A DNA stretch of 58,285 nt, from assembly GCA_011364985.1 (NCBI GenBank), contig RDOC01000008.1:1-58285 (forward strand), read 5' to 3'. The stretch is from Candidatus Thorarchaeota archaeon. GTDB lineage: Archaea > Asgardarchaeota > Thorarchaeia > Thorarchaeales > Thorarchaeaceae. Positions within the stretch are counted from its first letter, which is position 1. Each line of letters begins with the position of its first letter. The notes below the pieces were generated by a model. That model had not been told where the DNA came from. It made no database searches and saw nothing but the letters and a program-made list of their open reading frames with translations. Positions 1-58,285 of the stretch are shown here, piece by piece. The translations under genes were made by a program, and so were the position numbers.

Positions 1-270
1 TTCTCAACTGCATTCTGGACTTCCACTGGGTCTGCATTCCAACCTGCCCAAATCTCCACTATGACATTCACATATTCGACATTATGCTTCTTCAGGATTC
101 TGCCAATGCCCGAGTATTCCAAAAACCACTTGTCGCTCTCTCTTAGTGCTTCGTGTTCAAAGTGCCCATACCTCTTGTCATACACTGCTTCTCTACATCG
201 CGCCCATCCGTAGCTCTCTACGATAATTGCATCTCCCTTGATTGCTTCTAGAACCCAAACTAGTCGGTGT
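1..270 (-). CDS. Partial ORF running off the left edge, possibly DUF362-like
   Basis: Open minus-strand frame ...LVWVLEAIKGDAIIVESYGWARCREAVYDKRYGHFEHEALRESDKWFLEYSGIGRILKKHNVEYVNV...; start unclear. Confidence 0.35.
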
Positions 271-535
271 GAAATACAAGGATTGTCCTGCGGCTTGGAG
301 GGCTATCAAAGTGAGGTTGGCCCAAGACGAAGTGGATTTGCTGAGGAATTGAGAGAAACCATCCTAAGGTTCGTTTGAATGCTGCATCTGAATCCATTTC
401 AGGAAACCAATCCCTTGCCCTTATCTATGCTAAGAAGGGAATGGACAGAGGCATGATTATTGAACAGCGGCGATTTTCCATCTTGCAGTTACTAGATATC
501 ATTACCTTTAGAAGCGTATCAACAACCGTGTTCCT

Positions 536-994
536 ATGACAGAGAAGTCAATTCAGGATATGTGGCCTGAGATTGCCACACATTGTTGGGGTTGCGGAAA
601 GAACAATGCCCACGGTCTTCAGCTAAAAAGCTATTGGAAAGGCAATATTGCTGTGGCAACTTTCGAACCAAAGGAGTACCATCTTGCCTTTCCTGGAGTC
701 ATGAATGGAGGAATCATTGCCACAATTATCGATTGCCATGCCACTGGTACTGCCAATGCGGCTGCACATCAAGAGGCAATTTCTGACGAGCATTTCATGT
801 ATGTTACCGGTTCTCTTACTGTGAAATACCTTCATCCAACACCTCTCTTTAGACCCGTCTCACTTAGAGCTTGGGTCAAGGAAAATGAAGGAAGGCGAAT
901 AAGGGTGGAATGTGAGCTATATTCTGGTGACCTAAAATGTGCTATTGGAGAGGTCGTGGCTATTAGAGTCGACCAAAGGCTATTCCTCACTTAG
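536..994 (+). CDS. PaaI-family hotdog-fold thioesterase
   Basis: CWGCGxxNxxGL and PGVMNGGIIATIIDCH motifs. Confidence 0.85.
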   Translation: MTEKSIQDMWPEIATHCWGCGKNNAHGLQLKSYWKGNIAVATFEPKEYHLAFPGVMNGGIIATIIDCHATGTANAAAHQEAISDEHFMYVTGSLTVKYLHPTPLFRPVSLRAWVKENEGRRIRVECELYSGDLKCAIGEVVAIRVDQRLFLT

Positions 995-1004
995 TAACAG
1001 CTGG

Positions 1005-1394
1005 TTAGTCTTCCTGGTTCTTGAAGTCTAATGCCACAGAGTTGATACAGTATCTAAGTCCAGTTGGATCTGGCCCGTCATTGAAGACATGACCAAGATG
1101 CCCTCCACACTTCTTGCAAGTGACTTCAGTCCTTGTCATCCCGTGACTTCTGTCTGTTTTGGTTTCTATGCTATCTTCAGACACCTTATCCCAAAATGAT
1201 GGCCATCCACTACCTGAATCGAATTTTGTTTCGGATGAAAAGAGCTTGTTTCTACACCCAGCACAGACATACATCCCTCTCTCCTTGTTGTATAGGAGCT
1301 TCCCTGAAAAGGGTCGTTCAGTTTCGCACTCTCTGAGTACTTTGTATTGCTCAGCGGTCAGTTCCAGTTTCCAATCTTTCTCTGCTTTTCCCAA
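1005..1394 (-). CDS. msrB: Peptide-methionine (R)-S-oxide reductase MsrB
   Basis: TERPF, KFDSGSGWPSF, CxxC pairs, GHLGHVFNDGP, RYCINS. Confidence 0.97.
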   Translation of the reverse strand: MGKAEKDWKLELTAEQYKVLRECETERPFSGKLLYNKERGMYVCAGCRNKLFSSETKFDSGSGWPSFWDKVSEDSIETKTDRSHGMTRTEVTCKKCGGHLGHVFNDGPDPTGLRYCINSVALDFKNQED

Positions 1395-1448
1395 TAGTAT
1401 CTCCTCTATTCACTATTGTTACTCTCCCAGATTACTTCTCCGATGTGG

Positions 1449-2288
1449 TCATTTTGTTGACTTGAAAGAAACCTTGACAGATTCAATGCTGGTGCCTAGA
1501 ATCGGGGGGTCTAGGTGCCCAAGGCCAAGTCCCTGTGCTTTCATGAGGTGAGGGACATCTTCGGGTTCGAATCCCATTATTCTTGCAAGAGTTGCATCTA
1601 CAGAAAGCGGGTCCTTCCCCAGAATGAACGCACCTATCTTCTTTGTTTTTGGTCCATTCCATCCTTTAACCCCAAATCGTGCGTCTATTATCGACAATTT
1701 CGGTCGAACAATACTGTTCATGTCAGATATCACATCATCGATGTGTGAGTGATAGAATCCTTGATCTTTTCGTGGCAAGAGCCCAAACTGATTTTTCAAT
1801 ACACCAGTGAGAACGGTCACATGATGGGTCTTTGCAAGTGCAACAGAAACGAAGTAACTCTCCTGAAGGATTTCTTGTGGCAATTCGGGGTCTATGAAAT
1901 AGACACCCTTGAACTCTGATCGCTTCAGTGATGACTTGCTGAGATTTGTCAGACAAAAGTCATACCCCTTTTTCAGGAAATTCTTTTCTAATTCGTTGTA
2001 TCCATACTTCGTGTAAGCCTCTTCAGCGAACTTGCTCTCGCTGTCGGACTCAACGACACGAATGCATAGACTGCTATCCTGTTTGAAGAAGTGGTTTGCA
2101 ATGGCTTCTATGACTTTCACATCAGTCACAGAGGACCCAGATTCATCCGATATTGTACAGATATTTGGCTTGATCAATACAGGGGATGAAATCTGACCAA
2201 GCCCTCCAAGCAAGTCTATTCCGTTACTGAGAACTTCTTCAATGTTCTCATTGGCTCTAATAATGGCTACTGGCTCGATTGAAGACAT
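1449..2288 (-). CDS. DUF362 domain protein
   Basis: VLIKPN, AKTH, LTGVLKNQFG, DPLSVDA motifs. Confidence 0.85.
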   Translation of the reverse strand: MSSIEPVAIIRANENIEEVLSNGIDLLGGLGQISSPVLIKPNICTISDESGSSVTDVKVIEAIANHFFKQDSSLCIRVVESDSESKFAEEAYTKYGYNELEKNFLKKGYDFCLTNLSKSSLKRSEFKGVYFIDPELPQEILQESYFVSVALAKTHHVTVLTGVLKNQFGLLPRKDQGFYHSHIDDVISDMNSIVRPKLSIIDARFGVKGWNGPKTKKIGAFILGKDPLSVDATLARIMGFEPEDVPHLMKAQGLGLGHLDPPILGTSIESVKVSFKSTK

Positions 2289-2393
2289 TGTGACTTCTTG
2301 TTGAAAAGCTCTGCTTTAAATGATGGTTTCGCAGCATCAAACATGTCCCTGTTTACAGAGACACCATTTAGTCTTATCAAGTTGGTTGGAATA

Positions 2394-3281
2394 ATGACTG
2401 CTATCGAGGAGGTCCGGATTCTTCTGTTAGCTGACGGAAATGTCAGGATAAGAGATGTATTGGGTGAATTCGGCTTTTGTGCTTTGGTTGATGTCCTCCA
2501 CGATAACAATTCCACATACCGCATTCTTTTCGATACAGGTAGTTCTACTCCTGCCATAAGACATAATCTTGAAGTTATGGAGGAGAATCTCTTCTCTGTT
2601 GACGTCATTGTTCTCAGTCATGGTCACAGTGATCATGTTGGAGGGCTGCCAGAGGTGCTTTCCATAAGCGAAAAGAAAATTCCAGTGATTTGCCACCCGA
2701 ATGCTTTGAAGCCCAAGTATCTCACAGAACCAGATGGCACAAGGTATAATGCTGGTATCCAAGATTACTTTACAAGAACTCAGCTGGAAACAGCTACAGC
2801 TGTCATCGAGTCTTCTGAGCCCTTCCGCCTGTGTGATGGTATCGTTACCACTGGTGAAGTTCCACGGACGAATGATTTCGAGAAGCTCACTGGTAATCTG
2901 ACCAAGATTACCACTGAGATGAATGGTAACGAGGTTTTTGATGAGCTCATTGATGATATCTCGATTGTATTCCAGATGGCTGATGATTCTATTGTAATTC
3001 TGGCCGGATGTTGTCACTCGGGAATTGTCAATACAACGCAGCATGCAATGAAATTGGCAGCAACATCTTCTGTGAAGGCAATTGTTGGTGGCCTTCATCT
3101 TCATGATGCTTCACAATATAGACTTGAAAAGACGGTTGATTTCCTCAGCGGCGTTTCCTTCTCCACGATTGCGCCATGCCACTGCACAGGGCTTCGTGGT
3201 CGGGCCGCTCTGATGAGAGCTTTTGAAGCGCAGTTCAAAGATATTGGTGTGGGTTCTTTACTAACCTTTATGTCTGACTAG
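2394..3281 (+). CDS. MBL-fold metallo-hydrolase (MJ0448-like dihydropterin-pathway family)
   Basis: ILFDTG, LSHGHSDHVGG, GCCHSG, GGLHL, PCHCTG; likely start ATG 2394. Confidence 0.85.
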   Translation: MTAIEEVRILLLADGNVRIRDVLGEFGFCALVDVLHDNNSTYRILFDTGSSTPAIRHNLEVMEENLFSVDVIVLSHGHSDHVGGLPEVLSISEKKIPVICHPNALKPKYLTEPDGTRYNAGIQDYFTRTQLETATAVIESSEPFRLCDGIVTTGEVPRTNDFEKLTGNLTKITTEMNGNEVFDELIDDISIVFQMADDSIVILAGCCHSGIVNTTQHAMKLAATSSVKAIVGGLHLHDASQYRLEKTVDFLSGVSFSTIAPCHCTGLRGRAALMRAFEAQFKDIGVGSLLTFMSD

Positions 3282-3937
3282 GATCAAGCTAGACCAAAGT
3301 CATTGACATTGAGCAGCGAAAGAGTAGTTTTGAGAGATCTTGTCATTCTAATCATTATATCCTCCGACATATTGAGATTAGGATCGAGGGTGACAACGGC
3401 GGTACTTGAATCGAGGACCACGAGTCTGCACCAGTTGTCCAGCAAGCGCTCCATGGATCTCCCTTCGAATTTTCTTTCTTTCATTCTGGCTTTTTGCACC
3501 AATGTTTCTTCTCTCATCCGAGAAGTTAAAGAAACCGCTGTCCCATTAATGGCCTTGGTTGGTATTCTTTATACTGAAGTTCCGATGTAAAGAGCTCTGG
3601 GACTCCATTGCAGTTGCCACTACAACGGCATCTCCTTAGTCTGTTGTCAGTTCGGTCATGCTTGAAGCTGGCTCTCTCAGAATATCTCTTCGTTGGGATC
3701 TAACATGGTTAATTTCCTTCCTCAACGTAATCACCCCATAGATGTATTGACAACGCATGTTGCAACATGCACTATTACTGACTGAGCATCTTCTCACGCA
3801 AATCGGACTTCTTTGTAGTTCCTTTATCTGAATCCTTTGATATTATATTCCAATCCAGTATTAGTTAGTAATACGTGCATTGTAACTTCATGTATCGTGT
3901 GTTCTTCCTACGAAGTCTGTGTGGATATTTGTACACC

Positions 3938-4582
3938 TTACTTACCAAATCCGATATCTTCAAAGAGGAATCCCAGACTCTTCTCTTCAATCAACTTGTG
4001 CATTCTTTCAGCCATTTCTCTAATCTCGAAATCAGCGTCATGTGCCATTCTTAAGGCAAAGAAGTTTCTCAAGGACCTAGCATTAATCGTAATTACTACG
4101 TCTGTGCGAGTTTCCTGAGTTAGCTTTCTCCTTGCCACATCAGGACCATAACCTTTCTCCAACCACTTGTTGTATATCTCGATTGTATGGCGTATGTCAG
4201 AAATCCACTCATCAAGGTCTTCCAGCTTTATCTGCCATGGAATGACAAACGACTCCACAGTCAATTCACGTTGCTTTCTCAGGCTCATCTGAGTGTACGA
4301 TGCCATGCGATGCCTTACCAGCTGATGCGATGCCACTCTAGAAATACTGACCCAGAATTGAAAGACGATATGTTCCAACACACTCTCATGTCCCCACTGA
4401 ATCATCTTCCTCAAGAACTCCTCTGCCTTCTCTTGGTTGATATCTTTAGAGAATTCCTCATAGCAAAGATCCTGTCTTGATACCATGCCTGCCGCAGCAG
4501 CATCAATTATACTCTGGGGACTGGGAACTCCTGATATTGTCCATCCTACGCTGATTCCAGTGGAATTCATCTCTTTAGGCAT
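3938..4582 (-). CDS. thyX: FAD-dependent thymidylate synthase
   Basis: GHESVLEH, ThyX motif QLVRHRMASYTQMSLR, NARSLRNFFALR. Confidence 0.92.
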   Translation of the reverse strand: MPKEMNSTGISVGWTISGVPSPQSIIDAAAAGMVSRQDLCYEEFSKDINQEKAEEFLRKMIQWGHESVLEHIVFQFWVSISRVASHQLVRHRMASYTQMSLRKQRELTVESFVIPWQIKLEDLDEWISDIRHTIEIYNKWLEKGYGPDVARRKLTQETRTDVVITINARSLRNFFALRMAHDADFEIREMAERMHKLIEEKSLGFLFEDIGFGK

Positions 4583-4641
4583 GATGATCGGGTCTGTCTC
4601 AATCTACTTAATATCCTTCCCAAGACAGATTGGGAACGCGC

Positions 4642-5010
4642 CTACTCGTACAAGATCTCTTCGCTCATCTTGACCTTGCCATCTTCGATTGGTACTCCTT
4701 CTTTGGCGACCAAGATTCTTCGTTCAGCAGCTCTTTCTGGGTCGCCTCCAAAGCCCCCGTCGCTCTTTACTACACGATGACACGGCACAACTGGGTGAAG
4801 AGGATTCTTATGTAATGCATTAGCAACAGCACGATAAGACTTCGGCGCTCCAATTCTCTTTGCGATTCTTCCGTAGGTACTGATTTTTCCTTTCGGTATC
4901 TTGAAGGTTGCCACATAGACCTCGATTCCGAATCTATTCCAACCAGCAAGAGCATTCCTTATGTCTTCTTCAGACTTTATCTCTGGTAGATTCATACTTA
5001 CATCCTTCAT
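4642..5010 (-). CDS. ogt: Methylated-DNA-protein-cysteine methyltransferase (MGMT/Ogt, C-terminal domain only)
   Basis: IPKGKISTYG, RAVANAL, NP..PVVPCHRVV with active-site Cys. Confidence 0.85.
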   Translation of the reverse strand: MKDVSMNLPEIKSEEDIRNALAGWNRFGIEVYVATFKIPKGKISTYGRIAKRIGAPKSYRAVANALHKNPLHPVVPCHRVVKSDGGFGGDPERAAERRILVAKEGVPIEDGKVKMSEEILYE

Positions 5011-5691
5011 TAGTTGGCAGTCTAGATTTCATGTATCAAATTGTTGAAAGGCGATAAAACTATCGCTTGATTTTGCAACGAGAATCAACAACGATTTGAT
5101 ATATGACTCATCTTACGTAGTCAACGTTCAGACAAGATGAACTAACGTTGCAAAGACACCGTCTCTGGTAACTAAGACACAGCTGAAGCAACAATGCCAT
5201 TCTACCAATCCGGATGCCCTTTTCAAGTACTGCATGTTAATGTGCCTATTGAAGAAATGGGTGTTGCAGCCTTTGAGTGCATCATGCCTTCCTTAGCATG
5301 CTTTTCCATTCACCGCCAACATCACCGCCTATTGTAGCTATAATGTTTTGCGAGGTTTGGGAGTCTGCCTGAGGCATAAGAGAATCACAGATATTACAAT
5401 TCCAACGCTGATGAGTCCAATAGTAAGCGGCCCACTAAGAATTGGTGCTGCAACTACCGGACTATTGACCGCTCCTGCGAGTATGAGAAGTGCAAGAGAG
5501 AGAGATTGTGGTTGATGGTTGTATCCCGACATTCTTTTCGCGCTGCATCATTGCTATAATGCTGCTTTCTTTGTTCGCCCTCAATGGCCCTTTTGATTGA
5601 TATTGACACAGTTACACCATTGAATTGGGCCTAAATGAGAGAGTAAGTGTCTTCTCATCGGTGTAACATAAACTCCGTATATCTCTCGATG

Positions 5692-6516
5692 TTAGCACTC
5701 AGGAATGGTATACTCACCATTGTCCGTGCAAGCTACTAAGCCTTCGGAAACAAGTTGACCAAGAGCTTCTCGCACTTCGTTAGGATTGCTGCATTCAATG
5801 TCCAACTGAGATACAAGTTCATTCAGACTTAGAGTGTCTGTAAACGTCAATACACGAACAATGGCGCCTCGAAGCTGCCTGCTCGACCTCTCGAATCGTG
5901 GCTGGCTAGATGTAGGAGCAATTCTAGTTGTCCTAGCTGTCTGCACTGTTGCTCCCAGGTCCATCAAGGCATTGTGCCAATCACAGGAGCGGCCCTTGGG
6001 CAGCAGATGTTCAGCAACATCCTGCAACTCTGTTTCAGACATCTCTTCAGTTGCATACCCATTGGCAATGAGAACACGACGAATATTGGTGTCAATTGTA
6101 ACAAGATCCTGATTGAAAGCAAAGATCAGAATCGAACGAGAAGTATACGGGCCAAGTCCTTTTAGCTTTCTAAGTTCCTCCACATTTTGTGGAAACTCGC
6201 CCAACTCAACTAGTTGTTGTGCAGCTTCTCGTAGCCATAGTGCCCGTCTATTGTATCCAAGTCCACTCCAAACTTGGAGAAGACTCCTCGTGTCAGCTTC
6301 AGCCAAATCTTTTAGCGTAGGGAACGCGTTCATGAATTCGTGGTATTTTGGTATTACCCGACTCACCTGAGTCTGCTGTAGCATCACTTCCGATATCAAA
6401 ACATTGTAGGGACTGTTGTTTCTTCTCCATGGCAAATCTCTTGAGTTTGTCTTCCACCAAGTCAACACTTTGTTTTGAAATTTGCATATTGAAGTAGAAC
6501 TGACCCCGGAAGCCAA
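5692..6516 (-). CDS. A/G-specific adenine glycosylase, MutY-like HhH-GPD, without Fe-S motif
   Basis: RDLPWR, ISEVMLQQTQV, WSGLGYNRRA, LKGLGPYT (HhH), IDTNIRRV. Confidence 0.85.
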   Translation of the reverse strand: MASGVSSTSICKFQNKVLTWWKTNSRDLPWRRNNSPYNVLISEVMLQQTQVSRVIPKYHEFMNAFPTLKDLAEADTRSLLQVWSGLGYNRRALWLREAAQQLVELGEFPQNVEELRKLKGLGPYTSRSILIFAFNQDLVTIDTNIRRVLIANGYATEEMSETELQDVAEHLLPKGRSCDWHNALMDLGATVQTARTTRIAPTSSQPRFERSSRQLRGAIVRVLTFTDTLSLNELVSQLDIECSNPNEVREALGQLVSEGLVACTDNGEYTIPEC

Positions 6517-6737
6517 TAGATATCACTCACAATGCAGTTGTTTGGCATTATTTTTCGGCCGTAAGCATTGTCTTTTCGATTGGCAAATATATGACTTGAG
6601 TTGTGGTCCGTGGAAGGTAGTATCGTTCAAATACTTTAATCAGATTCCCACATGTGTTCATTTAGTGATATAGGCAAAATTCCTCTGACTCCTTCAAATG
6701 GATATACCAATTCCAAATAGAGTGTGGAAGTGTTGTC

Positions 6738-8045
6738 GTGAAACAGAATTCATCCCAAAATGTTGAGGATATTGTCGAAAGTACAAGTCCAATACCCTTC
6801 ACTGCACGGCTTATTGCCTACTACAGGGCTCAAGAAACAAATAGCGAATCGCCTCTGATTATCGATCCCCTCGCAGAATTGCTTGTTGGTGACTTATCTT
6901 CTTATGTTTCCAAACATAGACATACTGCAGGTTCTCGTGACTATGCAATAGTTCGCTCCTATCATATTGAGAAGGTAATTCTGTCTAATTGGTGCAAAAA
7001 TCATGTGATGTCTCAAATTGTACTCTTGGGAGCAGGCTTGGACACCAGGGCATATCGTTTTCAGCCCCTATGTGTGAATTCGCATACTGTCTTTGAAGTT
7101 GACCTCTCCGTTGTCAATCAATACAAAGAGCGTATTCTTCTTGACAAACAACCGCTCTGCTCTCTTATCCGTGTTTCCACCGATCTCTCAAATCCTGAAT
7201 GGCCCGACCATATGCTGGCGAGTGGCTATTCGAAAGATATTCCCACAATTTGGATTTTAGAGGGACTAGTCTATTACATTGAGCAGGATAGAGTCATCAG
7301 TCTTCTTAGCACAGCACATCAAATGAGTGCTGAAGGGAGTGAAATCTTCCTAGATGTCGCAACTCACGGATTGGCCAAGGCAAAATACGGAGCCTTCATG
7401 AAGCATTTCAAATGGGGCCTAGCTTTAGAAGAAGCCCCTGCCTTCTTCCGCAGCTTGGGATGGCATGTTGATTGCTCCTTTGCCGATGATTATGATCAGG
7501 GTAGGAATGTTGGCCAAAGAGCGCTGATATTTGTCCATGGACACAGAGGGTCAATTTTGCATGACGAAGAAGTCGTATCGGAATCGAGGATTGAAGCAGA
7601 TTTGACACCTCAGGAGTTCGTAAGATCCTTTTCACGTAATCACTTGTCTACAATTGCAAAAGTGAGCAATACATACGCGGCAGATACTAGCCGTGGCTAT
7701 GAGGCCTTTCTGGATTTTCTAAAGGAAATCAAACCAGCTATCATGAAAATCGTGGATGATCTTTCAAACCCAGCTCTGGTTCTACGGGTGGCACCAAGAC
7801 TACAGAGAGTTCCTCAAGTCTTGAATTCGAATGTCGAACGCAAGTCCTCTGAAGAGGAGAAATCCTTTGTATCTGGGGTTCTCTACGAGTTGCTTGCTCT
7901 TCTCTATTGTGCCATTCATGGTTTGCGAGTCTGGGAGTTGCAAGAGACCCCACTCTACAAAGAGATTGAGAAAAGTCGAGTACTGGGACTCCACGGTATT
8001 GAACCATTAACAAAATTGCTATTGAAGGAACTAAACAAGCCATAG
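6738..8045 (+). CDS. Class I SAM methyltransferase (LCM/TIGR00027-like) with C-terminal extension
   Basis: QIVLLGAGLDTRAYR, FEVD, WILEGLVYY. Confidence 0.8.
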   Translation: MKQNSSQNVEDIVESTSPIPFTARLIAYYRAQETNSESPLIIDPLAELLVGDLSSYVSKHRHTAGSRDYAIVRSYHIEKVILSNWCKNHVMSQIVLLGAGLDTRAYRFQPLCVNSHTVFEVDLSVVNQYKERILLDKQPLCSLIRVSTDLSNPEWPDHMLASGYSKDIPTIWILEGLVYYIEQDRVISLLSTAHQMSAEGSEIFLDVATHGLAKAKYGAFMKHFKWGLALEEAPAFFRSLGWHVDCSFADDYDQGRNVGQRALIFVHGHRGSILHDEEVVSESRIEADLTPQEFVRSFSRNHLSTIAKVSNTYAADTSRGYEAFLDFLKEIKPAIMKIVDDLSNPALVLRVAPRLQRVPQVLNSNVERKSSEEEKSFVSGVLYELLALLYCAIHGLRVWELQETPLYKEIEKSRVLGLHGIEPLTKLLLKELNKP

Positions 8046-8047
8046 CG

Positions 8048-8941
8048 TTGTCGATAGGACATTGCGCCAAACTGACAGCTCTATATGCGGTGATGCGTTA
8101 TGAAGATTGGGTATTAATTGAGATGGATGAGATGACGCTTGAACCCAGAACGTGGGGGTCATGTTGGGATCACTTTGGCGCCCGCCTAGTTGATTTGGTT
8201 GAACCATCAGTGGGGTCTCTAGTTCTTGATATTGGGACAGGTGGTGGTGCCTCACTATATCCTGCAGCAAAGCGCGTTGGTCCAAAAGGGCATGTCACTG
8301 GAATTGAAACGTGTGAAAGCTGCTTCAACCGCACATCCGGGGAAATCGAACGCTGCAGGATACACAATGCAGAGATCAAGTTCATGGATGCCTGTGAGAT
8401 GTCCTTCGAGGACGAATCTTTTGATTTTGCTATTTCTGGATTTATTGGATGGGATAACTATTTCGACTTTGAAGAGGACAAGCATATTGCCGAAGATGCA
8501 ATAATGTCGGAAGTGTTTCGTGTTCTCAAGAAAGGCGGGATAGTTGGATTCAGTGGATGGGCCAAGGCTGATGCCTCTGTCATTATGAGAAAGCTGCTCC
8601 TTACTTATCTCCCATCTGACTCCTTTCATATATCCAATGTCAAGGCTTGGTCTCACACGGAAACAAAACGCGGATGGGAAAAAATACTGTCAAAGGCGGG
8701 CTTTGTCAATATCAAAACTTGGGTCGAGGAATATGACATGGTATACTCATCAAAGGATGAATGGTGGCAAGAAGTTGTAGATCTTGACTGGCAGGAGGTA
8801 ATGGAATACCTTGAACACAATGCGATTGTTTCTGTGGCAGAGCTGAAGAAACAGGCATTTTTCCTTCTTAATGATTACGAGAAGCCCGATGGAGTACACC
8901 AAGCAAGAAACGCAGTCTTGGCAATCGGAACCAAGCCATAA
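8048..8941 (+). CDS. Class I SAM-dependent methyltransferase (UbiE-like)
   Basis: VLDIGTGGG, FEDESFDF, FRVLKKGG; true start may lie downstream. Confidence 0.8.
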   Translation: MSIGHCAKLTALYAVMRYEDWVLIEMDEMTLEPRTWGSCWDHFGARLVDLVEPSVGSLVLDIGTGGGASLYPAAKRVGPKGHVTGIETCESCFNRTSGEIERCRIHNAEIKFMDACEMSFEDESFDFAISGFIGWDNYFDFEEDKHIAEDAIMSEVFRVLKKGGIVGFSGWAKADASVIMRKLLLTYLPSDSFHISNVKAWSHTETKRGWEKILSKAGFVNIKTWVEEYDMVYSSKDEWWQEVVDLDWQEVMEYLEHNAIVSVAELKKQAFFLLNDYEKPDGVHQARNAVLAIGTKP

Positions 8942-9015
8942 CAAGCATTCTGTAGGCTACAGGTTATTGCTAAATTGAATTCTAACCAAAGTCAACTTGG
9001 TATTGCTTAAAGCTG

Positions 9016-10269
9016 CTAGTAGAACGGATCTACCTTGGCATCTAGTTTTGGAAAGAGCGCTCTGACCAGGGGTCTCATAACAAATCTACACTGAACATCA
9101 GGCTCGTGACTCGACAACTCGTCAAATGTTTCATAACCCATCAACAATCTAGTCAGCGATGGTGTTGGTGCTCGCAAATCGAAAGATTCAATCTTCTTAT
9201 CAGGTATCTCTCGCAAAGCCTTGAACTTGCCCCTTCCGAACATAATGCCATATCCCTCCTTGTAGTTTGTAAACGTTAATTCTCCGGTGAAGCCTCTCCA
9301 TTCCGTTCTCAGCAGTCTCTCTGAAAGAATTGAGCCCATGTTGTCAAAGAATCGGGTCAATGATGGAATTTTCACATACCATGCGTATCTCGGCGCGAGA
9401 GAGTTTCTTGTGATAGCATACAAGAACTCCTCCACTTGGGTTTGAGAAGGAGGAATGACTCTGAATGGAAGGCCATTCCATTGTTTCGATTTACTATTCA
9501 CATAGTGAAGGATTGGAACTAGAAGCGTATGGTTCTCCAAGTATAGCTCCCCTACATCAATTCTTGATTCCCAGCGATTGATGAAGAAGCAACCGACAGT
9601 CTTCCTGCGTTTCTTTGCCAAGTAGAAACTCATTGCCTCATGAGCTGGATCGGTAACATGCATTGAGTGATATTCATAATCCTCAACGCGAAGTGTCTGA
9701 AGCCATGTGCTTTTTGGAAGGCGTTTCTCTCGGAATTCCAAGAACTCCCTAAATGTTTCAATATCAACCTCTTTAATTGACACGCGTTCTTCTTCATTTT
9801 CGCTGAGCTTCGGTATTAATGCTGGCGCAACAAATATGCCCCCTCCAAGCTGGGCAGCGAATTCATAACCGAATCTCTTGTAGAATTGTGGAATTCCAGC
9901 AATCACCATAATTGTTGGACTTATTTCTTTGACACGTTTTTCATACTCATCATTCAGTTTCTTGATGAGTCCTCGGCCTCGATAATTGTCCAGAGTGCCT
10001 ACAACTTCCATTTGAACCGAAGGAAATTCAATTCCATCTAGTGTCCAAGATCCCTTCAGGAGAATTAAATGTGCTGCAATCTCTCCGGAGGTTTTATCTT
10101 CCACTAGAAAGACATCTTTCCATTCAAAACGTGGGTTCTTCTCATACATACCCCTGACAAGGTCTATAACCTCCTCTCCATGCACCCTGCGTATATGCTC
10201 TATGATTGCAGGAAGGTCTTTGACCTTGCCATTGCGCAAGATAAGATTCTTCTCCAATTCTTTGGGCAT
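9016..10269 (-). CDS. GNAT N-acetyltransferase (Eis-like)
   Basis: VGTLDNYRGRGL acetyl-CoA motif, FYKRFGYE, Eis-like length. Confidence 0.75.
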   Translation of the reverse strand: MPKELEKNLILRNGKVKDLPAIIEHIRRVHGEEVIDLVRGMYEKNPRFEWKDVFLVEDKTSGEIAAHLILLKGSWTLDGIEFPSVQMEVVGTLDNYRGRGLIKKLNDEYEKRVKEISPTIMVIAGIPQFYKRFGYEFAAQLGGGIFVAPALIPKLSENEEERVSIKEVDIETFREFLEFREKRLPKSTWLQTLRVEDYEYHSMHVTDPAHEAMSFYLAKKRRKTVGCFFINRWESRIDVGELYLENHTLLVPILHYVNSKSKQWNGLPFRVIPPSQTQVEEFLYAITRNSLAPRYAWYVKIPSLTRFFDNMGSILSERLLRTEWRGFTGELTFTNYKEGYGIMFGRGKFKALREIPDKKIESFDLRAPTPSLTRLLMGYETFDELSSHEPDVQCRFVMRPLVRALFPKLDAKVDPFY

Positions 10270-10483
10270 AATAGCAGTAACGATCCTGTCCCGTTTATAG
10301 TTGATGAGAAGATCGGATTGTCAGAAAAACCCATTGAAAATCTCTTGATTCTGCTTCCATATGTTCGGCCACCGTTCTACAGAGGCCTCAATACATATCT
10401 TTGGTCATTGGAGTATCTGTAAACACTCAAACTAGATAAGAGAAGAATTCGAAGTCAAATGTAGGGAATCCCTACAAAATCAA

Positions 10484-11074
10484 GTGGCGATGAATCTGGC
10501 GAAACGGGAACAGCTAATAGCAGTAAATCACTCACGAATTGTGTTTCCGGATCAGTGTCCTGTCTGTGGAAAACCTGCGACAGACCATGGTGCAATACCT
10601 GCAGTTCCCAGAACCGACCGAATGCAGGCTCAGAAGATGTATGGAGGATCCTTTCCGAGTTCGAGAGTTGTGACTTCCACTCGCTCTATGCCTATGACGC
10701 GGACCGTTGCGTCAATAACTGTTCCAACATGTGAATTGCATGCTATCTCGCTGGAGGAACTTGGAAGAACTAGAGGCCCACTCTCCTTAATCAATGGTCT
10801 TTTCATAATGGCCACGCTTGTTCTCAGCCCCTTTACATTGCTTGCACTTATCGCAGGTATTCCTGTCAATCCAAATTTGCTGGTGCTAATAGTCTTGACA
10901 GGATTTCTGGCTGTTGTCACATACTACTTCTCGGGTCCAACATCGCTTGAGCGAGCCATTTCGATCTTGGACATTGGTTCTGAGATGATGATCTTACGGA
11001 TTTCCAATGATGATTATGCAGCAGAGCTACTAAGACTGAATCCAATGACCGCAAACCGTCTAGCATCACAATGA
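10484..11074 (+). CDS. Hypothetical membrane protein with CxxC/CxxH zinc ribbon
   Basis: FPDQCPVCG...PTCELH, two TM segments. Confidence 0.65.
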   Translation: MAMNLAKREQLIAVNHSRIVFPDQCPVCGKPATDHGAIPAVPRTDRMQAQKMYGGSFPSSRVVTSTRSMPMTRTVASITVPTCELHAISLEELGRTRGPLSLINGLFIMATLVLSPFTLLALIAGIPVNPNLLVLIVLTGFLAVVTYYFSGPTSLERAISILDIGSEMMILRISNDDYAAELLRLNPMTANRLASQ

Positions 11075-11163
11075 AGAGACCATGCCATGCAACTCCTTCA
11101 CTCAATATCAGGAATAGTTATTTCATCTGACTTAGTCTACTTCCTGCCAGAGAGGTCCTTAAC

Positions 11164-11685
11164 GTGCCCAACTCAAAGCCTGACGCGAATAAGGTTCCAT
11201 TGGAAAAAAAGAAGGAACAAGCTCGAAAACGCACTAGGGCTATTCGTGAGAATGCCATCTTCTCGCGTAAGAAGCGTCAGAGTATCTTGACTCCTGGAGT
11301 CAAAATCATGGGTGGTTCTTTATTCGACAATGATGTAGATACACCTAAAGAACGTCAAGAGCTGGAAGAAGCTGTTGCATCTTACGTTCTCAGAAGAGGA
11401 GGGTTTGAAATCACAGAGGAGTCCTCAACGGACACACTCTCCAAGAGACGCGACAGCAAAGACGTGATGAACGTAATGATCGCTAGAATCGCAGGATTCG
11501 ACGAGCGATGGGGACTTGACAGGAAGTTTCTCAGGGAATCCATACATGCGCATCGTTTCGAAGATAAGAGCATAGTCGAGTACACCTTGGAAAGCTATGG
11601 TGGTTACGTGAGTCGAACTTACTACGTTGTCGATGGTCTCATTTTTCGAGCCTTTGCCCAGCACAATTTTCGCAAGGATCAGTGA
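11164..11685 (+). CDS. Hypothetical protein
   Basis: 173-aa ORF with basic N-terminus. Confidence 0.5.
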   Translation: MPNSKPDANKVPLEKKKEQARKRTRAIRENAIFSRKKRQSILTPGVKIMGGSLFDNDVDTPKERQELEEAVASYVLRRGGFEITEESSTDTLSKRRDSKDVMNVMIARIAGFDERWGLDRKFLRESIHAHRFEDKSIVEYTLESYGGYVSRTYYVVDGLIFRAFAQHNFRKDQ

Positions 11686-11821
11686 GTTCAGGGCTCTTTC
11701 TTGGTATTCCTTTTGACAGGGAACTTCTTCCTTTCATCTGCATGATTATACAGAAGCTTGAAACAGCTCACTTATCAGGAGCTGAAAACAGGACGAGTTC
11801 GGAACAAAAGAAAGGCAGTCG

Positions 11822-12472
11822 TTGGTCAGGAGCATGAAGAACTACCTTGCCGTATTGCTGCAAGTGGTGGGTTTTGTCACGTTTATTTTGGCCTCTTCCT
11901 TTGGATATACATTGGGAAACATCACATGGTTTCGCGAATCGAGTTTTGTATTTTCTACTTACTTGCAGTATGATTCGATGATGATGAATACCTTCCTAGT
12001 GATGATTGGTTCTCTGTTCCTTTCTGTTAGTCTTCTCTTGCAATGTAACGGTCTTATGGAGTGGGGAGTTTTTGGAGGAGTGGTGTTTTTCGCATCGTTT
12101 CTGGTTGGTGTTTCGCGAATCGCTTTATTTCCTCCAAATTGGGGTGTTCCAGGAAGTGGATTTCTACTGGAGATGTTGATTCCTTTTGAAGCACTATTCC
12201 TTACTGCAACTGGGTTGACCCTATTCGGACTACTCTGCTTTGGGTTTCATCACAGAACCGTTTCTCGAATCAGTCTTTCTCGTTCGCTTACACTATTCCT
12301 TATGATTTCAGTTCTATTCGTTGTATTAATGGCTATTCGAGGCGCTATTCTAATATCAGGTGCTCACGGTGCCATCCCCTATCCTGTCCTCAGTGAATGC
12401 TCCATTCTCCTATTTCTGCCATATTCTATTGGACTGATAATGGCTTCTCTTGGTCTCTATGAAGCGAAATGA
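11822..12472 (+). CDS. Hypothetical multi-pass membrane protein
   Basis: About six hydrophobic segments. Confidence 0.6.
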   Translation: MVRSMKNYLAVLLQVVGFVTFILASSFGYTLGNITWFRESSFVFSTYLQYDSMMMNTFLVMIGSLFLSVSLLLQCNGLMEWGVFGGVVFFASFLVGVSRIALFPPNWGVPGSGFLLEMLIPFEALFLTATGLTLFGLLCFGFHHRTVSRISLSRSLTLFLMISVLFVVLMAIRGAILISGAHGAIPYPVLSECSILLFLPYSIGLIMASLGLYEAK

Positions 12473-12622
12473 CTGTATTTTGGCACAGTTCATCATTGGC
12501 AGCTGATCTTAGGCTACTATTATGATTGCTGATTGATGTAATAAACGATATTTCATTAGCGGAAACTATTCACCAAAATATTTACTAATTTTGAGAGAAA
12601 AGTTTAATAAAATCCGGGCGAC

Positions 12623-14026
12623 ATGCAGCATAGAGGGAATATGCCTGCTGAAAGAATAGATGACAACCAGACTGCCGACTCCTTGCTTATTTACAATGAG
12701 GGCCTCGCACATCTCTTGGGCGCATTTGCAAACGAGACACGTCTTCGGATTCTCTCAACGCTCCTTAGAAGAAGGCAGGAATTCGCTGATTTGCAGGGTT
12801 GTGTTGGAATAAGCAAGACTGCTCTGGCAAAGCATCTCAATGTACTTGTTTCTGCCGGGGCCATTCAGCGAGTGGGACGAGGAACATATCAAATAACGAA
12901 CGATGCGGCAGATTCCCTCAGAAGCATATGTCAAACCTACCTATGGTCTAGGGAACGAAGGCTCTCGGATGCGGTACGAAGAGTGAAACTCTATTCGCTG
13001 GCCAGTAAGGAGGAGAGACAAGAAATGAAGAAGTATGAGGTAAAGAAAAAAGCAGAGATTCTGCCGACGTGGATATCCTATGTGGGTGCGACAACGGGGG
13101 TCCTTAACTCACTTGGCATTGACGTGGACCGTGCTGATGTTGCGGGTTACACCGGTTATGCTTTCGTTGTGAATGTAAGCAAAGAAGGTACATGCCCCTC
13201 GGGGCCAACTGCTCATGATGCCTTCTTTGAGTTTCCGAGGGGCTTTGAAGCCCTTGGATGGAAAGTGGATTTCAGTCACAAACAAGTTGAAGGGTGCGGC
13301 TTTGAAGCTGGGAAAGTTCTTACTGACGGGCAAAAGGAACTGGCCCTCGACCATTACAAGGAAGTGTCCAAAAACCTGCGTCTTACGGAGCGTCCTGTTG
13401 TGATTTGGGGCGCACCAATCCCGGAGTTTTCAATTGTCAATGGTGTAGACGATGGAAAGTATATCGTCAGTTCGTTTAGAAGTCATGTGGGCCAACCTGA
13501 TGATCCATTGAATTATGATCAATTGCAGGCGCCGGGAGGAGTGATGCTAATCTCCTTCAAAGAACAAGTGAAGAAACCTGATGTGGCAAAGGCGGATTTT
13601 GAGGCACTCGATCGAGCCATTGACATTGCCAAGGGCAAATACGTCGAGGACTTTGGATACGTAATGGGCCCTAATGCATTCGAGGTCTGGGCAAAGAATC
13701 TCACGACTAAAGATGCCTTGTATGGAGGCAATGCCTATGTCGGTGTATGTACTCAGGAAGCATTTGCTTGGGCGGAGATGTTTCTCTCAAGAATGGCAAA
13801 ACGATACAAAGGCAAGGCTCAATCCAAGTTCTTGGATGCTGCCGCCAAATCATTTGACAAGGCGCAGAAAATCATGGATGACTTTACAAAGCTGTTTCCA
13901 TTCTCTTGGGAGCGCGAGTTTCAGAATGGTGACCGAGAATCGGGAGCAAAGATGCTGTTGGAAACAAGGCATTATTTCGAACAGGCCATATCTAATATGG
14001 AGAAAGCTCATACCGAATGGGACTAG
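12623..14026 (+). CDS. ArsR-type wHTH regulator fused to a BtrH-like domain
   Basis: ANETRLRIL...SKTALAKHLNVLVSAGAI; then DVAGYTGYAF, TCPSGP, PVVIWG. Confidence 0.7.
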   Translation: MQHRGNMPAERIDDNQTADSLLIYNEGLAHLLGAFANETRLRILSTLLRRRQEFADLQGCVGISKTALAKHLNVLVSAGAIQRVGRGTYQITNDAADSLRSICQTYLWSRERRLSDAVRRVKLYSLASKEERQEMKKYEVKKKAEILPTWISYVGATTGVLNSLGIDVDRADVAGYTGYAFVVNVSKEGTCPSGPTAHDAFFEFPRGFEALGWKVDFSHKQVEGCGFEAGKVLTDGQKELALDHYKEVSKNLRLTERPVVIWGAPIPEFSIVNGVDDGKYIVSSFRSHVGQPDDPLNYDQLQAPGGVMLISFKEQVKKPDVAKADFEALDRAIDIAKGKYVEDFGYVMGPNAFEVWAKNLTTKDALYGGNAYVGVCTQEAFAWAEMFLSRMAKRYKGKAQSKFLDAAAKSFDKAQKIMDDFTKLFPFSWEREFQNGDRESGAKMLLETRHYFEQAISNMEKAHTEWD

Positions 14027-14060
14027 TCTCTCTAGCCAAAGCTCGAAGAAAGCAGAATTC

Positions 14061-14336
14061 CTAAAGGACGCCTCCCCAGAAGGTCACTATGTACATGGCC
14101 TCACTTGGAAAGTAGACGAGGGCTACAAAGGGTAGTCTGACCACGTTCTTTGGTACTTCATCTAGGGGCATTGATTCACCCAAGTAGTTGTACATCATAT
14201 CGCCTTCTCCTAAAGCGTCTATCACAACGGCAATCGCAGAGTCATCTGTCATCCAGGGCGCCCATGCGAGGATTGTTCCAAATACGACTATTCCTATTAT
14301 CAGAATGGCCTTGGTTTTAGAAAGGTGTGGTGTCAA
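14061..14336 (-). CDS. Small hypothetical membrane protein
   Basis: N-terminal TM, 91 aa. Confidence 0.5.
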   Translation of the reverse strand: MTPHLSKTKAILIIGIVVFGTILAWAPWMTDDSAIAVVIDALGEGDMMYNYLGESMPLDEVPKNVVRLPFVALVYFPSEAMYIVTFWGGVL

Positions 14337-14487
14337 GCTCTTGTTTCCTCTCGTTCTTCGCGCTTTTGTTCTATGTTGAGCAACGGTTTCTAATCTGCCT
14401 TTTCATCCAAGGAGTTCCAAGCCTCTTCTGCCGCATATCATTCAATTGACAAGGCTTTTACTAAGGCATGTCAGCTTAGAGGTCATT

Positions 14488-14907
14488 ATGAAGAGTCATA
14501 CCAAGTACCTAACATTTAACGTTCCAGCACGAATGGACTTCGTTCACATTACCCACCAAGTGCAAGAGATGGTGGCTGAGAGCGGCGTAAAAGAGGGTCT
14601 GTGCCTCGTCAATGCGATGCATATCACCGCCAGTGTCTTCATAAACGATAACGAGAGTGGACTTCACTCCGACTACAAGCGCTGGCTTGAGGAGCTCGCA
14701 CCACATCAGCCAATTTCTCGTTATCAACACAATCGTACCGGTGAGGATAATGGTGATGCACATCACAAACGACAGATTATGGGGCGCGAAGTTGTTATCG
14801 CAGTCACCAATGGCAGACTTGACCTCGGTCCATGGGAGGCTATTTTCTATGGCGAGTTCGATGGTCATCGCCCGAAGCGAATTCTGATTAAGGTTATTGG
14901 CGAGTAA
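14488..14907 (+). CDS. yjbQ: YjbQ/UPF0047 family protein
   Basis: [40 protein letters not shown]. Confidence 0.9.
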
Positions 14908-14980
14908 GTAGAATCGGTTTGGTTGGATGTCAAATCCTCCCTGAGAAAAGCAAATGATGCAATCGATATAACTTAGCCAG

Positions 14981-17580
<2,600 letters not shown>

Positions 17581-18936
17581 TCAATCCTTTCTAAGTACAT
17601 CCTCCCAATGAACACAGACTGACTCTGTGATCTCGCGAGCTCGACCAATGTAGTCAGAGGAGTTTTCGATCATATGTCGTTCTCGAATCGGGCGTGTTTC
17701 CAACACACTTCTAAATGATTCGGTTGACTGAAGCATCGTCGCAAACGAAATTCCCTTCTGACGAGCTTCCGCAACCATTTCTCGTACTGTCTGGTGTGCA
17801 TTATCATCACCACTTAAGGCGAGTATTATGTATGCAGGCTCTGCAAGCTCAAAACCGCTATTTGCTGTGAAATTCTTTCTCATGCGTTCTTCGTCAAATT
17901 CCACTTTTTCAAGAAGACCTGTAGCTCGTCTAACGCAGTAGAGGAATGTGTTCAGGATTTCTGCTAGAAGGTATCTATTTGCAGCCGAGTCAGTCAGGTC
18001 TCGTTGATGTTCCGAAATCAGATTGAGGTAGGCAGTGATAAGTCTTGGAATGATCAGCTTATAGTGAGAAACTATATTCTCCCAACCAACAGGATTTCTC
18101 TTCTGTGGCATAGTGGATGAGCCCACCTGCCGGTTTGCAGTGCTCTCAAAGACCTCACCAATTTCTGTTCGTTGGAGCTGACGGAAATCATTTGCCAGGT
18201 CTGTGATTGTACCTAGACACATCAGGAGCTGGCTGTAGAAATTCGCGAGCTCTTCCTGATTCGCAATCTGTGTAGGTGCTTCCACACGCACCAGTCCAAG
18301 TTGTGCCAATGCTTCTGCTTCAAGCTTCTCAGAGTTTCCGACCAAGTCCAATCCCGCTCTTGTTCCCACAGCTCCTCCCAGCTTTCCTCTGAACTCAGCC
18401 TGGGCCCTCTCAATACGCAGAAGACCTCTCCCGATACGTTCGATGTGATTGGCAATTGCATAACCGAAAGTAGTTGGTTCCGCATGCTGTCCATGCGTTC
18501 TCCCCATCTGTACAAGTCCAGCGTGTTTGCGAGCAAGTTGGATGAGACTTCTGAGTAAGTCTCTCAGAGCAGGTAGCAGAAGGTTATCGCTGACCTCCCG
18601 AATCAACAGAGCATTTGCAGTCACGTTGATGTCAGCCGAGGTTAGCCCAAGATGACAGAAGGGTTTCGCAGAAGGTGACACCTGTTCTTTCAGAGCTTCA
18701 ACCATTGCTTTTACATCATGTTTCAGCTCTGATTCGATTTCGGATACTCGCTCAAAAGTGACTGCTGGCTCTGCCTTCTCGTACTCATCAAGAATATTCC
18801 TTGAACAGATGCCAAGCTTTGAAAGCGCAGTGATATACGCCATCTCAACTCTAAGTTGGTATTGAAGCAGTGCTGTTGGAGAGAGATACTCCTCAAGGGC
18901 TTTAATCTCATATCGGTAGTCAATGGGATGAATCAT
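17581..18936 (-). CDS. purB: Adenylosuccinate lyase
   Basis: GRTHGQHA, GSSTMPQKRNP, HQRDLTDS; likely start ATG 18936. Confidence 0.95.
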   Translation of the reverse strand: MIHPIDYRYEIKALEEYLSPTALLQYQLRVEMAYITALSKLGICSRNILDEYEKAEPAVTFERVSEIESELKHDVKAMVEALKEQVSPSAKPFCHLGLTSADINVTANALLIREVSDNLLLPALRDLLRSLIQLARKHAGLVQMGRTHGQHAEPTTFGYAIANHIERIGRGLLRIERAQAEFRGKLGGAVGTRAGLDLVGNSEKLEAEALAQLGLVRVEAPTQIANQEELANFYSQLLMCLGTITDLANDFRQLQRTEIGEVFESTANRQVGSSTMPQKRNPVGWENIVSHYKLIIPRLITAYLNLISEHQRDLTDSAANRYLLAEILNTFLYCVRRATGLLEKVEFDEERMRKNFTANSGFELAEPAYIILALSGDDNAHQTVREMVAEARQKGISFATMLQSTESFRSVLETRPIRERHMIENSSDYIGRAREITESVCVHWEDVLRKD

Positions 18937-19199
18937 CAGTTCTTCCTCCGTCGTGAAGCCGAAGCGGCTCCATTTTGGAATTACTAGATAGGAGTAATCT
19001 AAGTCCCTAGAAAAAGGGTTCGAAATACCAGAGCGATATCTATGGAATTGGACACCATAGAACAATAAGTAACTAAAAGAATTGTAGAACTACACATACC
19101 AGATTGTTCTTGCTGCCAGTTGTTTCTTGAGTGCATCCAAATGGTGGCCTGAGTTAACCTTTTGTGACAAAAATCCATACCAGTTAGCATACAGTATCG

Positions 19200-19439
19200 G
19201 TGGTGTTGTATTTGACAAATGAAGTCATCGTATTGATCACAGTAGAGGCAGGCATGGTTAGCGACGCCGCTACTGCAATTAGAGAGATTGATGGCGTTCA
19301 GAAGATCTACATTGTTACTGGTCCCTTCGACATTGTAGTAATAGCTGAGATTCCTGAACGTTCTAAATTCAGAGGTCTCGTTGACAGTATCCACGAAGCA
19401 CCTGGAATCAATCGAACTGAGACCTGTATAGCTATCTAG
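19200..19439 (+). CDS. Lrp/AsnC ligand-binding domain protein
   Basis: VTGPFDIVV...RTETCI stand-alone RAM-domain pattern. Confidence 0.85.
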   Translation: MVLYLTNEVIVLITVEAGMVSDAATAIREIDGVQKIYIVTGPFDIVVIAEIPERSKFRGLVDSIHEAPGINRTETCIAI

Positions 19440-19547
19440 ACATCATAATTGCATCGAAATATTGGGATACGTATTCCATATCTGACGATTCTTTTGAAAT
19501 CCCATCTTGGATTGAAGTTTTAAGTACGGAACACCTTCTAGCGAATC

Positions 19548-20348
19548 ATGGGGTCCATGAGAGTCTTACCCACTGAATTCACTGTCGCAGATGAAACAAT
19601 TCGAGGGGACTTCGTTCTACCAAATGGTGATGGTCCTTTTCCCGGGATCTGCAAGTTTCATGGTCTTCCGGGAGGTCCGGATCAAGTCAGCGGAATTGCC
19701 ACAAGATTAGCTCAAACCGGCTTTGCAGTCTTGACCTTTGACTTCAGAGGATTCAGGAAGAGCGAGGGCCTCTTTCGTCTTGCAGGCGAGATTGAGGATG
19801 CCAAGGCTGCAATTACTCATCTTTTGGAGTGCAGTCTTACTGTGGATTCCTGGGCTGGAGTTTATGGGGCTAGCTACGGAGGAGCCGTTGCAGTATGCGT
19901 GGCAGCTCAGGACCCTCGTATTGATACGCTTTGTCTTAGAGCACCAGTATATGACACCCTATGGTTTGCAGAATCGCCTATGATTGGTCCTGCAGTGAAT
20001 CATATGTTTGAAACCGGCTCTTCGCAGATACATGGCATTGAAGATCCCACGACCCTACATCAAATCCTCGCATTGATGGTGGACGACGCAAGGACCTATA
20101 ATCCCATTAACGAGGTGTCCAAGATATCTCCTCGGCCAATCTTGGTTGTTCATGGTAGTGATGATTCTGATATTGATTTGGTCGGTGTGAAACGCCTATA
20201 TGGACTCGCAGGTGACCCAAAAGAGCTGATCATAGTTGATGGCGCAGACCATAAGCTCACCAACCCCGCTGCATATGAAATGACAGTAACGACAGTGATT
20301 GGCTGGTTCATGAAGCAATGGAACCAAAGCCGCAGTGAGGTTCAGTAG
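19548..20348 (+). CDS. Alpha/beta hydrolase
   Basis: FDFRG.RKSEG, GASYGG nucleophile elbow, VHGSDD, GADH. Confidence 0.88.
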   Translation: MGSMRVLPTEFTVADETIRGDFVLPNGDGPFPGICKFHGLPGGPDQVSGIATRLAQTGFAVLTFDFRGFRKSEGLFRLAGEIEDAKAAITHLLECSLTVDSWAGVYGASYGGAVAVCVAAQDPRIDTLCLRAPVYDTLWFAESPMIGPAVNHMFETGSSQIHGIEDPTTLHQILALMVDDARTYNPINEVSKISPRPILVVHGSDDSDIDLVGVKRLYGLAGDPKELIIVDGADHKLTNPAAYEMTVTTVIGWFMKQWNQSRSEVQ

Positions 20349-20760
20349 ATTGGCAGCACGATTACTAGACTTCCTCATAATCTACGCTTTTTTCCTGAAT
20401 ATTCATCCGCACAAGTGAAGACATCTGGATCCACACCGACCAGAATTGAGATTAAAGAAAATGACAACAAAGCTTTGGTCTAATCTTTATCCCTATTTCA
20501 AGGGAACTGCCTAACTCTTCTTTGGTGAGGATTGCAACGTGACTCTAACTAAGAAAGAATCGCCATTTCGATGACAATTGCCCAGTTGTGATGCTGCTGA
20601 AGGATAGGTCTCTTGGTGGAAATGGAATTCTTAATCTTCTTGTCGGACACTTATCAGCCTCTCTGTGATGCTGTTTCTGACGAGGCTAAGTAGGACTTGG
20701 CGTCGATGATCTCCTTGATGGCTGTCAACTGATCTGTGGACTATATCGCGTCCACATTTG

Positions 20761-21348
20761 TTAGAAAATAAAGGCTAATTGAGAGGGGCATGTTGTTAGG
20801 ATGTGCTCCGCTGAGCCGTGCCAAGTGACCAGAATTCTGGAGTAGAGGTGTGTTCCCTTCCCAACCGACCCAGGCGTAAGTGGTGTTTCTCTAGAATGTG
20901 TGTACTTTATCATAACGCTCTCGCTTGGGTTGATTAGAGGGCATTGCTCCGACTCCTCTACTGGATTCAAGTTGAGCGTAACAAGGGGTGTTATAGTACC
21001 GTTGAAATAGATGGTGAGACGCAGGGCATCAAATCCTTCCACAGCAAAATCCCCATTATTCGTTATATTCACCTGAACGTAAACACGTAAGGGATCGCCC
21101 TTTCGGCTAGGTTCCTCTGGTCCGACGATGTTAGGCATGAAGTCTATCGAGTAGTCTGCGGTAGCCCAAACCTCAATTTTGTCGTAGGTCACGGCCTCTA
21201 GTTCATTGCTTGGAAGAGCTTCCGGGGGTGGGATCTGTGAAGGCTCTAGGTTCAGAATACTAAATCCAACAACCGCATCTCCTAATCCAACAATGGCAAT
21301 TATGATTACAATCGCCATCACATTCTTCTTCTGCAAGGTTCTTCCCAT
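20761..21348 (-). CDS. Hypothetical secreted or membrane-anchored protein
   Basis: N-terminal hydrophobic segment, beta-rich body. Confidence 0.6.
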   Translation of the reverse strand: MGRTLQKKNVMAIVIIIAIVGLGDAVVGFSILNLEPSQIPPPEALPSNELEAVTYDKIEVWATADYSIDFMPNIVGPEEPSRKGDPLRVYVQVNITNNGDFAVEGFDALRLTIYFNGTITPLVTLNLNPVEESEQCPLINPSESVMIKYTHSRETPLTPGSVGKGTHLYSRILVTWHGSAEHILTTCPSQLAFIF

Positions 21349-21437
21349 AGAAGATTAGACGGAATTCGGATATAATACCAGAGATTAGAACACACCAATC
21401 TGAAACTCGGCAACGCAGATCATTGAATCAAAAGCGT

Positions 21438-21746
21438 TCAAACAGGGATGTATTTGAACAGACTCTCTCTACAATCAGCCTTCATTGCTTGCACAACTGC
21501 TCTGCCGTCATGTTTGGTGACTTTGAGCAATTCATCTTCGAAGCGAAGCGTGAATTCCTCGCCCTCCTCCATGCTTCTTAGAACGATCTCTCCCATTGGC
21601 CCATTGAGATACTTCCCATACGCTCTTGCCATTTGAATAAGCACAAGGTCTTCTTCCTCTTGCTGGTCCAGCAGAAAGTACTTGCCATAAACTTTCCTTA
21701 TGACATACTGCTTCACGCTGGGATCCTCCTCTCTGGTTCGTGACAT
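21438..21746 (-). CDS. Hypothetical protein
   Basis: 102-aa ORF with upstream GGAGG. Confidence 0.55.
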   Translation of the reverse strand: MSRTREEDPSVKQYVIRKVYGKYFLLDQQEEEDLVLIQMARAYGKYLNGPMGEIVLRSMEEGEEFTLRFEDELLKVTKHDGRAVVQAMKADCRESLFKYIPV

Positions 21747-22059
21747 AACCGTGCCTCCACTCTCATATGTTACCTCAATATTACATAACCTCCTCTTAAA
21801 TCAAGTTGAGACGTTTTCTTGTATCTTTACAAACAGTGGAATGTCCTTTTACAGAAAGCTCGAATGATTTACAGACCGGTTGAGGCTTTTTTTGAAGACA
21901 AGTTGGGAATCTTGAATGTAGGGCCTGATTAATAAGCCTCTGTGACATACCACCTACACCGTCGCGAGAAAGATCGGACACAGCAACGACCGGGCTCTTC
22001 GAGAATTATATCATAATTCTTGACCGGTTGACAGTGTTTGCCGCATTGGAGAGAGGATC

Positions 22060-24390
22060 ATGCACAACAAGGACAAGTTGGGTCTGCTAGGAATTTCGTG
22101 TGCTCTTTTCCTAGTATTGCTGACCGCTGCAGCATATGCTCCTGCCATAGATTGCACTGGTATCAGCTACAATGGGAAACCGAATTCTCCACTGATGTTC
22201 AATGTCCTCTTCCTTGAGTCGGGACCGCCGGGGGCATATGATGATAGCTACACCACTTTGGAGGACACCCCATTGTCTGTTGGTGCTCCTGGTGTCCTTG
22301 CAAATGATATTGGCGACGGTACCCTCTCTGCAATCATTGATACTGCTCCATCCCATGGAGTTGCTACGCTGAATGAGGATGGTTCTTTTGAATACGTTCC
22401 TCTGCCTGACTTCTATGGGATTGATTCATTCACATACGAGGCTTCAGACGGAATCGAAGGGAGCAGCATCGCTAGTGTAATCATTACTGTTGATGCTGTT
22501 AATGATGTTCCACTGGCAAATGAAGATGGCTACCTCATTTATGAGGACCAGTCGCTAGACGTACCTGCACCTGGAGTTCTTGGAAACGATTGGGATGTAG
22601 ATGGCGATCCCCTGACTGCTTACGAGGCCACAGACCCCTCTCACGGTCTTCTGACTTTCTCTTCCGATGGTGGATTCACTTATCAGCCATATGCGAATTG
22701 GTATGGGACAGACTTCTTTGTTTATTCGGTGACTGACAATACCGCAGTGAGCAATCTTGTAACTGTGGCAATTGATGTGATTCCTGTCAATGATGTACCA
22801 CTGACTCAGGATGATTCTGCACTTACAGATGAGGACTCATCAGTAGTTATCGATGTGCTTGCAAACGATACAGATATCGACAATGATATTCTCCACGTTA
22901 TTTCAACAACTGAACCATTGCACGGTGCAGTCGAAATCAATACTGACGGCACGGTGACATACTATCCAGAGGCAAACTACTACGGCTTTGACTCCTTCAC
23001 ATATACAATCGACGATGGATATGGCGGCACTGATACCGGAAGGGTGACTATCATGCTAAACCCCGTGAACGATCCTCCTATGGCTGTTGACGACACTTAT
23101 GAAACCAATCAAGACAACCCACTGCTTGTGCTAGCGCCGGGTGTCCTAGGGAATGATAGCGATATCGATCATAACCAACTCACAGGCATACTAGTCGAGT
23201 CACCGTCAAATGGTGTTATCGTGTTCAATTCGGATGGTTTCTTTGAGTACACCCCTAATCCGGGATGGAATGGCATTGATACATTCACGTATCAGGCATT
23301 TGATGGGACTAATCATGGAAACACAGCCACAGTGACCATTACTGTTATACCTGCCAACACTCCGCCTGTTGCATTTGATGATGTCTATGTTGCTGAGGCA
23401 TGCGGTACACTAATCGTATCGAGTTTTGGTGTCTTAGAGAATGACTTCGATAATGAAGGCGATTCTCTTGAGGCTCTCCTGATCGATGCACCACTGAATG
23501 GTATTCTGACTTTCAACGTCAATGGCTCATTTACATATGCTCCTGATGCAGGATGGTATGGAACTGATACTTTCACATACCAAGCATATGATGGGCTGGA
23601 ATACAGCAATATGGCTACTGTAACTATAACCGTAGTAGATGTAGCACCTCCGGTAACAACCATCAGCCTCTCTGGAGATGAGGGAAAATATGGCTGGTAT
23701 CACTCTGACGTAAAGATGACGCTGTTGGCGACTGATGATTGTTCAGGCGTAGCTGAAACAATGTATAGTCTTGATGGCATAACATGGATAACTTACGCTG
23801 ATCCATTTGTCCTTTCAGAGCCGGGCGAGTTCACGGTCTACTGCTACTCCGTAGACTTGGCTGGAAACTTGGAGGAGACAGTGACCTGTACAATAAAGAT
23901 TGGGAAGCCCACACGTGACTTCGTAAGCGGGACGGGCTGGATTTGGAATGCCAATGGTGAGAAAGCATACTTCACATTTGTCGTTAAGTACCATCGACAC
24001 GGTGATTTGAAGGGACATACATTCTATTCCTTTGAAGATGGCAAGTATGCATACTTGCTGGTCTGCACAGACTGGATTGGCTTGGCCATTAGCGATGGCT
24101 ATGCACTGATGGAAGGCAAGTGCTTCCTTCTCCGATACAGCTGCGAAACCAGAGAGCTGAACTGCCTTTGCGACTACTACTTCAGAATTGAAGTCTGGGA
24201 CAACGGCAGAGGAAGACACGACATCTTTAGAATTCAGATTTATGACGAGACCGGTGCACTCTTTCATGAGGCTGGTTTTGACCCACTCGGTGAGCTACAA
24301 GGTGGCAACATAAGTATCCACGATCCACGTCCGAAGTGCATATGCAAGGGCTGGTTCAAGAGACATCACTGGCATCGACATCACTGGTAG
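22060..24390 (+). CDS. Secreted tandem cadherin/Ig-like (tandem-95/Big_9) repeat protein
   Basis: Signal peptide; five ~95-aa repeats with VND.P.A.DD, GVL.ND.D, HG.L..DG.FTY.P...G.D.FTY. Confidence 0.88.
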   Translation: MHNKDKLGLLGISCALFLVLLTAAAYAPAIDCTGISYNGKPNSPLMFNVLFLESGPPGAYDDSYTTLEDTPLSVGAPGVLANDIGDGTLSAIIDTAPSHGVATLNEDGSFEYVPLPDFYGIDSFTYEASDGIEGSSIASVIITVDAVNDVPLANEDGYLIYEDQSLDVPAPGVLGNDWDVDGDPLTAYEATDPSHGLLTFSSDGGFTYQPYANWYGTDFFVYSVTDNTAVSNLVTVAIDVIPVNDVPLTQDDSALTDEDSSVVIDVLANDTDIDNDILHVISTTEPLHGAVEINTDGTVTYYPEANYYGFDSFTYTIDDGYGGTDTGRVTIMLNPVNDPPMAVDDTYETNQDNPLLVLAPGVLGNDSDIDHNQLTGILVESPSNGVIVFNSDGFFEYTPNPGWNGIDTFTYQAFDGTNHGNTATVTITVIPANTPPVAFDDVYVAEACGTLIVSSFGVLENDFDNEGDSLEALLIDAPLNGILTFNVNGSFTYAPDAGWYGTDTFTYQAYDGLEYSNMATVTITVVDVAPPVTTISLSGDEGKYGWYHSDVKMTLLATDDCSGVAETMYSLDGITWITYADPFVLSEPGEFTVYCYSVDLAGNLEETVTCTIKIGKPTRDFVSGTGWIWNANGEKAYFTFVVKYHRHGDLKGHTFYSFEDGKYAYLLVCTDWIGLAISDGYALMEGKCFLLRYSCETRELNCLCDYYFRIEVWDNGRGRHDIFRIQIYDETGALFHEAGFDPLGELQGGNISIHDPRPKCICKGWFKRHHWHRHHW

Positions 24391-24450
24391 ATGTTGGGTT
24401 TCATGCCATTCGGTCGACTACAAATGTTCCGCTCACTTAATGAATACCAT

Positions 24451-25224
24451 TCAGAGGTCTGTTCGAAGAAATCCAATGGTGCGAGCGAAGAGATCATCCA
24501 TGAATCTATCATCGCTTAGCATAGGATGGCGAGCCCCCTCAATAATCCATAACTCTTTTCTCTCAGAGGCGAGCCCCTCATAGATTCTCTTCGGACTATC
24601 TGCGCTTACTACTTCATCGTCAGATCCTTGAATTATGAGGGCAGGACATGTGATATTCCTCAGGGCCTTCTTGAGTCGCTTCAATCCATCTTGCATAGTA
24701 AGCCCTAAGGAGGATGGAATCCAATCATACCCGATCCACCCCTTCTCTCTCAACCAGTCCGGTACAGGAGCTGGATATCTCTCCGGAATAGCTCGCCGAA
24801 GACCCGGTATCTTACTAATGACAGGAAGAAGTGGCAGAAGTCGGTTGCGAGTGCTCATCGGAGCGGCCCAAGTTACTAACGTATCAACCTCCTCCCTCTC
24901 CGACGCCAGAAGCAGAGCAATGAGTCCACCCATGCTGTGCCCTACAACGGACACATATTCACATTTCTCTAGTAGTCTGTTGAGTCCGCTATAAGCGTCT
25001 GAGAGCCAATCATCCAAGGTAACTCCGATTAAATCTTCAGGCTTTGTCCCGTAACCTGTCAATGATGGTAGCCAGACCGTCATGCTTGTTTCTTCATGAA
25101 GGCGGTTTGCAAAACCCTTCAGGTCCCATGTTGTGCCTCCACCTCCCCCATGAAGCAGAAGGCATCCTTTCTCATTTCCATCGATGAAGAGCGGTTCAGC
25201 CCCTTGAAGGAAGTCCCTACTCAT
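24451..25224 (-). CDS. Carboxylesterase-like alpha/beta hydrolase
   Basis: GHSMGG, IQGSDDEVV, C-terminal His. Confidence 0.88.
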   Translation of the reverse strand: MSRDFLQGAEPLFIDGNEKGCLLLHGGGGGTTWDLKGFANRLHEETSMTVWLPSLTGYGTKPEDLIGVTLDDWLSDAYSGLNRLLEKCEYVSVVGHSMGGLIALLLASEREEVDTLVTWAAPMSTRNRLLPLLPVISKIPGLRRAIPERYPAPVPDWLREKGWIGYDWIPSSLGLTMQDGLKRLKKALRNITCPALIIQGSDDEVVSADSPKRIYEGLASERKELWIIEGARHPMLSDDRFMDDLFARTIGFLRTDL

Positions 25225-26651
25225 TCATTTGCACTCTCCAATCGTCCTGCCTCAAGCTTCTTGAAGTCAGGGTCTATGTCTATATATCGAAGGATGAATG
25301 CAGCTACAAGAAGGAAAGGAGCAAACACAGGTCCCCACCACATGAGCCCCCACAGCTCATCGCCCGTAAGAATGACAGATAACTCCATGAACGCACCAAG
25401 AACAACGGCAGAGGCAGCTTGGAACATGTTAAGAGGCACCCCAATAAATCCAGTGTAAATCCCCGCCCGACTCTTTCCGGTGACCAGCTCATCGACCTGA
25501 GCGATGTCTGCTGGCACAACATAGCTCATCAGGTAGTAGATTGACATCCCTATTCCGACTGGCACAAAGAACATGATGGCAACCGGGGTGTACCCAAAGG
25601 CAGCTCCAAGGTGGCGCAAAATGGGTGTGAGCGGCATGATAATCGCAAGGATGATCAGCCCCATCATCAGGGACTTCTTCTTTCCAAGCCGCCGGATGCC
25701 CAGTAGCCAGAGGTAGAAGCACACTATCGTGGACCCCAGCATTGCAAGGGCTGGTGGGATGAGAGCTTCAATAGTGTCCAATAGAAGCACTTCTTGGATA
25801 AGCCCAACCATCTGTTGAGTCAGTGCAATAAAAGCGAAAGATAGGAATCCAACAGCCAAAGTCCATCCAACGAAAGTGCGATTGGCGATGGCTGTCTTGG
25901 TCTCCTTCTTGAGACTCCGTTTGATTATGGCAATGTCACTCTTCTCTCTGATAACGGTCATGGACGGCAGCATGAATAGCATTGTGATGAAACAGAACGT
26001 GATCAATAGGGTTAGACCGATGTCACTGATAATCGATGGATTCCCCACAAACAGAAGCGGCGTCATGAACCCAAGAATGGCTCCACCTGAGTCTGCGGCA
26101 AAGTTGAAGGTGTTGAGCAAACCTGATACCAGTGGTCTCTCTTCTTCATTGGTTATTTCAGGGAGCCAAGACTGGTGTGCAGTCATCGTGAAAGCATAGA
26201 AGAACTTGAAGAGGCAGAGCAAGATGAAATAGTAGGTAAAGAGAAGTAGCTCCAGAGTGTCATCACCAGTGTTGAGAAACCAGTTGGGCACGAAGAGGAA
26301 GAATCCGGATAGAACGATGCCCGGAGTGCCGATAACAATGAATGGTCTGCGTCTTCCCCAACGTGTTTCCAGAGCGTCGCTATAATAGCCTGTCAACCAG
26401 TGGGTCAGGCCAATGACGAGATAGGATGCTGATAGAGAGATTCCGTTCAGGAACCAGTTCAAGTCGAATCTAGTCCCATATACGTAAAACGCTGTCATGG
26501 TGATCATGGTCATCAGAAAGGATGGACCAAAGCGCCCCATTGCGTATCCGGTTTTCTTCCAAAGCGGGAGCATGAATGTCATCTCCGTCTTGTGTTCCAG
26601 AATAATCATGCTACTAATCAGTCCATCGAAAAGCCCCGAATTGGTTAACAA
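25221..26651 (-). CDS. MFS transporter (GPH/MelB-like)
   Basis: GYYSD..TRWGRRRPF, DELVTGKSRAGIY, about 12 TM; start may be near 26583. Confidence 0.88.
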   Translation of the reverse strand: MLTNSGLFDGLISSMIILEHKTEMTFMLPLWKKTGYAMGRFGPSFLMTMITMTAFYVYGTRFDLNWFLNGISLSASYLVIGLTHWLTGYYSDALETRWGRRRPFIVIGTPGIVLSGFFLFVPNWFLNTGDDTLELLLFTYYFILLCLFKFFYAFTMTAHQSWLPEITNEEERPLVSGLLNTFNFAADSGGAILGFMTPLLFVGNPSIISDIGLTLLITFCFITMLFMLPSMTVIREKSDIAIIKRSLKKETKTAIANRTFVGWTLAVGFLSFAFIALTQQMVGLIQEVLLLDTIEALIPPALAMLGSTIVCFYLWLLGIRRLGKKKSLMMGLIILAIIMPLTPILRHLGAAFGYTPVAIMFFVPVGIGMSIYYLMSYVVPADIAQVDELVTGKSRAGIYTGFIGVPLNMFQAASAVVLGAFMELSVILTGDELWGLMWWGPVFAPFLLVAAFILRYIDIDPDFKKLEAGRLESANE

Positions 26652-27054
26652 CTCATGATTTCGTATTTATACTGAGATTCTTACAGTTGCTTTTTGGTTG
26701 GAAATATCAGATTTGGCGATGCCATTAAACGCCTAGAAGAGAACGGCAATTAGAATTTAATGTAGAATCATTGTGTGAAAATGCCCAATGTAAGTGAGAT
26801 GGGCTCCGAGCTCATAGATTGGCCAAAGGAACTCTTTAAGACCACTGGCTAGATAAGTATTGTTCAAGTGAAGGGCACTTCCAATCATTGAGGCGCAAAA
26901 TAGTTGTTACATATGTCATAGTTCTGATTCCAGTGTTTCTGTCTGTAATCCCTTTACTGAACTTCAGGGATTCGACTTGGAGAGACGCGCGCGCGGATTT
27001 CTAATAATGCGTTAATGCACTTTGTTATATTTGAGGGCATGTGAACAACAATCT

Positions 27055-27570
27055 ATGGACGTTCAGGAGGCCATTCTGAAGAGGAGAAGTATTCGAGAAT
27101 TCAAATCCGAAGCTCTTCCCTCAAATGCTATTGACAGTCTTCTAAGAGCTGCCATGGCTGCACCTTCTGCTGGAGATCAAAGACCTTGGCAATTCATTGT
27201 GGTAACAAAGCGTGAAGGCATCGATGCTATAATTGAGGCTTATCCGTATGCGAAGGTGATCAAGAATGCTCCAGCGGCAATTGTTGTCTGCTTTGACAGA
27301 ACCCTTGAGAAGTATAAAGGATATTGGACTATGGACTGTTCAGCTGCAGTAGAAAACATGCTGATAGCAGCTGCAGGAATGGGATTAGGGTCACTTTGGC
27401 TCTCAGTGTATCCAGAGGAGAAATATCACAATTTGGAGATTCTACACGAAGAACTGAACATCCCAACCACTGCCATTCCGTTCTGCATTGTTCCAGTGGG
27501 ATACATCGCTAAAGAACCTGAAGCAAGAGAGAAATTTGATTCTTCGAGGATCCACCATGAGAAATGGTGA
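27055..27570 (+). CDS. Nitroreductase family protein
   Basis: RRSIREF, APSAGDQRPWQFIVV, GLGSLW. Confidence 0.92.
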   Translation: MDVQEAILKRRSIREFKSEALPSNAIDSLLRAAMAAPSAGDQRPWQFIVVTKREGIDAIIEAYPYAKVIKNAPAAIVVCFDRTLEKYKGYWTMDCSAAVENMLIAAAGMGLGSLWLSVYPEEKYHNLEILHEELNIPTTAIPFCIVPVGYIAKEPEAREKFDSSRIHHEKW

Positions 27571-27783
27571 ATTCTAATCTTCTGGTCGGGTTTGAGATTC
27601 ATATAGTTCGGCTGGATCTCTCCTTCCACGATTTCGCCAAGACTCTCTTCGGTGATGAAAAGGCGCGTTCTAATTCATGAACACGCTGTTCTAATCCATG
27701 GGATTATAGTCAGAACCAGTTTGCAAAACACCTGTCATCATTCAACAATCATAGATGGCTGACAATATCTACGGGGTATTCAA

Positions 27784-28503
27784 GTGGAACAGACCGTTAC
27801 TGACCAAAACGCAGAAGATCAAAAAACAGATTCTTCTAGTGAAACGAGCTGCTGGAGAGACCATCTTACAAGTCTAGTTGCTGCGATACTACCTCTGGCA
27901 TCATCGATTCCCCCATTAGCAACGTGGGGCGTCCTCATGACCATTCCCCTCATTGGATATCTTGCGCTTCTTCTCGTATCTGGCCCAGCGCAGTTTCTAG
28001 AGGCGCTCTTCCTTCTTTTCTTTGGAGGTTTCCTCTGGGAACAGACTATTGCAGTCATTGGTCTTGCTATTCTTGTATCCTCTTTCGTTCACATGAGGCT
28101 AGCAAGGAACGAGGGGCTGATAACATCAGGGCCCTACCGATTTATCCGACACCCTCAGTATCTAGGCGTTATTCTCTTCACACTCACATTGACAACTCGA
28201 AGCTATTGGATAGCAACACACACATTCGGAATGAGCTGGATTTCCCCGAATCTTATGATTGTAGTCTGGTTTGGTACCCTCTTCGCTTATATCATTATGG
28301 CACTAGTTGAGGAACTCCATCTCGCCAAGGTCTTTCCTTCAGATTACTCGCAGTATCGCCAAAGGGTCGGGTTCCTATTTCCCTATGCAAAGACGGGCAA
28401 TCGTGCAGTTGAGATCACTCTCTCCGTCGTGATACCTGCAATAATCCTCTTTGCGATTATTCTCGGAGCAGATCTCCTACTGTTCCCTCCTATGCTGTTC
28501 TAG
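27784..28503 (+). CDS. Isoprenylcysteine carboxylmethyltransferase/PEMT-like membrane protein
   Basis: LITSGPYRFIRHPQYLG, EE..L, Y..Y..RV. Confidence 0.8.
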   Translation: MEQTVTDQNAEDQKTDSSSETSCWRDHLTSLVAAILPLASSIPPLATWGVLMTIPLIGYLALLLVSGPAQFLEALFLLFFGGFLWEQTIAVIGLAILVSSFVHMRLARNEGLITSGPYRFIRHPQYLGVILFTLTLTTRSYWIATHTFGMSWISPNLMIVVWFGTLFAYIIMALVEELHLAKVFPSDYSQYRQRVGFLFPYAKTGNRAVEITLSVVIPAIILFAIILGADLLLFPPMLF

Positions 28504-28520
28504 TAAGAGAAAGCGAGAGA

Positions 28521-28540
28521 GTGGGCGAGTAGTCGCCCAC
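28521..28540. terminator. GC-rich hairpin at a gene end
   Basis: GTGGGCGA-gtag-TCGCCCAC, perfect 8-bp stem downstream of the 28503 stop. Confidence 0.5.
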
Positions 28541-28552
28541 ATTGTTTCTCTG

Positions 28553-28717
28553 CTATCTCTTCTTCAGAAATATCACTAAAATGATTAGAATTACGACCGA
28601 ACCACTGCCGACGCCAAGAAGTAGCATCGGATCCAATCCTATTCCATTTATGGTTTCCGTGGTTGTTCTAGATGTTGTCAGGTATGCCTTTGTGGCTGTG
28701 TATGTGCTTGGACTTGA
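28553..28717 (-). pseudogene. Orphan Thr-rich stalk + TM anchor remnant
   Basis: ...TTSRTTTETINGIGLDPMLLLGVGSGSVVILIILVIFLKKR*, bounded upstream by an in-frame stop. Confidence 0.5.
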
Positions 28718-28910
28718 TTATGCAAGATTTCCAATGCCATCGACGGCTCATCATTTGACCCAGATATGACCGACTGTTACAAGAATCCTTGAAAGTCATC
28801 ACTTCTCATATATGGTTTGAATCATCTATGAGAGTCCTGATGATACAGAAGTGAACCCAAATTCCAGCTGAAGATAAAAGGGCACGATTCTGACCCTGCT
28901 TAGTGACTTC

Positions 28911-30053
28911 ATGATGGACTTGGGATATTGTGAACGGCTAAGTAGACTAACGGGACCAGCTCGATCCGATCCGTACGTCATTGAGCTTTCAATGTGCGAT
29001 CCTCCAAGGTTTGGCTTCGGGCCGGATCCCAGAATAATGGAATCGATTACCCGTGAGGGATTGGAGCAGGGTTATCCCTCGGTGAATAAGGAACTAGTTG
29101 CAGGAATCAAGGAGCGGACCAAGGCCTTTACAGGAGTTTCTGTCGATGATTGTGACGTTGTCGTGACAAATGGCTGTGGCGGGGCCTTTGGTGTGTTGTC
29201 AATAGCCATGAATGGATGGCCCGTCGGCATAGAAACACCGTTCTACTTGCCGACCTATGAATACTTTCGCAGAACGACCAGATTGTGGTATGCAAGATGC
29301 CTGCCATCCCTCGACTGGAGTCTAGATTTTGACTGTTTACGCAAAGAACTGGAGCAAAGAGACTCCCCGGGCGCTCTCTTCTTGGTAAGCCCATCTAATC
29401 CGACTGGTCATCTGCACAGCGAATCAGACTGGCGAAAGATTGTAGACATTGCAGGAGAGTTCAGTCAGGTTATCATCGCAGACGAGGTATATGATGAAAT
29501 GAGTTTTGTTCCGTATACCTCCCTTCTGCAGGTAGCCAAGGATGTTCCGATTATCTACATGCATGGATTTAGCAAGATCTGGCGGGCCCCTGAGATACGA
29601 CTAGGGTACATGATACTCCATGATCCCGACGAACGAGCAACAGGTCTCTTTAATGAAATTGGGACTGTTGCTGCCCTTGGCTTAGGTGTAAATCCCATTT
29701 CACAGACGATAGCGGTCCGGCTCCTGAAGGAGGATCGCTATTATAGGAAGCGTCAATTCGACCAGATCAGAAACCATCGTGACACACTGGTCAGTGCGAT
29801 CTTGAATTCGTCCAATTTGCATACTGTCCCTGCCGGAGGTGCAACCTACCAAATGATAGAAACCCCTTGGAATGACTGGGATGTATGTACAAGATTGCTG
29901 CAGGAGCATAGAACTCTGGTGACTCCAGGAAGTGTTCACGACCCAAACTTGGGTCATAAGTATGTCAGAGCGGTCTTTCTGAATTCAACTGAGAATCTGA
30001 AGAGATTCATTGACCACTTGGATGAATTGGGAAAACTGATGCCTTCTGCGTAA
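28911..30053 (+). CDS. PLP-dependent aminotransferase class I/II
   Basis: SPSNPTG, IADEVY, GFSKIWRAPEIRLGY. Confidence 0.9.
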   Translation: MMDLGYCERLSRLTGPARSDPYVIELSMCDPPRFGFGPDPRIMESITREGLEQGYPSVNKELVAGIKERTKAFTGVSVDDCDVVVTNGCGGAFGVLSIAMNGWPVGIETPFYLPTYEYFRRTTRLWYARCLPSLDWSLDFDCLRKELEQRDSPGALFLVSPSNPTGHLHSESDWRKIVDIAGEFSQVIIADEVYDEMSFVPYTSLLQVAKDVPIIYMHGFSKIWRAPEIRLGYMILHDPDERATGLFNEIGTVAALGLGVNPISQTIAVRLLKEDRYYRKRQFDQIRNHRDTLVSAILNSSNLHTVPAGGATYQMIETPWNDWDVCTRLLQEHRTLVTPGSVHDPNLGHKYVRAVFLNSTENLKRFIDHLDELGKLMPSA

Positions 30054-30208
30054 CACATTGCCTTTGAGCTGTTGCCTTTCGTCTTTTGCAGAGGGGTATC
30101 TTGGTTGACGGACTTCTCAATAAGTGATTTCCAGATCCTTATTATCTATGCATCTGTTTGGTTCGCATCCAATTCCTGGATGAGGGTTCGAGCTGTTCCG
30201 GAGTTGCA

Positions 30209-30634
30209 TTAGAATCTGAGATACTCTCGAACCTTCTTCTCCAAATCATCGGGATTGACAAGAGTCACGCACTCAGATGCCTCGCCTAGTAGCCTCTTGG
30301 CCTCATCATGATACTCCTCTGGGACAATTATGAACACCTGTATATTGTAGGCCTTTGCTCGATAAAGAAGATCGCTAGGTCGAATTCCTCTATACTCGTC
30401 ATCTGTAAGTGGAAGCAATTCCTTAGTGTCTTTCCGCATCTTGAGAGGTGGCATCACCTTGTGAAGGTATCCAATTATGAGGTCAACCTCGTTTGGTTCA
30501 ATCAATGATGCCTCTTTTCCGTGACCGTCCCATTCGTTTGCCAGAGGGAGTGTACAAAATCCATTCGCTACAATTGTTGTAAGCAGTCCTGAGTCTGTTC
30601 CTTCAAAATACCCTACGGTTTTCATTCTTACCAA
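30209..30634 (-). CDS. Hypothetical protein
   Basis: 141-aa ORF with alpha/beta pattern. Confidence 0.6.
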   Translation of the reverse strand: MVRMKTVGYFEGTDSGLLTTIVANGFCTLPLANEWDGHGKEASLIEPNEVDLIIGYLHKVMPPLKMRKDTKELLPLTDDEYRGIRPSDLLYRAKAYNIQVFIIVPEEYHDEAKRLLGEASECVTLVNPDDLEKKVREYLRF

Positions 30635-30750
30635 CTGAATAGTATACTCGATCTTAACTAATAATCCCTTGGCTTTGTGATAGAACTGGTGCAGATGTGT
30701 ATTCTATGGGATGGGATTCTTGCTAAGATTTATAAACGGAAATATCACTA

Positions 30751-30784
30751 TTGATATCAATACCGATGTCGGTATTGATATCAA
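30751..30784. promoter_or_regulatory. Palindromic operator upstream of the PadR gene
   Basis: TTGATATCAATACCGA-tg-TCGGTATTGATATCAA, perfect 16-bp arms, just downstream of TTTATAAA (30729-30736). Confidence 0.7.
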
Positions 30785-30815
30785 ATTGTAATGGTAAGGA
30801 GGTGAAATAACAAAA

Positions 30816-31355
30816 ATGCGCAGACCAAGAACACATAGTAATTGGAGCAGACGAACATCATTTGCTCCGAAGGGATACCTAAGATACCGCGTTCTGAACA
30901 AGCTCAATGAGAAACCCATGTCGGGTGCTGAAATTATCAGAGAGGTTGAGGAAAATACTGGGGGACGGTGGAAGCCAAGCCCGGGTTCTGTCTATCCTCT
31001 GCTTTCTTGGCTCCTTGATTCTGGTTATACACGCGAGATAGCGGACACTGAGGCTGGTATCCGTCGTTATGAGCTGACCGACCAAGGAAAGAAGTTCCTT
31101 GAAGAGCATGAGCAGCGAAGGACGCAAGACCAAGGATCGCGATTCTTTGGGCCGCGGTCTGAAGACTGGGAAGGACCGATGCCAGAAGAGGCACATGAGC
31201 TGCTTGAGAGCTGGCACAGAATGCGACACGCTGGTCACAAACTTCACCAGAAAATCAGAGAGAACTACTCAGAAGCTCTGGTGAAAGAAGCGAAGAAACT
31301 AGTTGATGACTTCGTGATTGCGATAACCCGTCTCACTGAGGATGAGAAGAAGTAG
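30816..31355 (+). CDS. PadR-family transcriptional regulator
   Basis: W.PSPGSVYPLL, RRYELTDQG. Confidence 0.92.
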   Translation: MRRPRTHSNWSRRTSFAPKGYLRYRVLNKLNEKPMSGAEIIREVEENTGGRWKPSPGSVYPLLSWLLDSGYTREIADTEAGIRRYELTDQGKKFLEEHEQRRTQDQGSRFFGPRSEDWEGPMPEEAHELLESWHRMRHAGHKLHQKIRENYSEALVKEAKKLVDDFVIAITRLTEDEKK

Positions 31356-31649
31356 TTATCTCGGTGGAGTGAGAACGCTCGCTTCACCTTCTATATTCTC
31401 TAGAAAACATCTCAATTCTAATCAATGAAGCGAATTCTACATCCGAGATTTGAATGTGTACTTGAGGGAGTTCAAATCTCAGACACGAAGATGATTGTAT
31501 TCCAAAGTCTAATGTTCTACTCCTAAGTTGGAATTGTCGTACTGTTACTTGGAAGAAGCCTAATGTCGTCATGAAGGCGGCATCGTGAAGAAGCAACTTC
31601 TCTCTGCCGCTTCCGAGCGATGCAGCATCTTCATTCAAGTCCTCCATAG

Positions 31650-32426
31650 TCATCTCTTCCAACAAAACCTGCAATACACCACCAGCCCGGTGATGAAAAG
31701 TGCCACAGAAAGTGTTAGCAGAAGACCAAGATCGAGGAGGCTCCATGGGTTATATCCAATGAATTCAGCGCCCAAGAAACGAGTTGCTATCATGTTGTTT
31801 CCTGAAGAAAAAGGACTAATGCGAGCTATCGGCTTCAGCAGATCTGGGAGTTCTGCATAAGGTATGGCTGCACCGATGAAGTAGTTGACGAGGACAATTG
31901 CAACTCCAACATGAGCAGCAGCTGATTCGGTCTTGACGAAACTCCCTACTATTAACCCAATTCCGGCAGCTGCAATCGCAATGAAGGAAGCGATGCCAAT
32001 CGCCCAAAGAAGATCTACCACTGTTATTGTGAATTGAGCACCATAGAGGACGCCCACCACAATGATTGCAGTACTGCCCAAGAATGAAAATCTTATCACG
32101 GTCAAGATTCGACCAATGCTCTCAAACCATGGGCTGACTGGCATTGAGGATAGTTTGGAGTAGAGGCCATGGTCTCTGTCCCCTGCTATTGACCCTGCTA
32201 GGTTACTCACCCCCACGGATGAGATAAGAAGAACGACCATTGCTATTACGGTATATGCTTTCAAACTTGGCATGATTTCAACTGGTACATCTTGAAACAT
32301 TACAAAGGGAAGTAGCAGCAAGAAGAACATCGGGATGAACACGGATGACCCGAAGATAGCTTTGTCACGTAAGAATATCTTCATGGACCTTGACATCGAT
32401 GCTATACTCTGATTTAGTCTGTTCAT
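31650..32426 (-). CDS. ABC-2 type transporter permease
   Basis: Six TM; co-oriented and overlapping with the ABC ATPase. Confidence 0.85.
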   Translation of the reverse strand: MNRLNQSIASMSRSMKIFLRDKAIFGSSVFIPMFFLLLLPFVMFQDVPVEIMPSLKAYTVIAMVVLLISSVGVSNLAGSIAGDRDHGLYSKLSSMPVSPWFESIGRILTVIRFSFLGSTAIIVVGVLYGAQFTITVVDLLWAIGIASFIAIAAAGIGLIVGSFVKTESAAAHVGVAIVLVNYFIGAAIPYAELPDLLKPIARISPFSSGNNMIATRFLGAEFIGYNPWSLLDLGLLLTLSVALFITGLVVYCRFCWKR

Positions 32427-33385
32427 GTAGCTTCACCTCGAATTGACACCTCTGTTAGGTGATAGAACACATCCTCTAGACTCGGAGGTCTCGTTTCTAT
32501 ACCATTCAGTTTGAAACCAGCGTTTTGCAGTGAATGGGCAATCTTTGGAATAAGCTCCATTGGACTATGAGTGAATACCTCAAGGCTCTCACCATTTTCT
32601 GCAACAATGCAATCTTCATCCAGGCTTGCCAAGATCTCCAGTAACTCCTGAGACCTCGGAAGTGCATCAACTAAGACTTTACTTTCCAGACATGCCATCT
32701 CCTTGAGATTCTCCGGACTGTCTTCGATTATTATTCTTCCATCGACCATGAATCCCACTTTGGAAGCTGACTCAGCATCTTCGCCAATATGAGTCACTAG
32801 AAGAATAGTCGTACCTTCCTCACTGATTTCGCGAAGGAGTGACAGAAACTCCTTTCTGACATTGGGATCAAGCCCCGTTGACGGCTCATCGAGAAGCAGG
32901 ACCTTGGCATCTCCTAACAATGCTGTGGCCACCTCGAGCTTCTTTCTCATGCCTCCGCTGTAGTTTGCTACCCTCTTGTCAGCATGCGGAAGCAGCTGCA
33001 TCATCTCTAACACACGCTCGATTCTCTCCCTGACCTGCAACTTGCTAAAGCCTAAGAGACCTGCAAAATACTCAAGGTTCTCTCTCCCTGTGAGGAAGCT
33101 GGAACAGAAGTTATCTTGGGGAACATATCCAATAACACACTTTGCATCACTGTCATCCTTACCCAGGTTATGACCGTGAATCTCCACATGACCTGAATCT
33201 AGAGGATTGGTGCCGGCGATTATGGAGAGGAGAGTGCTCTTTCCCGATCCATTGGGACCCATGATGACGTAGAACTCACCTACTTCAATCTGAAGACTGA
33301 CTTCATTCAATACGCGGGTTCCATTGTAACTCTTGCTCACCCGTTCGAGCTTCACAGAGATTCTTCGATTGGATTTCATGGTCAT
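32423..33385 (-). CDS. ABC transporter ATP-binding protein (DrrA-like)
   Basis: GPNGSGKST, YSGGM, LLLDEP, H-loop. Confidence 0.95.
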   Translation of the reverse strand: MTMKSNRRISVKLERVSKSYNGTRVLNEVSLQIEVGEFYVIMGPNGSGKSTLLSIIAGTNPLDSGHVEIHGHNLGKDDSDAKCVIGYVPQDNFCSSFLTGRENLEYFAGLLGFSKLQVRERIERVLEMMQLLPHADKRVANYSGGMRKKLEVATALLGDAKVLLLDEPSTGLDPNVRKEFLSLLREISEEGTTILLVTHIGEDAESASKVGFMVDGRIIIEDSPENLKEMACLESKVLVDALPRSQELLEILASLDEDCIVAENGESLEVFTHSPMELIPKIAHSLQNAGFKLNGIETRPPSLEDVFYHLTEVSIRGEAT

Positions 33386-33493
33386 AGCAAAGATTCATGT
33401 CCTATTAAGGGGAGAATGAGTTCTGCAATACAGAACAACTCCATGCTCTAAATGCTAGCATACATTACTGATGACCTATGGAAGTGAAATCTC

Positions 33494-34123
33494 ATGGAAG
33501 AGGTTGACAAAGTACTTGAAGCTCTTAGCGTTGTTGAAAGATACGAGGAGTATCTCTTCAGGAGGGCATGGGGACAGGCCCTTGTCGTCATCGGGACAGT
33601 ATTCCCCTTGGGGATGTTCGTTCTTATGAACGCAGATATTCTTGCCGTGCTGACAGGAACAAACGCGGACGTTGTCAGACTATATGCAAACATACTGACC
33701 ATTGTTCTTTGCTGGGGTTTGGTGACATACAGCTTCTTCAATGCTTGGAGAACGATACGGAGAGAACCGGACCAAGAGTCAGGCGGCATACTGCACGCGC
33801 CTCTAATCGCCATAATATGGTTTGTTTCCTTCTTCCTGACTAGCTTGGCACCTGCGGAATTGGCTCTCGTGTCCGTACTCTGGGCTGCAAGTGTGTCGTG
33901 TTTGCTATCCTTCGTGATTCTTCACTTGACTCATTCCCATGACCAAGAAGTCGTTCTTCTATACCTTGGAGTTGTGCTAGGATTTGGTTCATCCCTTATT
34001 CTAGCATTTCAGGATGCGGCAGTGTCCGGAGTTGTTGTTCCCCTCCTCTTCTCGGCATGCTTCATCATTGCAGGATTAACGATGCACAGACGTGCCTCTG
34101 AATCTCTCAAAGCTAAGCAGTAA
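33494..34123 (+). CDS. Hypothetical membrane protein
   Basis: About six TM segments. Confidence 0.65.
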   Translation: MEEVDKVLEALSVVERYEEYLFRRAWGQALVVIGTVFPLGMFVLMNADILAVLTGTNADVVRLYANILTIVLCWGLVTYSFFNAWRTIRREPDQESGGILHAPLIAIIWFVSFFLTSLAPAELALVSVLWAASVSCLLSFVILHLTHSHDQEVVLLYLGVVLGFGSSLILAFQDAAVSGVVVPLLFSACFIIAGLTMHRRASESLKAKQ

Positions 34124-34135
34124 TACCAGTTTAGG

Positions 34136-34477
34136 ATGGGATTCCGACTGAAAGACCCTCTTAACCTATCAAAGAAGGAAAAAGTCTTCCAGTCGCAACC
34201 ACGTTTCTCAATTGTATATCTCCTCTTCCTGAAGAGAAGGATAGGTTTCATTCAGCTCAAGGATCTCCTTGGTCTAACTCCAGGAAACCTTGACCACCAC
34301 CTGAAGAAGTTGGAGGACTCAGGATTGATAAAGACAAGACGCGTGTTGTCTTGGAAACCCCTCGTGATGGTGGAGATTACGTCTGAGGGCGTGAGAATCT
34401 TTCGGGAATATGTGGTGAAACTAAGAGCTCTCCTGAAAGATATTCCAGAGAGACTACTCCGGGCAGAAGAGATTTGA
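34136..34477 (+). CDS. Winged-helix transcriptional regulator (HTH_34-like)
   Basis: LGLTPGNLDHHLKKLEDSGLI. Confidence 0.85.
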   Translation: MGFRLKDPLNLSKKEKVFQSQPRFSIVYLLFLKRRIGFIQLKDLLGLTPGNLDHHLKKLEDSGLIKTRRVLSWKPLVMVEITSEGVRIFREYVVKLRALLKDIPERLLRAEEI

Positions 34478-34862
34478 GCGAATGCCCGAGAACGCAGTGG
34501 TTCGATAGGCTATAAAGATCTACATACTCTGTTTTACAGGGTGGCTCCAGAACCAATAGCAGTCTGGGCGGCCTTATTTCTGCAACCTATGACCAGACTG
34601 TAATCTCTTCGTATTCATCTGAATATTGACAGACTCCATTTTCCTGATCACTGCAGAACCCCTTTGCCTTCTCAAGAGTGAATCTACTCTCATTTTTCTT
34701 GTACCAGCCTTCTGTTCTGTTGGGATGTTTGTAGACAATGTTCTCATTATTCCATCTTCTATTCAGTTCCTTGATTCCCTCCAGCTTAAAGAAACTGATA
34801 ACTACCTCGATGCCGTCTTTCAGAAGACTTGGAAAAGAAACTTGGAAAAGAAGTGGTTGAAA

Positions 34863-35852
34863 ATGATGGATATGTTTGACATAAAATCATTGGCTGGTTT
34901 TCTGGTAGAGTTGGCGGAAAGGGACGAGTTCTCAGGTGCAGTATTAGTTGCAAAAGATAACGAGGAAATCTTCAAGGAGGCCTATGGTTATGCCTCAATA
35001 AGGTACAGGATTCGCAACGAAACAGACACGCGATTCAATCTTGGATCAATCAACAAGATATTCACACGCACTGCCATCCAACAGCTTGCTGAACAGGGTA
35101 AACTGAAACCCAAAGACCTTGTTGGACGCTTTCTGCCTGACTTTCCAGATGAAATTGCCAAGAAGGTCACAATCAATCACTTGCTAACCTTCACTTCAGG
35201 AATGGGGCACTATTGGAATGATAAGTTCGTCATGAAAATGGCAAATCTACGAAGTGTTGATGACTTCATCTCTCTCTTTATTGATGACCCGCTCTCCTTT
35301 AAACCCGGCACAAAAGAGCAGTACAGCAACTCTGGATACGTGGTGTTAGGGAAAATCATTGAGCGGATTTCTGGAATGAGCTATTATGATTATGTCAGAG
35401 AGAACATCTACAAGCCAGCAGGAATGATGAGTTCCGACCATTACGAGCGTGATGATCCTGCGGCAGTCTTCGCCACTGGCTATACTAGGATTGGCCCAAA
35501 TGGCCAGATGGACAAGACGGTTCCCCGAAGAGAGAACATACTTCAGATAGGTAGCAAAGGCAGTCCTGCGGGTGGGGGCTATTCAAACGTAGATGATATG
35601 TTGAGATTTAACCGAGCACTTCAAAATCATGAGCTTGTCAGTCCAGAGTTCGCTGAGATTGGAAAAAGAAAGAGACCTGAAGGAGTGCCATCATTAAGCA
35701 TGACGATGATTGCTGGCGGTGCATCTGGTGTGTCTGCATTTCTCATCAACTACATTGAGCAAGGCTATACCGCCATTATCCTCTCGAACTATGACCCGGA
35801 AGACACTCAAGTCGTGGAGAAGAAGATTACCGAGATGGTGTGCCAAGCTTAG
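34863..35852 (+). CDS. Serine hydrolase, beta-lactamase/AmpC family
   Basis: FNLGSINK (SxxK), LLTFTSG, YSNSGY; likely start ATG 34863. Confidence 0.88.
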   Translation: MMDMFDIKSLAGFLVELAERDEFSGAVLVAKDNEEIFKEAYGYASIRYRIRNETDTRFNLGSINKIFTRTAIQQLAEQGKLKPKDLVGRFLPDFPDEIAKKVTINHLLTFTSGMGHYWNDKFVMKMANLRSVDDFISLFIDDPLSFKPGTKEQYSNSGYVVLGKIIERISGMSYYDYVRENIYKPAGMMSSDHYERDDPAAVFATGYTRIGPNGQMDKTVPRRENILQIGSKGSPAGGGYSNVDDMLRFNRALQNHELVSPEFAEIGKRKRPEGVPSLSMTMIAGGASGVSAFLINYIEQGYTAIILSNYDPEDTQVVEKKITEMVCQA

Positions 35853-36912
35853 TCGTCCACCAGTCCCAAGATGTCACATTAAGATTGTAACCACATTTCT
35901 TACATTTCCCATTCGTATCGGTGGCTACGTTTCTTGATGACAATCGCAATCTTTCATAGCAAAGAGAGCCACAGTTCGGGCAAATTGTGTCTTCAAGTCC
36001 TTTCGTCCCGACATTGCCAATATAGACGAACTCCAATCCAATCCTGCGCGCCATATCCCTGGCCTCCAGTAACAGCTCTATTGGAGTAGAAGATTCAGTG
36101 TACTCGCATGCTGGATAATATCTGTTTAGATGCCAAGGCGTCTTCGGTCCCGTATTCTCCACTATCCACGAAGCAATTGATTCGAGGCATTCCATATTAT
36201 CACTCAGCTTCGGAACGACCAGTGTCGTGAGTTCGACATGAACTCCCTCCTCTCTCATGTGTAACACATTATCCAATACTGGCTGCAGACTGATACCGCA
36301 TGTTCTACTCACCTGCGGCTCGCATCCCTTCACATCGACGTTGGCTGCATCAAGACCAGCGTCAATCATGAGGTCAAGCGCCTCTGGAGTCATGTAGCCA
36401 TTTGTTACGATTGTGTTATACAATCCCCGACCCTTGGCAATTCTGAAAACTGCAAGGTTCCATTCGAGCATGAGGGTGGCTGCTTCACTAAAAGATATAG
36501 ACAATCCCTCGCTGCCTTTCTCCTGTGCCAATTCAACAAACTCACTTGGGCTCATGTATTTTGTTAGCTGTGGTGTGGGCTTCTGCTTCGATATGTCGAA
36601 GTTCTGGCAGAATGGGCACGAGGCATTGCATCCCCAGCTTCCTACAGTAAGCGCCTTCGTCCCTGGTGCGAAATGAAAGAATGGCTTCTTCTCAATCAGA
36701 TTGTTATTGATTGACGAAACATTCCCATAGACAAGTGTCTTGAGGGTACCATTGACGTTGACTCTGGTTCCACAGATTCCTTGTTTGTTTTCATGAATCA
36801 GGCATTTGTGAAAGCAGGTTAGGCATCTTATTGCGTCATCTTCTTTTCGTTGAAGGAAAGCTTCATGAACGACTCTTGGGTCGAAATTGTTTACTTGAGT
36901 TCCATTAATCAA
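35827..36912 (-). CDS. AmmeMemoRadiSam-type radical SAM enzyme
   Basis: CxxCxxxC N-terminus, IEKKPFFHF.PG, GCNASCPFCQN, C-terminal CPNCG...CKKCG. Confidence 0.88.
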   Translation of the reverse strand: MINGTQVNNFDPRVVHEAFLQRKEDDAIRCLTCFHKCLIHENKQGICGTRVNVNGTLKTLVYGNVSSINNNLIEKKPFFHFAPGTKALTVGSWGCNASCPFCQNFDISKQKPTPQLTKYMSPSEFVELAQEKGSEGLSISFSEAATLMLEWNLAVFRIAKGRGLYNTIVTNGYMTPEALDLMIDAGLDAANVDVKGCEPQVSRTCGISLQPVLDNVLHMREEGVHVELTTLVVPKLSDNMECLESIASWIVENTGPKTPWHLNRYYPACEYTESSTPIELLLEARDMARRIGLEFVYIGNVGTKGLEDTICPNCGSLCYERLRLSSRNVATDTNGKCKKCGYNLNVTSWDWWTTKLGTPSR

Positions 36913-36977
36913 AACTCACCTCGACCATACACGGTTTTCTTGGATTATAGTAGTTGTCGTACGAGTCTTCCTATGCT

Positions 36978-38438
36978 TTATTGTTGAGCATGCTCAAGTT
37001 CAGAGATGCATTCTTGGATGTGTTTCTGTTGGGTTCTCATGCTTGGCCTGTTCGAAAGGGTTGAGGCCTGTTGAAGAAGATCTAGTGCGTCGTCCAATCG
37101 TCCTTGAAGCACCCTGGTTTCTGCCTTGAGCTTCAGATATTCGACCAACAATCCAAGATACTTCCTTTCTCTCGCGTATTGTGCAAGAGCTTCTAGCCAG
37201 AATCCTGCAGTATTCACATGGCGCTCCAGGCCCTCATTCTCAGCAATTGCAAGCTCAACCCTTGCAAGAGCGACAAGACATGAGCCCAAGTGAAGATTGA
37301 CATTATAGTCTTCCCATCCTTTCTTGGCTTGATGAAGTGTTTCCAGCGCATTCCTATATTCACCAGTGGCAAACTCGTAAAGTCCAAAGCCAAAATCCAC
37401 GAAGGGAAGCGTACCTCCCCATCCGACGCTCAAGGTCCTTTCTCTTGCCGAATCAAGCTCTACAAGAGCTTCATCCAGTCTATTCAAGGCAATGAGGGCA
37501 CGCGCAAGTTGAACCTGTGCATGAATATTCCCTTCTGCCTTCCTTGCCCATTCGAGAGCCTCTTCATGGTTTCCCAAGTTATTGCATACATTCGCAACAT
37601 TCACAGCAAGCTCATAGATTGGATTGCCTCTCTTTTGCTGTTCACCAACTGCTTTCAAAAATGCCTCAAGGGCCATATCGTACTGGCCGCTTGTTGCTGC
37701 AACAAGGCCAAGAATATTGAATGTTTCCAAGGGCATGATGTCCAGTTCATCTGCAATGATACAGGCCTCATTCAGGAGCTTGATTGCAATATCTGCATCG
37801 GTCTCTTTCATCCTATTGCCTAGTCTTGAGAGCAGATCGATGGTATGGGGCATATTGTCTGCTTTCTTGGAGCATTGTATGGCCAAGTTCCACTCCCCCA
37901 ATGCAGCATTTGGGTCTTGTCTTAGAAATCGAACTGCCTTTGCCTGATGAAGATAGGCACGATAGATTGCCTCATTCTGGATTTTCCTCGATATCAGAAA
38001 GCGCTCAGCCGCCTCTATTGCTTTCTCTAGGTCTGACTCCTTATCATGGGGAAGGGCTAGAAGGTAAAGTAAGAGCTCCATTCTGATCCAGTCTGGTGGG
38101 CTGGAGTCAATTGCAGTTTCTATTGACGATAAAATTGCCTTTGCATTGAGTCGAGTTTCTTTGGAGGTTCTTGTAGGAAATGACCATGGCTTCATGAATG
38201 AATTATCTGAGTATACGGAAGCGAGTCCGTCTACAAGGTTATACTGAGATGTGTTTCTTGCATGCCTAATGGCCACATATGCCAATTCCGGGGATACCAA
38301 GTTGTCACAGGCTCGCTCGCCTAGCATCGTACCAAATGCATAGTAGCTGGGTGCTTCATTAGCTAGCGTGGTAATCATCTTGCGAGTTTCTTCCGAGAGA
38401 TACGGAAAACAATATGTAATTGTCCCTAACAGCCTCAA
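36978..38438 (-). CDS. Tetratricopeptide repeat protein
   Basis: Repeated helical TPR patterns, e.g. FNILGLVAATSGQYDMALEAFLKA. Confidence 0.8.
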   Translation of the reverse strand: MRLLGTITYCFPYLSEETRKMITTLANEAPSYYAFGTMLGERACDNLVSPELAYVAIRHARNTSQYNLVDGLASVYSDNSFMKPWSFPTRTSKETRLNAKAILSSIETAIDSSPPDWIRMELLLYLLALPHDKESDLEKAIEAAERFLISRKIQNEAIYRAYLHQAKAVRFLRQDPNAALGEWNLAIQCSKKADNMPHTIDLLSRLGNRMKETDADIAIKLLNEACIIADELDIMPLETFNILGLVAATSGQYDMALEAFLKAVGEQQKRGNPIYELAVNVANVCNNLGNHEEALEWARKAEGNIHAQVQLARALIALNRLDEALVELDSARERTLSVGWGGTLPFVDFGFGLYEFATGEYRNALETLHQAKKGWEDYNVNLHLGSCLVALARVELAIAENEGLERHVNTAGFWLEALAQYARERKYLGLLVEYLKLKAETRVLQGRLDDALDLLQQASTLSNRPSMRTQQKHIQECISELEHAQQ

Positions 38439-38455
38439 TCTCGCACTTCCTCGTT

Positions 38456-38788
38456 CTATCTCTTCTTTTTCTTGGTCTTGCTGCCTATGGGAGTTGGAAT
38501 CTGCTTTTCCTCAAGCTCAGGCGCTTGCATGCTCTCTCGATACTCGCTCACCAAGTCGAGTGCTGTTGTTGCTTGAACGACGAAGTTGCCACGCATCTCC
38601 GTAATCTTGATCCTTGGAAGTTGTTTCTGGCAGAATCGGATGATTTTGAAGAAGTCCTCCGCAGTCTTTGGGTCAATGCCCTTTTCGCGGAGGTCGGATT
38701 TGTAGAATGGCTTTGAACCGCGCTCGTCGAGAAATTCCTTGATTGCCTCTAATATTTCCATCTTTGTCTTACGTTTAGCTCTTGGCAT
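38456..38788 (-). CDS. Small basic putative DNA-binding protein upstream of the TPR gene
   Basis: MPRAKRKT...FYKSDLREKGIDPKTAEDFF; HTH-like. Confidence 0.6.
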   Translation of the reverse strand: MPRAKRKTKMEILEAIKEFLDERGSKPFYKSDLREKGIDPKTAEDFFKIIRFCQKQLPRIKITEMRGNFVVQATTALDLVSEYRESMQAPELEEKQIPTPIGSKTKKKKR

Positions 38789-38837
38789 ATTTCTCAACCC
38801 AACAAGGTCAGTGTATCGTACTACCATCGTGATTTAA

Positions 38838-39086
38838 TTAGTCTTTTGTAGTAGATATATATCCAACTGCTCCACTCAACCTACCGAGAAGTTTCTCATC
38901 AGTTTCGGATGTTCTTATTCTTGATACTTGATTCCCTCAATATTGAAACATTCGAAAGAAGTTTTCTGCAGTTCTTGGATCTATGGCCTTATTCTGCAAA
39001 TCAAATCTATGTACTGGAACTCCAGTCTTCCCTTCTAGACATCTTCCTGCGGCGTCTAATATCTTGTTGAAGTTTGGGCGTGTCAT
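38838..39086 (-). pseudogene. Paralog of 38456-38788 with an in-frame TGA
   Basis: FDLQNKAIDPRTAENFFRMFQY*GNQVSRIRTSE aligns with SDLREKGIDPKTAEDFFKIIRFCQKQLPRIKITE. Confidence 0.55.
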
Positions 39087-39217
39087 TTTCAGTTGTGTTC
39101 TTTCATCTATTGTCAGATGTATATGTGCGGAAAGATATATAACTATCATGTTAGATATATAACTACACCTAAGTAACGGAGGCCAACGAAATATCAATTC
39201 TTTCAACTCATTGCTAT

Positions 39218-39436
39218 GTGGACAACATAGTAGTCAGTGACACTGTGGATATTGAAACACCACAGGTAGAAACAACAACAGAGACTGGAACAAAATCAAC
39301 TACCACAGTCATAACAGGTACTACATCCTCGAAGGCCTCAAACACAGAAGTCCATCTGTCAATTGAGACTATGATACTTGGAATTGATGTGCCTATCGTT
39401 CTCATTTCAGCAATTGCCGTTTGGAAATTGAAGTGA
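39218..39436 (+). pseudogene. Orphan C-terminal fragment (Thr-rich stalk + TM)
   Basis: DNIVVSDTVDIETPQVETTTETGTKSTTT...LISAIAVWKLK; no N-terminal domain. Confidence 0.5.
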
Positions 39437-39459
39437 TAGCATAAAGGAGATGATAATCG

Positions 39460-40545
39460 ATGCTATGGAATAGAATCTCGATTTGCTCTCGGAGAATAGC
39501 GCTGGTTTCTCTTGCCGTGTTCTTCTTGATTGGGTCGACTTCCTTTACTCCGGTTTCCGAATACATCGACGTGATATCCGATTCAAACGTGAAGTACCAA
39601 GTTTCGGAGATGATCGATCTCTCAGGAGCGCAGATCGCACTGTGGCACACAAGAAGCGGATATCAGGACTGGTGGGGGACATCGTCAAGCCTAGTTGATG
39701 GGAGTATTGTTGCACCCATACGGATGTTCGAATGGATGGGGACAACGGTGTCTATTGTTACTATGGTCGACATATGCATAGGTTGTCTTGATGATTATGA
39801 TCTTCTGCTGGTGCCGGGAGGTGTGCAAGAGGATTACATTGCTGCACTTGGAACCACAGGAAGGGATGTCGTTCAGAACTGGGTTGCTTCAGGGGGCTGC
39901 TATGTTGGCATATGTGCTGGTGCTAGTATAGGCACATCTGGAAGAATTAGAGAGGGTGAGGAATTAGAAGCAGGCTTTGCATTCTTTCAGGGTAATGCCT
40001 GCATTCCAGTGGACCACATGCGGAATGACTATGAACCCGTCATGAAAACTCTAGTCACCAACATTGACTGCACAGGACCTGATCTGTCTGGCGAGCCGTC
40101 AACTCACCAAGTTGCGTACTATAATGGTGCATATTTTGTGCCAAATGCTGGCTATACTGACTACCATGAGATAACCGCCTATCAGGAGAACGGAGAGGCA
40201 GCCATGGTGGCATTTGAGTATGGTACCGGTTGTGTGTTCCTGAGTGGAGTTCACCCCGAAATCGAAGAAGATAGTGATAGGGATGGTGGTACTTGGGATG
40301 ATGTATTTGATGATGAAGGGTCAGAATGGGATATGATGAAGGGTGTGGTACTATGGATGCTCACTACTGCAACACCTGCGATTAATGCAACCACAGATAC
40401 GACATCTACTAACACAACTATCATCAGCACAACACCGGGGACAATCACAGACGAGAGCCCTTTGCAACTAGAGTTTCTGGCAGTCGGAATCGGAGCACCA
40501 GTCATTCTCATCGCCTTGCTCATCGTTTGGAAGACCAAACGATAG
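39460..40545 (+). CDS. Membrane-anchored BPL-N / class I glutamine-amidotransferase-like protein
   Basis: LLVPGG, YVGICAGA, GVHPE; signal peptide, Thr stalk, C-terminal TM + KTKR. Confidence 0.8.
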   Translation: MLWNRISICSRRIALVSLAVFFLIGSTSFTPVSEYIDVISDSNVKYQVSEMIDLSGAQIALWHTRSGYQDWWGTSSSLVDGSIVAPIRMFEWMGTTVSIVTMVDICIGCLDDYDLLLVPGGVQEDYIAALGTTGRDVVQNWVASGGCYVGICAGASIGTSGRIREGEELEAGFAFFQGNACIPVDHMRNDYEPVMKTLVTNIDCTGPDLSGEPSTHQVAYYNGAYFVPNAGYTDYHEITAYQENGEAAMVAFEYGTGCVFLSGVHPEIEEDSDRDGGTWDDVFDDEGSEWDMMKGVVLWMLTTATPAINATTDTTSTNTTIISTTPGTITDESPLQLEFLAVGIGAPVILIALLIVWKTKR

Positions 40546-40586
40546 TGAGGATTCTCCTACATGCGTTCTCTTAGAGAGAGATACTT

Positions 40587-40620
40587 GGCGGGCAAGACCA
40601 CATCGCCCGCCCTCTTTTTT
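40587..40620 (+). terminator. Hairpin + T-tract between convergent genes
   Basis: GGCGGGC (40587-40593) / GCCCGCC (40605-40611), then TTTTTT. Confidence 0.55.
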
Positions 40621-40641
40621 GGTGTTCTCCTGTTAGGCTAA

Positions 40642-42474
40642 CTATGGATATTGCCTTCTGACAATCACTACCCCAACTAGAATGACCGCTGCTGCGCTGG
40701 TTGTGCCTGCTACAAATGCAAGCATCATATCATACTCGCCATCCAGCTGAGTTGTACTGGCTGTCGTTGTGATACTGGTAGTGGTTGCCAGTATATCCCT
40801 TTCAGGTTGATGAAAGTAGTTGGGATTTGCTGACAGCTCCAGTATCTCTCCTCGTATCCATTCTGATACATTGAATGGCCCAGAAGTGACCATTGGTTCC
40901 GAAGGTGGGTTTGGCTGCCACGTATTCCAGTCTTCCAAACCAATGGTTTCCAGAATATGTTTTGGCAAGATGTAGGCAAAAGCAACCCTATCCAGATTCC
41001 AGAATGACTCTTCCCCGAATTCTATAACAAAGGTGTATGGTCCTATCGCATAGGCAGCCAACATATCAGTCAGATAGGCTCCTTCTGGGTTTCCAGAAGA
41101 TTGATAGTAGTAATTGAATGTGTATGCAACATCCATTGCTGTAAGCGACGTACCGTCACTCCATGTTACATTATCCACAAGATTGAAGGTCATTCTCGTC
41201 CTCCCCGGAAGAATGCTTGGATTGTCGATATAGCTTTCAATTAGGTAGGACTTGGCCAGCCAGGGAATGATGCTTCCATCAGAGTCGGTCCGTAAGAGCG
41301 TGTCATAGAGCAACTGGATGATTGCGTGGTCAAATGTGAAGGAAGTTGCCATAAAGTTCAGTGTCGTGAGCGAGTGTCCAAAGTATCTATAGGTCCCGCC
41401 CAGAGGTCCCCCTTCTTCTTCCTTGAGATGGACACTGTAGCTTCGCCACCATGAGTTATAGGTTTCAGCTCCCTCGAACCTGTCCGTTCTGAATGCATAA
41501 AAGTCAAGATTCTCGTAGAGAATAATCCAGGGGCATTCATAGAGGAGTATCTCCTGCATTTTCATAGCGGCATCCAATACTTCGTCGTGATCCAATGACA
41601 GAAGGAGCTGTTCTCTCAGCGAATCGAAGCTCTCATTCTGGAAGTTAGCTGAGTTGTAGTAGGGGCGGTCTGCATACTCTGACCAGAAATAGAAACCCAA
41701 CCATGCTACGTTATACTCCGGCACCCTAATGCCCTGAAATGAGATATCGTAGTCCTGATGGTATATCAGGCGTCCTTGTAGGGATACGAAATCTGTTGGT
41801 TGTGCATAAGCATCAATACTGAGGTCTCTCAGGACCTCTGCGACATGTTCGGCCGCGCACACAGCTTGATCGCCCATTCCGCACTCGATCTTCACAGAGA
41901 ATGGCTGCCCATTAGGAGCAGTTCTAAACCCTGTTTCAATATCTATGTCAAAGCCACTTGTTTCCAGAAGGGCAACGGCGATGTCTGGTCTTGGATCATA
42001 GTAGGTATAGGGTTGCTGACCCTCAATAGAGAATGGATTCATCGATGGGATGCAGGAATCGAGTGGTTCTCCAAAACCTTGCCACAGGTAGGATGCAATC
42101 TTCCTCTTGTCTATGGCAAAGGCAATTGCTCTTCGAAAGCTCGTTATATTGAATGGATACTTCGCGCAGTTCATGGAGAGATACCCATAGCCACAGCGCG
42201 GTTGCCCCACCACCTCAATATGCTCGATGCCACACAGTTCTTCTACTAGACTCGGATCTATACCTGTGAAATCGATTTCATTGTTGAGAAGCATAAGAAT
42301 CTCTTGGTCTCCGGGAGTATCGGCGACGGACATTTTGTAAACAACTTTGTCTACATAAGGTCCTCTGACATGCACAACATCAACGGCCTGTGCAGGAAGC
42401 GAGCAAGAGAGGAGTAGAATCATTATAGCAATGAACGTGCTCGGAATTGCTCTCTTCCCGACCGAAGTCAGCAA
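40642..42474 (-). CDS. ABC peptide/nickel substrate-binding protein (family 5), circularly permuted
   Basis: FRRAIAFAIDK, LYDTL...PWLA, WSDG..LTA.DV, ILPKH, TSGPF...NPNYF; C-terminal TM anchor. Confidence 0.88.
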   Translation of the reverse strand: MLTSVGKRAIPSTFIAIMILLLSCSLPAQAVDVVHVRGPYVDKVVYKMSVADTPGDQEILMLLNNEIDFTGIDPSLVEELCGIEHIEVVGQPRCGYGYLSMNCAKYPFNITSFRRAIAFAIDKRKIASYLWQGFGEPLDSCIPSMNPFSIEGQQPYTYYDPRPDIAVALLETSGFDIDIETGFRTAPNGQPFSVKIECGMGDQAVCAAEHVAEVLRDLSIDAYAQPTDFVSLQGRLIYHQDYDISFQGIRVPEYNVAWLGFYFWSEYADRPYYNSANFQNESFDSLREQLLLSLDHDEVLDAAMKMQEILLYECPWIILYENLDFYAFRTDRFEGAETYNSWWRSYSVHLKEEEGGPLGGTYRYFGHSLTTLNFMATSFTFDHAIIQLLYDTLLRTDSDGSIIPWLAKSYLIESYIDNPSILPGRTRMTFNLVDNVTWSDGTSLTAMDVAYTFNYYYQSSGNPEGAYLTDMLAAYAIGPYTFVIEFGEESFWNLDRVAFAYILPKHILETIGLEDWNTWQPNPPSEPMVTSGPFNVSEWIRGEILELSANPNYFHQPERDILATTTSITTTASTTQLDGEYDMMLAFVAGTTSAAAVILVGVVIVRRQYP

Positions 42475-43190
42475 ACTCGTTTTCTCCTAGGTATGGATAT
42501 GCGTTTCACCTTATGAAAAATCATTCGAAACCCTAGTTTCCTCTCCATCACCATCCTTCCGTTTCAAGATGCAACTAACCGAACAAAACTGATACCAAAC
42601 AGAAGAATCCATGATATCGAATCTATGAATCATAGACAATCAACCTGCAATTCCTACACTAGGTTGGGAAGATGAAACTGGTTTTGTCTCTATACTCATT
42701 ATTCTGCTTATCAAACCAGAAATGAAGTTGTTGTGAGTTCGATGCTCGGGACGAAACGGCTTCGATCATACGATGCTTGCGTTCCAGATTGATTTCTCTA
42801 TTCTCTCTTGACATATCGCCGTAGGAAAAACCCATGTACTATACATCAAGGAATGTATAGTATGATGAGAGCGACTATCAACCAGTGTAGAATCAGTTCA
42901 TAGTCTTTGAATGGCCAAAGAATCAATGCTATGACAACATAGACCACTGGTCCAGTGAAGAAGGATTACTGCAGACCTAATCAGAGATGCGACTTCTTCA
43001 GACATGGTTCTCTCTGTCTATCCCGTTTCATGATTGTTATTGCTTTGCCGGTTATTAGTCTGGTCCTTCATTGGATCTCCAGATTACACTCCAATAATAC
43101 GATCGTCAAGGAAGCAGCTCGTACAATGCCAATAGATACGATTTGAGCTGATCAATATGGTCCAAGCACCATAAGCCTTTTGGGGTTGAT

Positions 43191-44438
43191 ATGGGTTCTA
43201 AAACGAGCTTGCTTTACTATCAAGGTGATGGTATAAGAATGGCGAATGCAACGGCCTATAATCTGTCAGAGAGTCATAAGGATTCATTTTCAAAGAATGA
43301 GATCGGCCCCTTGATGAACTACCTATTTCTTCCTCTAATGATGAGTCTACTGTTCGTTGAGGCTGTCAGAGAGTTCATTGGACAGATATACTTCCAAAAC
43401 CTTAGTGTAATGTCCTTAGGGCCTTCCATCCTTCTTGTATTCCTATTGCTTTCTCCCGTTATCGTTGTCATCCTTCGAAGGCTGCAAGCAGAGAGTCTCT
43501 TGATGATTAGCGGGATTGGCGTGGTTCTGTTCCGTTTCATCATGCCCTTTGTCCAAGCAATCTCCACACTGTACATGCTAATCGCTGGTCTGGTGGTTGC
43601 ATTCTTTGGCATATACCTTCCAATTGCGCTCTCAATTCGATTTGAAGATGTGCCAGACTCACTGCCCTCTGGTCCTGTTCTGTTCAGCATGGCTTTCTGT
43701 TTCGCTGTTGCCATAGACCTGATGTCGAGAACTGTTGGTGCAACATGGGACCTATCAACCGGCCTCTTGGGGATCCTTGCCACTCCTGTGCTTTGTATAG
43801 CTACTGCTCTTCTTCTATACAGAAGCTACACTACAAGGAACGCAATCTCGCCTGAATTACCTTCGCCTCGTACGACATCCAAGACCAAGGCGGCTGTCTA
43901 CGGACTCGGATTTGGAGGTGTGCTCTTTACAGTTCTCACCTTTCTGGCGTATCCAAACGTGATCGCTCGATGGACAGCCAGTTCATACGAGATTGCTACA
44001 ATCTCCATCATCATAGCTCTTATCGTGTACGCCATGCTGTCAGTTCATGAGGTTGGAGAACATTTATTGATGCGCAAGGAACTCATCCTGATCATCAATC
44101 TTCTGGCAGTCGTGGCAGCTATTGACCTCGCCTATTTGCTATCGCCTTTCGCAGGTCTCTTAGCAGGTACAAGCCTTCTTGCATTCATACTAGACTTGCG
44201 ATTGCTCTGGGGTTACTTGGAGTCAAGCAACGCCAACCTTACTGACTACGCAATCTTTCACTTCATAGGAATGCTGGTTCTGCTATGCCTTACCCTGTTT
44301 TATGTACTGACTCTGGTTGCTGGCATGCTGATTCCTGCTCTTGAGGGATTAACCCCCTACCTGATTCTCATTTCATTTATGCTCGCAGTGCTACCGTCGC
44401 TGTTCGCGGGACTCAGCAAGAGGGAGGTGGTCGCGTGA
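43191..44438 (+). CDS. Multi-pass membrane protein, CWH43/PGAP2IP-like TM region
   Basis: About 11-12 TM; overlaps the downstream EEP gene by 4 bp. Confidence 0.65.
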   Translation: MGSKTSLLYYQGDGIRMANATAYNLSESHKDSFSKNEIGPLMNYLFLPLMMSLLFVEAVREFIGQIYFQNLSVMSLGPSILLVFLLLSPVIVVILRRLQAESLLMISGIGVVLFRFIMPFVQAISTLYMLIAGLVVAFFGIYLPIALSIRFEDVPDSLPSGPVLFSMAFCFAVAIDLMSRTVGATWDLSTGLLGILATPVLCIATALLLYRSYTTRNAISPELPSPRTTSKTKAAVYGLGFGGVLFTVLTFLAYPNVIARWTASSYEIATISIIIALIVYAMLSVHEVGEHLLMRKELILIINLLAVVAAIDLAYLLSPFAGLLAGTSLLAFILDLRLLWGYLESSNANLTDYAIFHFIGMLVLLCLTLFYVLTLVAGMLIPALEGLTPYLILISFMLAVLPSLFAGLSKREVVA

Positions 44439-45283
44439 GAGGTTCTCTTCTCTTCAGGATGATTGCTGTCCTTTCGGTGACTCTTCTGATTGGAACAGCA
44501 TCAGGATTGGTCTTGTCACTTGCCCCCGCTCCCAACACAGCCCCAAATGATACATTGACCATCATGACGTACAACATCTACCAAGGCTACACACCTGATG
44601 GTCTAGTAAACCTTGAGCGCATACGAGATACAATACGAGATTCCGGGGCTGACATTGTGGGTCTACAGGAGTCTGACTCCGGACGCGTTGGTTCCATGAA
44701 CATTGACTCAATCCTTTGGCTATCTACACAGCTAGAAATGTACAGCTACTTCGGACCACCTACAAGCGAACAAGTCATTGGTGTTGCGCTTCTCTCGAAG
44801 TACCCAATAACAAGTGCCGACTATCACATACTCAGTCACGAAGAACTTCCTAGGGTTCTCCTCGAGACCGTCGTCCGTATTGGCACCTTTGGCCTCAATG
44901 TCTTTGTTGTGCATCTCGGTCTCTCGTATGCAGACCGGACAACACAGGCTGCTGAGGTCATGACCATCGTCAATGCAGCTTCTGGTTCGAAGATATTGAT
45001 GGGCGACTTTAACACACTTCCCACAGGTGAGCCAGAGCCCGGCGTTGGAAGTCCGGATGATACAATCTATCATGACATCTCAATGTATCTCAATGACACA
45101 TGGACTGCTGCAGGCAATCCGCTGAATCCCGTAGACGGTTACACGTGGCCAAGCACTGATCCCTATGAACGAATCGACTACATTTGGGTGAGCCCAAACA
45201 TCTCGGTACTGTCATGTGCTGTGGTTTCAAGTGCCACAGGAAGCGACCATTTACCGGTGTGGGCCAGAATAGAGCTTCCATAG
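44435..45283 (+). CDS. Endonuclease/exonuclease/phosphatase family protein (CWH43 C-terminal-like)
   Basis: MTYNI, DIVGLQESD, ALLSKYPI, MGDFN, RIDYIW, SDHLPV. Confidence 0.88.
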   Translation: MRGSLLFRMIAVLSVTLLIGTASGLVLSLAPAPNTAPNDTLTIMTYNIYQGYTPDGLVNLERIRDTIRDSGADIVGLQESDSGRVGSMNIDSILWLSTQLEMYSYFGPPTSEQVIGVALLSKYPITSADYHILSHEELPRVLLETVVRIGTFGLNVFVVHLGLSYADRTTQAAEVMTIVNAASGSKILMGDFNTLPTGEPEPGVGSPDDTIYHDISMYLNDTWTAAGNPLNPVDGYTWPSTDPYERIDYIWVSPNISVLSCAVVSSATGSDHLPVWARIELP

Positions 45284-45424
45284 CTTGAGATGCCCACGTC
45301 TGACACGGGAGAGGAGAGCTGAAGGATAGCGGCTCACTCAGGTCCCATTTTACTCCGGATTTCAATTCTCAGGCGGCTCCTTTCTTTAGCAAGATAGATA
45401 TCAAAGATAGGATAATTGTTGTGA

Positions 45425-46063
45425 ATGCAATCGTCCTCCGAAGCCCATATCTTGGATATCACAAGGAGCAGCAAATATGAAACGTATCTACATAGGTGCC
45501 TCACAGGGCCGCTATCCAAACGGTACAGGAAGCGACTAGCATTCTTAGATACGGCAATCCCGTGCGGGTTTCACAAGAAGCTGCTCATTTACAAAAGCGA
45601 AATCATCGGGACAATAGAATATTCTCCGTCGGAGATTTCATACTATCCCATAAAGGGCAAAGACATCGTCGTGATGAACTGCATCTGGGTGCTAAGAAAG
45701 GCAAAAGGTCATAACTTCGGGCGGATGCTCATCAAGGACATGCTGGAGAGAGAAAAGGAGGCCAGTGGGTTCTCTACCATTGGACTGACTGGACATTGGA
45801 GCCCATGGTTCAGGAAGGAGCAGATGGAGCACCTTGGATTCAAGTCACTGGACTCGATGAGTGTCGTTCACATGACTAAGCATCGAGACAGGCCATTCAG
45901 TATTCATCTCATGTGGATGCCTATAGCAGAGGATGCTGTGCCTCCGTCATGGGATCAGGGACGATTGCTGGAAGGCATAACGGCCTGCATTGCTCATCCT
46001 CTGTATCATCCCCAGTCGTACAAACCCCAGTGCATCTTCCAAGAAACACGCGGCCAGATCTAG
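45425..46063 (+). CDS. GNAT-like (YoaP-like) acetyltransferase
   Basis: GTIEYSP, MNCIWV.RKAKGHNFGRML. Confidence 0.7.
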   Translation: MQSSSEAHILDITRSSKYETYLHRCLTGPLSKRYRKRLAFLDTAIPCGFHKKLLIYKSEIIGTIEYSPSEISYYPIKGKDIVVMNCIWVLRKAKGHNFGRMLIKDMLEREKEASGFSTIGLTGHWSPWFRKEQMEHLGFKSLDSMSVVHMTKHRDRPFSIHLMWMPIAEDAVPPSWDQGRLLEGITACIAHPLYHPQSYKPQCIFQETRGQI

Positions 46064-46358
46064 AGAAACTGGATTCTCGCAGGTTAGTCGAAAATACATC
46101 TCATGAAGTGTGTCAAAGTTTGCAAAGCCAATAAGCGCCATTTCATCTTGTGCTATGCTGAAGTATACTCAGCTAGAACCCCTCCTAGGTCTGAAGCGAC
46201 TGAAACAGGTAATAGAAACAGGTTTCTCAGTACCAGCAAGGTGGCTAGAATGCAAAGGGGGGTTACTCTTCTTTTTCATGTTATTCAATTATCCAAAAAA
46301 TATAATAACAACTTGAATATCCTTCTACGATGGTCTTCCGTAGGTGGAATGGGTGTAT

Positions 46359-46739
46359 ATGATTTCACATGTTAGGTTAATCGGAATCATTGTTGTGTTT
46401 TCATTGATATTTGCTGTCTTGCCCTTGACAGATGGGCTATTCATCTTTCACGATAACGACTCTTCGCAGATTCGCTACTCGGAGCCTGCCGCCATTGAAT
46501 GGTCTGATGACTTTGAAGATGGCAATTATGATGAATGGACAGTCAACAGAGGAGGGTATTCAGCCACAGATGGTGTAATGAGAGGGACCTATTCAAGTTT
46601 CAACTGGGCACACCATTCAAGTACAACAGCTTTGGGCACTTGGAGCTTTGACTTTTACTTTAGAGGTACCAACGGCATGTCAGTGTGGTTCATCTGTAAT
46701 GAGCTAGTTGGGGCTGACTATAATCGACCGGGAGAGGGT
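46359..46739 (+). pseudogene. 5' part of a secreted-protein gene interrupted by the mobile element
   Basis: Signal peptide, WSDDFEDGNYDEW, ends ...RPGEG; continues in frame at 54861 (YYIEI...). Confidence 0.85.
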
Positions 46740-46759
46740 ATGCTACAGTAATAGAATAA

Positions 46760-46778
46760 CTAGATAATCCTAGACATT
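46760..46778 (+). repeat. Left subterminal inverted repeat
   Basis: CTAGATAATCCTAGACATT, 17/19 match to the reverse complement of 54827-54845. Confidence 0.8.
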
Positions 46779-46805
46779 GATTAAGTGACTATTTAAAGAA
46801 TTGTT

Positions 46806-47426
46806 ATGTACTCGGTATCACAAGCTGCACTCAGACTAGGAGTATGCGTCAGAACCATACATCGATGGGACAAGACAGGCAAACTCCGTTGTTTCAGGAC
46901 GGTGGGTGGACATCGTCGTATCCCACTCGCAGAGGTCAATCGACTCCTAGGACTCATGCATCGTGACCTCATACAACAACCATCCAAGAAACGTTGTGCG
47001 ATCTATGCTAGGGTTTCAAGTCATCGTCAGAAGACTGCTGGTGACCTTGATCGACAACTCAAGCTCCTCACAAAGGAGTGTCGGAAACGTTTCAAAACCA
47101 GTCCTCTAGTTTTCTCCGACATCGGTTCAGGACTCAACATGCGACGAAGGGGACTCTCCAGACTATTCAGCCTTGCAAAGAGCGGTTCCATTCACACACT
47201 CATCATCACTCATAGGGATAGACTCACTCGTTTCGGCCTGGAACTACTAGAACGTATTCTCAATGATTATGGTGTCAGGTTGGAGGTCCTCTATCAACCC
47301 GAACAGCAATCTCCTCAAGAAGAACTTGTCACTGACCTCATGTCATTGATAGCATCCTTCTCAGGTAGAGTCTATGAACTACGAGCTCATCAGTCCAAAC
47401 GGATTAACCTTCCTCAAAGAACTTGA
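46806..47426 (+). CDS. tnpA: IS607-family transposase (serine recombinase with N-terminal MerR-like HTH)
   Basis: AALRLGVCVRTIHRWDKTGK..RTVGGHRR HTH; YARVSS (catalytic S71); DIGSG; DRLTRFG; ELVTDLMSLIASFSGRVY. Confidence 0.95.
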   Translation: MYSVSQAALRLGVCVRTIHRWDKTGKLRCFRTVGGHRRIPLAEVNRLLGLMHRDLIQQPSKKRCAIYARVSSHRQKTAGDLDRQLKLLTKECRKRFKTSPLVFSDIGSGLNMRRRGLSRLFSLAKSGSIHTLIITHRDRLTRFGLELLERILNDYGVRLEVLYQPEQQSPQEELVTDLMSLIASFSGRVYELRAHQSKRINLPQRT

Positions 47427-50400
47427 CCCCCTTCTTCTCTAGGACTTCCTTCACTTCTTCTATTATCTCTCTCAAGTCATTCTCTCCAAGACCATAGGGT
47501 GAAAGAGATGCAGTCACTTCTGAGATCACTTGTTCAGAATAGATTGCTCCTGCATATTCAGTATCATGTCTTAATTTGAGTATATTCTGCAGGACAATCT
47601 CTTCTGTATCCTCACCAGTGTTAGATTCCAAGCTTACAATCACCCCATCATATTGACGACTATATTCAATCTTCTTGACTGAGAATGAAACACCATCATA
47701 CATCTCTGCAAGCACTCGTTCCCTCTCACGCATCATTTCCAGATGCTTCTCATGTGCCTCTCGAATCTTAGATTCTATTCTTTCAGGATCTCTCTCCTCA
47801 GCTAACAATGCCTCGTATAGTTGAGAGTATTCTTGAACTCTTGAGAAACGAAAACCCGCATCCACAAGCGGTACTACATCAAGTTCTACAGGATGCCAGA
47901 CTTCCTTCTTAGGATCATATAGCTCCTTACAGTCAGCAAGTAATCCCATTGCAAAGACGTCGAATGTGACATTCTCTAATTCCCTTAAGATATGATCCCT
48001 CGCAAGGTCTTTCAATTCTAAACGATAACTATCACCTTCTGGGTGTATCACAATTGTAATGCTGTTTTTTGTTATTGATCTAAGATATTCACTACAGGTC
48101 TTGGGATAATAGAACTCATCGGGATAGAATCTGCTTCGATGAACAAGAGGTCTTAAGAAGAAGAGTTCGTCGCCATAGTCTATATCTTGACTTCTATCCC
48201 ACATCAGAGCTTGTCCATTTAGAAGATATCCACTACTGAATCGGATATGATATTGCAGGAACCGAGTGACCTCGTCGGTCCTTGAGAACTCCAAGTATTC
48301 ATCCACCTTTTCTCCGAACAGATTCACCACGTAGGTCTCATTTTCACGGTTCACACTCAGTAGCACATTCACAGGAACTTGTTCCTTCTTGACCCCTGCG
48401 ATTCTCAAAAGCACTTCATCTACTGAATCGGGGATAGATGGGACTGTATTGGGAGGAGCAAGCAGGGGAGTTTCACTAAGTATAAGATATGGGACCACAT
48501 CATTGCGACCGCTGGACTCGCCATGCCTTTCCAGACGGAGGGACATCCATGTAATATCCTGATCCTCATCCATCAGAGGGATCCAGAGTACCTGCTCTCC
48601 CAGAATCTCTGTGGATATCAGAGGTGTTCTATTCGTTGACGAGAGTGCATCCTGAGCAAACTTCCTAATTCTCTGAGTCTTGATCTCACATTGATGATAC
48701 TTTGGACTTATGAGTGTATCACGCAATCCTTCGATAAGAGCTGTGAGGAATCCTTCCTCTTGGGGTATCAACAGCATTGCATTGAAAGTATATTCTGACT
48801 CTTCCCAGATGATTGCACCTGTCTGTCTTTGCTCCACCTCATGATCAGGAGTAGAATCCATTGGTACTGGGAAGGTCTCAACATGTGTTCTTAGACTGGA
48901 AATGATTGCTTGAAAACTATACACCCATCTTATCTTATCATCGTGATTTTTCATTCCTAGTTGGTAGAACATCCATTCAGCAATTGAGTTCCAGAGACGT
49001 TCAGCGACTGAGAGACCTCGACCTCCAAGGACTACCAAGACCGCTAGGAATAGGTTATTCCCATATAGATGAAGGACATCTGCATTTCTCTTGATTATCT
49101 CATCCATCACATCTCTGTTCTCCGTGTTCAACAGATCAACAAGTTGCATCCGAACTGGGGCAAGGTGCTTCCAGACTTTGGCAGCATTCTCCTCCTTGAG
49201 GATGAGTTCCTTGATCTTCTTCAATGATGCAAGAAAGAACTCTGGAGTCTTTACAGACGGATGTTCTCGTAAGATGGCAAACTGTGTGGCACAGAATCCC
49301 TCAATCTTCTTGCACTGTAGTCTTATTCCTTCTGGAACGAACTTTTGGTCTTTCAAGTATCTCGTGGCATATTGTATTCTTCGCAGTTCAGATTCCCTTG
49401 TCTCTAACGTGTCAATCAAGCTTCCAAGGAGTTCATTGACTACTGGTGGTGAGTTAGAGATATACTGTTCATCCTCATCGATGAAGAGTTGAGTGGGAGT
49501 TCTCTCATAGTCCCACCCTCTGGTGATCTCATCAGCATTGGTATATTGCGGTTCACCTCTCTTAGGGATTGGTGGAGGTCTCAAGACCTCTAGTTTCAAT
49601 CTATCACCAAGGGATGGACCATAATTCGAACCTACTTCATGAGGAACAGATTGCCATAAGACGTCTTCTTCTGCATGTTCTTCTGTGGATTCTTCATCGG
49701 TCTCTTCGTCGATTTCTTCATCAGGTTGACCTCCTCTATCTCGAAGGACACTCGGAATAAGAGAGAGGGCATTTGTCAATACTTCTGTATATGATTCCGC
49801 GGACAGTTTCCCAGTTGATGCATATATGCTTGAGAGACTCACATTCCGTCCATACATCCTCAAAGGTTCATCTGAGAATCTCTCCACTTCATCAAATGAG
49901 TACGTTCGCTTTCTCTCAGATAGACCTTTGAATTTCAACGTTAGTCCAGTTAACTGTGGAACATGAATAGGAACGTGCCATGGCTGTACTTTTACTGGAT
50001 AGTCCTGAATGATTATTCGGACATCTTCTTGTTGAGGGTATGTCCATCCAAGAGTCCAAGGACATGTTGGAACATTATAGAGTATTTCATCCAGATGAAA
50101 CCTGCGGGGTGAGTCATGACGAAGGGGTTTGATGCATTTATGCTGATAGAATCTATTCATCTTGGTGTGTGGGGTTTCACTATCTATCCAGATGATCTCA
50201 ATATCGGAAGGTGGTAGGGTCTCTAGAAGCTGGAGTTCAAGAGCACGCAAGATATTCTGCTGGTGCTTAGGTATCATCTGCTTGATCTCCACCCAACCAT
50301 CAAGAACTATGATTCGTTTTCCTTCTTTATCCCTAGGAATCAAGAAACGAAGATGTTGATCCAGTGTGTCAAGGGCATTTGTTCGATTATCGAATATCAT

Positions 50401-52491
50401 GGTGATGAATCCACTGAGGTTGATGAACTTGATATCTCGCAAAGTATTGCTCAGTTGGTCATGGATGTCTCTTGAAATCTTCTTCTCCTGGTATAACTCT
50501 CTGATGCCAAAACGCTTCTCCACAAGTTCCTGACATCTATAGTCACCAGTTAGGTCCAGCCAAATGGCATCAGTCGATTCTGTAGAACCCTCAATGCATT
50601 CTCGGATATGATGAAGTAAGTGCCAGCTGGTAGAGATTCTTGAAGCAGTCTTCCCAGATGAAGTTGAAGAATCAATGGGTATGTAAAGTGTCAGAGTTCT
50701 ATCATCACCTTCACGTTCTGCAAAGGGGTCCTCCTCAGGTAGCGTCAGGATATTTTCCATCTCGTCGAGAAGTTGAGCAGGTCCTTCAGTGGGTGCGATA
50801 AGTAGACATACACGCGGTACGTCACATCCTATGGAAAGAGGCTCAGGAGTTATGGAAACTGGTTCTTGATTGATAAGCTGTTGAAGAAGTCCTGTTGTTA
50901 GGTTCTCAAGAAGGAACTGAAATGCAGGAAATACATCAGCAGGTAGCTGTTCTGTATCCAGTACAATAATACCCTTCCAGAGAGAACTTGGAGGACTTGG
51001 GTCATGCGGAGCAACTTGTTTGTATTCATTCAACAACTCGTTGCTGTATTCGGTTAATTGAGCAAATGCGGAAGCATCTGGTCTAGAGGTGACAATGGAG
51101 TTCCACTCGTCCAAACTCAATGCACGTTTCCAGGTGTAGAATGCTGGAGTGACTGTCTTTGAGCGTTTTCTCTTGATGTTCATTCCGAAGAGGTTGAAGT
51201 TGAATCCAGTCTTCGTCTTTATCTCAAGGACCATCACAGGAGTCCACAATATCCGTTTAGCGACCATGCGTCTGATGAACACTGTCAGGTCTACCTTACC
51301 AGAGTATCTTGCCACTGGAAGTTCAGCAACGATCAAGATTGACGAAGGTTCATCAAGCATCCTGTCTCCTGAACAAACGACCTGTTTCAATGACACGGGA
51401 TGATGAAGGTCAGACATGAGTATTCTGTGCCACTGATTTCCCTCTCGACTATTCATACCTTGGACCATGTCGATAAGCTTCTCTATGTCCCGTACCACAA
51501 TGTCCTCTGAATCGATGTGGTCTAATAGATTCTGTAAAGCCTCCTTTTCCTGTTGGTCGTTTATCTTCTTCAAAGCAATCATTGCTTTTTCTCTAACAAG
51601 TTCAATGGTTGGTTCGAGGATGACCTCATTCCTGTGAGAGACCCGTTTTCTGACCTTTGAGCGCTTTCTATAGAGAGTACGGATCTCCACTACAATTTTT
51701 CTGAGGACCTTGTCAGCATCAGGGTTGAAGTTATTCCTTCCCCTTCTTCCTCCAGTGTACACCCAATCTAAGAAGGGTTTGAGATCATGGATAAGGAGGC
51801 AGATGTAACGGTGAGCTTCGTTCATTGGAACATCGTAGATGAAACATTGACGGCACAGCTCTACGCAGTGAGCACGAATCATATCCACAAAGTCCAGCCC
51901 AGAGAGAGTCGGGTGTGATAGGAATACTCGGGGAAGTTTGCGTTTCCGTTCATATCCGAACTTGTAGTATGTCTTGGTTGCATTAGGATCTTCCTTACTC
52001 TCCCCCCTCTGTGAGGGTGTCAATATTATCTTACTACCGTCTGCGTACTCTCGTACCTCGAACTTCTCAGGTTCAGGAAAAGGATACAGAGTCATAGCAA
52101 GGTCTCTGAGTCGCGCACCTGCATAGTTCAGAAGAGAGTTCAAAGTGCCCACAGAACCTTCCAACCAACTATACACACGTTTTGTTTCCCTATTACCATA
52201 ACGTCGAGTGCTTGACCAAGTGCTCTTGAGAAATCGACATCTCATATTCGGTTCAGCATTCTGGATAGGAGTAAGGTCTGGATATCTTGGATTCTGTTCC
52301 TCAAATGCCGCTTTTGCCTTGACCCACATCCTCTCTATACTGTTGTAGTATCTCCGAGTCTTCTTATTCGTCCGGTTCCGTGCAAGACGAATCAATGCCA
52401 CTAGACCCATGTAGATTGAATTGCTAAGGACTGTATTGGGGTCTGTGGTCATCCTCTTGCGGGTTTTCATTGTTATAACAAGTGGTTCCAT
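47404..52491 (-). CDS. 1,695-aa cargo protein with a RecB-like PD-(D/E)XK nuclease domain and a degenerate P-loop region
   Basis: G351xxxH355, E390, GKVD401, E423IK425, Q478LxxY482; SSTSSGK614T and IIVLD731. Confidence 0.7.
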   Translation of the reverse strand: MEPLVITMKTRKRMTTDPNTVLSNSIYMGLVALIRLARNRTNKKTRRYYNSIERMWVKAKAAFEEQNPRYPDLTPIQNAEPNMRCRFLKSTWSSTRRYGNRETKRVYSWLEGSVGTLNSLLNYAGARLRDLAMTLYPFPEPEKFEVREYADGSKIILTPSQRGESKEDPNATKTYYKFGYERKRKLPRVFLSHPTLSGLDFVDMIRAHCVELCRQCFIYDVPMNEAHRYICLLIHDLKPFLDWVYTGGRRGRNNFNPDADKVLRKIVVEIRTLYRKRSKVRKRVSHRNEVILEPTIELVREKAMIALKKINDQQEKEALQNLLDHIDSEDIVVRDIEKLIDMVQGMNSREGNQWHRILMSDLHHPVSLKQVVCSGDRMLDEPSSILIVAELPVARYSGKVDLTVFIRRMVAKRILWTPVMVLEIKTKTGFNFNLFGMNIKRKRSKTVTPAFYTWKRALSLDEWNSIVTSRPDASAFAQLTEYSNELLNEYKQVAPHDPSPPSSLWKGIIVLDTEQLPADVFPAFQFLLENLTTGLLQQLINQEPVSITPEPLSIGCDVPRVCLLIAPTEGPAQLLDEMENILTLPEEDPFAEREGDDRTLTLYIPIDSSTSSGKTASRISTSWHLLHHIRECIEGSTESTDAIWLDLTGDYRCQELVEKRFGIRELYQEKKISRDIHDQLSNTLRDIKFINLSGFITMIFDNRTNALDTLDQHLRFLIPRDKEGKRIIVLDGWVEIKQMIPKHQQNILRALELQLLETLPPSDIEIIWIDSETPHTKMNRFYQHKCIKPLRHDSPRRFHLDEILYNVPTCPWTLGWTYPQQEDVRIIIQDYPVKVQPWHVPIHVPQLTGLTLKFKGLSERKRTYSFDEVERFSDEPLRMYGRNVSLSSIYASTGKLSAESYTEVLTNALSLIPSVLRDRGGQPDEEIDEETDEESTEEHAEEDVLWQSVPHEVGSNYGPSLGDRLKLEVLRPPPIPKRGEPQYTNADEITRGWDYERTPTQLFIDEDEQYISNSPPVVNELLGSLIDTLETRESELRRIQYATRYLKDQKFVPEGIRLQCKKIEGFCATQFAILREHPSVKTPEFFLASLKKIKELILKEENAAKVWKHLAPVRMQLVDLLNTENRDVMDEIIKRNADVLHLYGNNLFLAVLVVLGGRGLSVAERLWNSIAEWMFYQLGMKNHDDKIRWVYSFQAIISSLRTHVETFPVPMDSTPDHEVEQRQTGAIIWEESEYTFNAMLLIPQEEGFLTALIEGLRDTLISPKYHQCEIKTQRIRKFAQDALSSTNRTPLISTEILGEQVLWIPLMDEDQDITWMSLRLERHGESSGRNDVVPYLILSETPLLAPPNTVPSIPDSVDEVLLRIAGVKKEQVPVNVLLSVNRENETYVVNLFGEKVDEYLEFSRTDEVTRFLQYHIRFSSGYLLNGQALMWDRSQDIDYGDELFFLRPLVHRSRFYPDEFYYPKTCSEYLRSITKNSITIVIHPEGDSYRLELKDLARDHILRELENVTFDVFAMGLLADCKELYDPKKEVWHPVELDVVPLVDAGFRFSRVQEYSQLYEALLAEERDPERIESKIREAHEKHLEMMRERERVLAEMYDGVSFSVKKIEYSRQYDGVIVSLESNTGEDTEEIVLQNILKLRHDTEYAGAIYSEQVISEVTASLSPYGLGENDLREIIEEVKEVLEKKGVKFFEEG

Positions 52492-52662
52492 ACTAAAATA
52501 TTTATCCTATTCGTTGGCAAAACAAAACCATTTATTTTATAAATAAAGCACTATTATGCCTTTATTTTTAGTTTTAACCAATAATAGGAACAAATTTTGA
52601 TAAACTTAAATATAATTCAGGAGAATATATAGTATATCACTCGATTAGAGAGAGGTGTAAGA
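52492..52662. promoter_or_regulatory. AT-rich divergent promoter region between cargo gene and tnpB
   Basis: TTTATAAA (52536-52543), TTAAATAT (52606-52613), SD-like GAGGTG (52652-52657). Confidence 0.6.
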
Positions 52663-54828
52663 TTGATGACGAAGAAAGTCCGGCGCCATTCCCGGAAGCA
52701 GATGAAGACTAGTGATAGTGGTCAGACGCAAAAGACAATGGATGGCAAACTTAAATATGATTCATCAAAAACACACCAAACGACTGGATTGAAGTATCTC
52801 ACTGAATCATTCATCCTCTGTTCATTGAATAGGGAAGTGAATAAGAAGGGAAAGGGAAGAAAACCTGACCCTCGATATAGAAGAAGCAATCCAGAAATAG
52901 TGAAGCAACAAATCCAGACAGTGACCGGACGAAAGGTCATTGATTCCGACCTCTCTTTGATTGGGATGTATTTCGAAAAGTATGTTGAAATGGTTAACCT
53001 TGTTCTTGAAAGAGTCTACTCAGGTGAGCAACGGGTAGAGTTTCTCGGTGATGAGTTGAACTCCTATCGAGGACAGGGATATACTCTGTTGAAGAAGGAG
53101 AATTACCTTTCCTACAAGGACAACAAAGACATACAGGCTCAGTGCTTTGAGCGGATGTACAGGAATGTCCTTGAACAAGCAGCCAGGATTATCTACTCTG
53201 ACTGGATGCGAAGACAGCTCATGAAGAGTGCGATAGAGTATGTCTCTGAGAATAGACCTTCTCTGATCTCACTATTGAAGAACAAGTATATTCCTTTTAG
53301 AATGATCAAGGAAGTCAGAGCTAAGTGTGAGAGTATAAAGGACAATGGTACTGGTTACTACTACACAGTCTCTGTTCTGAAACAACTAAGGAAGAGTCTG
53401 GATGAGTATATCCTCTCTGAACGAGGAGAACCACTTGGTTTCAGAGGTTATCAAAGAAAGAGAGTAAGGAAGTATATCAAAGATAAGACTGAATCTGTTG
53501 CAGTATTGGCTTTGGTTGATGTGCTTCTTCATGAATTTGAAACTAACGGTTATCCTTTCTCAACACCTAAGATGCAGTCCTATGCACAGGACTTCTCTGC
53601 TAGTACTGAGAACAGTCCAGGACAGGGTTACTGGTATTCATTGGACAAGGAAAAGGACAATGAGGTCATATTTTTCCTCAAACTTCCCGAGCCTATCATT
53701 GGCAAGGAAGCTGAGGGGTCTCCATTCAGAACTAAAACAATCTGCTTCAGGTATCTTGATTGGATGCCTCGAGCTGCTGCAAAGGACCGAGTAAAGGCTG
53801 CTACTGCTGAGAAAGAATGTAAGTACTATCGAGCTAAGAAGCTGAGATTCAGAGCTCGAAAGTACGAGGATATGCACCAACAGCTATTGAATACCACCGA
53901 ACTACAACATGCTACGTACCAACTAACTCGACTCAAAAACAGAAAGGAGAAAGATCTCAATAGGATAAAGGAGCTTCAAGAGAGGATATCAACTCTAAGG
54001 AAAGAGCGAAGGTGTGCACCACCAAAACTTCTTCTTAGAGATAACAGAGTGACATTACAGATACCATTCCAGCCACCCACGAGAGAGATGGTGGATGAGG
54101 AACTTGGACCACGGACCTATAGAAGGAGAGCCGGAGCTGACCGTGGAGTCCGAGTACCCATCGTACTTTCCACTCGTGATGGTAACGGAGGATTTGTAGA
54201 CGAAATGGTCCCCTTTGACCATCTCATTTCAAAGAGGGACTTTCTACGAGGACAGACCCGCAAACTCACTTCTCAAGTGAGAAGGATGCAGATTAACTGG
54301 GAACGAAAACATACTAAGAAGAGCTATCCCCGTCACTTCCTTAAGAAGGACCGACACCTCTCCGCGATATGGAGGAAGGTCCGTAGACTGGACACAGAGA
54401 TTGCCCGACAAGTGGCTAGTCAGACTGTCTGGTTCTGTGAAGAGTATGGAGTTAGAACTCTGTACTTTGAGAACCTGAAGAACTACTCTACCCCAGCTGG
54501 TTGGGGTACGTTGTCTTGGAGATTGAGTTCAAATCTCTGGTCAAAGGTATTTGATACAGTAGTCTACATGCGTCAGAGTCTTGGACATAAGAGAGGAGGA
54601 GTATGGACGGTCAGTCCCGCATGGACCTCTCAGAAGTGTCATGTCTGCGGAGAAAAAGGCATACGCGTGGAGTCAAAGGGCTCTACTGACGAGAAGAAGG
54701 GAGGTGCATACTTCTACTGTGAGAGCTGTGGGTGTTCCCTCCATGCGGATGTCAATGCCGCACGAAATATTATTGAGGTTCATACATCACGACCCAGAGT
54801 CGTTGCTGGGCAGATGACCTTGACATAA
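52663..54828 (+). CDS. tnpB: Large TnpB/Cas12-like RNA-guided RuvC endonuclease (721 aa)
   Basis: RuvC-I AGAD493RG, RuvC-II YFE603NL, TSQKCHVCG...CESCG zinc ribbon, RuvC-III HAD696VNAARNI. Confidence 0.88.
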   Translation: MMTKKVRRHSRKQMKTSDSGQTQKTMDGKLKYDSSKTHQTTGLKYLTESFILCSLNREVNKKGKGRKPDPRYRRSNPEIVKQQIQTVTGRKVIDSDLSLIGMYFEKYVEMVNLVLERVYSGEQRVEFLGDELNSYRGQGYTLLKKENYLSYKDNKDIQAQCFERMYRNVLEQAARIIYSDWMRRQLMKSAIEYVSENRPSLISLLKNKYIPFRMIKEVRAKCESIKDNGTGYYYTVSVLKQLRKSLDEYILSERGEPLGFRGYQRKRVRKYIKDKTESVAVLALVDVLLHEFETNGYPFSTPKMQSYAQDFSASTENSPGQGYWYSLDKEKDNEVIFFLKLPEPIIGKEAEGSPFRTKTICFRYLDWMPRAAAKDRVKAATAEKECKYYRAKKLRFRARKYEDMHQQLLNTTELQHATYQLTRLKNRKEKDLNRIKELQERISTLRKERRCAPPKLLLRDNRVTLQIPFQPPTREMVDEELGPRTYRRRAGADRGVRVPIVLSTRDGNGGFVDEMVPFDHLISKRDFLRGQTRKLTSQVRRMQINWERKHTKKSYPRHFLKKDRHLSAIWRKVRRLDTEIARQVASQTVWFCEEYGVRTLYFENLKNYSTPAGWGTLSWRLSSNLWSKVFDTVVYMRQSLGHKRGGVWTVSPAWTSQKCHVCGEKGIRVESKGSTDEKKGGAYFYCESCGCSLHADVNAARNIIEVHTSRPRVVAGQMTLT

Positions 54829-54860
54829 TGTCTAGGTTTGTCTAGAAAACAATCAACGGT
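54749..54860 (+). ncRNA. Putative TnpB guide-scaffold (omega/reRNA) overlapping the tnpB 3' end
   Basis: Position expected for TnpB; by-eye pairings ATGTCAA/TTGACAT, ACGA/TCGT with CCCAG/CTGGG, TCTAG/CTAGA; 5' boundary uncertain. Confidence 0.4.
54827..54845 (-). repeat. Right subterminal inverted repeat
   Basis: AATGTCTAGGTTTGTCTAG (reverse complement CTAGACAAACCTAGACATT). Confidence 0.8.
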
Positions 54861-56051
54861 TACTACATTGAAATCACCCTGCCATATGGGAGTACAGAGG
54901 CTGAACTAACTCTTTCAAAATCGGTCAATGACGTTTGGACTTTACTAGGCACGTACATTTTTCCAGATAACGCGCCAGGATGGTGGCATTTCGACATTGT
55001 ACGGGATGAAAGCGGAACCATCTCTGTTTCTCTAAACGGCATACTCAGAGTGGAAGCCATAGACACCACCTATGATGTGTCTGATTACTTCTATCTTCAA
55101 GGCTTTAACACTCAAGGTATCGACAACATCATCGTAGACGCCACGAGTCCTGGGGGAGGAATCACTCGATTGACCCAGAGCTCTACTGACCTCTCTGTTG
55201 GTGACACGTATATGGATACTAATGGTCATCTCTGGGTATCTTGGACAGATTGGAGTAACTTGAATTCAATGATCTCGGATTCCAATACAATAAGCCTTCT
55301 TCCGGCTGCGATAAACATGTCGCCAGAGAATGATGGCTTTGATAATGACCAGGCCTCCTGTATTCTTCGTGACCAAAATGGTACACTATGGTTAGTGTAT
55401 AGTGTCGGAATATCCACATATTCAGAATCTGTGTACATTCGCAGCTATACCTCTGGAGTTCTTGGAGAGCGGCATCAAGTGGCCCAAATAGCTGGGACAA
55501 ACCGAGAGGCTGACTTGGTACAGCATTCTGATGGGAGCTACTCATTGTTCTTCTCCGCATCGGATAGTATTTACTCAGCCTCTAGTTGGCATGGGTTCAT
55601 CACGCATTCGGATGATCTCATATCTTGGACGACGCCCACCCAAGTAACGACAACATGGGGTCGGCTGACCAGAATGACACTCGACAACGAAGACAATCTC
55701 TATGCATTAATAGATAATAATGATCAGGGATTGAAAATCAGCAAATCTGAGGATGGCATAACTTGGAGCTCACCAATCACTTTGACTTCTGGACATTATG
55801 GGGACATCTACTATAGTGCTAGTCTAGGAAAACTATTTGTCGCATATTTCAATCCAGCAGATAACAATATCTGGATCAGAGATACGACTGATGGGATTAC
55901 TTGGTCTACACCTTGGCTCGCCGTTGATAGGACTGCCTCCTCAGCCACAGAATGTAGGATATGCGAGGATGACCAAGGCCGGTTATTGGTGACCTATATG
56001 GACAATGTTGGTGGGCATAATGATCTCTTCATTATCAGTATCTCTGTTTAG
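54861..56051 (+). pseudogene. 3' part of the interrupted secreted-protein gene (beta-rich domain + BNR/Asp-box sialidase-like propeller)
   Basis: Frame open from 54861, same frame as the 55050-56051 ORF; Asp-box-like SDDLISW, SEDGITW, TTDGITW. Confidence 0.8.
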
Positions 56052-56232
56052 CAGTAGTACTTAATCGATCACAACCTCTACAACTTCAACCACAACAACA
56101 TCTACAGGGCCTCTATCTAACTCACTCTTCTCATTCCTTATACCTGGGTTAGGAGCTGCTCTCGTAGTAGTTGCAGCATTAATTATCTTCTTACGATGAA
56201 AAGGAGATAAGCAGACGGCTGCCTACCAATCT

Positions 56233-56517
56233 ATGAGTATAGTGCCAAGAGAATCTTCTGGAGGAGCCTCGCACACAGACACAGTAGAGAGTAAGGAACT
56301 AGTCTTGGGAGCTTTGAAGTCCTACCCACGTATGCGTATGAAGGAATTGTCCAAACTCCTTGACATGCCGGCGGAGAAAGTGTGTAGAATCACCTTGCGA
56401 CTCATTGCTACTGGTAGTGTAGTTGATGCTTTCGATAGAGCAATGGATGAGTTTATCCGGATGCGCCTCTTGTTGCCCCTTTGTAGTGTGGTTCTGCAAC
56501 AATCTATACGCAAATGA
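56233..56517 (+). CDS. Small winged-helix (PCI-like) protein, possibly degraded
   Basis: LGALKSYPRMRMKELSKLLDM...LIATGSV..FD. Confidence 0.4.
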   Translation: MSIVPRESSGGASHTDTVESKELVLGALKSYPRMRMKELSKLLDMPAEKVCRITLRLIATGSVVDAFDRAMDEFIRMRLLLPLCSVVLQQSIRK

Positions 56518-57412
56518 TGATGCTTGTGGCTATCACAAGCGCAGAACTCATGAGAAATGATTGATCCAGCTGAAGCATTAATATAGGCTCTTAATCTAGC
56601 CGGATAATAGCAATGATATGACTAGTGTCCCTGCAGCGGTCTTCTGCTGGGAACTGGATTGCATAGAACTCAAAGAGGTATTGTCATTGAATATAAGAGC
56701 TCTTATGGCATTGATTATCGGAGTGATTTTAGCTATAGCCGTTTTTCTACTCACATCTTACTCATCACAATCAGGCATGAAATAGGGGAGTTGCTCTTCT
56801 TTGCAACAGAACTCTGGTTGATGGATCCGCAATCGCTCACAATGGCAAATTCCGGTCTTTTGATCTATCTCAAGACGGAGCGCATGCTTGTCCTCTGGAT
56901 TTGGTTCATCCGAAATGCTCTTCTCACTCCCAACATAGTTATGAAGGATGTAATATGAATCCACTTGTGTACCGGACCCTCCAATTTTGTTTGCGAAGTC
57001 GGGTGCTTTTGGACTACTGCACCAATGCGAGGTTTAGGAATCTTTATCAAAAAGTCCTTCTAATGTATTAATAGTCGTCCGAGGAGTACGCTAATGATGA
57101 CGCCTGGACTTGATGTGCCGAGTGGAGCTATAAACACATTCGAAGGTTGACCGAGCGATCAAGACGGCAGATAGGGCAGAATGACGAATGGCAGCATCGG
57201 GTAATGACATGCCTGTTCAAAGGTGTGACATACCAAAAAAACTGTGTTGTCAGACGAGATATATTGAACCGTTATCGAGGCTCAGACTCAAACGGCCTTC
57301 TTGCTTTTTCTGAAACCGTCCTCTTTGAGCGTTAGGTCATTGTGCGAAATGACGTCCGCCCACTGGTCTAATCTCTAGAATTATGTTATTTCGGGGGGAC
57401 TTAATACCGATA

Positions 57413-58285
57413 ATGATGTCCGAACCTGAAACTCTCCTAGAATACCAATCCTTTAGGAGAAAACTTCGAGAACGAGTTCTTCTTGGGAGTATCGTTGCCA
57501 TATTAATTGGTGCGACTATTTTGGCAATAGCACCTGAAAATGTTTTCACCTTTGGGAGGCTCTCGACTGGCGACCAGTCCTTGGGCACTGTGGGCCACTC
57601 TATTACTGACCAGAGTTCGCCCGGACAGACCGAGTTTGTTCTTCTCAATACTACAGAATTCACTTGGGAGTCTGGGTGGATTACAGAAACCGAATGGTAC
57701 GAGGCAGACTACATAGGGTTCTATCAGGACTCAAGGGGCTTTCATGTTGAGGGATCCAGAGTTAGATTTCTACTGTACTACTACCTAAACATCATTGTCG
57801 ATCATTACGATACCCTCAAACTAAGCACACTTGTGAGTTCAGAGTCTGGTAACTTCACGATTGGTATCTCCAGCTACTTCGGCCTTTGGTGGAGCGACAG
57901 CTTTCACAGGAGCAATTCGACGGACGTGTCTGGGGGTGAAGAAAGGTTCCATACTCTAAACATCTCAATGGACTGGGTTAGAAGCAACACAAATAAGTGG
58001 ATTGTGCAGGCACGCCTTGAACTTGAGATAACTATTCAATCATATGCATCCATTCTGATCCAAAGGGCTACCGTCAAGGCTAGTTCTTCAGCGGTCCTCT
58101 ATCCTGTGGCTTTTGGTTTCCAAGACAAATTGGGAGTAGGCTTGTACGATGCCAAGGAAACCAGAAGGCTGCTTGAAATTCCAGTACTGAATCTTAGAAG
58201 TGACGCCCTGAACAAGAGCGCAGTCTTAATGCAGTGGTCTCCCGATGAAACAATTCATGTTCCCATCGGTAGTTACTCAGCGGAG
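57413..58285 (+). CDS. Partial hypothetical membrane-anchored protein running off the right edge
   Basis: MMSEPETLLEYQSFRRKLRERVLLGSIVAILIGATIL..., frame open to the window end; not in the ORF track because it has no stop. Confidence 0.7.
   Translation, partial: MMSEPETLLEYQSFRRKLRERVLLGSIVAILIGATILAIAPENVFTFGRLSTGDQSLGTVGHSITDQSSPGQTEFVLLNTTEFTWESGWITETEWYEADYIGFYQDSRGFHVEGSRVRFLLYYYLNIIVDHYDTLKLSTLVSSESGNFTIGISSYFGLWWSDSFHRSNSTDVSGGEERFHTLNISMDWVRSNTNKWIVQARLELEITIQSYASILIQRATVKASSSAVLYPVAFGFQDKLGVGLYDAKETRRLLEIPVLNLRSDALNKSAVLMQWSPDETIHVPIGSYSAE

Follow-up and report, generated by a model that had tools for sequence, protein, structure and literature searches.

A probable IS607-family transposon with a predicted Cas1-like fusion gene splits a LamG-like protein gene of a Thorarchaeota archaeon at a GGT

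In the 58,285 nt of Thorarchaeota DNA analyzed here (the window), positions 46740-54860 (8,121 bp) very probably represent one intact IS607-family transposon that was most likely inserted by its serine recombinase TnpA as a single unit via a circular intermediate. Besides tnpA and a tnpB-like gene, the element carries a giant gene that an earlier, sequence-only reading had labeled as cargo. This gene indeed lies inside the element, but the label undersells what we newly recognize, by predicted fold, as a fusion of Cas1-like, Cas4/RecB-like, and RecA-like parts that is paired with TnpB.

Results

A host gene split at a GGT present on both sides

The following host gene fragments and junctions border the element:

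46344-46739, + strand: N-terminal fragment of the host gene (132 codons) with a signal anchor and the first half of a LamG/concanavalin-like domain
46737-46739, + strand: left-junction GGT; all related left flanks (13/13) end in GGT
54858-54860, + strand: right-junction GGT; in related copies, ...AACGGT precedes 15 different flanks
54861-56051, + strand: C-terminal fragment of the host gene (396 codons) with the second half of the LamG-like domain and a BNR/propeller-like region

The left junction reads CCG GGA GAG GGT|ATGCTACAG and the right one CAATCAAC GGT|TAC TAC ATT GAA, which confirms the GGT that the sequence-only reading had placed at both junctions. The left GGT is codon 132 of the frame starting at 46344, which now continues for 3 codons inside the element until a stop at 46751. 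On the right side, a TAG at 54843 restricts the open frame to 54846 onward, so that it opens at the element's edge; the length of 54861-56051 is divisible by 3. Joining 46344-46739 to 54861-56051 gives a frame of 528 residues with a lone stop at its end (...DYNRPGEG|YYIEITLPYG...), as had been claimed, and doing so at the GGT restores a conserved G|Y motif. Ten homologs from related genomes cross the join as single ungapped segments (PGEG|YY compared to PGEGY or NGYY), with 28-41% identity over the spanning domain, i.e., at paralog level. By this comparison, both halves are one gene with a single split LamG-like domain. The earlier reading had considered that the halves might belong to different genes, which did not hold given that one domain is split and the homologs are gap-free over the join, or that orthologs might differ in sequence across the junction, where the homologs (at paralog level) align ungapped and keep the conserved G-Y.

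Continuity of the host gene rests on these paralog-level homologs because no uninterrupted ortholog was found: among 5.8 billion proteins, the C-terminal half as query matched nothing beyond the fragment in the window itself, and six-frame searches of the same genome and 40 related genomes gave a best match of 44% identity that lies inside a 3409-aa frame and no ortholog. Likewise, a degenerate DNA pattern for NRPGEGYYIEI had no match to an empty site in assembled metagenome contigs. The flanks of three related copies (L062, L063, and L069) contain no recognizable split gene and therefore do not provide a second case of a restored gene.

The chance of a 3-nt match at both ends is 1/64 and that of an in-frame join 1/3; as far as sequence comparison goes, the ungapped homologs and the recurring GGT are stronger evidence than these odds. 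With GGT on either side, the crossover can be placed only to within 3 nt, and element limits from 46737-54857 up to 46740-54860 are permitted, all of which restore the identical sequence. No repeat longer than 3 nt was found between the two flanks, and an end-to-end repeat comparison revealed no terminal inverted repeat. Base composition does not mark the element either (GC 0.438 vs 0.457 in the remaining window).

Related copies place the borders at the same positions. GGGT ends 11 of the 13 related left flanks, and on the right side conservation extends up to ...ACAATSAACGGT followed by 15 distinct flanks. Conservation stops at ...AACGG(T) in an alignment of the right ends of 12 elements, and homology with L068, L087, and L090 (88% at the nucleotide level) ends exactly at 54860. 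The claimed GGT is thus present at both ends, but the recombination core is most likely the GG dinucleotide, with the T as a family-specific extra. GGGT, i.e., the left GGT plus the preceding G, is the probable target and TnpB TAM motif.

Three genes between the ends

The coding part of the element comprises the following features:

46806-47426, + strand: tnpA, encoding a 206-aa IS607-type serine recombinase
47404-52491, - strand: giant gene (1695 aa), located between tnpA and tnpB
52492-52662, no strand: divergent intergenic region of 171 nt between the giant gene and the tnpB-like gene, which also lie head-to-head in related loci
52663-54828, + strand: tnpB-like gene (721 aa) with a Cas12f1-like TNB domain (E 8e-13)

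TnpA has Pfam domains HTH_17/MerR at residues 1-48 and Resolvase at residues 65-195, a conserved YARVSS motif, and Ser71 as nucleophile; its best solved relative is the TnpA of ISC1926 (6dgc; E 3.5e-31), with the YARVSS motifs aligned. Judged by these domains and motifs, it is an intact IS607-type serine recombinase. The tnpB-like gene lies downstream on the same strand, has its stop codon 32 nt before the element boundary, and encodes the RuvC residues D493, E603, and D696 as well as a CxxC...CxxC zinc ribbon, with ca. 490 residues preceding RuvC-I. The region 52492-52662 is presumably a bidirectional promoter.

The giant protein is predicted to fold into a Cas1-like catalytic domain (residues ca. 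7-261; E80, N118, H193, D200, D203, R206), a Cas4/RecB-type PD-(D/E)XK nuclease (ca. 279-545; D401, E423-x-K425, Q478xxxY482), and a RecA/Rad51/KaiC-like ATPase fold (ca. 595-905) followed by ca. 790 C-terminal residues. In a related copy, a separate Rad51-like gene is found at the same place, an observation that bears on break processing as discussed below. The model of the Cas1-like domain (pLDDT 84.5) resembles Cas1 at fold level only: the best 12 matches of VIA-align are all Cas1 or casposase (Z 13.2-9.3 with 155-199 residues aligned), and Foldseek gave a probability of 0.98, but an E of 0.12. The Cas1-type motifs (E80, N118, H193-D200xxD203xxR206) are conserved. An hhalign comparison with a real Cas1 profile was weak (E 0.024, probability 2%); it served for motif placement only and was excluded as evidence of homology. 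Pfam, including its Cas1 model, has no family for the giant protein or 25 relatives, and the giant protein found neither a PDB match by profile nor a neighbor in the ESM Atlas. A TnpB-family neighbor is present at all ca. 28 giant-gene loci, which stem from 15 of the 24 genomes covered in this archaeal family. Judged by its neighborhood in the examined loci, this Cas1-like fusion gene has an obligate pairing with TnpB and is more than a random passenger.

Asymmetric ends and a predicted guide RNA

Three features describe the ends of the element and the adjoining flank:

46740-46805, + strand: left end (LE), non-coding, with a subterminal repeat CTAGATAATCCTAGACATT at 46760-46778
54688-54860, + strand: right end (RE), probable 3' part of a guide-RNA scaffold, with terminal ACAATCAACGGT at 54849-54860
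54861-54880, + strand: 20 nt at the start of the right flank; after restoration of the donor joint, the predicted guide-matching target of TnpB, by analogy to work on IS607 TnpB

The sole similarity between the ends is an imperfect 19-nt subterminal repeat, 20 nt and 15 nt inside of them, in which 46760-46778 is complementary to 54827-54845 at 17 of 19 positions. The motif (C)CTAGACATT is kept in the LEs of related copies; the LE has no close comparator, with L087 and L090 being 5'-truncated remnants. The RE contains a hairpin (CCCAG...CTGGG at 54793-54810) and tandem GTCTAG units (54828-54846), shows compensatory base changes (CG to UA and AU to GC), and terminates in ...CGG(T). No Rfam family matched within 46600-55100. 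In a sister lineage without TnpA, a hypervariable segment lies between scaffold and repeat, which bears on the installation of guides as discussed below.

The empty donor joint, as reconstructed, reads GGAGAGGGT|TACTACATTG, and the circle junction would read CAATCAACGGT|ATGCTACAG if the element were excised as a circle. By analogy, TACTACATTGAAATCACCCT is the predicted target segment adjoining the TAM.

Related copies and exchange of modules

The TnpA-giant-TnpB trio, bordered by ends of the same kinds, recurs at L043, L069, L062, L065, and on contig C17 of the same genome, and all of these except L062 share the gene order and orientation of the trio at unrelated sites. This supports the earlier proposal that the 8.1 kb moved as a unit. 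Other copies have the same two ends at other sites without a giant gene (L088, 3.3 kb; L063, 2.77 kb; L086, ca. 0.4 kb), so the giant gene is not needed in cis. L088 contains only tnpA and tnpB, and L063 is a visible deletion derivative of a three-gene copy, so that L088 may be one too. Copies without intact tnpA have decayed cores (GAT, GAC, or GGC), and most giant-TnpB loci lack tnpA. The nearest relative of TnpA (86% identity) and TnpB (76%) is L062, where the giant gene has 27% identity and the opposite orientation, while the nearest relatives of the giant gene at L058 (53%) and L042 (50%) adjoin a short type of TnpB. Giant gene and TnpB thus do not co-diverge, which points to an exchange of modules by recombination. 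The element is single-copy at this identity in its 74%-complete genome and therefore shows no sign of recent activity there.

Discussion

Known IS607 elements (H. pylori IS607, ISC1926, IS1535, and the Clostridium botulinum IStron) share with this element a serine recombinase TnpA with N-terminal HTH, a same-strand downstream tnpB, asymmetric ends that have short subterminal repeats but lack terminal inverted ones, GG as the core of both junctions without target duplication, an RE ending in ...CGG, and a G-rich target. The absence of terminal inverted repeats and target duplications is described for IS607 in Chen 2018. Further work reported a strict GG core, precise donor joints, and a circular intermediate, with TGGG serving as both target and TAM and a guide-RNA scaffold that ends in UCGG (bioRxiv 10.1101/2023.11.20.567912); GGGT here resembles this TGGG. 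The published GG core, scarless donor joint, and circular intermediate together with the intact TnpA support the earlier assignment to IS607. However, the element differs from these relatives by having three genes instead of two, with an opposite-strand 5.1-kb gene between tnpA and tnpB, by a TnpB of 721 aa instead of about 400, and by an extra conserved T after GG that results in GGGT. Because the third gene (1695 codons) does not fit the two-gene content of IS607, we file the element as a non-canonical IS607 variant.

By analogy to the biochemistry of the IS607 family, we infer that TnpA inserted the element and could excise it precisely. The crossover would be conservative, with GG(T) as its core within the codon pair GGT-TAC and no target duplication, and the reverse crossover would rebuild the gene of the secreted LamG-like protein exactly. 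The RE probably encodes the terminal part of a guide RNA, with a guide that extends into the right flank, and TnpB could then cut the restored joint of GGGT and TACTAC... and thereby have the element copied back. We likewise infer this homing step, and the same applies to whatever the giant protein may do.

Against this model stands a Cas1-like integrase domain, likewise encoded by the element, whose catalytic residues are conserved. Casposons, which have terminal inverted repeats and a family B polymerase, share with it a Cas1-fold catalytic domain on a mobile element, and Cas1-family integration is staggered and gives target duplications (ca. 14-15 bp for casposons). Here, both terminal inverted repeats and target duplication were checked for and are absent, and no polymerase gene lies between the ends. 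The Cas4-Cas1 fusions of CRISPR adaptation modules similarly unite Cas1-like and Cas4/RecB-like nuclease parts in one polypeptide, but the giant protein has the order Cas1 then Cas4, lacks the N-terminal beta domain of Cas1, and has more than 1,100 further residues including the RecA-like fold, while the element has no Cas2, CRISPR array, or match to the Pfam Cas1 model. The aCas1-TnpB loci of Asgard archaea are described as groups Cas1H-Asgard-1/-2 by Altae-Tran et al. 2023 (PMC10691335, citing Makarova et al. 2020). The same study states that serine recombinases are "replaced" by aCas1 and proposes aCas1 as the transposase. Our giant-TnpB pair matches this description in its Thorarchaeota host, a very diverged Cas1 homolog by fold, and the adjoining TnpB. 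In contrast to the published description, an intact IS607 TnpA co-occurs here and the junction is of serine-recombinase type, which argues against the proposal of aCas1 as transposase for this clade.

A casposon-like insertion by the Cas1-like domain itself therefore appears very improbable to us. The predicted structure matching Cas1 and casposase, the conserved Cas1-type residues, the naming of aCas1 as likely transposase by Altae-Tran et al. 2023 (PMC10691335), and the lack of tnpA at most giant-TnpB loci would all fit it, but here nothing beyond GGT is repeated, the element has asymmetric ends, and the host protein shows no gap in its alignment. Moreover, copies lacking the giant gene have retained these ends at new sites, and cores decay where tnpA was lost. 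Somewhat less improbable, though still unlikely, is that the present insertion arose by homing, i.e., by repair of a TnpB-cut empty allele from the element-bearing sister chromosome, instead of fresh integration by TnpA. The intact TnpB triad (D493/E603/D696), the conserved structured RE region ending at the boundary, and the restored joint with GGGT directly 5' of the flank (TACTACATTG...), much like the published TAM-plus-target of IS607, are in line with homing. The sequence does not discriminate it from TnpA integration; however, homing copies only an insertion already at the site, so that the original event still requires a transposase.

A slightly better, yet still poor, chance may be given to a history in which a two-gene IS607 element (tnpA and tnpB, similar to L088) was there first, and the giant gene came in afterwards from another aCas1-TnpB module through recombination or gene conversion. 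The same ends of the 3.3-kb L088 and the discordant phylogenies (L058 and L042 vs L062) speak for such an acquisition, while three-gene copies of the same layout at several unrelated sites (L043, L069, L065, and C17), the deletion origin of L063 and perhaps L088, and the lack of any marked secondary junction inside the element speak against it. Hardly worth considering is a chimeric contig assembled through a repeated element so that the flanks are not neighbors in the cell: the contig does come from a metagenome-assembled genome, where repeats can mis-join contigs, but the two flanks encode the halves of a single protein domain that join in frame and without gaps relative to homologs, and the assembly contains only one copy of the element at this identity.

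Under insertion by TnpA, which we prefer, the junction provides a clean natural record of the family's entry into DNA by a conservative, duplication-free, and fully reversible GG(T) crossover. Such a scar is ordinary for IS607; its significance lies in the presence, on the same element, of the Asgard Cas1 homolog proposed as transposase. In this clade, the scar points to TnpA instead of the conserved giant Cas1 fusion. A rather speculative reading, to which we give limited credence, is that the giant protein is neither cargo nor transposase but a working partner of TnpB. It could process breaks made by TnpB and so allow the element to be copied back, or it could install or renew the guide segment beside the scaffold. 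If either were true, these Asgard elements would represent a living intermediate linking the TnpB of a transposon to an adaptation-competent CRISPR system. With its exact ends, GGGT target, and natural mini-copies, the family lends itself to direct tests of TnpA excision, the TAM and guide of TnpB, and the effect of the giant protein, with bearing on how TnpB systems may have gained Cas1-type partners en route to CRISPR-Cas12.

Junctions and host gene

Read directly, the left junction of the 8,121-bp IS607-type transposon (46740-54860) consists of GGT at 46737-46739 followed by ATGCTACAG, and the right junction of CAATCAAC GGT at 54850-54860 followed by TAC TAC ATT GAA, exactly as the sequence-only reading had it; comparison of the flanks found no repeat longer than GGT. 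In the frame opening at 46344 this GGT is codon 132, and 54861-56051 lies in the same phase, with the right half of the host frame open only from 54846, i.e., from the element's edge. Joining 46344-46739 to 54861-56051 by script yields 528 residues with a single terminal stop, reading DYNRPGEG/YYIEITLPYG across the join, in agreement with the earlier claim that excision restores the host gene in frame.

No orthologue was found in a large protein database, where the sole match was the window's own C-terminal fragment, or in six-frame searches of 40 related genomes (best match 44% identity, C-terminal part only), and metagenome contigs, scanned with a degenerate pattern of the restored junction, gave no match either. 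Related genomes hold many secreted proteins of 230-290 aa with the same LamG-like domain, and one of 1007 aa. Ten homologues match the joined protein at identities of up to 41%, each in a single segment (residues ca. 50-230) spanning the join 132/133. The best three read NPYNG/YYLHF, NPGEG/YRLLI, and NGEKG/YQLNI against RPGEG/YYIEI without gaps, and the multiple alignment of all ten is likewise gap-free at the join. Since homologues cross it ungapped, the insertion, judged from these alignments, splits a single protein domain, and removal at the GGT point would bring back a conserved Gly-Tyr; the condition named beforehand as refuting, that the halves come from different genes, thus fails. Retaining both GGTs as host sequence adds a residue that is absent in every homologue.

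Genes of the element

Both element ends directly abut the host halves, so everything between these is insert. Three genes fill 46740-54860:

46806-47426, + strand: tnpA, 206 aa, MerR-type HTH followed by a resolvase domain
47404-52491, - strand: "giant gene" of 1695 codons, product without Pfam match
52663-54828, + strand: tnpB-like gene, 721-aa TnpB-family protein with TNB zinc ribbon and RuvC residues D493, E603, and D696

Among solved structures, the catalytic domain of TnpA from ISC1926, an archaeal IS607-family element, comes closest to the tnpA product (E 3.5e-31), and YARVSS is conserved between the two. The giant gene is convergent with tnpA, and their 3' ends share 23 nt (47404-47426).

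Element ends and recombination core

The two ends are asymmetric and share nothing but a subterminal repeat of 19 nt, complementary at 17/19 positions and composed of CTAGA-like units. Among 12 related elements, chosen without regard to GGT, the 3' regions are conserved up to ...ACAAT(C/G)AACGG(T) and not beyond, and homology to the closest relatives (L068, L087, and L090; 88% nucleotide identity) ends exactly at 54860. Scanning metagenome contigs for the right-end motif added 11 further contigs; in all copies together, ...AACGGT precedes 15 different flanks. GGT stands directly before the left end in 13 of 13 independent copies (GGGT in 11), five of them in a single genome, G053. There, five contigs (L095, L101, L102, L103, and L104) each carry a left end and tnpA start, preceded by flanks that all end in GGGT but differ from one another, which suggests that the family has been active in this genome. 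The five copies of the 12-element alignment with missing or broken tnpA have GAT, GAC, or GGC as core, a decay that an action of TnpA on these ends would lead one to expect.

IS607-family elements lack terminal inverted repeats and target duplications according to Chen et al. 2018. In experiments on the IS607-type IStron of C. botulinum, the core dinucleotide was strictly GG, donor joints were precise, and the intermediate was a double-stranded circle; TGGG served as integration motif and likewise as TnpB TAM, and the guide-RNA scaffold ended in ...UCGG (bioRxiv 10.1101/2023.11.20.567912). Our element, with GGGT at its left and ...ACGGT at its right junction, fits this closely except for an extra conserved T. 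The recombination core is most likely GG, though it may be GT. Beside a hairpin (54793-54810), the right end has a second helix that shows compensatory changes among the 12 copies; this fits a predicted guide-RNA scaffold ending at the boundary with the guide reading into TACTACATTG.... By analogy with the IStron, TnpB would cut the restored GGGT + TACTAC... joint.

Probable movement as one unit

The order of tnpA, opposite-strand giant gene, and tnpB recurs at unrelated sites between ends of the same kinds: in L043 and L069 (both genome G023), in L065, and in a decayed copy on C17, another contig of the window's own genome. In locus L062 the trio is present as well, its giant gene lying on the tnpB strand. 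Its TnpA (86%) and TnpB (76%) are the nearest to those of the window, yet its giant gene is only 27% identical besides its different orientation, and the nearest giant genes (50-53%) adjoin a shorter TnpB type. Modules therefore do not co-diverge and are exchanged by recombination in this family. A later acquisition of the giant gene, in situ, is nevertheless improbable given the recurrence of the same trio between the same kinds of ends, which supports the original interpretation that the whole 8.1 kb moved as a unit, with TnpA as the presumed actor and probably precise excision. TnpB homing is a putative further step.

The C17 copy (L006, C17:128000-146000) is a second, diverged module copy, with right-end core GGC:

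5508-7673, - strand: TnpB, 721 aa, 49% identical to that of the window
7850-13174, + strand: giant protein, 1774 aa, 51% identical
ca. 13167-13328, - strand: tnpA remnant with stop codons

Deletion derivatives at new sites keep exactly both element ends:

L063, 303-3069: 2.77 kb, tnpB only, joined on its upstream side to the left end and 45 nt of tnpA; 93% identity with the full copy, L062, in that genome
L088, ca. 124-3427 (re-oriented): 3.3 kb, tnpA and tnpB only
L086, ca. 5704-6126 (re-oriented): about 0.4 kb, tnpA 5' part fused to tnpB 3' part

The giant protein and its probable Cas1-like domain

The giant-protein family is multi-copy; of 24 genomes from the same archaeal family, 15 contain it, against none of 16 others searched. 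A TnpB-family gene adjoins the giant gene in all of ca. 28 loci examined, head to head except in L062. Sequence-level searches with the protein gave no match. In structure models built from 25-sequence alignments (pLDDT 84.5 and 78.6), the top 12 matches of residues 7-261 are all Cas1/casposase catalytic domains (Z 13.2-9.3, others at most 7.1; Foldseek probability 0.98, E 0.12), while residues 279-545 match Cas4, AddB, RecB, and MGME1-type nucleases (Z 7.1-5.5) and residues 595-905 match RecA, Rad51, KaiC, and DnaB-type ATPases (Z 11.4-8.5). The family-wide (near-)invariant E80, N118, H193, D200, D203, and R206 match the pattern E...N...H...DxxExxR of true Cas1 proteins from related genomes, and in a weak profile alignment with Cas1 (E 0.024), E80 and N118 fall on Cas1 motifs. 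Because structure matches and motifs are consistent, a Cas1-like domain is the best reading of modeled residues 7-261, with the caution due to a helical domain with zero sequence-level matches. In L062, a separate 324-aa Rad51/RadA/KaiC-like ATPase gene (7973-8944, + strand; Pfam Rad51, E 4.8e-21) separates a shorter giant gene (1412 aa, tnpB strand) from tnpB, which suggests that the RecA-like module can split off.

The element has its counterpart in the "aCas1-associated TnpB" loci described from Asgard archaea, in which aCas1, a Cas1 homologue next to TnpB, was proposed to replace the serine recombinase as likely transposase (Altae-Tran et al. 2023, PMC10691335). In contrast to that proposal, the clade studied here has an intact IS607 TnpA. 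Since the scar, too, is of the kind left by serine recombinases, and the same ends persist in copies lacking the giant gene, it is very unlikely that the Cas1-like protein was the transposase for the window insertion.

A TnpA-less sister lineage (L052:4163-11620 and L053:4820-12253, reverse strand; 85.6% identical over 7.4 kb) contains the giant gene and a 550-580-aa TnpB. Its terminus reads ...CGACTCTATT, then a hypervariable 28-49 nt, then GTCGGGGATCACCTCCTAAG; the motif ATCACCTCCTAAG is found at the other end too, so that direct repeats flank the unit, accompanied by a spacer-like segment. This layout resembles the region downstream of aCas1-linked tnpB in Altae-Tran et al. 2023 (PMC10691335). 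Another TnpA-less copy (L050/L066) has a decayed right end, ACAATCAACGAC, and to its right (ca. L066:12178-12330), some 100 nt away on the other strand, a putative tRNA 3' end (GGGATTCGAACCC).

The mechanism is already known; new, relative to the accessible literature, is the element itself, in which an IS607 chassis carries a Cas1-like protein and TnpB as a fixed pair. L086, L063, and L088 form a natural size series with both ends intact, i.e., ready-made mini-elements for assays.
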